A stretch of DNA of 32,000 nucleotides, from assembly GCA_048886185.1 (NCBI GenBank), contig JBHLKY010000014.1:90001-122000 (forward strand), given 5' to 3'. Of the stretch, positions 1 through 32,000 are shown piece by piece (the first letter of the stretch is position 1; every line of letters starts with the position of its first letter). The stretch is from Candidatus Hermodarchaeota archaeon (GTDB lineage: Archaea; Asgardarchaeota; Heimdallarchaeia; Hodarchaeales; Hodarchaeaceae). Made by a program: the position numbers and the translations under genes. The notes under the pieces are model-generated. The model saw nothing but the letters and a program-made list of their open reading frames with translations, searched no databases and was not told the DNA's origin.

Positions 1-354
1 CGGTACACGCCTTTTTCCAATAGTCATTCCAAACTCAACGTTTTTTTGAACAGTCATATGAGGCCAAAGAGCATATGACTGAAAAACCATTGCCATATCC
101 CTCTTTCGAGCTGCAAGGTTAGTGATAGGTTCGAGAGTGTTTGTTGTTTTATTATTAAAGTAAATCTCGCCTCCATCAACCTTTTCTAGGCCTGCAATGC
201 ATCTTAAAGTTGTAGATTTTCCACATCCAGATGGTCCCAATAACGTGAGAATTTCTCCTTCATATATATCAAGATTTATACTATTTACCGCGATAACTTC
301 TCCAAATTTCTTTGTAAGGTTTTCAAGCCTGATTATCGGATTTTTTTCACTCAA
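1..354 (-). CDS. ABC transporter ATP-binding subunit (FbpC/PotA/MalK-like), N-terminal part; runs off the left edge
   Basis: Not in the ORF track. Manual translation from TTG at 354 gives MSEKNPIIRLENLTKKFGEVIAVNSINLDIYEGEILTLLGPSGCGKSTTLRCIAGLE...AMVFQSYALWPHMTVQKNVEFG. Walker A GPSGCGKST and Q-loop VFQSYALWPHM are present, with a GAGGA SD-like motif upstream. Confidence 0.95.
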   Translation of the reverse strand, partial: MSEKNPIIRLENLTKKFGEVIAVNSINLDIYEGEILTLLGPSGCGKSTTLRCIAGLEKVDGGEIYFNNKTTNTLEPITNLAARKRDMAMVFQSYALWPHMTVQKNVEFGMTIGKRRVP

Positions 355-644
355 ATTTTAATCCTCTTAGACTTTTGTTCTTATTAAAGGGTGGGTGTGC
401 CTTCGAGTACTAAATTAAAAGATAAACTAACGCAGATTCGTTTATTTAAAAGTGAAACGCATTTTAAGTAGATAATTTTGAAACATTGATATTCCTTGAG
501 AAAGAAGAATAAATTCTAAAATAGGATTGTTAGCTATAAGGAAAGGGCATTATATTTAAAAAAATCCGACTATATTAATTTATAACTGCTTTTTTCGTTT
601 TGGTAGAAATAATTGACATAAGCCCATACTTACTTGAAAAAAAA

Positions 645-652
645 TTTATAAA
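645..652 (+). promoter_or_regulatory. Putative archaeal TATA box (TTTATAAA) preceded by a purine-rich BRE-like tract
   Basis: gaaaaaaaaTTTATAAAg lies ~135 nt upstream of the substrate-binding protein start, in the divergent intergenic region. Confidence 0.45.
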
Positions 653-672
653 GTAGGTTTAGATTCAATATG

Positions 673-702
673 AATTGTGAATTATACTGTGTATTCTCAA
701 TT
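673..702. promoter_or_regulatory. Imperfect inverted repeat, candidate repressor operator
   Basis: AATTGTGAAT-N10-ATTCTCAATT; the arms match at 9 of 10 positions. It sits 20-50 nt downstream of the putative TATA box. Confidence 0.35.
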
Positions 703-785
703 ATATCCAAAGGGAATATTGTGGTTATAGTTCATTTAAGGAAATTGATAAAAATCAGAAAATGCCATAAATAGAGGTTAAAGTA

Positions 786-2108
786 ATGAAAAATTTGCCT
801 GTAAAACTTTTAATAGGATTATTGGCTATCTATCTACTAAGTGGGTGTGTTGCAGCACCAAAAGACACACTTGTTATTTTACACCCCCATAGCTCTGATT
901 TTGCGTCCCATGTCATTGATGGGTTTAAAGAATGGTATAAAGAAGAGACGGGTAATGAAATAACGGTTGATACTATAGAGAAATACTCTGGTGATTGTTG
1001 GACCGACGTTTCAACATGGAATGGTACTTCACCTGAAGCAGATGTGTGGTGGGGCGGTGGTGAATTCTACTTTGAACAAGCACGTTCTGCTGAACTACTT
1101 GTCCGTTATGAAGTTGCCGAAGATGCAAATATCAAGGCTAATTTAGGTGGATGGCATCTAAAAGATGATTCGGACACCACAAAAGCACCCATGTGGTATG
1201 CAGCTGCCATTAGTGGTTTTGGGATAATTTACAATGAAGAGTATCTCGACACAGAAGGTTTGGAGATCCCTGAAACATGGGAAGACCTTATTGACTATTC
1301 TTATTACGGACACATCTCCATGTGTGATCCTGCTGAAAGTGGATCAACTCTTGCGGCAGTAAAACAGGTTTTGCAACTTATGTCTGATGCGACTGATGAA
1401 GTCACTTATGAAACAAATGTCACCGAAGGATGGCAATACTGGCTACAGCTTTCTGGGAATGTAGGCACATTTACCACATCTAGTTCAGCAGTTCCAGCTG
1501 CAGTTGCCGAAGGTAACGCTGGAGTCGGCATATGCATTGATTATTATGCATTAGACAAAATGTTGACCGATGATAACATTGGTTTTACATATGGTGGCGG
1601 CACTACGGTCAGCCCAGATCCAGCTGGGATACTTAAAGGAGCAGCAAACTTGGATGCAGCAAAGAAATTCATGGATTATCTTATTGGTACAGAAGGTCAA
1701 ACTCTTGTTGGTGACTATAGGACACCAGCCAATTTTAAGGCCGATACTGCAGATCACGTCCCAAAAGCTTTTGACAGTACTGGAAAAGCGACTACTGAAT
1801 TCCCAGCAATAACTCCATTCAGTCCTTCTCTTGATGGGGCAATTCATTCACGAGTAGAGGCAGTTTATAACAATTACATTGTACAAAATCACGCAAAAGC
1901 TAAGGCTGCATGGGACGCTATTGGCAAACAGACTAACACAGCAACACAGGCGGCTGCACTAGCTATTTACACAAAACTACCTTCTGATTGCAATGGTACG
2001 ATAGCAGGCTTTAGAGATCTAAATTATAAAGATACAACAACAATAAATAACTGGAAAACTGAAGGTACTACCAATTTTGATGCTGCCAAAGATGCAGCTA
2101 CAGATTAG
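786..2108 (+). CDS. ABC transporter substrate-binding lipoprotein, Fe3+/AfuA/PgtC-like family
   Basis: Signal peptide with lipobox LLSG-C; motifs ADVWWGG, SGFGIIYN..YL, PETWEDL, DP.ESGST, AGILKGAANLDAAKKFMDYL; GAGGT SD-like motif upstream. Confidence 0.88.
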   Translation: MKNLPVKLLIGLLAIYLLSGCVAAPKDTLVILHPHSSDFASHVIDGFKEWYKEETGNEITVDTIEKYSGDCWTDVSTWNGTSPEADVWWGGGEFYFEQARSAELLVRYEVAEDANIKANLGGWHLKDDSDTTKAPMWYAAAISGFGIIYNEEYLDTEGLEIPETWEDLIDYSYYGHISMCDPAESGSTLAAVKQVLQLMSDATDEVTYETNVTEGWQYWLQLSGNVGTFTTSSSAVPAAVAEGNAGVGICIDYYALDKMLTDDNIGFTYGGGTTVSPDPAGILKGAANLDAAKKFMDYLIGTEGQTLVGDYRTPANFKADTADHVPKAFDSTGKATTEFPAITPFSPSLDGAIHSRVEAVYNNYIVQNHAKAKAAWDAIGKQTNTATQAAALAIYTKLPSDCNGTIAGFRDLNYKDTTTINNWKTEGTTNFDAAKDAATD

Positions 2109-2140
2109 CCTTTAAAAGAGAATATAAAAGTAATATACTC

Positions 2141-2193
2141 GAGAAGAAAGATTATTCAACAGAATTTTCTTTCACTCTCCCATTTATTTTTTT
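2141..2193 (+). terminator. Possible terminator downstream of the substrate-binding protein gene
   Basis: Imperfect stem GAGAAGAAAGA (2141-2151) / TCTTTCACTCTC (2168-2179) followed by the T-rich tract TTTATTTTTTT. Confidence 0.4.
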
Positions 2194-2461
2194 AATAACT
2201 CCAAAATTTAACTTTCTTTGATTTTTTTGTTAGTTTGACAAAAATCTAAAGTAATATCCCATATAGTATTTTAGTAAATATCCATTTTTTCTTATTCTTA
2301 ATTTTTCTCTAGAGTTCATAATTTCTAATCTTTCATCCTCTGATTAGAGAAAGGCAACTTATGGTGATGTTAGGGGAAAAAATTCCTTTAAAACCGAGAT
2401 ACTTTTAAGTAGAAAAAAGGAATAAAGAAAAAAATTTGGTTATTATGCAGAGGGCTTCATT

Positions 2462-4522
2462 GTGCTACCCACTCAAATTAAGGAGAAAATAGAAGGAAAA
2501 AAAACCATTAATATTCGTGAAATTACTAGATCATTGTTTTTAAATTACGAGATTAGCGCTTTAGCGCTATTTTCCATTCTAATGTTTATATTCAGTTTTT
2601 TCATGTTTTTACCGATATTAAGCATCTCTATTTCGGCATTTAACTTTACTGATCCTTCAAATTTCTTTCAACACTTCATTTATTGTTTTGAATCCGTTAC
2701 TTATCGTCAAAGTATTTTTAATACGCTTTTTGCAGGATTAACAACTACTATCATTTGTTGTATCATCGGTCTCACCGTCACTATTATTTTTAGTAGATAT
2801 CAATTCTTTGGTAAAAGATATTTCCAGGTACTAACCATTTTACCCTTAGTTGCCCCTCCTTTTGTTGGTGCTTTTGCGCTAAGACGGCTGTTAGATAATA
2901 ATGGCATTATTACTAACTTTTTTCAGCTATATATTCCAGGAATAACAAATTTACTAGGAGTATCAATCTGGGGAATTATTTTAATGCAATCAATCCACCT
3001 CTGGCCTCTAATATTTTTCAATACCGCCGCGTCTTATAGTAAAATTGATCCAGCTCAAGAAGAGCAAGCTAGAAACCTAGGAAGTTGGAGCCTAAGCCTT
3101 TATAGGCAGATTATTCTGCCTCTAATAACACCTGGTTTCGTAGCTGGTGCGGTACTTGTTTTTATCTGGTCCATCAGTGATTTAGGAACACCAATAGTAC
3201 TCTATTATAGAGAGTATGCTCCATTTTTAGCTTTTAGCGAACTTAGGAAAGAAAGAGGGGCGTATGTTGAGGGTGCTTATGCTCTTGTGATCATCCTACT
3301 GATTGTTAGTCTATTAGCTCTTTTATTTTCTTCAAAAATTGTAGGGATGAGAGATTATGCTCCAGAAAAAGTTTCAGGAATGGAACAAACACGACTAATG
3401 CAGAAAGCCTCTAAGCCTAAAACATTTCTAATATTATTAATACTTATTTCTCTCCTAGTGATTTCTCTATTGCCCCATATTGGAATTTTTACTGTTGCTT
3501 TTGTTGAGAGAATCAAAATAGGTGAAGTGATACCTACCCTTTGGACTTTTGATGGTGTAATAATTACTTTAGAAAAAGCAGATGTAGTCGCAATGATCTT
3601 TAATTCTCTAGTCTATTCAGCTCTAGCAATGAGTATTACTATTGTTATTGGAATAATAGTAGGCTATTTGATTGTGAGAAAACAAAATCTTAAAGGCATT
3701 CCTTTAATAATGACCGTCATTGGAGGATATGTAGGACTAATATTGGGAGCTCAAATAGCATCTAGTCTTGGTAACACTCTTGAAAAACAATCGGTTATTT
3801 TTGGATTTTGTATTCTTATGTCTGTAATCTTTTTTGTTACTGGCCGATCGATGAATCTTAGAACTTTGGAAGTCTTTTCTACAATGCCTTTTGCAGTTCC
3901 CGGTATTGTTCTTGCTGCAGGATACATCGGATTCTTTGGTTCGACCACTTCCTTATGGGGATTCTTACCATCAGAGCTGGATCTAATTCCTATTGTTGGT
4001 ATTGTTACCTCAGTAATAAGAAAATTTCTACTTTCATTCCCTAATAATCCATTAGAATTTCGTTTTACGTCGTTTTGGTTCATTCTTGTTGTTTCATATT
4101 CTATGAGAAGGATGCCTTACGCAGTACAATCATCAACGGCTGTCCTTAGACAAATCCATGAATCATTGGAAGAAGTTGCCCATAATTTAGGAGCATCAGC
4201 AACAACTACCCTTAGACGTGTAACCATCCCACTTATGGCTAGTGGTGTATTAGCAGGAGGAATTTTGACATTTATAACGAGTTTCACGGAAGTATCCACC
4301 TCTATAATGATAACACCAATCAATCCACCTTTTAGACCCATCTATTCTGTCAGTCCACTTTCAGATCCATTAACAAAAGGCATCTATGATGAAATCACTC
4401 GTGGTGGTGATTGGGCTCCAGCAGGAGTAATGGGATTAATTCAATTGTTAGTAGCAGGAATTGGTATGATTATAACTCAAAGGTTGCTTGGTGAAAAGAC
4501 AGGAACCGCTTTCGGAGGTTAA
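2462..4522 (+). CDS. ABC transporter permease, FbpB-like, with two fused TM domains
   Basis: Highly hydrophobic, with two EAA-like loops (QEEQARNLGS, LEEVAHNLGAS) and LPLVAPPFVGA and MPFAVPGIVLA motifs. GTG start. Confidence 0.92.
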   Translation: MLPTQIKEKIEGKKTINIREITRSLFLNYEISALALFSILMFIFSFFMFLPILSISISAFNFTDPSNFFQHFIYCFESVTYRQSIFNTLFAGLTTTIICCIIGLTVTIIFSRYQFFGKRYFQVLTILPLVAPPFVGAFALRRLLDNNGIITNFFQLYIPGITNLLGVSIWGIILMQSIHLWPLIFFNTAASYSKIDPAQEEQARNLGSWSLSLYRQIILPLITPGFVAGAVLVFIWSISDLGTPIVLYYREYAPFLAFSELRKERGAYVEGAYALVIILLIVSLLALLFSSKIVGMRDYAPEKVSGMEQTRLMQKASKPKTFLILLILISLLVISLLPHIGIFTVAFVERIKIGEVIPTLWTFDGVIITLEKADVVAMIFNSLVYSALAMSITIVIGIIVGYLIVRKQNLKGIPLIMTVIGGYVGLILGAQIASSLGNTLEKQSVIFGFCILMSVIFFVTGRSMNLRTLEVFSTMPFAVPGIVLAAGYIGFFGSTTSLWGFLPSELDLIPIVGIVTSVIRKFLLSFPNNPLEFRFTSFWFILVVSYSMRRMPYAVQSSTAVLRQIHESLEEVAHNLGASATTTLRRVTIPLMASGVLAGGILTFITSFTEVSTSIMITPINPPFRPIYSVSPLSDPLTKGIYDEITRGGDWAPAGVMGLIQLLVAGIGMIITQRLLGEKTGTAFGG

Positions 4523-4527
4523 TCCCC

Positions 4528-4866
4528 TTGACATCACAGGATGAAAGCGGAAAAGTAGCGAATGAAAGGAAATCTAAAAAAGAACTCCAGTGGCAACAGT
4601 ATGCCAGAGAGGTACTGGATTTTATACTAGGATTCAGGAATGCTATTATAATTATTTTTGCCTGGATTCTAATAAGTCAAATTTCTGGCTATTCGGTTCT
4701 AAATATTCTAGGATCAATCGTCAGCCTTTTATTCTATCCCATTAATTTGCTATTATTTAATACAGGATTTAATGAGATAAATGTTCCTGAAGTTTTTTTC
4801 CTGCTTGTACCGTTAATGATATTAATAATTGTAGGTTTCTTGATCATTATATCAACAGAAGATTGA
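4528..4866 (+). CDS. Small hypothetical membrane protein
   Basis: TTG start 5 nt after the permease stop, with a GGAGG SD in the permease 3' end. Charged N-terminus followed by about 3 hydrophobic segments. Confidence 0.65.
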   Translation: MTSQDESGKVANERKSKKELQWQQYAREVLDFILGFRNAIIIIFAWILISQISGYSVLNILGSIVSLLFYPINLLLFNTGFNEINVPEVFFLLVPLMILIIVGFLIIISTED

Positions 4867-4882
4867 ATTAAAGAGTGATTTA

Positions 4883-5911
4883 TCATTGAATTTGACGTGA
4901 GGGTAGAAACTCTTCTTTGAGGAACGTTATCAGTCTTTCAACCGATTTAAAAGTTTTATCAGCAAAAAAACTTGTGAATGGACTGTGGTTTTCGGCAGGA
5001 AATACAGCAAAAACATATTTATTATTACGAAATCCATAAGCTTGTTCGTTTACGACTCCTGATGAGTGTACAATCTCAGGATAGAACACAACAACCATTG
5101 TTGATTGATCAATTAGCTGAAAATCACGATATACTGTTTGATAGAAATCATAAAATCGAATTTCTTCAGGAATCTTCTCATGAACTTTTGCCAGCTCCAT
5201 TGTTCCAGGATCGAAAACAACGAATCCTAAATTACGAAGCTCTTGGGCAAGTTCTTTAATCTCTTTTTTTTTTTCCTGATCACGGATGTGTGTCATAGGA
5301 TAGGACAAATAGACTTTCTCACTGATCTCATGTTCAAATATAAGCTTGTATAATGTTTCTGGGGGTTGACGTCTTGCTACAATGTAAAAAGGTTTCTTTA
5401 GAATCTCAGCCATTAGTTTTGTTGTAAATGCTTCTTCCTCCTGCCAGATTCCTAACTGAAGTCGGTTATTCATCCCTTTCCAAAGTGGATTTGCTTCTAA
5501 TGTCTCATAAATATCATTAATTATGTTAATAATTGTGAGAAAAAGATCGGGCTTCAATTTTGTAAGATAAAAGAAATCCCAACCAGCCAAGAGATGTTCT
5601 CGCCATCTAAAAGTAGCATGAGTATTGATTATAATAGCAATGTCCTTATGTTTTTCTTCATATTCTTCTACTTCTCGAATGATACGTTCGAAGACTGTTG
5701 ATCTTAACGCTTGTAAAGTGGGCGGGGATAAATCCAGCATTTTCTCCCGTTTAACATCCATACGTAGTTCTTGTGCGGTTTTCCACATCATTCGATTGGT
5801 ATTCATTACCACTAGTTTCTTCCGAGAATAATTTTTTTGAAGATAATTCTTCAGATCAGCAACCGCTTCAGATCTACTAGAACCACTGATGCCACTGACA
5901 ATCACGCGCAT
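4883..5911 (-). CDS. Fusion of an archaeal adenylate-kinase (AdkA)-like P-loop domain and a nucleoside-deoxyribosyltransferase/NMP N-glycosidase-like domain
   Basis: N-terminal MRVIVSGISGSSRS (P-loop-like) and IINTHATFRW. C-terminal KVYLSYPMT...GFVVFDP...RDFQLIDQS..VVVFYP...SSGVVNEQAYG. Confidence 0.7.
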   Translation of the reverse strand: MRVIVSGISGSSRSEAVADLKNYLQKNYSRKKLVVMNTNRMMWKTAQELRMDVKREKMLDLSPPTLQALRSTVFERIIREVEEYEEKHKDIAIIINTHATFRWREHLLAGWDFFYLTKLKPDLFLTIINIINDIYETLEANPLWKGMNNRLQLGIWQEEEAFTTKLMAEILKKPFYIVARRQPPETLYKLIFEHEISEKVYLSYPMTHIRDQEKKKEIKELAQELRNLGFVVFDPGTMELAKVHEKIPEEIRFYDFYQTVYRDFQLIDQSTMVVVFYPEIVHSSGVVNEQAYGFRNNKYVFAVFPAENHSPFTSFFADKTFKSVERLITFLKEEFLPSRQIQ

Positions 5912-5935
5912 TCCTTTCTCATCCTTCGATTCAGA

Positions 5936-5954
5936 GAAAGCTCAACAAGCTTTC
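5936..5954. promoter_or_regulatory. Short inverted repeat in the divergent promoter between the fusion gene and the HAD gene
   Basis: GAAAGCT-CAACA-AGCTTTC has perfect 7-bp arms and lies 25-43 nt upstream of the fusion gene start. Confidence 0.25.
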
Positions 5955-6036
5955 AAATAGATGATGTGAGGCTTTTACTTTCTCTTTTAGAATACATGTA
6001 GTCATTATTAATTAAACTTTCTCATCTCAAACGAAA

Positions 6037-6744
6037 ATGATTTTTGATATGTTGATTTGGGCTCTTTTTATGCGACAAAATGGTCAACGTGTTCAGTTAT
6101 CGGAATCTACAGTAATAGTATTTGATTTTGATGGAACTTTAACTACAAATGAATATAGATCCTCATGGCAGGCTGTTCACGAGTATTTTGGAACATGGGA
6201 AAGTCATGGAAAACTTATTTTACAACGTTTTCTTAAAGGAGAGATTTCATATTATGAATTCTGTAAAGCTGATGCGGCTGTTTGGATTGGTAAAACAGAG
6301 GAAGATTACCAAGAAGCGCTTAGAACTATTAAACTACGTGAAGGAGCTCTTGAACTTGTTTCATTTCTAAAACAAAGAAAGTGTAAACTTGTCATAATAT
6401 CGATGGGCCTTGAAGACATTGTAGAGAAAATCGCAAAGCAATTTGATTTTGATTATTGGATTGGAAATGAACTGATCCGACGTGATAATCGAATTACTGG
6501 AGAAGTTAAGGTGAAAATAGATTGGAAAGAAAAGGGAGCTTTTCTGAAATCAATCCTTCGTGAACGATTTAAGGTACCCCCAGAAAATTCAATTGTTATC
6601 GGAGATTCAACAGCTGATATTGACATGTTCGATGTCGCAGGATTTTCAATCGCTATTGAACCCAGTTCTGAAAAAGTAGCTGAAGCTGCAGATAGGGTAT
6701 GCCAGACTAAGAATTTGCTAGAAATAATTTCGTTTTTTCAATAA
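6037..6744 (+). CDS. HAD-superfamily phosphatase (SerB-like, subfamily IB)
   Basis: Motif I FDFDGTLT, motif II IISMG, motif III KEKG and motif IV GDSTADIDM. The true start may be a downstream ATG. Confidence 0.88.
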   Translation: MIFDMLIWALFMRQNGQRVQLSESTVIVFDFDGTLTTNEYRSSWQAVHEYFGTWESHGKLILQRFLKGEISYYEFCKADAAVWIGKTEEDYQEALRTIKLREGALELVSFLKQRKCKLVIISMGLEDIVEKIAKQFDFDYWIGNELIRRDNRITGEVKVKIDWKEKGAFLKSILRERFKVPPENSIVIGDSTADIDMFDVAGFSIAIEPSSEKVAEAADRVCQTKNLLEIISFFQ

Positions 6745-7039
6745 TCTGACTCTTATTTTGAGGTATCAGATATAAAAACAGGGTCAACAAAAGATCAGGA
6801 TTTTTTACCGAAATGATTTTTCCAGTTGATTCCTATCAGATACGAGAAAAATATGAGGGTGAGATTCTTAGGAAGAAAAAATATATTTTAAAAATAGGGA
6901 AAGGATTAGTGAGCGCCTTACTATATAAGTAAAGAAAAAGGCCGATTTAAGTAAATATTAATTGATTTAATTATTCAAATTATGTTGAACTCTGATTTGA
7001 AATAAATAATGGAAAATCTGGTGATATGGAGAACCAATT

Positions 7040-7993
7040 ATGGTTGATAATCAGGTTTTAAAAATTTCCCATCTAGTTGCAATCCGTGATTTACTAGAAC
7101 AAGATATCCTAAGAATTCTAGATTATGCTGAAACAATTAAACGAAATCCCCTAGATTTCCAAGATCGTCTAAAGGGAAAAATATTGGCCTTGGCTTTTTG
7201 GGAACCTAGCACACGAACTCGGTTATCTTTTGAAACAGCTATGTTAAGACTAGGAGGTAGTGTAACTGGATTTTCAAGCAGTGCAGGGACATCTCTTGAG
7301 AAAGGGGAATCGTTATCAGATACTATCACAATGTTGGCCAATTATTCAGATGGAATCGTAATTCGCCATCCACTACGAGGATCCGCTAAGTTAGCGGCTG
7401 AGATATCTCATAAATTTGGAGTTCCAGTCATCTCAGGCGGATCAGGGAGTCAAGAACATCCCACCCAGGCACTTCTTGACATCTTTACGATTCGTGAGTC
7501 TTTTGGCCGACTATCCGGATTGAATGTTGCTCTTATGGGAGATTTGCGATATAGCCGTACAATTTCATCTTTGTTGTTAGCATTAAGTAAGTTTGGAAAG
7601 AACACTATAAACCTTATTTCTCATCCCTCCTTACGTTTGCAAGAGGAGCTATTGGTGGATCTTAAGGAGACAAATTTAGAGTTAATTGAAAGAGAGAACC
7701 TCTCAGAAATTATTAGTGAACTTGATGTACTTTATATGACCAGGTTACAAAAGGAAAGATTTCCAGATCCAATGCTTTATCAAAAAGTCAAAGGTGCTTT
7801 TCAATTAAATCCATCTTTAATTAAGTCTATTAAGGATAAATCCTTGATCTTGCATCCTTTACCGAGAGTGGACGAAATTCCGTTTGAAATTGACCTGTTC
7901 CCTCAAGCAAAGTACTTTACTCAAGCAAAGAATGGTGTTTTTGTTCGAATGGCGATTTTGGATCACCTATTGGGAGATGACTCTGTTGAATAA
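7040..7993 (+). CDS. pyrB: Aspartate carbamoyltransferase, catalytic subunit
   Basis: EPSTRTRLSFE, KGESLSDT, HPTQALLD, GDLRYSRT, LYMTRLQKERF and HPLPRVDE motifs. Confidence 0.98.
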   Translation: MVDNQVLKISHLVAIRDLLEQDILRILDYAETIKRNPLDFQDRLKGKILALAFWEPSTRTRLSFETAMLRLGGSVTGFSSSAGTSLEKGESLSDTITMLANYSDGIVIRHPLRGSAKLAAEISHKFGVPVISGGSGSQEHPTQALLDIFTIRESFGRLSGLNVALMGDLRYSRTISSLLLALSKFGKNTINLISHPSLRLQEELLVDLKETNLELIERENLSEIISELDVLYMTRLQKERFPDPMLYQKVKGAFQLNPSLIKSIKDKSLILHPLPRVDEIPFEIDLFPQAKYFTQAKNGVFVRMAILDHLLGDDSVE

Positions 7994-8477
7994 CAAAGAA
8001 GAAAAAATAGAAAGGGAGCTTATTGTAGCAAAAATCGATAACGGAATAGTAATTGATCACATTACGCCTCCTGGACGAGCTTTTTACGCGATGAAAGCAT
8101 TAAAAATAGATGAAAACTTTCCTCATTCAGTATTTGTTGCTATTAATCTTCCGTCACGAAAATTTGGTAGAAAAGACATCTTAAAGATTCGTAATATGAA
8201 CAGGGAAGATTTAGACATTGAGAAATTAAGTTTATTAATATCTGGAAGTAATATTGCATATATTAAAGACTATATGATAATAAAAAAGGAAAAAATAAAA
8301 GCACCAAGTAGAATCTCTGGTGTAATAAAATGCCCAGGTTTGAATTGCATAACAAGCCAACATGAGGATGTTGAACCAGAATTTATTGTTTTAAGTGATC
8401 ATCACCCAATAAATTTACGATGTGTATATTGTGATGTAATTTTCAATGTACATGAGCATATCTCTTTAATGCTCTAA
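7986..8477 (+). CDS. pyrI: Aspartate carbamoyltransferase, regulatory subunit
   Basis: IDNGIVIDHI, SRKFGRKDILKI and the Zn-binding CPGLNC...CVYC. The start is more likely TTG 7986 or ATG 7977 (GGAG upstream) than the ORF-track start at 7884. Confidence 0.93.
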   Translation: MNNKEEKIERELIVAKIDNGIVIDHITPPGRAFYAMKALKIDENFPHSVFVAINLPSRKFGRKDILKIRNMNREDLDIEKLSLLISGSNIAYIKDYMIIKKEKIKAPSRISGVIKCPGLNCITSQHEDVEPEFIVLSDHHPINLRCVYCDVIFNVHEHISLML

Positions 8478-8479
8478 TT

Positions 8480-9418
8480 ATGATTATGAAAAATTTAGAA
8501 ACTACAATTGGAACTGTTAAACTTCGAAATCCTATAATTCTAGCTTCTGGTATCTTAGGATCTACGTACTCGACTCTCAATCGATCTTTTTATGATGGGT
8601 TTGGGGCAGTTACTACTAAATCAATTGGAATGAAATTACGGAAAGGATACCCGAATCCCTCCGTCCTTTACATTCCTGAAATTCAATCTGTTATCAATGC
8701 AGTAGGCTTAGCTAATCCAGGATGCGATAAATTTGGAAAAGAACTCTATAAAATTAAGGAGGATGTAAATCTAATCATTTCACTGTTCGGTTCGACAGCC
8801 GAGGAATTTACTGCTGTAATTAATTGCATTAGAAAACATAAGATAAATTCTAAACTAATCGCATTTGAATTAAATTTAAGTTGCCCTCATGGGGAAAAAT
8901 TCGGTATGGCGGTTGGAACTGATCCTGGGATTGTCAAGAAAGTTGTAAAAAACGTTAAAAACACCACTAATGTTCCAATTTGGGCGAAACTAACGCCTAA
9001 TATTTCTAATATTTCAATAATAGGAGAAGCTGCTATTTCGGAAGGAGTTGACGCCCTTGTAGCGATTAACACAGTCAAAGCTATGCTTATCGACGTTCAA
9101 TCAAAGAAACCTGTTCTAGGGAATATTAGAGGAGGGCTCTCTGGTAAGGCTATCAAACCAATTGGATTAAGAGCTATTTATGATCTATACGAAAAGCTAG
9201 GCCCAGAAGTACCTTTAATAGGATTGGGAGGAATTTCTAGCTGGGAAGATGTTGTAGAATATTTCTTAGCAGGAGCATGTGCAGTTCAGATAGGATCCGC
9301 CCTTTCTAATTATCCCTCACCCAAAATATTAATCACACAATTACTTAAAGGTCTAGAAAAATATCTCATTAAGGAAGATTTATCCTTAGAAGAGCTAAGA
9401 GGATTAGCTCATGAATAA
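8480..9418 (+). CDS. pyrD: Dihydroorotate dehydrogenase class 1B, catalytic subunit
   Basis: NPIILASG, TTKSIG, NAVGLANPG, ELNLSCPH (catalytic Cys), KLTPN, AINT, GGLSGKAIKP and GLGGI...VQIGS. Confidence 0.97.
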   Translation: MIMKNLETTIGTVKLRNPIILASGILGSTYSTLNRSFYDGFGAVTTKSIGMKLRKGYPNPSVLYIPEIQSVINAVGLANPGCDKFGKELYKIKEDVNLIISLFGSTAEEFTAVINCIRKHKINSKLIAFELNLSCPHGEKFGMAVGTDPGIVKKVVKNVKNTTNVPIWAKLTPNISNISIIGEAAISEGVDALVAINTVKAMLIDVQSKKPVLGNIRGGLSGKAIKPIGLRAIYDLYEKLGPEVPLIGLGGISSWEDVVEYFLAGACAVQIGSALSNYPSPKILITQLLKGLEKYLIKEDLSLEELRGLAHE

Positions 9419-10265
9419 TGTCAATCGATATAGTCTCCCAATTTGCTTACCAATGTACAGAAAATACATGGAAAATGATAACACAGCAATTTGTACTTTT
9501 CTAATTCCTGAAAAAAATGAGATTGGAATCAGTCCGGGACAATATTTCATGTTATGGCTCCCTGGAAATGATGAAATTCCAATTGCTATTAATTACTATC
9601 AAAAGAATAAAATTACATTTGCTATTTGTGGAGTTGGATCCACTACAAATAAAATACTTCAATTAGAACAAAATTCTATTTTAGGGCTTAGAGGACCCTT
9701 TGGAAAAGGATTTATTCTTGATCATAACAGGGATGCATTGATAATTGCTGGTGGTATAGGAATTGCACCCTTACGTTTTTTACTTCATCAAATTATCAAG
9801 AATACAGCTAAACCGAGAAAAATTGTACTTTTATATGGAGCTAAGACTAAATCTGGCCTATTATTCAGAAAAGAGTTTGAGCAATTATTTATTAATGTAG
9901 ATTTTTGCACAGAGGACGGATCTCATGGTTTTTCTGGATTGGTTTCAGAGAAAATGGATAACTTCCTTCAAGATCCCTTAAATAAGCAGGCTGAATGGGA
10001 GATTTATTCTTGTGGACCAGAGTTAATGCTTAAAAAAGTATTATCTATTGCTCAAAAACATGATCTAGAAAAAAATACCCAAATCTGCTTAGCGGACCGC
10101 TATATTAGATGTGGATTTGGAATTTGTGGCTCATGTTTTTTAGATGATGTAGGACTCAGCATTTGTCAAGATGGCCCAGTATTTCGTGGGGATGTCTTAT
10201 TGCAAGTAAAGGATTTTGGAAAATTTGGAAGAAGTGCTGATGGGTCTAAATATCCATTCACATGA
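9411..10265 (+). CDS. pyrK: Dihydroorotate dehydrogenase electron-transfer subunit
   Basis: PGQYFMLW, LRGPFGKGF, AGGIGIAPL, CGPELML and the [2Fe-2S] motif CGFGICGSC...CQDGPVF. Overlaps pyrD by 8 nt. Confidence 0.95.
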   Translation: MNNVNRYSLPICLPMYRKYMENDNTAICTFLIPEKNEIGISPGQYFMLWLPGNDEIPIAINYYQKNKITFAICGVGSTTNKILQLEQNSILGLRGPFGKGFILDHNRDALIIAGGIGIAPLRFLLHQIIKNTAKPRKIVLLYGAKTKSGLLFRKEFEQLFINVDFCTEDGSHGFSGLVSEKMDNFLQDPLNKQAEWEIYSCGPELMLKKVLSIAQKHDLEKNTQICLADRYIRCGFGICGSCFLDDVGLSICQDGPVFRGDVLLQVKDFGKFGRSADGSKYPFT

Positions 10266-10279
10266 GACTTTTCATGCTT

Positions 10280-11521
10280 TTAGAGATCGTTATAAGTAAT
10301 TTTGCCCTTATTAATTGTCAAAACTGGCCATCCCTGTAATTCGACACCTTCCCAAGGACTCCATTTACATTTTGTCTTAAGATCGTCCCCCCGAACTTTT
10401 CTCTTCTTTTTTGGGTCAATTACGGTTAAATTTGCAGGTTCATCCACAGCAATTACCCCTTTTTCAGGTAAATTCATTAAATAGCGTGGATTTACAGCTA
10501 GCGCATTAATTATTAGACGTAATTTCCTCTTATCTAATGGTTTACATTGATTTAATAAAAGGGGAAGGCAAGTTTCTAGCCCAGGGATTCCAGCCAACTC
10601 AAAATCCTCCTTCTCTTGGATTGTATGAGGAGCATGATCTGTACCAATGATATGGATCTCCCCTCGGAGAAATGAATCCAACAGTTTTTTTTGTTCTGTT
10701 TTTGATCTTAAAGGAGGATTCACCTTACCCCTCACACCAAGTTGAGAAAAGTCATTATAATTCAATAGAAGATGATGTGGAGTCACTTCAAATGATATAT
10801 GTCGTGAATGTAATAGATTAATTGATTCTATTAGAGTGACATGAGCGATGTGTAATTTAACTTTACTTACTACATCTTTGGTTTTTTCTAAAAGGTTTTT
10901 TATTGCTAAAAATTCTGTTTGAGGATCTCTTATCTTTATATGATTTTCTAGAGTGTCCTGATATAGCTTCAGATTCGCAATGATTCTTAAATTATCCTCA
11001 CAATGAACAGTAAGGACTCCAGCTCCTCGATTCAATAAGTCATTAATATCAGTTAAATTAGTTAAATATTCGCCAGTCGTAATCCCAAGATAAGCTTTAA
11101 AATAAGGATAATCGTTTATGAGCGCTTCCTCTGTATTTTTTGTTAAAAGGGCAAAGGGGACAATTTTAACTTTATCAATTTGCTGAGTCTTTTCAACTGC
11201 CTTATTTAGCCTTTCAGAACAATCAACTGGATGAAGTTTGTTGGGCATATCAAAAATAGTTGTAAATCCTCCTGATGCTGCAGCAAGAGCCCCTGTTTCA
11301 TAAGTTTCCTTATGACTTTCTTCAAAATCCCTTAAATGACTATGAATATCAACTAGACTTGGGATCACTAACTTGCCTTTTAAATCAATAATTTCATTTG
11401 AGGAACCAATTTCTGATAGTGATTGGGAGATCTTTTCAATTAAACCAGACTGTTCATTTACTAAGATATGTCCTTGAATTATTTGCTCGTAATACCATAT
11501 GGAGGCGTTCTTTAAAAGCAA
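10280..11521 (-). CDS. pyrC: Dihydroorotase
   Basis: DIHSHLRD, AAASGGFTTIFDMPN, VHCED, HIAHVT, EVTPHHL, KVNPPLR and GTDHAPH. TTG start 1 nt after the pyrF stop. Confidence 0.95.
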   Translation of the reverse strand: MLLKNASIWYYEQIIQGHILVNEQSGLIEKISQSLSEIGSSNEIIDLKGKLVIPSLVDIHSHLRDFEESHKETYETGALAAASGGFTTIFDMPNKLHPVDCSERLNKAVEKTQQIDKVKIVPFALLTKNTEEALINDYPYFKAYLGITTGEYLTNLTDINDLLNRGAGVLTVHCEDNLRIIANLKLYQDTLENHIKIRDPQTEFLAIKNLLEKTKDVVSKVKLHIAHVTLIESINLLHSRHISFEVTPHHLLLNYNDFSQLGVRGKVNPPLRSKTEQKKLLDSFLRGEIHIIGTDHAPHTIQEKEDFELAGIPGLETCLPLLLNQCKPLDKRKLRLIINALAVNPRYLMNLPEKGVIAVDEPANLTVIDPKKKRKVRGDDLKTKCKWSPWEGVELQGWPVLTINKGKITYNDL

Positions 11522-11522
11522 T

Positions 11523-12305
11523 TTACATACCCAACGAGATTGAAAAGGATTTCACAGATTTATTGTACTCTTTCAAGATCGCTACTGGATTTTGATTATA
11601 GATTATTGCGCGACCTATGTTGAATATCACATCGTTCTTGAATATCTTCAATAATTTATCTATTTTCCCTCTTTGTGCCCCGAGTCCTGGAGATAACACA
11701 ACTTTCTCAGAGATTTCGTCTGCGATGATTCTTAATTCATTTTCCCCAATGTGACCTGTTGCTCCAACAACAATGCCATCAGCAAATTTGTTTGCTAAAC
11801 GTGCAAAATGTTGATAAATTGGGATTCCATCTACAAAACTTCTCTTCATCCATTCTGCTTCTGGATTAGACATTAAAACTAGAATTATTGGAGATAATCC
11901 GTATAAATGCGATAAATTACCGATTTCCTCTACATTTCCAGGAAAAGGGCTTGCTGTGAAAGCATCAAAACCTTCCTGTTTACAATGATACAACATTTGC
12001 TCGTTTGAAGCTCCTATATCCGAGATTTTATGATCAATAATTATGGGGCGACCAGATTCATGAACTTTTGATGTAATCATCTGTATCTGGGGTAATGATA
12101 GATCAAGTATATATTGACGGTTTACTTTGAAGGAACAGCAGTGAGGGTGAAGTTCTTCAATAAGTTTGAGAATTAATTCTGATTTTTCCTCCACTTTTTG
12201 GAGAGTATTTTCTGTTCGACTCCCGTAGGAAGCAAGATCCAACCCAACACAGATGCTACTTCTTGAGTCTTCTTTAGAATCAATTAATAGTTTTGAGAAG
12301 CTCAT
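11523..12305 (-). CDS. pyrF: Orotidine-5'-phosphate decarboxylase
   Basis: CVGLD, FKVN, active-site DHKISDIG (DxKxxD), VLMSNP, GIVVGAT, SPGLGAQ and NIGRAI. Confidence 0.93.
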   Translation of the reverse strand: MSFSKLLIDSKEDSRSSICVGLDLASYGSRTENTLQKVEEKSELILKLIEELHPHCCSFKVNRQYILDLSLPQIQMITSKVHESGRPIIIDHKISDIGASNEQMLYHCKQEGFDAFTASPFPGNVEEIGNLSHLYGLSPIILVLMSNPEAEWMKRSFVDGIPIYQHFARLANKFADGIVVGATGHIGENELRIIADEISEKVVLSPGLGAQRGKIDKLLKIFKNDVIFNIGRAIIYNQNPVAILKEYNKSVKSFSISLGM

Positions 12306-12446
12306 GATTCAGAAAAAATCTTTCAACTTTAAAAATTTTAAAATAACTGTTGAATATTTTCAAAGAATGGTGCTAATTTCTAAACTCTTGTGTAAAAGTA
12401 ACTACTATGAACCACAAACCAGATACCAAAAAAAAGCTGAATTCTG

Positions 12447-13025
12447 ATGAATGCATTACCTTCAAATGTAAGAAAACAGGTAATTAATACGTTAAAAAAG
12501 ATTAGTGTTCTAAAATATGGGCAATTTAAACTTAAGAATGGATCAATATCATCAGTATATATTGATTTACGAATATTACCGAATTTTCCCAAAGAATTTC
12601 AAAAAATTATTAAGATTTCAGCTGATTTTATACAGAAGAATGAAAAAATTGGATTTTTCGATGCTATCATCGCACCCCCATTAGCAGGTGTCCCTTTGGG
12701 GGTAGCAATAGCTCTTGAATTGAAAAAAGAATTCTATCTGGCCCGATTGCAAATAAAAAATCATGGAACAAGGAAATTAATCGAAGGGAATGTTCAGAAT
12801 AAACGTATTTTAATGGTGGATGACGTTATAACTTCAGGTGGAAGTAAAATTCCATTATTAGAATCTATTCGGAGTCATGGGGCCAAAATTGACTCAGTAT
12901 TTGTTTTCATAAATAGAATGCCTGATAAAAATAGTCTTGATGCATTTGAGCAAGATAATAATGTATCTCTCTCTTTTTTATTGTCATTGAACGATCTTCT
13001 TAATTCTACTGAAATTGATGTTTAA
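12447..13025 (+). CDS. pyrE: Orotate phosphoribosyltransferase
   Basis: GQFKLKNG..S.VYIDLR, KNHGT and the PRPP-binding motif ILMVDDVITSGGS; pyr gene context. Confidence 0.93.
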   Translation: MNALPSNVRKQVINTLKKISVLKYGQFKLKNGSISSVYIDLRILPNFPKEFQKIIKISADFIQKNEKIGFFDAIIAPPLAGVPLGVAIALELKKEFYLARLQIKNHGTRKLIEGNVQNKRILMVDDVITSGGSKIPLLESIRSHGAKIDSVFVFINRMPDKNSLDAFEQDNNVSLSFLLSLNDLLNSTEIDV

Positions 13026-13140
13026 AAAATTTGAGAAGGAACTTCGTCAAAGAATTATTATAATTGCTAAAGCTAGCTTTCTAAACATTTCATGTTATAT
13101 TCATCCTGGAGCTATAGGAACTACTAGTTGTGTAAACTCC

Positions 13141-14868
13141 TTATCGAACGATTAGGGGAAGAATTAGATGAGAGGGATGCGTGGCGTTATGAAAAATGCA
13201 ATTAATCGCTGGTCGATATTGATCGCTACTTTCACTAGCGATAATCCCACCTGTGTTGCTGTTACGGTCAAAACGCGGAAAATTACTGCTAGAAACCTCC
13301 AGGCGGATACAATGACCAGGTAGAAACACATTTGCTGTAGCCCACAGGTTTAGCTGGAGTTTGTACACTTTACTCGGTTCAAGAAGTTCAGGATCGATGA
13401 ATGAATTGCGATAGCGCGCTCGTAAGATGCCCTCAGTCAGGATTATTGCCCGTCCATCGGGGTAGACATCTACCAGCTTACCCGTAAAATCTGTATCAGG
13501 TACCGAAGATGACACGAATAACCACAACTCGATTGGGCCTATTACTTCGACAGCTTGCTCCAAGACTGGAGTGCTATATACTAGAACGTCATCGCGCAAT
13601 TCAACTTCACGCTGGTCGCGAGGTCCAATAGCATTCCCACCAGGTAAGATAACCTGTCCCCCAACTGTAGGCACGGGACGTAGCGGGTTGTACAGGTACA
13701 TGTCCGATGGTTCATTGCTTGGTAATTCGGTTGAGAGTGAACCATCACCATGAAGTGTATTTGCTGTTCCATTACTATGCAGGTAAAAACGGTAGTATTG
13801 CGTTTTGGGTAGCGGCCAATCAGCCTCATGGTGCCATTTGTCAACACCCATCACAAAGATCATCACTGGTGGTTCTTGGTCTATACCATTGTCCACATTT
13901 TTCAACCAACGGTCGAACCAACGAATATGTATACCAGGTAGATCGATGGCAGCACTACTACTACCCCAACCAAATTCACGTTCTGGGAAGCTACCACTAA
14001 AGTTCATATGACTCCAAGGACCGATGATCAATCGCTGATTCTGACGAGCCTTTTCCGTTCCGCCTCGCAACTTCATGCCCAAGTAATTCTGGATGGTGCT
14101 CCACAGAAAGATGTCGTACCAGCCACTGATGTTGAGAGCAGGTACAATAATCTGCTCGTATCCAGCCGTGGGTGAAGAAGGTAACCAAAAGTCATCTGCA
14201 GTCGGATGAGCCAACCAATCAAGGTAGAAAGCTGCATACTTATGGATTAATGGATGTTTGGCGAGTGGGAGTTCAGTTAGTACCATATCCACGTCCAAAA
14301 GGATCTCACTATCTAATGACTTCTCACCACGAGCTATACACCGCTCGATTTCTGTTGGAACGATATCTGCAACCACCCAGCGTAGATCATGAAGTACTTT
14401 AGCTCCACCTTGGTATGCGCAACCCTCATAGCTATCTGAGAAGGTGATCGATGGAGCTATTGCCCGTAACGTTGGAGGTTGTTTACGAGCAGGAAGCCAC
14501 TGAGTACCACCCAGATAAGAGCCACCGAAAGTGCCTACTGTGCCATTTGACCAAGATTGAGCAGCTGCCCAAGCAAAAGTATCGAGACCGTCAGCTGTTT
14601 CTTGAATGTGTGGATTAAATATCCCTTCGGATGCATAACGTCCCCTTACATCCTGAGTCACTACCGTGTAACCATTTTGTACTCCCTGTAGAATATTGAA
14701 GATATCACCATTTATAACCACGTGGTCTTTGTTGTATGGTGTGCGAACAACCAACACAGGTGCTGGAGATGCACCCTCTAGCCGATAAACGTCAGTGGCG
14801 AGCTTTACCCTATCACGCATGGGAACCATGATATTTTTTTTGATTATAATTTTTGTCATTAAGTTCAT
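13141..14868 (-). CDS. CocE/NonD family serine hydrolase (cocaine esterase / peptidase S15 fold)
   Basis: MRDRVKLATDVY, RTPYNK, QDVRGRYASEG, nucleophile elbow GGSYLG, acid GWYDIF, His in GPWSH, and C-terminal PepX_C-like domain (DTDFTGKLVDVYPDG, RLEVSSSNFPRFDRN). Confidence 0.95.
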   Translation of the reverse strand: MNLMTKIIIKKNIMVPMRDRVKLATDVYRLEGASPAPVLVVRTPYNKDHVVINGDIFNILQGVQNGYTVVTQDVRGRYASEGIFNPHIQETADGLDTFAWAAAQSWSNGTVGTFGGSYLGGTQWLPARKQPPTLRAIAPSITFSDSYEGCAYQGGAKVLHDLRWVVADIVPTEIERCIARGEKSLDSEILLDVDMVLTELPLAKHPLIHKYAAFYLDWLAHPTADDFWLPSSPTAGYEQIIVPALNISGWYDIFLWSTIQNYLGMKLRGGTEKARQNQRLIIGPWSHMNFSGSFPEREFGWGSSSAAIDLPGIHIRWFDRWLKNVDNGIDQEPPVMIFVMGVDKWHHEADWPLPKTQYYRFYLHSNGTANTLHGDGSLSTELPSNEPSDMYLYNPLRPVPTVGGQVILPGGNAIGPRDQREVELRDDVLVYSTPVLEQAVEVIGPIELWLFVSSSVPDTDFTGKLVDVYPDGRAIILTEGILRARYRNSFIDPELLEPSKVYKLQLNLWATANVFLPGHCIRLEVSSSNFPRFDRNSNTGGIIASESSDQYRPAINCIFHNATHPSHLILPLIVR

Positions 14869-14893
14869 CCTTTTTAATCAGTCCATTTACATA

Positions 14894-14915
14894 ATTATTC
14901 CCTCTTCGGGAATAA
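14894..14915. promoter_or_regulatory. Hairpin / inverted repeat upstream of the CocE gene
   Basis: ATTATTCC-CTCTTC-GGAATAAT has perfect 8-bp arms and lies 26-47 nt upstream of the CocE ATG. Confidence 0.25.
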
Positions 14916-14998
14916 TATGCAATTAACGCTTTTTTCTCGTCTGATTTCACTGTTTTACACTTTTTTTCTCCTCTAATTATTACTACTTTTTGTCTATC

Positions 14999-15280
14999 TT
15001 AGAGCTCACTTACCCTAATGAGCGATTTTATTGTTTGTCGTTCATCCATTGCAGTATAAGCTTCTGCAATATGGTCAAGATCCGTCTTTAGATCAAATAC
15101 TTTACTGGGATTGATCGTACCTTTGAGTACATCTTCTAGTAATTCCAGCAAGTACGCTCGTGTAGGGGCGGAACCACCACGCATACCAACATTCCCAAAA
15201 ATGTAGCATTTGCATCAATCTCAACATTATCGCTCTTCGATCACTATCTTACCCTTACCTCTGAATATTGCTACTTTCAT
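14999..15280 (-). pseudogene. Zinc-dependent alcohol dehydrogenase (MDR family) remnant with a large internal deletion
   Basis: ATG at 15280 overlaps the cupin stop (ATGA) and reads MKVAIFRGKGKIVIEER*, an MDR-type N-terminus. About 30 nt later the MDR C-terminus appears: GNVGMRGGSAPTRAYLLELLEDVLKGTINPSKVFDLKTDLDHIAEAYTAMDERQTIKSLI*. Confidence 0.85.
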
Positions 15281-15681
15281 TGATATTTCTCCTCTGTTAC
15301 TGGTCCGTACCATTCGGCATTTCCTAAATTAGGATTCGTACTTATTCCAACATGAACAAACCAACTATCTTTTGATGCCCCATGCCAATGTTTCACATTT
15401 GGTGGTATTTTCACAACATCTCCTTCCTGAAGCGATTGTGCTGGTTTTCCTTCTTCTTGATAATATCCTTTACCTCCTGTTACAAGAAGAATTTGACCTC
15501 CTGGATGTGAATGCCATTTAGTTCTTGCTTTTGGTTCAAAGGTTACATTGTATACTGGACAATTAAAGAAATCTTCTGTCACTAACATTTGAACCCACAC
15601 ATTCCCTGTGAAATAGTCGCTTGTAGCTTTTTCTCCTTTGGGAAATATCACACTTTTATTCAAATCATTTATTTCATTCAT
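15277..15681 (-). CDS. Cupin-domain protein, 3-His-1-Gln metal site
   Basis: FTGNVWV, NVTFEPKARTKWHSHPGGQILLVTGGKGYYQEEG, PPNVKHWHGA and EWYGPVT; AGGAG SD upstream. Confidence 0.92.
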   Translation of the reverse strand: MNEINDLNKSVIFPKGEKATSDYFTGNVWVQMLVTEDFFNCPVYNVTFEPKARTKWHSHPGGQILLVTGGKGYYQEEGKPAQSLQEGDVVKIPPNVKHWHGASKDSWFVHVGISTNPNLGNAEWYGPVTEEKYQ

Positions 15682-15811
15682 TTATTGATTCTCCTGAAAC
15701 AACTATATCTCCTTTACCCTTGAAAATTGCTGCTTTCATTCTTCACTCTAACTCAGGTATGTTTTGAATATTTGCTGGAACTAAAATACATCTGGTTTGA
15801 GCGATTCAACA

Positions 15812-16112
15812 TGATGGAAGAACTGACGTTAAGAAATCTAACAAATAGTGAAAAAATATTTTACATAAAAAAAATTGAGAATTATGAAACTAAAGAGGAG
15901 AGGTTAGAATATCTAAGAGCAATGAAATCTCAGCATAGGAATAATATGAGAATATGCGAAAAAAATCCCAGACATTTGTTAAAATGGAAAAACTAATTAC
16001 TCGTTTTATTGAAAAGATTGAAAATGAAGACTATCTGGATAAAGAGGAACTCGAACAATTCTTTGATCTAGTGATAGATATGGATCGCTCACTTGAAAAT
16101 AAAGAAAATTGA
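15812..16112 (+). pseudogene. Possible frameshifted small helical protein of unknown function
   Basis: The ORF-track frame ends at 15996, but a second frame is open from 15945 to TGA 16110-16112 (YENMRKKSQTFVKMEKLITRFIEKIENEDYLDKEELEQFFDLVIDMDRSLENKEN*). Both halves have the same charged helical composition. Confidence 0.35.
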
Positions 16113-16190
16113 GTAAGATACCATTAATTGTCAGTTGTTAATATTTTATTAATCCTTAAAAAAAATAACAAGGAGTTGGGGAAAATAAAA

Positions 16191-16550
16191 ATGCAAATCA
16201 TTATACAAACAAATGACTATACAATAGTTTTTGAGCTCAATAACAGCCAAGCTGCCAAAGAACTATATGAACAGTTACCTTTTACAATTACCGTTGAAAA
16301 TTACGGTAACAATGAAAAAATCTTTTATCCACCAAAAAAACTTCATACAACCGGTACACCTTTGGCAAATGCACAATTTGGAACGCTTGCATATTATGCG
16401 CTATGGGGAGACGTGGTAATGTTTTATGATAGTTTCGGTTCTGCAAGCGGTTTATATGAGTTGGGGAATGTCATTTCAGGCGGTGAGTATATCAAAAACA
16501 TGTCAGGCACGATACAGATCAAGAAAGTGATAAATAGAGATAAAATATGA
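16191..16550 (+). CDS. Cyclophilin-like fold protein (TM1367-like)
   Basis: FELNNSQAAKELYEQLP, YGNNEKIFYPP, GTLAYYALWGDVVMFY and SASGLYELG. The start is more likely ATG 16191 (AAGGAG/GGGG upstream) than 16128. Confidence 0.85.
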   Translation: MQIIIQTNDYTIVFELNNSQAAKELYEQLPFTITVENYGNNEKIFYPPKKLHTTGTPLANAQFGTLAYYALWGDVVMFYDSFGSASGLYELGNVISGGEYIKNMSGTIQIKKVINRDKI

Positions 16551-16797
16551 ACGCAGTAAAAGGAAGACAGACCAGAAGACCTGATGTTTTTGAGAACGGT
16601 ACGAAATCGACTCACCCAAATATAATGTCGTAAAAGATTAATTTTACGCCATTAATATTAGAATGAACTTGTTGGTCTCTTAACTTGAAACTTGAATATT
16701 TTGAACAGAACATTCATAAATTATATATTGTTGTGTGTTAAGCTAACGTGTTAATTTATTTTAAAAGTTTGATTTACTAACAGGATAGGGACTAAAA

Positions 16798-17183
16798 ATG
16801 TCATATACACAAGCCCCAAATATGACAGAAGAAGAAATAGAGAAGTTTCTAAAAACCGAAAAAATAGCTCGTTTTTGTAGTCTTAACAAAGATAATACAA
16901 TACATGCCACCCCAGTTTGGTTTAATTACGTAAATAAACAGATAATTAAGAAGCTCCTACCCAAGGAGTCATCCTTTATGGAGAGGTAGAACTAACATAT
17001 GATGATGCCCGATCAACGGCAATTTCAATCTTTGAACGATATATGACGAAAGAACAAGCTGAAACATCTGTAGATGGATTAATGAAAATAGGAACCTTTA
17101 TCATAATGAAAGTGAGTGTAAAGAACGTTGCTAGTTTCGATTATTCTAAAGATACTGCTTATCGTCAAGCAGTGACCTATTAA
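16798..17183 (+). pseudogene. Pyridoxamine-5'-phosphate-oxidase-like (FMN split barrel) gene with an internal deletion and frameshift
   Basis: N-terminal MTEEEIEKFLKTEKIARFCSLNKDNTIHATPVWF in frame 1. A different frame from 16950 reads EAPTQGVILYGEVEL...IFERYM...NVASFDYSKD...* (stop 17181-17183). Confidence 0.75.
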
Positions 17184-17840
17184 AAATTACAACTTAAATT
17201 AATGGATGAAGTTTAAGTTTTACATCCCAGTTTCCGACATAATCCCATAAATACTATATAAATGTATAATAAAGATATTCTCGTATGAAAGATAGATTTT
17301 ACGATGTTCAATTGTTGATATTTTATTGCTTGACAAACTTGTAATGCTGTTTAAATACTCCTATATTATTTAAATAAAGTTAATAAAATTCTTAAGGGAA
17401 AATTTCCTCTCTAATTTAATAATGTATCAAAATTAGTGTTCCTACTTCATTTCAATCAACTTTAATATTCATCTACTTTCTGATTGGTCATTTCCTTGGT
17501 TGAGAGAGGTTGTTCTTTTTGCAACTCGATGTGGTTTGAAATTTCATATCCTCGAAAAACCTCTTGTTTACCTAATGGATTAATGTCGATAAACTGTGGA
17601 GACCCAATCAGGATATTAAATTCAGAGTCAGATTTCAACAAAAATTCACTTGAAAAGAAGAGATATAAACCAAAAAGACTAGGATTTTCTCAATTAATAC
17701 AGATTTTAAAGAGTGAAATCATATAAGCTAAATTATTATTCAGATTCTTAGATAAATTATTTTCTCTAAAGAATTGCGATTCCGAATTCTAAAAAAATCC
17801 TATTTTATTAAGTAAGAATAATGTATGGTGAAGCATTCTA

Positions 17841-19067
17841 ATGAATACAGGATCTAAGAGAATACGGTACCTTTTCCTTGATAATATAAAGCTGCTTTTT
17901 ACTATTCTTGTGATTTTCTGGCATACGATGAATACTTATGCTGAAGTAGGTTGGTGGTACTATAAAGAGATTAATCCAATTGATCCTTTGAGTGATACAT
18001 TTTTTTTACTTTTAAGCTCAATTGGAGGTGTGTTTCAAACCTCACTCTTAGGATTATTCTTTTTATTAGGGGGTTATTTTACTCCTAACAGTTATGATCG
18101 AAAAGGCGTTCGTAACTTCTGGAAAGAAAGACTTATTCGTCTTGGTATCCCCCTCCTTTTATATATAGTAATAATTAATTCTATTATGATTTATGCCCTA
18201 TCCTTATTAAGAATTCCACCGTGGAGTACCACCCCAATGCTACAAGGAACTTTTCTAGATTATTTATTCAGTAGATTTCTATCGTGGGAAGATTTCATTG
18301 ACTTTTTAACATTTGCGGGGCCAATGTGGTTTCTTTTGGTTTTACTAATCTTTACTGCCGTTTATACTCTTTGGCGTCAGATAACCAAGTTAGACTTGGT
18401 ACAGCGAAAAATGCCAGAGGAACTTTTCATCCCAAGATACCCATTCTTACTCCTTTTAGCAATTGGTTTAGGATTTTTTACTTTTTTAGTTCGTATAGGT
18501 TTTTCAATTGACTTCCGTCCACTAGGAATACCTTGGGGTCAACTCACTCAGTATCTAATGATGTTCAGCATTGGTGTTATCTGTGTTAGGTATTTTTGGT
18601 TAGAAAAGATATCTGAAAAACATGTCAAAATCTGGTTAATTACATTAATAACCTCAATTGTGATAATTTATCTGGATTTTTTTATTGTACTGATAATGGA
18701 TGGAGACTTTAGTGAATTTTCAGGGGGGGCCAATTTACATGCTTTTTTATTTGCCTTGGTAGATAGTATTATGTGTATGGGAGTCATTTTTGTCTTAATT
18801 AAGGTTTTTTATGTAAAATTCAACAAGCAAGGGCTTATACTACAGAACCTATCTGCTAGTGCATACCATATGTACCTCGTTCATCCACCTGTCCTTGTCT
18901 TTATATCCCTTGGATTATCATTATTAGACCTTTTTCCCATTATTAAACTAGCCATTGTATTTCCCTTAACAGTCATCGTTTGCTATCTGTTAAGTCATTA
19001 TGTCCTCGAAAAAATTCATTTGAAAAAACCAGCAAGAGTTAATCAAAATAGTTTAGACCATTTATAA
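17841..19067 (+). CDS. Membrane acyltransferase family 3 (OpgC/MdoC/OafA-like)
   Basis: LDNIKLLFTILVIFWH, LGLFFLLGGYF, ERLIRLGIP, GPMWFLLVLLIF and SAYHMYLVHPP; about 10 TM segments. Confidence 0.9.
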   Translation: MNTGSKRIRYLFLDNIKLLFTILVIFWHTMNTYAEVGWWYYKEINPIDPLSDTFFLLLSSIGGVFQTSLLGLFFLLGGYFTPNSYDRKGVRNFWKERLIRLGIPLLLYIVIINSIMIYALSLLRIPPWSTTPMLQGTFLDYLFSRFLSWEDFIDFLTFAGPMWFLLVLLIFTAVYTLWRQITKLDLVQRKMPEELFIPRYPFLLLLAIGLGFFTFLVRIGFSIDFRPLGIPWGQLTQYLMMFSIGVICVRYFWLEKISEKHVKIWLITLITSIVIIYLDFFIVLIMDGDFSEFSGGANLHAFLFALVDSIMCMGVIFVLIKVFYVKFNKQGLILQNLSASAYHMYLVHPPVLVFISLGLSLLDLFPIIKLAIVFPLTVIVCYLLSHYVLEKIHLKKPARVNQNSLDHL

Positions 19068-19434
19068 TACTCCTAAAACAGGTATATCATTAAATATATT
19101 GTATTATTGATTGATACAAGCTTCCTGAATAAATAGCAGTATCTACGAGTATGCAAACCAATCCAACGTTATATCACATCAGAAATGAGAAATACAGCCA
19201 ATTAGTACAGCATCAAAATACTCCAATAGGTATTCTTCTACATTATCTTTAAGGAAGTATCTTGGACATATTTTCCTTTTTTATTTTCAAAATAGTCTTC
19301 AAGATGTGATTAAACATCAGTATTACTGCAAAAATCAAATATAACTGCCATTTGATGACACTTTATTGCTTCACTCATGAGTTTGAATGACTTAAAAAAA
19401 AATCTTCCATAAATCCTTCTATGTGCTTAAAAAT

Positions 19435-20415
19435 TTAGGTATTAGTAATGAGTCGAAGAAAGTCTCTTGTACCTGTTGCCAGACCTAATAAGAAAACTAC
19501 CCATAGTAGCCATTTCTGAATATCCTCTTTTTCAAAACCTCGAACTGCATAAATAAAGAATAAAACAACTACAAATTTTAAGATTAAGAAGGGCCAAGAT
19601 CCTAAAGGAGTATCAAACAGTAAAGCGGGTAAATAGTGCTTTTCCTGATAATTAAAGAATTCTATAGCTATGACCGTATTGAATGCATCAAACATTTGTG
19701 TTCCCATTGCTAAGACTTCTTCTTTTTGTACAATAGCGTCTGGAATATACTTTTGTGAAATACGAGTGGCTGTAATGTTAAACAATACCCCAAATATGCC
19801 TGATAAGATTAGAATAATTAAACCACCCCCAATATAATAAGGATCTGTTAACAAAAATACAATTGGCAGGAATAATATAACTTCAATTATAATTCCAATA
19901 GTTAAAAATGTTGTTCTCCAATCTGAAAATCGTTTAGTATAATTTAGGTATTCCTGAGAAATGAAAATCGAGGCGATTCCGACAGTCAAAGCTAGTAAAA
20001 TGGTTATGACATAAACATAAGGAGTAACAAAAATTCTAAGTTTGAAGATCTCATAGGGGGAGATGATTTTGTTTTGATCAGCAATGTCTTGCAATGCTCT
20101 TATCGTTGAACCAATGAAGATATATGGTAGTATAGAGACAAAAAATTGGGAATCCATTTGCACTGGTATAAAATACTCTTCTCCCCATCGTTCAACTCCT
20201 TTCTGATTTACACGAACAATTATTTTCCCAATCAGGAAGATAGCGAGAATCCCTAGGGTTGTATAAACTATTGTATTGTAGAAATTATATCCTTGTTCTA
20301 GGATGAAATAGGTTTCAATAAACTTAACTGGATTAGATATTTCCTGTAAAAAGGTTTGAATTGCCTTAAAGATTTTATCCAAAAGATCTTGGATAATATT
20401 TTGCTGTAGTGCCAT
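19435..20415 (-). CDS. DUF63-family archaeal membrane protein
   Basis: GYNFYNTIVY, PYIFIGSTIRALQD, FVTPYVY, QMFDAFNT..AIEFFNYQEKHYLP and LGLATGTRDFLR match the DUF63 pattern as I recall it. Confidence 0.75.
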   Translation of the reverse strand: MALQQNIIQDLLDKIFKAIQTFLQEISNPVKFIETYFILEQGYNFYNTIVYTTLGILAIFLIGKIIVRVNQKGVERWGEEYFIPVQMDSQFFVSILPYIFIGSTIRALQDIADQNKIISPYEIFKLRIFVTPYVYVITILLALTVGIASIFISQEYLNYTKRFSDWRTTFLTIGIIIEVILFLPIVFLLTDPYYIGGGLIILILSGIFGVLFNITATRISQKYIPDAIVQKEEVLAMGTQMFDAFNTVIAIEFFNYQEKHYLPALLFDTPLGSWPFLILKFVVVLFFIYAVRGFEKEDIQKWLLWVVFLLGLATGTRDFLRLITNT

Positions 20416-20511
20416 AATACTCTTACACCAACAGTTGATGAATTTTAATCTAAATAATTTTCGCCTTTAGATCTTCATCTGAATGTTGTTTACCACTTTT
20501 TCAACACTAAT

Positions 20512-21153
20512 CTACTTGGATATTTTGAGGAATTCTCGATTCATCACTATAACAAATCCTAAACCTATGAGAATAAGAATCAAATCTATACTGAAAATTG
20601 CTGTAACAAAAAAAGGAAATAAAGGATTTATCGTTGGTAATTGAGCTAGGGTTGGTTTAAATATTCCTAGAAAACCGAAAAAGTCAGTATAATCATTAAA
20701 TAATGTGATACTAATCGGAATAGCCGTTATTTTGGTGATTTTCATATTAACCAATAAAGGTAAGATAGCTATTGCTTGAATAAGCAGTAAAAAATGGCCA
20801 AGTATTACAATTTCTATATCAAGAGATCCAAAGTTTAGAATGATTAGATAGGTAAAAAATGCAGCACGAATACCTTGTATAAAAACAAAGAAATTGTAAT
20901 TTAAAAAACGTTGGTTATCAAATTGTAGGTATACTCCCAACAACAGTAAAGCGGCCATTGGACAATCAGGAATTAATACCCAGAAGATAGGAGAAAATTG
21001 GGGAAGACCAACTACATTGAAATAATATAAGAAGCCGATAAACGCGCCTAAGAAATTAGCTATCATTAATATTATTATCAAAGGTTTTGATGCCAAAAGT
21101 TTCAATTCAAACTCCTGAATTCGTAGTATGGAAGTATGCAATGAAAGTTTCAT
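20512..21153 (-). CDS. DUF1405-family membrane protein
   Basis: IANFLGAFIGFLYY...W.LIPDCP.AALL, GHFLL and NDYTDF, in a hydrophobic protein. Confidence 0.7.
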   Translation of the reverse strand: MKLSLHTSILRIQEFELKLLASKPLIIILMIANFLGAFIGFLYYFNVVGLPQFSPIFWVLIPDCPMAALLLLGVYLQFDNQRFLNYNFFVFIQGIRAAFFTYLIILNFGSLDIEIVILGHFLLLIQAIAILPLLVNMKITKITAIPISITLFNDYTDFFGFLGIFKPTLAQLPTINPLFPFFVTAIFSIDLILILIGLGFVIVMNREFLKISK

Positions 21154-21260
21154 CCTAAAAAGTAAGACTCCTTATTGAATAATATTTTCAGGTATAGTTT
21201 CCAAGTAATTTGAATCAGAAAAGATCCTTAAGCGAGCTTAAATAATGATTAATGAACATT

Positions 21261-22292
21261 TCAGGTTACATCTACGACCCCAATCTCTGTTAATCCAAAT
21301 ATTGCCTCATTTTCAGGAAGAAGTGGACTATCCACAATTCGAGCAATACGTCGTTCGCCCTTTGATTTTCGGAGGTAGACCCGTGTTTGAGCTGCATGGG
21401 CAACAATATGGCCTCCAACAGGATGGGTGGGATCACCAAAAAATTGGTCTGGTTTGGCATGAACTTGGTTTGTGACTATAACAGCTAGATTTCCGATCTC
21501 GGCTGCTCTCAGAATAGTATGAATATGTTGATTTAACTTTTGTTGTCGAGTAGCTAAGGTTCCTCGACCTACATACTCAGCTCTAAAGTGAGCAATCATT
21601 GAATCAACTACAAGTAATCTAATATTTTTAGTGGGCAGATAATCTTTAATCATTTTTTCTACTAGAACCATTTGATGATCAGAATTATGAGCACGTCCAT
21701 GTAAAATGTTTTCGAGCAATAAATCTTCATCTAAATCATCCTGCCAACGAGAAGCCATCGATAATACTCTTTCTGGGCGAAATGTTCCCTCGCTATCTAT
21801 ATAAACTACTCTTGGGTAGTTATCTCCTTCTCGTAGGCCACCCTTTTCACGAGGGAGTTGGACAGTCACACAAAGTTGATGGGCTAGCTGAGTTTTTCCA
21901 GTCCGAAATTCGCCAAAAAGCTCCGTAACGGTCCCTGTTTCTATTCCACCACCAAATAGTTCATCTAACTTCTGGCTACCTGTAGTAACTTTAGCCAATT
22001 CTTTACGTCTAGCCAACACGGATTTGGCAGTTTCAAAATCTATATCAAGTGCTTCTCTTGCAGCTTCAATTATTCTTTTTACCGTTTTTTCCCCCAAACT
22101 GGCAATTGAGGTTAATTCCCCAACAGAGACCGTAGCGATAGATTCTAATGTTGAGAATCCCGCTTCCACTAATTTCGCGGCCGTTGATGGCCCAATTCCG
22201 GGTAAATCAGTTATAGATGTCACAGCACTCTCTTTATTAACTTTTGTTTCAATCGAAGTATCAGTTTTCTCATTTTTTTTCTTTGGTGTCAT
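21261..22292 (-). CDS. radA: DNA repair and recombination protein RadA
   Basis: N-terminal HhH (DLPGIGPSTAAKL), Walker A GEFRTGKTQ, YIDSEGTFRPER, Walker B LLVVDS, FRAEYVGRGTLATRQQKL, TNQV and GGHIVAH. No intein. The start is likely ATG 22292 (GAGG upstream) rather than 22346. Confidence 0.98.
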   Translation of the reverse strand: MTPKKKNEKTDTSIETKVNKESAVTSITDLPGIGPSTAAKLVEAGFSTLESIATVSVGELTSIASLGEKTVKRIIEAAREALDIDFETAKSVLARRKELAKVTTGSQKLDELFGGGIETGTVTELFGEFRTGKTQLAHQLCVTVQLPREKGGLREGDNYPRVVYIDSEGTFRPERVLSMASRWQDDLDEDLLLENILHGRAHNSDHQMVLVEKMIKDYLPTKNIRLLVVDSMIAHFRAEYVGRGTLATRQQKLNQHIHTILRAAEIGNLAVIVTNQVHAKPDQFFGDPTHPVGGHIVAHAAQTRVYLRKSKGERRIARIVDSPLLPENEAIFGLTEIGVVDVT

Positions 22293-22586
22293 TATCTTAC
22301 CCGTCCTCGAGAGAGGTTCTCTCATAAGACTAATGAGAACTATCATTTTTTTGAACCCATGAACACCTTAAATCTTTTCTGCTTTTAAGGATTAAAGTGA
22401 AATTAGGAACATTATAAATGGATCAGGAGGCTCTATCTCTAATATCCTTTATGGCAAAATAGGCATAAGATTCCCTTCATCATTGTCACCAAAAAGCTCC
22501 TACGCCAAATTTAACTCCCAAAAACGAGTAATAGGCATTTATTCCCTCAATGTGAAATTACCTACCCTCAAGAAGTATATTTTTAC

Positions 22587-22602
22587 AAAAGGTATACCTT
22601 TT
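22587..22602. promoter_or_regulatory. Perfect 16-bp palindrome in the radA / pilus divergent intergenic region
   Basis: AAAAGGTATACCTTTT is its own reverse complement. Confidence 0.4.
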
Positions 22603-22712
22603 TTGGGGAATACAAAAATCCTTAAATCATTACATCTTTGATTATAAATCCCTGAGGTATGATTTATTTATTGAGATTGATGTTAAAAGAAAGTGATAGA
22701 AAGGGATCGAAC

Positions 22713-23606
22713 TTGAAGAAAGACTTTATTAGCCAATTAAAAAACCGTCGTGGAGTTTCTCCTGTTCTAGCGACTGTTATGATATTCGGTTTAATTATCA
22801 CTGGAGTCATGATCACTTTCGTTCAAGTTGTTCCATATATCCAACAGGCTCAAAGTGAGGAAGCGATAGCATCGGTACGGAATAGCTTTTTAGAGCTGGA
22901 TACTACTATAAAATCATTACTAAGTGAAAGTGGAGCGCCAGGAGGTTTTCGAACCATTCTATTCACTAAACCCTCCGGAGTCGTTCAATATGTTGAAGAT
23001 CGCTATTACATTTCCTTAAGATTACTTGATCAAGATAGTAATACAATATATAAAATACTGGATGAAAAGAAGATTGGAGTACTTGATTGGGTCTTCAATA
23101 GCCCTCGATCTGTCATTCCTAGAGGTACTACAAAATATTTAACTGGACCAGATCCCTATAGAAAACGAGAACCTGTTTTTTTAACAGGAACTTTTTCATC
23201 CACGGATTATCAAGACCTAACTAATTTAACATTAAGCCATCTTAATGACAAAAGGCATCATGTGACTCTCAATTACCGAATATCTATCTATTTAACAATT
23301 TCTACTCAACCAGAACCAGAAATTCGTTTTGAAGTCTTTTTAGTCTTAATTTCTTCAGATTTCGACTCATTTCATAGACAATATCAACAAATAACCATTC
23401 ATTCATATAACAATTTTTCCAGACCATATACTTTACCTGAAAATGACTCCATTGGGGCGATAGAATTAGTATGGGATAATATTAAAACTTCAGGGTCTAC
23501 AACCACATCCCTTTGGAGTACTCAATTGATTCAAGGATTTAATGTCCAATACTTTAATATTGTGGTACAAACACTGGTTTATGAAATAGGCCTCTCAATA
23601 TCTTAG
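22713..23606 (+). CDS. Archaeal type IV pilin-like protein with an archaellin/PibD-type class III signal peptide
   Basis: KNRRG|VSPVLATVMIFGLIITG (Gly at 22752-22754) followed by a hydrophobic helix and a soluble domain. Likely TTG start at 22713 (AAGGGA upstream); the ORF track starts at 22659. Confidence 0.85.
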   Translation: MKKDFISQLKNRRGVSPVLATVMIFGLIITGVMITFVQVVPYIQQAQSEEAIASVRNSFLELDTTIKSLLSESGAPGGFRTILFTKPSGVVQYVEDRYYISLRLLDQDSNTIYKILDEKKIGVLDWVFNSPRSVIPRGTTKYLTGPDPYRKREPVFLTGTFSSTDYQDLTNLTLSHLNDKRHHVTLNYRISIYLTISTQPEPEIRFEVFLVLISSDFDSFHRQYQQITIHSYNNFSRPYTLPENDSIGAIELVWDNIKTSGSTTTSLWSTQLIQGFNVQYFNIVVQTLVYEIGLSIS

Positions 23607-23629
23607 TGAAAATATGACTCTGGTCGATT

Positions 23630-24085
23630 GTGATGGCATCGCAATATATTACCTTTATGATTATCTTCATATTAGGTCTTAACTTGGTCATAATTACAAA
23701 CACAATGTTTTTGGGTTTGAATGATCAGTTTCAGGAGAATCTTGCAGAAGCTGAGATGATACAAATCTTAGATTTGATTCAGATGCAAATTATGCAAACA
23801 CTTCTTCTTCCTACAAAATTCAATCAGACAAGTATGCAAAAAATTGAATTACCAACCCTTTTGGGAAAAATGTTCAGATATACTATTGAAATTTCTAATT
23901 TAAGCAACAATCAGCTTATATTGCATGGTTTTTCCAATAATTTGAAGATTGATCAGGTGATAACTTTTTCTGTGGCCCCAAAGTACAATATTGAGATTTC
24001 TAAATCATCGTTTCAAAGTATAAACTCAATATTATCTTTATATATAGAGAAGAACTTGATTAACGTTATAATAAGCATATCTTAG
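23630..24085 (+). CDS. Pilin-like protein (N-terminal hydrophobic helix, long amphipathic helix, beta-rich C-terminus) without a visible basic leader
   Basis: QYITFMIIFILGLNLVIIT...AEAEMIQI...IELPTLLG..FRYTIEI, located in the pilus locus. Confidence 0.6.
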   Translation: MMASQYITFMIIFILGLNLVIITNTMFLGLNDQFQENLAEAEMIQILDLIQMQIMQTLLLPTKFNQTSMQKIELPTLLGKMFRYTIEISNLSNNQLILHGFSNNLKIDQVITFSVAPKYNIEISKSSFQSINSILSLYIEKNLINVIISIS

Positions 24086-24238
24086 ATCAAACAATCAATT
24101 AATATAGTAAAAAGTGCTCATTCACAATAGAAAAATCTAAAAAATTATGATCACTGAAAATTATTAAACTAGCAAAAGATCAAACACGAAAAAAAAATCA
24201 TAATTATTTTTAGGCTAAAAGTAAGGAGTAACAGATAA

Positions 24239-25747
24239 ATGGCAGAATCAAGCAGTCTAATTCGAGAAACATATCCTTTAATCCCCCCATTTAGTTATGC
24301 GTTGGTTGCAACTGATCCAGAAACCAAACAAACTAAATATACTGTTGTTGAAGTTCCACTAAGTACAAAAGAGAAAGATATATTGGATATGATAAAAAAT
24401 ATTCTCGAAGAAGAATTAGATGTAGATTTTAATGTACTTAAAAATCCTGAGATAGCACGTGATTACCTCCGATCTAAAGTAATTAGGATAGCTAAAGATT
24501 ATGGGCTAAAAATAGATGAAAAGACATTCGATAAGATTAATTACCACATTACTCGTGATTTTGTTGGATTCGGTCCAATAGATGCAATGTTGAAAGATCA
24601 TAATGTTGAAGATATCTCCTGTGATGGTGTTGGAATTCCTGTCTATATTTGGCATCGAAAGTTTGAAAGTATTCAAACAAATGTTAAGTTTGAGGAGGAG
24701 GACTTATTAAATGCCTTTATCATCAAATTAGCTCAACGAGCTGGACGACATATCAGTGTAGCCAGACCTCTACTTGATGCTGCATTACCAGATGGTTCTC
24801 GCCTTCAATTAACATATGGAAGAGAAGTTACTCAACGAGGAAGTACATTCACAATACGAAAATTCCGCTCTGATCCGTTAACAATCACTGATATGGTTAT
24901 TTTTAATACCATTGACGAAGATTTAGCTGCATTCTTATGGTACGTTTTGGAAAATAGGAATTCAGTTGTTATTTCAGGGGGAACAGCAGCAGGAAAAACT
25001 TCTTTGCTTAATAGTTTGGCTATGTTCATTAGACCAGGAATGAAAATCGTTTCCATCGAAGACACAGCAGAACTTCATCTTCCTCATGAGAATTGGATCC
25101 CTGCCGTGGCTCGTGAAGGTTATGGCGGACGTGAAGCTGATGGTTCTCGAAGAGGCGAAGTATCAATGTACGATCTCCTCCGTGCAGCCCTTCGGCAAAG
25201 ACCAGATTATCTTTTTGTGGGAGAAGTACGAGGCGCAGAAGCATACAATCTTTTTCAAGCAATGGCTACTGGCCACACTGGAATGGGAACAATACATGGT
25301 GACAGTGTAACTGGAACTATTAGACGATTAGAGAATGAACCAATGAATATTCCTCGAACACTAATTCAAACATTGAACTTTGTTCTTGTCCTTCGAAAAG
25401 TGCGTCGAGGAGACAAACAGGTTCGACGAGTAATTGAATGTACAGAAATTGTAGGAATTGACCCTGTAACTACTGAATTGATTACGAATAAAGTCTTTGG
25501 ATGGAATGCACGTGAGGATGCTTTTATCAATTATGGACGATCCTATGCACTTGAAGGAATTCAGGAAGCGCAAGGATTAACTGAAGCACAAGTATTTGAT
25601 GAGCTGGAACGGCGTAAAACAATTTTAAGATGGATGGTAAAAAAGAAGCTGGCTCATTTTACCCAAGTTTCTGAAGTAGTGAACAGTTATTATCAGAATG
25701 CACTTGAAACTGTTGATCGAGCAAAACGTGAATTAAAAGCTATTTAA
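24239..25747 (+). CDS. Type IV pilus / T2SS assembly ATPase (archaeal PilB/ArlI-like)
   Basis: EDISCDG, LDAALPDGSRLQ, TFTIRKF, Walker A GGTAAGKTS, Asp box SIEDTAE, LRQRPDY, Walker B VGEVRG and His box TGH...TIHG. Confidence 0.96.
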   Translation: MAESSSLIRETYPLIPPFSYALVATDPETKQTKYTVVEVPLSTKEKDILDMIKNILEEELDVDFNVLKNPEIARDYLRSKVIRIAKDYGLKIDEKTFDKINYHITRDFVGFGPIDAMLKDHNVEDISCDGVGIPVYIWHRKFESIQTNVKFEEEDLLNAFIIKLAQRAGRHISVARPLLDAALPDGSRLQLTYGREVTQRGSTFTIRKFRSDPLTITDMVIFNTIDEDLAAFLWYVLENRNSVVISGGTAAGKTSLLNSLAMFIRPGMKIVSIEDTAELHLPHENWIPAVAREGYGGREADGSRRGEVSMYDLLRAALRQRPDYLFVGEVRGAEAYNLFQAMATGHTGMGTIHGDSVTGTIRRLENEPMNIPRTLIQTLNFVLVLRKVRRGDKQVRRVIECTEIVGIDPVTTELITNKVFGWNAREDAFINYGRSYALEGIQEAQGLTEAQVFDELERRKTILRWMVKKKLAHFTQVSEVVNSYYQNALETVDRAKRELKAI

Positions 25748-25773
25748 GGAAGAATCGTTTGGAGTGTTTATTT

Positions 25774-26682
25774 GTGAGTAAGGTCATTAGAAGGGTCGGT
25801 TATCTCAGGTTTGGTAGATTATTAGAATCTTGGATTGAAAAGGGACGATTTGAAAGACTCAATAAAAGCCTGAAACGAGCAGGGATGGATATTTCAATCC
25901 GAGCTTATCTTGGGAGTGCAATTTTTAGTTCTATTCTTATTGGATTCTTATCATTTTTCGGGACAATTATTGGAAGTATTGTGCTTTTTCAAATTGCTGA
26001 TCCTACAATGCACTTACAAAGTTTCTTTATGCAACTTATTTTGATTGGACTGATTGTTGGAGTGCTTTTTTTCATCATAACATATGTACCATTCTTATAC
26101 TGGCCCCAAATGAAAGCTGCTGATCGTAAAATATTAATGGAGTCTGGTTTACCATCAACAGCATCGTATCTCTCTGCAATGTCAAGTTCAGGTGTTCCCC
26201 CTAATAGACTATTTTTTTCACTCGCAGGAGAAGCATCTGTTGCTCCTGAAATTTCCAAAGAGAGTAAAAGAATAACACGAGACATTCAGATTTTTGGGTA
26301 TGATATTCTAAAAGCTTTACGAACCGCCAGTGAAAGATCTCCCTCAGAAAGATTCTCCAAGTTTTTAGATGGAATGTCAGCTACTATCACAAGTGGAGGG
26401 GATCTAACTTTCTATCTTAGTGCTGAAGCTAAAGCCCTAATGAAATTAAAAGAGGAAGAAACTAAAGAATTTATTGATCAATTAGGGGTACTTGCTGAAA
26501 TTTTTATGATTATAGGAGTAGTTGCTCCCTTATTCTTTGTAGTAATAATAGCAATTCTAGCTGTCATTTCCCCAGAAACAATAATTGGAACGGTCATAAT
26601 GCTGCTTTTGACGTACTTAATTATGCCTATTCTATTAATGATAATGATTTTATTGATCTCAACTATTTCACGAGAAGTTTAG
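25774..26682 (+). CDS. Type IV pilus membrane platform protein (PilC/TadC/ArlJ-like, T2SSF domain)
   Basis: LPSTASYLSAMSSSG, RDIQIFGYDILKAL, SPSERFSKFLDGM...SGGDL..YL and C-terminal TM helices. Likely GTG start at 25774. Confidence 0.9.
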   Translation: MSKVIRRVGYLRFGRLLESWIEKGRFERLNKSLKRAGMDISIRAYLGSAIFSSILIGFLSFFGTIIGSIVLFQIADPTMHLQSFFMQLILIGLIVGVLFFIITYVPFLYWPQMKAADRKILMESGLPSTASYLSAMSSSGVPPNRLFFSLAGEASVAPEISKESKRITRDIQIFGYDILKALRTASERSPSERFSKFLDGMSATITSGGDLTFYLSAEAKALMKLKEEETKEFIDQLGVLAEIFMIIGVVAPLFFVVIIAILAVISPETIIGTVIMLLLTYLIMPILLMIMILLISTISREV

Positions 26683-26702
26683 ACGTCAAGAGGTTTAGAG
26701 TA

Positions 26703-27689
26703 ATGAGAAAACTGTCACCAAAACTCGAACAACGTATCTGGATTCTCTCAATATTTCTCTTCATAATTACAGCAGGAATTGCCTTATATTTTTACATACC
26801 CGTCATTGAACATATATTTCCAGTAACTAGCCCTTCTGATTTAGATCCCGAAGAATTGGAAAATTATCTTCATTCTGTGAGTGAAATCGTCAGAGATCCA
26901 ATCATTGGATTTTTTGACATCATAGATATAACAACAATATCTATTTTCACGCTGATTCTCATCCCAGCTTGGGCCTATCGCTCAGATCAAAGATGGCGAG
27001 ACAATATTGATGATAATATTCCCTCTTTATTACGTGAAATTTCTGATGCTCAAAAAACTGGTCTTCCATTACCAAGAGCAATTATGTCAGCAAGCAAGCA
27101 TAATTACGGCGCCTTGACGCCTGAATTGAAAAAAATGGCAGCTAAAATTAGTTGGGGGATTCCCTTCAGCAAATCCTTACAAAGTTTGACGCAAACAGCA
27201 GATACACCTATGATGAAACGAACATCTCTACTAATATTAGAAGCAGAGCGTTCTGGCGGGGCTATTGAAGACGTTTTTGAATCGGCTCACAAGCATGTGT
27301 CTGAAGTACTCGGATTAAAAAGAGAACGCCTTGGATCTATGAAGCCTTTTACTTGGATCATCTTCGCTTCCTTTATTGTCTTCTCCCTTGTAATGATTAT
27401 TCTACTTATTTCCTTTTTCCAAACATTAGCTGTCCAAATGGTAGATGCTGTTGCAGAAGGACAAGACCCAACTGCAGGATTACCATTTAACCTCGCTGGA
27501 TTACAGTTGATTTTTTTCCACTTAATGGTGATTGAAGCCATTTTTGCAGGTCTTATTGCAGGGAAAATGGGTCAAGGTAATTCAAAGCTTGGATTGCAAT
27601 ATTCTTGTATACTTCTAGCTATCTGCTATCTAATCTTTAAATTTACAATAACAGATATCATTTCACAAATATTTTCATTATTTGTATAA
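26703..27689 (+). CDS. Second type IV pilus membrane platform protein (T2SSF domain)
   Basis: IPSLLREISDAQKTGLPL..AI, YGALTPELKKM...ISWG and AERSGGAIEDV, plus C-terminal GLIAGKM...G. Confidence 0.9.
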   Translation: MRKLSPKLEQRIWILSIFLFIITAGIALYFYIPVIEHIFPVTSPSDLDPEELENYLHSVSEIVRDPIIGFFDIIDITTISIFTLILIPAWAYRSDQRWRDNIDDNIPSLLREISDAQKTGLPLPRAIMSASKHNYGALTPELKKMAAKISWGIPFSKSLQSLTQTADTPMMKRTSLLILEAERSGGAIEDVFESAHKHVSEVLGLKRERLGSMKPFTWIIFASFIVFSLVMIILLISFFQTLAVQMVDAVAEGQDPTAGLPFNLAGLQLIFFHLMVIEAIFAGLIAGKMGQGNSKLGLQYSCILLAICYLIFKFTITDIISQIFSLFV

Positions 27690-27711
27690 TAGTAATCAGA
27701 GGTTTAAAGTC

Positions 27712-28167
27712 ATGGGTAAAGAAGAAAAGATGCTTCAAGAGTTATTAGACAAAGTATCTACTCTAGAAGATAAACTTACTAATATGGAGTTTTTGATGGT
27801 ACAGGGCATGGGAACAGGGGGAGTAACTCCTATATCTCCAACGATGATGCCCTCTTCTACTCCAAAAACTGGCCCTGTTGAGATTGATTTGGCTCCTCTT
27901 GAAAATAGAATCTCTGAAATTGAAAATAATATCTCAGAAGTTATGAATAGGATTAATAGTTTAGCAGAGTTAACATCAGGATTAAAAACTGAAAAAACTC
28001 AGAAAGCTGACGAATTGATAACTCAAGCTACTTCTTTATTAGAAAAAGGCCTCCAGCTGACCGAATTAGAAACAACAATGCTTGAATTGAAAGATCGTAT
28101 TCAAGAGATAGTTATCCAACTTGAGGTTGCCAATGTTGGTTCTTCTACTGAGGATACTAATTCCTAG
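27712..28167 (+). CDS. Soluble coiled-coil protein of unknown function in the pilus operon
   Basis: Heptad segments LQELLDKVSTLEDKL and LENRISEIENNISEVMNRINSL separated by a G/P/T/S linker. Likely start ATG 27712 (GAGGT upstream). Confidence 0.75.
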   Translation: MGKEEKMLQELLDKVSTLEDKLTNMEFLMVQGMGTGGVTPISPTMMPSSTPKTGPVEIDLAPLENRISEIENNISEVMNRINSLAELTSGLKTEKTQKADELITQATSLLEKGLQLTELETTMLELKDRIQEIVIQLEVANVGSSTEDTNS

Positions 28168-28203
28168 TATGTTTAAATAGGAAATTAACAAAAGTGCACT
28201 GAA

Positions 28204-29364
28204 ATGTTTTTTTCAAGCTTTAAAAGAAGACGCCGTGGACAGATAAGAGCAATTGATTTCATGGTCAGTCTTTTTCTCTTTATACTTATGTTATCCCAAT
28301 TAATACTTATCATTTTTAATGTTCAATCTAGTATAAAGACTAGTACCATAAGAACCCTAGCTTATGAGGAATTTGACATTTTTGGTAGGCAAATCCTTTT
28401 TGAGGAAGGAGATTTAAACTGGGGTTATCGTCAACAACTTCCTTCGTCATTTGGACTTGCAGATTCCAATTCGCAGTCTTATCTGAGTTTAGATGGGGCA
28501 AAAATAGCCCGCCTTGTTACTCGTACTCCTTTGGAAATATATCTTGTTTCAGGATTCTACATGTATGATTATAAAACTCTTAAGGAAGCCATGAGTATAT
28601 CAGGTAAATATGACTTTCAATTGGGATTTTATCCCTTACTAAACTCAGAAATCTCTGTTTCAGATACAAATTTTGCTCAAGTTACCGTCACTAATTTTTA
28701 CAACACTCCTATTTCTAATGCTCGTGTTAATTTCTTTACCATTGATTTGACCAATGGAGAAGTGATTTCAGAAGGATCAACTTTAACGGACTCAAACGGG
28801 GAGACTGCACGTCAATTATCAAATCCTACCTTGAATATCCCAAATGGGGAGCATTTCGTCTTTATTATCGTTGAAAAAGGGCCTCTTTGGGGTATGAATT
28901 GGGGTTTTAATGATCCTGCCTCTGATGAGGTTTTCATTGGCTCATCCCTAAAAAATGCTATTTGGGGAGGAGGAATTAATTCATCCAGCCTATTGGTATC
29001 AGATAAACTGGGAGAGACGCCTGAAAACCATTTTATATCTATAATATATCAGGATAGTACATTAACTTATTCTAATAAAACGATAAACCTAAATAAGGCT
29101 GATGATGGGAATGAGACAATCACTATCCCCAATGAAGGCTTAGCTGCCTTTTTTAGTATTGCTAGAAATACAAATAATGAATATCATGTTGGAATAGGTT
29201 CATATCCTGCAATATTAGATCGTGATTCGGATAGTGGAGTATTTTATCATATCTTTGGAGATCTAACTGAAGGTAAAAGAGTTAAATCAATGCTATCAAA
29301 ACTCTATCCCATTATTGTCAGGGGAACTTTGATGGGTTGTCAATTAACCTTATGGAGCGAATAA
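28204..29364 (+). CDS. Minor pilin-like protein with an RG|Q class III signal peptide and an Ig-like domain
   Basis: KRRRRG|QIRAIDFMVSLFLF (Gly at 28237-28239); EEGDLNWG..FGLA; VTVTNFYNTPISNARV...TLTDSNGE (prealbumin/Ig-like pattern). Confidence 0.8.
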   Translation: MFFSSFKRRRRGQIRAIDFMVSLFLFILMLSQLILIIFNVQSSIKTSTIRTLAYEEFDIFGRQILFEEGDLNWGYRQQLPSSFGLADSNSQSYLSLDGAKIARLVTRTPLEIYLVSGFYMYDYKTLKEAMSISGKYDFQLGFYPLLNSEISVSDTNFAQVTVTNFYNTPISNARVNFFTIDLTNGEVISEGSTLTDSNGETARQLSNPTLNIPNGEHFVFIIVEKGPLWGMNWGFNDPASDEVFIGSSLKNAIWGGGINSSSLLVSDKLGETPENHFISIIYQDSTLTYSNKTINLNKADDGNETITIPNEGLAAFFSIARNTNNEYHVGIGSYPAILDRDSDSGVFYHIFGDLTEGKRVKSMLSKLYPIIVRGTLMGCQLTLWSE

Positions 29365-29368
29365 AAAG

Positions 29369-29881
29369 GTGAAAAAATGCCATAAAAGCGTCCATAGGGG
29401 ACAGCTTCAAATTGCAGAAACACTTGTTTCAGTATCTTTAATGTTAGTTCTCGCTATTCTATTGATTGGTGCTACAAATCAGCTAATGTCGTCATATTCA
29501 AATCCAACCAGTCTGGATCAGACAGCAACAGACATTATGATAGCTGCAGATGAGGCAGGGTTATTAAGACCTGTCATATATCTTTATGGTGACTCTAAAT
29601 ATCAGGTGGAGTATTCTTCCTATAGAAATCTGCTTGATGAATACATTTCTACTATAATTTCTGATAATGTTGACTACGCATTAGTTGCTCATGAAATTAT
29701 AAATGGTACAATTAAACTCGATTATTTCAGCCCTATTGGTTCCTCAACAGCCATTGTTGCACTCCAACAAAGAGGAGAGGCTGTAGTAGCGAACTACCAT
29801 TTAGGTTCCTTTACTTCAGCTACTTTTGGTCAGTATTTTTCTCAATTTCTTGTACAATTATATTTGTGGGAGAAATTCTAG
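29369..29881 (+). CDS. Minor pilin-like protein with an RG|Q class III signal peptide
   Basis: HRG|QLQIAETLVSVSLML (Gly at 29399-29401); LDQTATDIMIAADEAGLL; C-terminal VQLYLW. Confidence 0.8.
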   Translation: MKKCHKSVHRGQLQIAETLVSVSLMLVLAILLIGATNQLMSSYSNPTSLDQTATDIMIAADEAGLLRPVIYLYGDSKYQVEYSSYRNLLDEYISTIISDNVDYALVAHEIINGTIKLDYFSPIGSSTAIVALQQRGEAVVANYHLGSFTSATFGQYFSQFLVQLYLWEKF

Positions 29882-30601
29882 ATGAAGTTACCAGGATTGT
29901 TATACTCGAAAGGTCACAGAGGTCAAATGTTTATCTTGGCAACAATGCTGATAGCAGTCTATGTTGTCATGATGACAGCTGCTCTGATGAATCTTGGAGC
30001 TAATCGAATGGAGTTTGATAGGGAGACGTTAAGAGAACCTTATTTAGATTCAAAACGTGAAATTCAAAATTTCTTAGAATTAATTTTAGCAGAGCATAGT
30101 AAAAATGAAACCACAATAGTAAGTTCTAGTATTGCACAAAATAAGATTAAAGAATTCTTAATGGATATGAGGGAGGTTTATATCTCACGTGGGGTGAACT
30201 TAGAAGTGAATTTTAATACTGATAACTTCAATCTAATAGCAACACATTCTCCATATGCAAATGTCTCAAATGTAGGAGTTTATACTAGCGAGATTTATGC
30301 TGAATTTCGGTTAAAGTTAAGTTCAGTGTCATCCTCATTTATTATTGAAGAATATTTTTCAGTTATCTTTATTGGTCGTGTAGAGATCCAAGGCAGCAGT
30401 GTTCTGGTTCAGCAATCAAAAGGAGACCAGTTTGAATTTATTGAAGCAGCTTCAGTCTATATTTTTAATGCTACTGATAAAATTACTCCCTCTATTCGTC
30501 TAGATCGTACTGGTATCTATAATTTTGAAGATTTAATTGATCTGAACAATATAGGAATCCTTAATGTCACCTTGATGAATGGAGTACAAATTTTTTCGTG
30601 A
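29882..30601 (+). CDS. Minor pilin-like protein with an RG|Q class III signal peptide
   Basis: KGHRG|QMFILATMLIAVY (Gly at 29921-29923); starts immediately after the preceding stop codon. Confidence 0.78.
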   Translation: MKLPGLLYSKGHRGQMFILATMLIAVYVVMMTAALMNLGANRMEFDRETLREPYLDSKREIQNFLELILAEHSKNETTIVSSSIAQNKIKEFLMDMREVYISRGVNLEVNFNTDNFNLIATHSPYANVSNVGVYTSEIYAEFRLKLSSVSSSFIIEEYFSVIFIGRVEIQGSSVLVQQSKGDQFEFIEAASVYIFNATDKITPSIRLDRTGIYNFEDLIDLNNIGILNVTLMNGVQIFS

Positions 30602-30607
30602 GAAGAA

Positions 30608-32000
30608 ATGATTGAGAAAGAGTTTCAGGAGTACATCAAAAATCTGAAAAAGGATCTTGAAACTCAAGTTCAACTAGCCACACAAGCGCGAGGCTGTAAA
30701 TTAGATCCTCAAACCTCAATAGAGTCCAAACTTACGTTTAATTCAAGAGCAAAGATAGCTTCAATTCTGAAGATACCAAAATTAGAGGACTATCTCCCAA
30801 GAAATCTTTCTCATCATGAAAATCCTCTCCTTTTGGCAGCTGATATTGCCAAACAGATTGTTAATGGCCGTTTTGTGAAGAAATCTCGTGAAAATCTTAT
30901 ATTACTTGCATTACACAGTTCACTTGTTATTATCAGCCAAGGATTGATATCTGTTCCTCAAGAAAGCATCCCAAAAATCACAATTGGCTCTAAATCAAAT
31001 CATTTAACCATTTACTTCTCAAATACGATACGATATGCTACCGGAGAGACTATTGGTTTAATAATGTTAATTGCAGATTATATTAGGCAGGTTTTACATT
31101 TAAATCGATTTAATCCTTCACCCGATCTCATAAATAGGTATGTTGAAGAAATAGAAATTTATACAGCAATGAATGAGCATTTTTTAAATTTACGAATAGA
31201 TTTATTAAAATTTTTAGTTCAAAATATTGGAATCGAAATATCTGGAGAAGCATTCGAACGAATTGAGGTTCGGAGATATAGGAACTTACCTAATTTAACA
31301 AATAAATTGAGGATGGGAATGTGTGTTGCCTTTGAAAAAGTGATTGAAAGCATTAATTCAATTGCTTCTATTCGTTTTAAATCAGGCATCCCTGAATGGG
31401 ATTGGTTAAAAGGCCCCTTTGAAGCAATTAAAAGGGAAAAACACGAATTTGGGCTAAGGGAAGTACGCGGAACTCAACCTTTACTCTCAAAATCTAGGAA
31501 ACCTGGGGGGTTCAGATTAAGATATGGCTTTTCACGCAACACAAGCCAAGGCGCAGCAGGAATTCATCCTGTTACAATGTATCTTTCAGAAATGCTCTCT
31601 CCAGGCACAAGTATTGCGATAGATTTTATGGATCGGCCGATTACGGTTTTTCCTGTTTCAACCTTAACAGGTCCTTTAGTTGAATTAAAAGATGGTTCTA
31701 GCGAAAGGATTGAATCTATAAAGAGAATTCGTGAAATAGAGGACAAAATAGCTCAGATTTGGGAGATGGGAGACATTTTACTCTCTCCGGATGACATTCC
31801 AGCAACAGAAACTATTGAATTATCTGCTTGGACCGAAGAATGGTGGAGTCAAGAAATCAAACTTTCAATTGCCTCAACAAATTTATCAATTGAAACATTG
31901 GCAACCAGCTTGAATATTTCCTTTAAAAAGTTAGAAAGATTACTACGAGAACCCACACATTATCATCCCTCTCCAGAAACAGCTATTAAACTGAGTAATA
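30608..32000 (+). CDS. polC: DNA polymerase D large subunit (DP2) homologue, strongly divergent; N-terminal 464 aa, runs off the right edge
   Basis: Not in the ORF track. The frame is open from ATG 30608 to the edge. Retains ARG.KLDP, ADYIR, NRYVEEIEIY, EISGE, EWDWL, KPGGFRLRYGFSRNT, AAGIHPVTM, GPLVELKDGS, GDILL and EEWW in DP2 order, but several normally invariant motifs are altered. Confidence 0.88.
   Translation, partial: MIEKEFQEYIKNLKKDLETQVQLATQARGCKLDPQTSIESKLTFNSRAKIASILKIPKLEDYLPRNLSHHENPLLLAADIAKQIVNGRFVKKSRENLILLALHSSLVIISQGLISVPQESIPKITIGSKSNHLTIYFSNTIRYATGETIGLIMLIADYIRQVLHLNRFNPSPDLINRYVEEIEIYTAMNEHFLNLRIDLLKFLVQNIGIEISGEAFERIEVRRYRNLPNLTNKLRMGMCVAFEKVIESINSIASIRFKSGIPEWDWLKGPFEAIKREKHEFGLREVRGTQPLLSKSRKPGGFRLRYGFSRNTSQGAAGIHPVTMYLSEMLSPGTSIAIDFMDRPITVFPVSTLTGPLVELKDGSSERIESIKRIREIEDKIAQIWEMGDILLSPDDIPATETIELSAWTEEWWSQEIKLSIASTNLSIETLATSLNISFKKLERLLREPTHYHPSPETAIKLSN

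Follow-up and report, generated by a model that had tools for sequence, protein, structure and literature searches.

A Hodarchaeales locus joining radA, a type IV pilus operon and a predicted inactive DP2 points to lineage-specific gene rearrangement

The closest described counterpart of the polymerase gene considered here is a full-length DP2 (the large subunit of PolD) without an active site, published for the Heimdall B3/LC3 group together with a PolB of group B10 (Kazlauskas 2020, NAR, PMC7544198, Fig. 7 and Suppl. Fig. S16); the passages of it consulted make no mention of genomic context. Residues D956 and D958 of DP2 are invariant and essential (PMC4996933). Eukaryotic Pol epsilon likewise keeps an inactivated polymerase module as a scaffold, in its C-terminal half (discussed in PMC12680538 and PMC7544198). 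On the side of the pili, type IV filament (T4F) ‘system 1’, represented by the Methanococcus Epd pilus, has a two-gene platform protein among its criteria, and pilin-like genes of the DUF7261, DUF7262, DUF7287 and DUF7289 families occur in haloarchaeal PilB/PilC loci (PMC13705601). According to the same survey, ordered T4F loci are rare in Asgard archaea, and the archaeal type IV pilus Ups is tied to DNA exchange and recombinational repair (PMC13705601).

A pilus operon between radA and DP2

The window, by which we mean the whole 32,000-nt stretch of DNA that was analysed, comes from a Hodarchaeales archaeon (Asgard); loci of the same genus carry the names Hodarchaeota or Heimdallarchaeota and include B3_Heim. 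The order read on the window is radA on the minus strand, nine type IV pilus genes on the plus strand and DP2 on the plus strand, as follows (a slash marks the cleavage site in signal peptides).

21261..22346, minus strand: radA (Rad51 Pfam E = 1.6e-89, plus HHH_5 at 56 bits)
22347..22658, no strand: divergent promoter region (five-species alignment, motif search, spacing to starts)
22659..23606, plus strand: pilin-like protein 1 (class III signal peptide ..NRRG/VSPVLATVMIFGL; cleavage motif kept in 15 species)
23630..24085, plus strand: small membrane protein, 151 aa (conserved N-terminus MASQYITF; orthologues in all genus loci)
24239..25747, plus strand: pilus assembly ATPase, PilB/TadA/ArlI superfamily (T2SSE E = 2.4e-38, weak PilB3_C match)
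25759..26682, plus strand: platform protein, N-terminal half, single T2SSF (E = 1.5e-16; fits the N-terminal half of ArlJ/UpsF models)
26703..27689, plus strand: platform protein, C-terminal half, single T2SSF (E = 3.5e-16; fits UpsF model positions 285-474 of 484)
27682..28167, plus strand: coiled-coil accessory protein (orthologue N-termini give a conserved start MGKEEKML at 27712)
28204..29364, plus strand: large pilin-like protein, 386 aa (signal peptide KRRRRG/QIRAIDF, Ig-like region, weak Big_1 match)
29369..29881, plus strand: pilin-like protein, 170 aa (signal peptide HRG/QLQIAETLVSV; weak DUF7262 matches here and in an orthologue)
29882..30601, plus strand: last pilus gene, pilin-like, 239 aa (signal peptide HRG/QMFILATMLIAVY; weak DUF7261 matches here and in an orthologue)
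30602..30607, plus strand: 6-nt junction GAAGAA between the last pilin stop and the DP2 ATG
30608..32000, plus strand: DP2, PolD large subunit (N-terminal 464 codons in the window; the gene ends at window-equivalent 33931)

The reading frames and gaps match the arrangement of radA, nine-gene pilus operon and DP2 described in the original prediction. Along the pilus genes the gaps are 23, 153, 11 and 20 nt, an 8-nt overlap (a 22-nt gap if the coiled-coil gene starts at its conserved MGKEEKML), then 36, 4 and 0 nt, and DP2 begins 6 nt past the stop of the last pilin-like gene, as had been proposed. The Pfam and NCBIfam assignments at the locus comprise RadA, the T2SSE ATPase, two single-domain T2SSF platform halves and DP2.

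RadA has the attributes of a recombinase, including the HhH domain, Walker A (GEFRTGKT) and Walker B (LLVVDS) motifs, and scores above both NCBIfam equivalog cut-offs (446 versus 259 bits and 437 versus 361 bits). It is copy ‘A’ among three recent paralogues and has the shortest branch in the A/B/C triplet. Across species the ATG at 22292 is the conserved start, and positions 22293-22346 are therefore probably 5′ UTR. The divergent region that radA was proposed to share with the first pilin gene is borne out, with a spacer of 312-420 nt depending on the starts chosen. It holds two TATA-like CCTTAAATC boxes (22366-22374 on the radA side and 22620-22628 on the pilin side), each ~20-30 nt from its respective start, and an alignment of five species resolves the stretch between them as an indel-rich, unconserved spacer. 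The canonical-looking RadA copy would be transcribed divergently from a TATA-like promoter of its own. Genome-wide, the 9-mer found in both promoters occurs at 66 sites versus ~60 expected and is thus not enriched; the other genes with this 9-mer upstream (a response regulator, a Cdc48-like ATPase and an AMP-binding enzyme) form no coherent set.

The locus supplies an ATPase, a platform and predicted class III subunits of a type IV filament, and a marginal signal peptidase lies outside it. The ATPase scores 132 bits on T2SSE against a 24.9-bit cut-off, and the platform halves reach ~60 bits each on T2SSF against a cut-off of 25.2. A Shine-Dalgarno sequence (AAGGAG) precedes the ATPase gene, whose product is 91-97% identical inside the genus and 54-66% across the class, with a match in 78 of 83 genomes. 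Conserved class III signal peptides are present in four of the five pilin-like genes; the predicted motifs (RG/VSPVLAT, RRG/QIRA, RG/QLQIAE and RG/QMFILAT) are each followed by a hydrophobic helix and are kept in 15 species. The small membrane protein gave neither a family match nor a canonical class III motif. For pilin-like protein 1, the true start is probably the TTG at 22713, with a 14-aa leader, and nucleotide conservation in the five-species alignment reaches as far as this codon; three of its orthologues give weak DUF7289 matches (16-25 bits, under the cut-off). The large pilin-like protein, a candidate tip or adhesin subunit, falls in the ESM Atlas with archaeal hypothetical clusters (score 0.94, TM 0.72) and with DUF7287 at 0.76. 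Homologues of the coiled-coil protein occupy the same position in loci of family f3. A family search of the locus proteins found no signal peptidase gene inside the pilus locus; a prepilin peptidase (PibD/EppA, Peptidase_A24) match elsewhere in the genome (C8:21195-21554) is marginal at 27.7 bits versus a 26.5-bit cut-off. Nine genes make up the predicted operon, namely those for the ATPase, the two platform halves, the coiled-coil protein, the small membrane protein and four prepilin-like proteins, and its job is most likely to build an adhesion-type surface filament.

DP2, its active site and its junction with the pilus operon

The DP2 gene extends 1931 nt past the window end and encodes an intact protein of 1107 aa, in which the domains PF03833, PF24844 and PF24846 (PolC_DP2_N, central and catalytic) all score over their cut-offs and which matches PDB 6HMS_B with E = 6.6e-161. 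It is the single DP2 match in the source genome, and each genome throughout the genus has one. The domains and zinc fingers of an active DP2 are in place; the catalytic aspartate pair is incomplete. Asn872 aligns with P. abyssi Asp956, and Asp958 is retained in the source genome. In the genus, all 15 species carry Asn or Ser at the Asp956 position, and five of them have also lost Asp958. The homologue is thus polymerase-derived, as originally predicted, and in addition its sequence predicts a catalytically inactivated protein. The motif reads RNCNGDIDS here and KRRNCD(G/S)DED in other families. Because DP2 of the sister-family genome G023 already reads RTANGDIDS, the inactivation predates the pilus junction.

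A dN/dS of 0.14-0.25 indicates that DP2 is under purifying selection. Its zinc-finger-like Cys/His residues (C630/633/642/645, C655/H659/C666/C669 and C1028/1031/1043/1046) are invariant, and residues 1001-1107, the C-terminal domain, rank among its best-conserved parts. In canonical DP2, the C-terminal domain binds DP1, the homologue of the B subunit. The DP1 gene is present, beside cdc6/orc1, and the genome has three to four PolB genes. The retained zinc-finger-like motifs and the conserved C-terminal domain point to a role in the replisome, and DP2 has most likely been kept there as a non-catalytic scaffold alongside DP1, as synthesis has presumably passed to PolB group B10.

The gap between the last pilin-like gene and DP2 measures 0-8 nt in all 15 genus species read; it contains an SD-like GAGG in several of the closest species, and in one species stop and start overlap as ATGA. 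Because this short, SD-bearing junction is kept across 15 species, DP2 is likely co-transcribed and co-expressed with the pilus operon. Over the depth of the genus DP2 itself is only 50-77% identical, yet the tight junction is retained, which at least fits with selection acting on co-expression. A rearrangement in the ancestor of the genus would have put DP2 directly behind the last pilin-like gene, and DP2 would now be read off the pilus transcript by way of this junction.

Distribution of the arrangement and competing explanations

Conservation of gene order was the first of the refuting tests set beforehand for the original prediction, and the linkage of DP2 to the pilus proved to be limited to one genus: it was found in 18 of 18 assessable genus genomes and in none of ~55 other Heimdallarchaeia having both genes. 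In genomes beyond the genus, DP2 never shares a contig with the pilus ATPase, except in two single-contig genomes, where they lie >0.8 Mb apart. In the two genomes of the sister family, DP2 comes after a lyase gene or stands opposite a zinc-ribbon gene, with no pilus adjoining, and the pilin gene of the sister family faces a ribosomal-protein cluster. The proposed co-regulation is partly supported: co-expression of DP2 and the pilus is likely from the 0-8 nt junction, and a shared radA-pilus-DP2 module is not upheld, the order not being kept beyond the genus.

The adjacency of radA and the pilus likewise survives in part. Throughout the genus it is kept, with radA directly beside the pilus in all 19 assessable genomes; it is loose in family f3 and was not seen in the other families searched. 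At least 14 f3 genomes from four genera have radA 9-14 kb from the pilus ATPase, and at the one f3 locus read the two are separated by four unrelated genes of mixed orientation (a coiled-coil/MarR-like protein, a GT2 glycosyltransferase, a hypothetical protein and a Ras-like GTPase). Families f4 and f6 never have radA and the pilus ATPase on one contig, and the f5 genomes checked have weaker radA relatives on contigs other than that of the ATPase. The left flank of radA is non-syntenic even at 97% ATPase identity, and downstream the conserved genus block extends to unrelated CBS and NFACT genes. Among the 61 nearest non-Asgard pilus ATPase loci, none has radA within 10 kb and one has DP2.

Comparison with relatives points to lineage-specific gene rearrangement in preference to a DNA-uptake machine. 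We consider it probable (about 0.7) that an operon for an adhesion-type pilus, a core recombinase and a dead polymerase of scaffold type came together by rearrangement; the locus is a genus-level synteny block joining three parts that most likely work separately. The proximity of radA and pilus across four f3 genera is more than an accident of a single genus and counts against this explanation, as do the tightly kept DP2 junction and the 9-mer present at both promoters of the divergent region.

In the original prediction of a DNA-uptake and recombination module, the pilus would capture or exchange DNA, the dead DP2, with its DNA-binding polymerase fold, would act at the cytoplasmic face to receive or thread the incoming DNA, and RadA would recombine it, all three being co-regulated. 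Such a function of the locus is conjectural. It would account for the conserved, coupled DP2 junction, for the divergent radA found beside the pilus in every assessable genus genome and near it in f3, and for the 9-mer common to both promoters. Precedents for it are the DNA exchange linked to Ups pili (PMC13705601) and the pili of bacterial competence. We nevertheless judge it very unlikely. The DP2-pilus linkage is absent outside the genus, even in the sister family, which shares the dead DP2, and the inactivation is older than the linkage; the spacer between the promoters is indel-rich and the genes sharing the 9-mer are a disparate collection; the platform halves score far under the UpsF cut-off, and what DP2 has kept indicates the replisome. 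ComEC and DprA, which had not been recognised in the original prediction either, gave no match in the 96%-complete genome, whereas 10-11 control genomes did give matches.

Mere neighbourhood, with three independent units whose order is frozen by descent, would have DP2 transcribed from a promoter of its own, embedded in the last pilin-like gene near its 3′ end, so that DP2 and the pilus genes would only seem to be co-expressed. A TATA-like CCTTAAT does lie 35-52 nt upstream of the DP2 ATG, here and in several relatives, internal promoters are frequent in archaeal operons, and the conserved block takes in the unrelated CBS and NFACT genes. However, CCTTAAT overlaps the conserved codons G-I-L-N-V-T, and in some species synonymous changes break it (CTCAAT), and the 0-8 nt gap, with GAGG in some species and the ATGA overlap in one, is typical of internal operon genes, which leaves this account unlikely, if worth keeping in mind. 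A pairing of radA and pilus that is ancient and selected in Heimdallarchaeia (for example for aggregation after damage and then recombination, on the model of Ups), with DP2 as a late passenger, would explain why a canonical-type RadA lies near the ATPase in the f3 genera and adjoins the pilus in this genus while the remaining neighbourhood differs between them. Against it stand the four genes intervening at the f3 locus read, the ribosomal-protein cluster faced by the sister-family pilin gene, the separate contigs in f4, f5 and f6, and a prior of ~1% for one ancestral adjacency, many genes being apt to seem ‘interesting’ beside a pilus; we regard it as highly improbable. Rearrangement within the lineage remains the reading we prefer.

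Comparison with known systems

Like the Epd pilus and the haloarchaeal PilB/PilC loci (PMC13705601), the pilus locus has an ATPase, a two-gene platform as in system 1, several prepilin-like proteins and accessory genes in one operon. Its matches to the haloarchaeal families DUF7289, DUF7262 and DUF7261 are weak but reproducible, all under Pfam cut-offs; no dedicated signal peptidase (EppA in the Epd system) was found in the locus, and no short major pilin of the Epd type (arCOG06620) was recognised. It differs from Ups in that the platform halves score 54.6 and 50.2 bits, where the UpsF cut-off is 400 bits, and no UpsX or Ced gene was recognised at the locus, and from the archaellum in that the ATPase scores 428 bits on FlaI, under the 550-bit cut-off; in agreement with the original prediction, no family named after ArlF, ArlG or ArlH was matched by any protein of the locus. 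With bacterial competence (Com/Pil pilus, ComEA, ComEC, DprA, RecA) it shares a pilus and a RecA-family recombinase, but the source genome gave no match to ComEC or DprA. No bacterial competence system is known to use a polymerase-derived component.

The likeness of DP2 to the C-terminal half of Pol epsilon is that of a dead polymerase fold under selection, with zinc-finger-like motifs and C-terminal domain intact; the DP2 fold is of family D and that of Pol epsilon of family B. The Heimdall_B3/LC3-like inactive PolD, as described in PMC7544198, belongs to the same lineage, B3_Heim being a genome of the same genus, and there too a full-length, inactive DP2 is accompanied by DP1 and extra PolB genes. 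Beyond that report, the present locus adds the likely translational coupling of DP2 to a pilus operon, the restriction of this coupling to one genus, the loss of Asp958 in a third of the 15 species and the dN/dS values.

Gene order around radA, the pilus operon and DP2

The ORF listing of the window bears out the predicted layout of radA, nine pilus-locus genes and DP2, the gene for the large subunit of PolD. The pilus-locus genes are separated by 23, 153, 11, 20, −8, 36, 4 and 0 nt, and the DP2 frame opens 6 nt past the stop codon of the last pilin-like gene, as originally predicted. Scans for tRNAs and Rfam families detected no RNA genes in the window. The features are as follows:

21261-22346, minus strand: radA (ORF listing), its start refined to the ATG at 22292 by orthologue N-termini
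22366-22374 and 22620-22628: TATA-like box CCTTAAATC, in the same orientation on each side of the divergent region
22659-30601, plus strand: nine pilus-locus genes (ORF listing)
22713, plus strand: probable TTG start of the first pilin-like gene (orthologue N-termini)
27712, plus strand: start of the coiled-coil gene (orthologue N-termini)
30608, plus strand: opening of the DP2 frame (1107 codons), which extends beyond the window end

This order is a property of the genus. Conservation across relatives held for radA–pilus adjacency in 19/19 and for pilus–DP2 adjacency in 18/18 assessable genomes of this Hodarchaeales genus, and it failed for the DP2 linkage beyond it. One apparent exception, a genome (G015) in which radA seemed to be missing beside the pilus, carries a 100-N scaffold gap exactly there and is not assessable. 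The syntenic block continues past DP2 into a CBS gene and then an NFACT gene; the left flank of radA is non-syntenic, including in species whose ATPases are 97% identical. In the closest species, the ∼8 kb at 13141-21153 of the window, from a phosphoribosyltransferase gene to radA, is missing from this position. This probably variable or acquired segment contains S15 X-Pro dipeptidyl-peptidase, cupin, cyclophilin-like, acyltransferase, DUF63 and DUF1405 genes, the first at 44% GC against ∼33% nearby.

Among ∼55 genomes of the class Heimdallarchaeia outside the genus that have both genes, DP2 and the pilus ATPase never share a contig, save in two single-contig genomes in which they are 0.83–0.87 Mb apart. 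In two genomes of the sister family (same order), the dead DP2 has other neighbors: in one it comes after a beta-eliminating lyase gene, and in the other it faces a zinc-ribbon gene. The first pilin gene of this family stands opposite a ribosomal-protein cluster. We also asked whether a zinc-ribbon gene after the sister-family ATPase corresponds to the one downstream of DP2 in the source genome; homology was rejected, as the ribbon alone matches. A gene for a 1001-aa Rad50/SMC-like ATPase lies two genes from DP2 in sister-family genome G023 (contig C598, locus L115, 4406-7411, plus strand). The 61 non-Asgard loci whose ATPases are most similar add up to 955 kb; radA lies within 10 kb in none of them and DP2 in one.

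Within the genus, the interval from pilin stop to DP2 ATG is 0–8 nt in 15/15 species, GAGG can be read in the gap of several of the closest species, one species has an ATGA overlap, and DP2 is followed by a 238-nt AT-rich spacer with T-runs. Because of these features, DP2 is likely co-transcribed and translationally coupled with the pilus operon. An internal DP2 promoter within the last pilin-like gene is a possible, less likely alternative in view of a CCTTAAT element there; this element, however, falls on conserved codons and is not retained at synonymous sites. The new point is that throughout a genus DP2 has probably lost its own promoter context and is likely transcribed from a surface-filament operon. 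Its probable place on the pilus transcript is a caveat for expression studies and also a cheap experimental handle, since one transcript reports both pilus and DP2.

Both CCTTAAATC boxes in the divergent region are conserved while the spacer between them varies by >200 nt, and the pilin-side box is kept in 10/12 sister loci scanned. As a site for a shared regulator the element was rejected: it is not enriched genome-wide (66 sites vs ∼60 expected), and the ∼8 sites upstream of ORFs define no repair or pilus gene set, the other genes being for a response regulator, a Cdc48-like AAA ATPase, an AMP-binding enzyme and hypotheticals. We read CCTTAAATC as a TATA-box variant.

Loss of the DP2 catalytic aspartates

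DP2 is single in the source genome, as it is in each genome of the genus, and aligns end to end with Pyrococcus abyssi DP2 (E = 6.6e-161). In this alignment, Asn872 and Asp874 fall on Asp956 and Asp958, which are invariant and essential in DP2 (PMC4996933). The catalytic motif reads RNCNGDIDS, and in 14 sister species RNCNGD(I/V)DS, RNCSGNIDS, RSCNGATDS, RSCNGANDS or RSCNGVSDS; Asp956 is thus gone in 15/15 species and Asp958 in 5/15. Families f3 to f7, the other families of the class, retain KRRNCD(G/S)DED. A sister-family genome has RTANGDIDS, and the inactivation is therefore older than the genus. Inactivation in this lineage is already known, because Kazlauskas et al. (2020; PMC7544198) report no active DP2 and a PolB of group B10 for the Heimdall_B3/LC3 group. 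The names attached to same-genus loci are Ca. Hodarchaeota, Ca. Hodarchaeum mangrovi and Heimdallarchaeota B3_Heim, which places the source organism in Hodarchaeales, class Heimdallarchaeia (Asgard).

The gene is under purifying selection and not decaying. It is free of stops in 14/15 species, with a single TGA in one MAG, and has a dN/dS of 0.14–0.25 vs 0.02–0.05 for the pilus ATPase. The Cys/His positions of its three zinc-finger-like motifs do not vary, and few regions are better conserved than the C-terminal domain. Within the genus, conservation peaks at the last seven residues (PRPTTLV; 3900-3931 of locus L008), where pair identity is 0.81. The gene for DP1, the PolD small subunit, adjoins cdc6/orc1, and 3–4 PolB genes are present in the genome. 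The most economical inference is that DP2 serves as a non-catalytic scaffold in the replisome. At the DP1 locus (L009; G000:C3:94993-98628 in the source genome), DP1 (541 aa) spans 1345-2970 on the minus strand and the Orc1/Cdc6-like gene 69-1316 on the plus strand; by eye, the DP1 phosphoesterase motifs are largely intact, with GNHD reading GEHD.

Many DP2 frames elsewhere in Heimdallarchaeia are 1350–1750 aa long (e.g., G028:C1:1971716-1974547 and G038:C1:2163891-2166728, in two other genomes), and their matches split near residue ∼175 of the catalytic query fragment, at the catalytic loop. Such splits, frequent in f3 to f7, are consistent with an intein at the known DP2 insertion site.

RadA copies and their linkage to the pilus

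The RadA encoded beside the pilus scores above both NCBIfam equivalog cut-offs for RadA and contains the HhH domain and Walker motifs. Its gene is one of five RadA-family genes in the genome:

C14:111264-112292, beside the pilus (copy A)
C1:129071-130090
C13:19843-20835
C2:22438-23400
C14:24564-25457

Pairwise identity among copies A, B and C is 61–65%, and each has the HhH domain and intact Walker motifs. In the tree they form a genus-specific triplication in which A has the shortest branch. The presence of several RadA copies so close to eukaryotes invites comparison with Rad51 and Dmc1 and may deserve separate study.

At least 14 family f3 genomes, from four genera, have a canonical-type RadA gene 9–14 kb away from the pilus ATPase. 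In the one f3 locus read, the pilus locus is rearranged, and coiled-coil/MarR-like, GT2 glycosyltransferase, hypothetical and Ras-like GTPase genes intervene in mixed orientation. In the f3 genome G028, the gene between radA and the pilus locus at 5757-6299 of locus L029 (minus strand) encodes a Ras-family small GTPase (Pfam Ras, E = 3.6e-51). radA and the ATPase gene never share a contig in families f4 and f6, and in the f5 genomes checked weaker radA relatives are on contigs other than that of the ATPase. The f3 proximity is apparently left over from an older gene order, selected linkage being a possible alternative.

The pilus and the origin of the arrangement

Besides a T2SSE ATPase, the locus encodes one coiled-coil protein, one small membrane protein and two single-domain T2SSF proteins. 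Of the latter, one matches the N-terminal and the other the C-terminal half of ArlJ and UpsF, and the platform is hence split. Four further proteins have class III signal peptides (RG|VSPVLAT, RRG|QIRA, RG|QLQIAE and RG|QMFILAT) kept in 15 species. Through weak, reproducible matches to DUF7289, DUF7262 and DUF7261, the pilin-like genes connect to archaeal pilus-locus gene sets, and DUF7287 is a lead from Atlas; all are below cut-off. A marginal prepilin peptidase match lies elsewhere in the genome. Since the ATPase scores below the FlaI cut-off and the platform halves far below that of UpsF, the locus is neither an archaellum nor a Ups pilus.

The evidence favors, at a probability of about 0.7, a lineage-specific rearrangement by which three units came together: a pilus operon of adhesion type, a core recombinase and a dead polymerase of scaffold type. 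It would have occurred in the ancestor of the genus, DP2 inactivation having come first. The original prediction of a co-regulated DNA-uptake and recombination module of pilus, RadA and DP2 fares poorly and is very unlikely: the gene order is limited to a single genus, the inactivation is earlier and nothing observed ties the pilus to DNA. ComEC and DprA were not found in the source assembly (4.84 Mb, 96% complete). In its most specific form, equally hard to credit, the pilus would have gained dead DP2, co-expressed with it, as a partner that handles DNA in the cytoplasm; with RadA they would make up an Asgard-specific system for DNA import or exchange, independent of any ComEC or Ced homologue. 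If true, this would add a new type of competence system; on present evidence it is unlikely.

Few known archaea are closer to eukaryotes than Hodarchaeales, whose replication machinery is taken as a snapshot of eukaryotic polymerase origins. A selected, dead PolD large subunit is already part of that story; the new point is its likely expression from a pilus operon.

The pilus ATPase is present in 78/83 Heimdallarchaeia genomes (54–66% identity outside the genus), and it sits in an ordered locus wherever the genus was read, as well as in families f3 and f5; ordered type IV filament loci are described as rare in Asgard archaea by a 2026 survey (PMC13705601). Cultured Hodarchaeales bear unexplained 15–25 nm filaments (bioRxiv 10.1101/2025.02.26.640444), for which the locus is a candidate because it encodes large pilin-like subunits (315–386 aa). 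Two platform genes are the hallmark of the Epd-like type IV filament 'system 1' (PMC13705601), and this locus has a two-gene platform.

Follow-up and report, generated by a model that had tools for sequence, protein, structure and literature searches.

The DP2 gene and its surroundings

The window, by which we mean the whole stretch of 32,000 nucleotides that was analysed, closes with a stop-free reading frame (30608-31999 in the ORF list) which matches the Pfam families PolC_DP2_N (E 2.5e-43) and PolC_DP2_central (E 2.3e-30) and represents the beginning of a gene for DP2, the large subunit of DNA polymerase D (PolD) (Table 1). The complete gene encodes 1107 amino acids and ends beyond the window, at a position equivalent to 33931 (G000:C14:120608-123931, corresponding to L007:2609-5932). 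Along the full protein, PolC_DP2_N, PolC_DP2_central and PolC_DP2_cat follow one another in this order with 146, 243.8 and 258.6 bits (cut-off 24.3 bits), and the nearest solved structure is P. abyssi DP2 (6hms_B, E 6.6e-161). The first-pass annotation had described an uninterrupted 464-codon frame colinear with DP2, which is supported here, and had noted that stops further downstream would make it a pseudogene; the frame is intact past the end of the window.

The start codon of DP2 lies 7 nt after the end of a co-directional pilus-like operon, and in all congeners checked the gene is flanked by the last two pilin-like genes and by a downstream CBS-domain gene. The data sets in which the gene was listed included no RNA, only sediment-metagenome DNA runs, possibly from the source sample.

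Table 1. Features of the locus, in window positions; residue numbers are those of the DP2 protein
Feature	Positions	Strand	Basis
Type IV pilus-like operon (context)	22659..30601	+	Pfam: PilB-like ATPase, two T2SSF/PilC-like proteins, pilin-like ORFs
DP2 gene, first 464 codons	30608..32000	+	ORF lists; Pfam DP2_N, DP2_central, DP2_cat; P. abyssi DP2 6hms_B
SQGLISVPQESI for canonical TEGxxxAPxEGI, residues 110-121	30935..30970	+	Alignments
NTIRYATGET, degenerate KH-like motif, residues 139-148	31022..31051	+	Alignments; canonical GPIRSAGGT, 'PIRxxGGT'
MGM for canonical GG(A/S) of LRGG motif (RGG to RMG), residues 236-238	31313..31321	+	Alignment
GTQP for canonical (G/A)GRP, residues 288-291	31469..31480	+	Alignment
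GTSIAIDFMDRP, degenerate DPBB-1 motif, residues 333-344	31604..31639	+	Canonical GTxxKTERPGKG; HMMER residue mapping
GDILLSPDDIPATET for canonical GDxLxGFGEFxENNH, residues 388-402	31769..31813	+	Alignments

Replaced motifs in the N-terminal and central part

The motif consensus was verified against P. abyssi DP2 (HMMER alignment) and canonical DP2s from other Heimdallarchaeia families. These alignments agree with the initial proposal that normally near-invariant motifs are replaced in this protein, and the positions assigned to IRYATGE (residues 141-147, 31028-31048), GGFRLRYGFSR (residues 300-310, 31505-31537) and GTSIAIDFMDR (residues 333-343, 31604-31636) proved exact. The structural motifs said to persist, GGFRLRYG, GPLVELKDGS and EEWW, are all present. 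The proposed change of RYGRSR to RYGFSR does exist, but canonical DP2s already differ at its position (RYG[R/H]SR), which also varies within the clade of degenerate DP2s described below.

Several replacements are fixed in the alignment columns of this degenerate clade, namely T110S and A116V, G236M, and G289T together with R290Q, while G120 is replaced by variable residues. The changes G139N, P140T, G145T and T147E lie where AGPIRSAGGT has become SNTIRYATGE, and the KH-like, template-guiding motif PIRxxGGT (PMC6355029) is absent from the Hodarchaeales DP2 studied, with TIRYATGE instead. At the first double-psi beta-barrel (DPBB-1), where ERPGKG reads DFMDRP, P. abyssi K386, R389 and K392, which are putative DNA-binding basic residues (PMC4996933), correspond to A337, F340 and R343. 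This motif is variable inside the clade; the exchange of K392 for Arg is conservative and several congeners retain the Lys of K386, a counter-point to regarding the protein as dead. Further along, GEFxENNH has become DDIPATET, with G395 replaced and variable in the clade. Of 153 columns conserved at 90% or more in 54 canonical DP2s, 100 are retained in the degenerate clade, 37 carry a replacement and 16 are mixed, and new, conserved residues are carried at 16 canonical-invariant positions. The conserved basic residues R103, K251, R290 and R868 on the polymerase side are gone.

The catalytic loop

The catalytic loop was found further C-terminal, outside the window, where the first-pass annotation had placed the catalytic aspartate pair. 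It reads NCNGDID for canonical NCDGDED, so that the position of P. abyssi D956 is occupied by Asn (N872), and the case considered at the time, in which the catalytic aspartates are retained, does not apply. Of the acidic residues in the DPBB-2 loop, D956 and D958 are the two aspartates that catalysis requires, and mutagenesis has shown D956 to be essential (PMC4996933 and work cited therein). Wherever the loop survives in the clade, Asn takes the position of D956. D874 (equivalent to D958) and D876 (equivalent to D960) are kept in the studied genome and most of the genus; congeners L021 and L023-L027, as well as P0002 and P0007, have A, V or N in place of D958, and in this subclade the genes are still intact and constrained. 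One sister-family genome (L053) is devoid of any acidic loop and has NVFLGAV. Other C-terminal motifs have also changed: GARMGRPEKAKER is replaced by GLKIIRVEKDEPR, APHTS by SPFSM, and the GRPEK motif is rewritten.

In a regex motif scan, the loop was readable in 105 of the best 150 cluster representatives, and outside the clade the first two aspartates are preserved (DGDxD or DSDED) in all of these except P0071, which has GGEVD, perhaps a false regex match. The scan skipped some sequences with inteins or divergent context; P0004, which it missed, is degenerate by eye (NGDVD). The studied protein also falls under the cut-offs of all four NCBIfam DP2 equivalogs (NF003103, TIGR00354, NF011302 and NF011303; 787.3 vs 1269, 678.4 vs 702.15, 678.5 vs 1791 and 580.7 vs 1585), and two canonical controls, P0011 and P0025, score 1420-1550 bits against NF003103 and TIGR00354 and clear both cut-offs. 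The initial wording, possibly inactive, is strengthened by the combination of D956 to Asn with rewritten DPBB-1, GRPEK, APHTS and KH-like PIRxxGGT motifs: to judge from its sequence, Hodarchaeales DP2 is very probably inactive as a polymerase. Residual or altered catalysis may be conceivable, as D874 and D876 survive and Asn can still ligate metal.

Copy number, distribution and selection

In the order Hodarchaeales (24 species-level genomes), each of the 21 DP2s that could be read is degenerate in this way, two metagenomic cluster representatives share this type of degeneration, and the DP2s of other Heimdallarchaeia families are canonical. In the DP2 tree the degenerate sequences cluster together behind the longest internal branch, and these genomes contribute no canonical sister sequence. 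Searches of the 96%-complete, 75-contig MAG with Pfam DP2_N, DP2_central, the protein itself and three canonical DP2s recovered this locus as the sole DP2 and no canonical second one; weak PF24844 matches on contigs C24, C6 and C3 (E 0.008-0.27, 25-47 residues) were discarded as Zn-ribbon-like noise. Each congener likewise has one copy, including the single-contig genomes G010 and G015. The first-pass annotation had taken the gene for a paralogue beside a housekeeping PolD, a label that is wrong, since this nearly complete genome, like closed ones from its genus, has a single DP2; its alternative, that this is the genome's only DP2, holds for all four kinds of query.

DP2 frames are intact in 19 congeneric species at 49-78% identity. 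In one congener, G015, the codon that corresponds to G236 is an in-frame TGA. Purifying selection acts on DP2, and the gene shows no decay: pairs with dS 0.36-1.4 have a dN/dS of 0.09-0.14, where values near saturation (dS >1) leave the main weight on pairs with dS 0.36-0.95, and each of four domains gives 0.06-0.19, with an omega of 0.065-0.10 in the catalytic domain. An AlphaFold (AF2) model (pLDDT 88.4, pTM 0.85) superimposes on P. abyssi DP2 with a Foldseek TM of 0.85 (9f29_B, 8ppt_B, 6t8h_B), and the PolD DP2 fold, with two double-psi beta-barrels, clamps, KH-like domain and C-terminal domain (CTD), is predicted to be retained.

The DP1 partner and the C-terminus of DP2

The cysteines of Zn-I, Zn-II and Zn-III are all kept in DP2, and 28 degenerate and canonical sequences show no variation at C1028, C1031, C1043 and C1046 or at R1036, R1037 and P1039. 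The last three residues belong to the RRxP of the Zn-III loop, which sits in the OB-PDE groove of DP1 (PMC6355029). Co-folding of DP1 125-538 with DP2 940-1107 scored 0.90 against 0.01 for the best of 3 controls, a score that may reflect likeness to PolD complexes already solved; the runs share at least 82% of contacts, with a partner pLDDT of at least 67, and among reference cases 58 of 80 solved complexes attain this mark, as do 2 of 110 mismatched pairs. The model predicts that DP2 binds DP1.

DP1 is itself single-copy, with dN/dS of 0.14-0.21, and keeps seven of the eight residues of its nuclease active site (D281, H283, D325, H372, H418, H481 and H483), the equivalent of N450 being E371 in every congener aligned (residue roles from PMC10721889). 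In the sister family (G022 and G023), no DP1 was found with the DP1 of the studied genome or PF04042 as query, in fragmented genomes that are 80-85% complete.

The canonical C-terminal PIP box, sought as Q-x-x-L-x-x-aromatic-aromatic (Q-x-x-L-x-x-F-F), is lost. The DP2 tail ends in LLFEKGPRPTTLV and is conserved clade-wide as GPRPTTL[VLFI], where canonical DP2s end Q..L.(D/E)F(F/M/L). In Thermococcus, the PIP box of DP2 is the motif that binds primase and PCNA, and since it is replaced here, these scaffold contacts would not be transferable unchanged. Thermococcus PolD also has a non-catalytic bridging role, from the DP2 C-terminus to primase and from the DP1 N-terminus to GINS (PMC8096248, PMC9023282).

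Family B polymerases of the same genome

The genome encodes a 1453-aa PolB whose top PDB matches are Pol epsilon catalytic subunits (E 1e-56) and which carries the motifs FDIETD, DVTSMYPS and ELDTDG and a C-terminal CxxC...CxxC, as well as a PolB1-type enzyme scoring over its NCBIfam equivalog cut-off. The Pol epsilon-like PolB occurs in 22 of 23 other Hodarchaeales genomes vs none of 59 genomes from other Heimdallarchaeia families, a co-occurrence with the degenerate DP2 that amounts to a single clade-level event, not 22 independent ones, and carries no statistical claim. It has neither a second, inactive PolB half nor a DP1-binding tail. In yeast two-hybrid assays, the CTD of the Hodarchaeal Pol epsilon-like enzyme made no contact with DP1 (PMC12680538), and so lends no support to a tie of DP1-DP2 to this polymerase.

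A putative non-catalytic role for DP2

A single-copy DP2 that has lost its motifs throughout the clade, keeps its fold in the model and stays under purifying selection is probably a polymerase-dead protein retained as a non-catalytic partner of DP1, in cells whose genome would be replicated by PolBs. On this reading, DP2 of Hodarchaeales would have lost its polymerase chemistry while purifying selection kept the folded protein. Through its C-terminal Zn-III/helical domain it would continue to hold DP1, which has a nearly intact Mre11-like nuclease site, and together the two would serve as a scaffold of the replisome and perhaps also as an exonuclease module; DNA synthesis would fall to the family B enzymes, the order-specific Pol epsilon-like B10 PolB and the PolB1-type polymerase.

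Other readings of the same data were weighed. DP2 could still be the active replicative polymerase, a fast-evolving orthologue using D874, D876 and a remodelled DNA path. In favour of this, the genome has no other DP2, selection on the protein is strong even in the catalytic domain, the two-barrel fold is predicted to be kept, the D958 and D960 equivalents are present in the studied genome and DP1 still resembles a proofreading nuclease. We nevertheless regard this as quite improbable, since D956, shown to be essential by mutagenesis (cited in PMC4996933), is Asn in every member with the loop, the D958 equivalent has been exchanged in a subclade with intact, constrained genes, the loop is wholly absent from one sister-family gene, five separate functional motifs are altered together, and the first two aspartates are kept by all but one of the readable representatives outside the clade. 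Somewhat less improbable, though still unlikely, is that DP1-DP2 works outside the replisome as a stand-alone 3'-5' exonuclease or repair module in which DP2 is only a DNA clamp or platform for the Mre11-like nuclease of DP1. The largely intact nuclease site with its E371 in every congener aligned, the conserved DP1-binding surface, the missing PCNA/primase-binding tail and the lost polymerase-side basic residues would all suit such a module, but selection acts on the whole 1107-aa architecture beyond the CTD, the change of N450 to Glu may affect the nuclease, and the neighbourhood, with a pilus-like operon and a CBS-domain gene, does not suggest repair.

Two further explanations have very little left to recommend them. 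A repurposed paralogue working alongside a canonical housekeeping DP2 would account for the degenerate motifs themselves, and a second gene might hide in a 75-contig MAG; against this stand the fruitless searches, the single copy in every congener, single-contig genomes included, and a tree in which the clade is one group on the longest internal branch without canonical sister in these genomes, so that we give it next to no weight. Equally far-fetched is a decaying pseudogene or functionless relic. The lost active-site residues and the TGA of G015 might be taken that way, but 18 further species of the genus have intact, full-length frames at identities as low as 49%, new residues are conserved at 16 canonical-invariant positions and the structure model is confident; with dN/dS of about 0.1 and intact frames in congeners, we rejected it.

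The non-catalytic DP1 partner that we prefer could be given a more specific form, although this is tentative and on balance doubtful: the dead DP2 with DP1 might be a polymerase-dead, nuclease-competent replisome module tethering primase and the CMG helicase, and so give the order's Pol epsilon-like PolB the service that the non-catalytic C-terminal half of Pol2 and Dpb2 perform in eukaryotes. If true, it would represent a living intermediate in the hand-over of replication from PolD to PolB near the origin of eukaryotes.

PolD is an essential replicase in the archaea where this has been tested, and its catalytic body is absent from eukaryotes, which keep only the DP2 C-terminal domain, on the catalytic subunits of PolBs, and DP1, as inactive B-subunits. 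Hodarchaeales, as Asgard archaea, are among the closest known archaeal relatives of eukaryotes, and they appear to show an intermediate state in which a DP2 body that is constrained but, as its residues suggest, chemically dead occurs beside a nuclease-like DP1 and a Pol epsilon-like PolB. Should DP1-DP2 turn out to be a scaffold, this would mean that non-catalytic roles of PolD can outlive its polymerase activity, a point relevant to the assembly of the eukaryotic Pol alpha, delta and epsilon holoenzymes. Surveys that score PolD as present in Asgard genomes overstate catalytic PolD for Hodarchaeales.

Comparison with known systems

An inactive DP2 in this lineage has already been reported, and the present case is a further member. 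Kazlauskas et al. 2020 (NAR 48:10142; PMC7544198, section 20, Suppl. Fig. S16) described a Heimdall_B3/LC3-like group without active DP2, based on two MAGs and one supplementary alignment, in which the inactive DP2 occurs alongside a B10 PolB; the first-pass annotation, which was not aware of a described function for such a protein, is outdated on this point by that paper, besides which we found no other paper stating an inactive DP2 in the Hodarchaeales lineage. Our genome shares with that group the lineage (now Hodarchaeales), the active-site-deficient DP2 and the Zn-finger-tailed, Pol epsilon-N-like B10 PolB, a match by group description and not to the published LC3/B3 sequences, and the DP1 of B3 'might still be active' according to that paper (PMC7544198). 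New here are the 21 readable DP2s of 24 species-level genomes, the dN/dS values, the column tally, the structure model, the DP1 co-fold, the change of N450 to Glu in every congener aligned and a more degenerate sister family.

With canonical DP2 (P. abyssi; PDB 6HMS, 6T8H, 8PPT) the protein has in common its length class, domain order, about 30% full-length identity, a TM of 0.85 (for the model), the Zn-I/II/III cysteines, KDGTxRF, GRIIG and the RRxP DP1-binding loop; it differs in D956 to Asn, in the rewritten DPBB-1, GRPEK, APHTS, KH-like PIRxxGGT and PIP box, and in falling below the NCBIfam cut-offs. The dead C-terminal PolB half of eukaryotic Pol2 (Pol epsilon) resembles it in that catalysis is lost, the fold is conserved and the partner belongs to the DP1 family, but the dead module there is a PolB, whereas in Hodarchaeales it is a two-barrel DP2. 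The eukaryotic B-subunits, homologues of DP1, have dead PDE domains with all nuclease residues lost, while Hodarchaeales DP1 keeps its own (PMC4996933). In eukaryotes, homologues of the DP2 CTD form the CTDs of PolB catalytic subunits (PMC7544198, PMC6355029). The order-specific PolB of Hodarchaeales carries an unrelated Zn-finger tail that did not bind DP1 in yeast two-hybrid assays (PMC12680538). In Aenigmatarchaeota and Baldrarchaeia, which lost DP2 and kept DP1, PolD catalysis is likewise apparently dispensable given a PolB with its own exonuclease (PMC7544198; PMC12680538); in those lineages, however, the DP2 CTD has moved onto PolB and the remaining DP2 was deleted, whereas Hodarchaeales keep the full DP2 body.

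Functional motifs of DP2 are rewritten

The open frame at the 3′ edge of the window, completed from its contig in a Hodarchaeales (Asgard) genome, encodes a large subunit (DP2) of the archaeal DNA polymerase PolD, P0001, with matches to all three Pfam DP2 domains and P. abyssi DP2 as closest solved relative (6hms_B, E 6.6e-161, ~30% identity). Comparison with P. abyssi DP2 and with canonical DP2s representing three further families of the class confirmed the coordinates and substitutions of the first-pass annotation; P. abyssi K386, R389 and K392 correspond to A337, F340 and R343 in P0001. Downstream of the window, in the catalytic loop, D956 of P. abyssi is replaced by N872 and D958 is kept as D874; these are the two invariant aspartates, both needed for polymerisation according to mutagenesis (PMC4996933). 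The 153 columns with a conservation of 90% or more among 54 canonical DP2s divide in the degenerate Hodarchaeales clade into 100 kept, 16 mixed and 37 replaced (16 with a new conserved residue, 21 variable), and the replaced columns lie in the rewritten functional motifs. P0001 also scores under all four NCBIfam DP2 equivalog cut-offs, with canonical controls above them. The absence of D956, the rewritten motifs and the sub-threshold scores make it well supported that P0001 is inactive as a polymerase, which had been annotated as a possibility.

Location of the DP2 gene, its neighbours, its partners and its replaced motifs
Feature	Location	Strand	Detail
DP2 frame in window	30608-31999	+	open, continues beyond window edge (window: G000:C14:90001-122000)
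Full DP2 frame	L007:2609-5932		1107 aa, P0001
Type IV pilus-like operon	22659-30601	+	ends 7 nt upstream of DP2 start
PilB-like ATPase	24239-25747	+	pilus-like operon
Two T2SSF/PilC-like genes	25759-27689	+	pilus-like operon
Pilin-like ORFs	within 22659-30601	+	matches to DUF7261, DUF7262, DUF7288 or DUF7289
683-aa ORF	L007:6849-8900	-	downstream of DP2 and CBS-domain genes; by eye NFACT/RqcH-like (ribosome quality-control type)
TEGxxxAPxEGI			SQGLISVPQESI in P0001
AGPIRSAGGT			SNTIRYATGE in P0001
LRGG			LRMG in P0001
(G/A)GRP			GTQP in P0001
GTxxxTERPGKG			GTSIAIDFMDRP in P0001
GEFxENNH			DDIPATET in P0001
GARMGRPEKAKER	3′ of window		GLKIIRVEKDEPR in P0001
APHTS	3′ of window		SPFSM in P0001
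Catalytic loop NCDGDED	L007:5216-5236, 3′ of window		NCNGDID in P0001
DP1	L050:1348-2961 (G000:C3:96340-97953)	-	single copy
Pol epsilon-like PolB ('B10')	L084, G000:C16:65994-70352	+	1453 aa
Congener DP2	L015, G015:C1:2667766-2671077	-	in-frame TGA (GGA to TGA) at G236 position of others (LRM*MCV)

The last two pilin-like genes and a downstream CBS-domain/Zn-ribbon gene flank DP2 in all congeners checked, and the same flanking genes were not seen in other Heimdallarchaeia families.

Degeneracy is order-wide

The same degeneracy was found in 21 of 21 readable DP2s (19 congeners and two genomes of a sister family) from an order of 24 species-level genomes, and likewise in P0002 and P0004, which represent metagenomic clusters. 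N872 is present in all members where the loop persists; at the D958 position one subclade carries A, V or N. The sister-family DP2s L052 (G023:C598) and L053 (G022:C220) are far more degenerate, with 23-37% identity; the L053 loop reads NVFLGAV and its Zn-III CTD is kept. Two queries did not find DP1, the PolD nuclease subunit, in these two genomes, which are only 80-85% complete. Among the best 150 representatives of 1.84 billion proteins, degeneracy is confined to the nearest relatives: the loop could be read in 105, and of these all outside the clade keep DGDxD or DSDED with one exception (P0071, GGEVD, not inspected). A maximum-likelihood tree recovers the degenerate DP2s as one group (SH-aLRT 100) on the longest internal branch (~1 substitution per site).

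The TGA in the DP2 of G015 may reflect a sequencing error, or else a nonsense allele specific to that lineage. Canonical DP2s of other Heimdallarchaeia families (L031, L034-L037) carry an intein directly after RRN in the catalytic loop, in frames of ~1640-1750 aa; no intein was found in any sampled Hodarchaeales DP2.

Retained features point to DP1

The AlphaFold model of P0001 (pLDDT 88.4) superposes at TM 0.85 on the P. abyssi DP2 of holoenzyme structures, and the zinc-module cysteines are all invariant across degenerate and canonical DP2s, in line with the retained scaffold originally proposed. The Zn-III RRxP loop (R1036, R1037, P1039) is equally invariant, and its P. abyssi counterpart inserts into the OB-PDE groove of DP1 (PMC6355029); the canonical C-terminal PIP box is swapped for a different conserved tail, GPRPTTL[VLFI]. 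The single DP1 of the source genome keeps seven of eight nuclease active-site residues, D281, H283, D325, H372, H418, H481 and H483 (equivalents of D360, H362, D404, H451, H497, H560 and H562; roles in PMC10721889). The sole change, of the N450 equivalent to Glu, occurs in all congeners aligned, the GNHD motif reading GEHD in 18 of 19 and GERD in one, and DP1 dN/dS is 0.14-0.21.

Co-folding of DP1 125-538 with DP2 940-1107 gave a score of 0.90, and the highest of three controls scored 0.01. In a benchmark, 58 of 80 solved complexes attained this mark, as did 2 of 110 mismatched pairs; since PolD complexes are already solved, the score shows likeness to them and not proof of binding. Runs shared at least 82% of contacts, with partner pLDDT of at least 67, and the predicted interface comprises the Zn-III loop and flanking helices. 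The retained DP2 features point to DP1 as the probable partner.

Other polymerases and earlier reports

The source genome encodes four PolBs. One is PolB1-type and lies over its equivalog cut-off. Another, L084, is Pol epsilon-like, its top matches among solved structures being Pol epsilon catalytic subunits (E 1e-56). L084 retains both its exonuclease and its polymerase motifs, carries a Cys-rich insert and a Lys-rich tract that includes a PIP-like GLTSLF, and has CxxC-x13-CxxC at its C-terminus. This PolB was found in 22 of the other 23 Hodarchaeales genomes and in 0 of 59 belonging to other Heimdallarchaeia families, an overlap with DP2 degeneracy that amounts to a single clade-level coincidence and not a statistic; it is order-restricted among 83 Heimdallarchaeia genomes.

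The first-pass annotation knew of no such protein, but the phenomenon is already published for the lineage. Kazlauskas et al. 2020 described a 'Heimdall_B3/LC3-like' group without active DP2 (PMC7544198, section 20, Fig. 7, Suppl. Figs S15, S16), with DP1 inactive in LC3 and possibly active in B3; the inactive DP2 co-occurs with 'B10', a PolB that has a Zn-finger tail and groups as sister to the N-terminal half of Pol epsilon; they suggest that the gain of B10 permitted the loss of DP2 activity. Later replisome surveys score PolD as present in Asgard and leave inactivation unmentioned (PMC12680538, PMC12770985), and the hodarchaeal Pol epsilon-like tail showed no Y2H contact with DP1 (PMC12680538). 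Our literature search found no further paper on DP2 inactivation in this lineage. P0001 adds another example; what is new is the sampling across the order, the estimates of selection, the count of columns kept and lost, and three observations: a DP1 nuclease site that is almost intact, a replacement tail that is itself conserved, and a sister family in which decay has gone further.

Interpretation

The most economical reading of these sequences is a pseudo-polymerase: DP2 would have lost catalysis and template handling and would be retained as a folded protein that partners DP1, itself still nuclease-like. That it is a paralogue beside a housekeeping DP2, as first annotated, is refuted, since no second DP2 was found in the source genome (4.84 Mb, 75 contigs, 96% complete) by protein query, Pfam DP2_N and DP2_central, or tblastn with three canonical DP2s, and each congener with a match has one DP2 gene, or one split across two contigs, single-contig genomes included; we leave this explanation next to no weight. 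A pseudogene is similarly hard to credit: the gene is intact, as annotated, and constrained, with a complete frame and dN/dS of 0.09-0.14 within the clade (pairs with dS 0.36-1.4) and 0.06-0.19 per domain (N-terminal, central, 'catalytic', C-terminal). Residual or altered polymerase activity, set beside the Asn in the catalytic loop, seems quite improbable, and a DP1-centred stand-alone exonuclease module unlikely.

For the pseudo-polymerase, a scaffold role of DP1-DP2 is plausible by analogy, because PolD is known to serve as a non-catalytic bridge in Thermococcus, through DP2 C-terminus-primase and DP1 N-terminus-GINS contacts (PMC8096248, PMC9023282). The Thermococcus DP2 C-terminus binds primase, whereas the Hodarchaeales DP2 tail differs, so that the Thermococcus primase and GINS contacts should not simply be assumed here.
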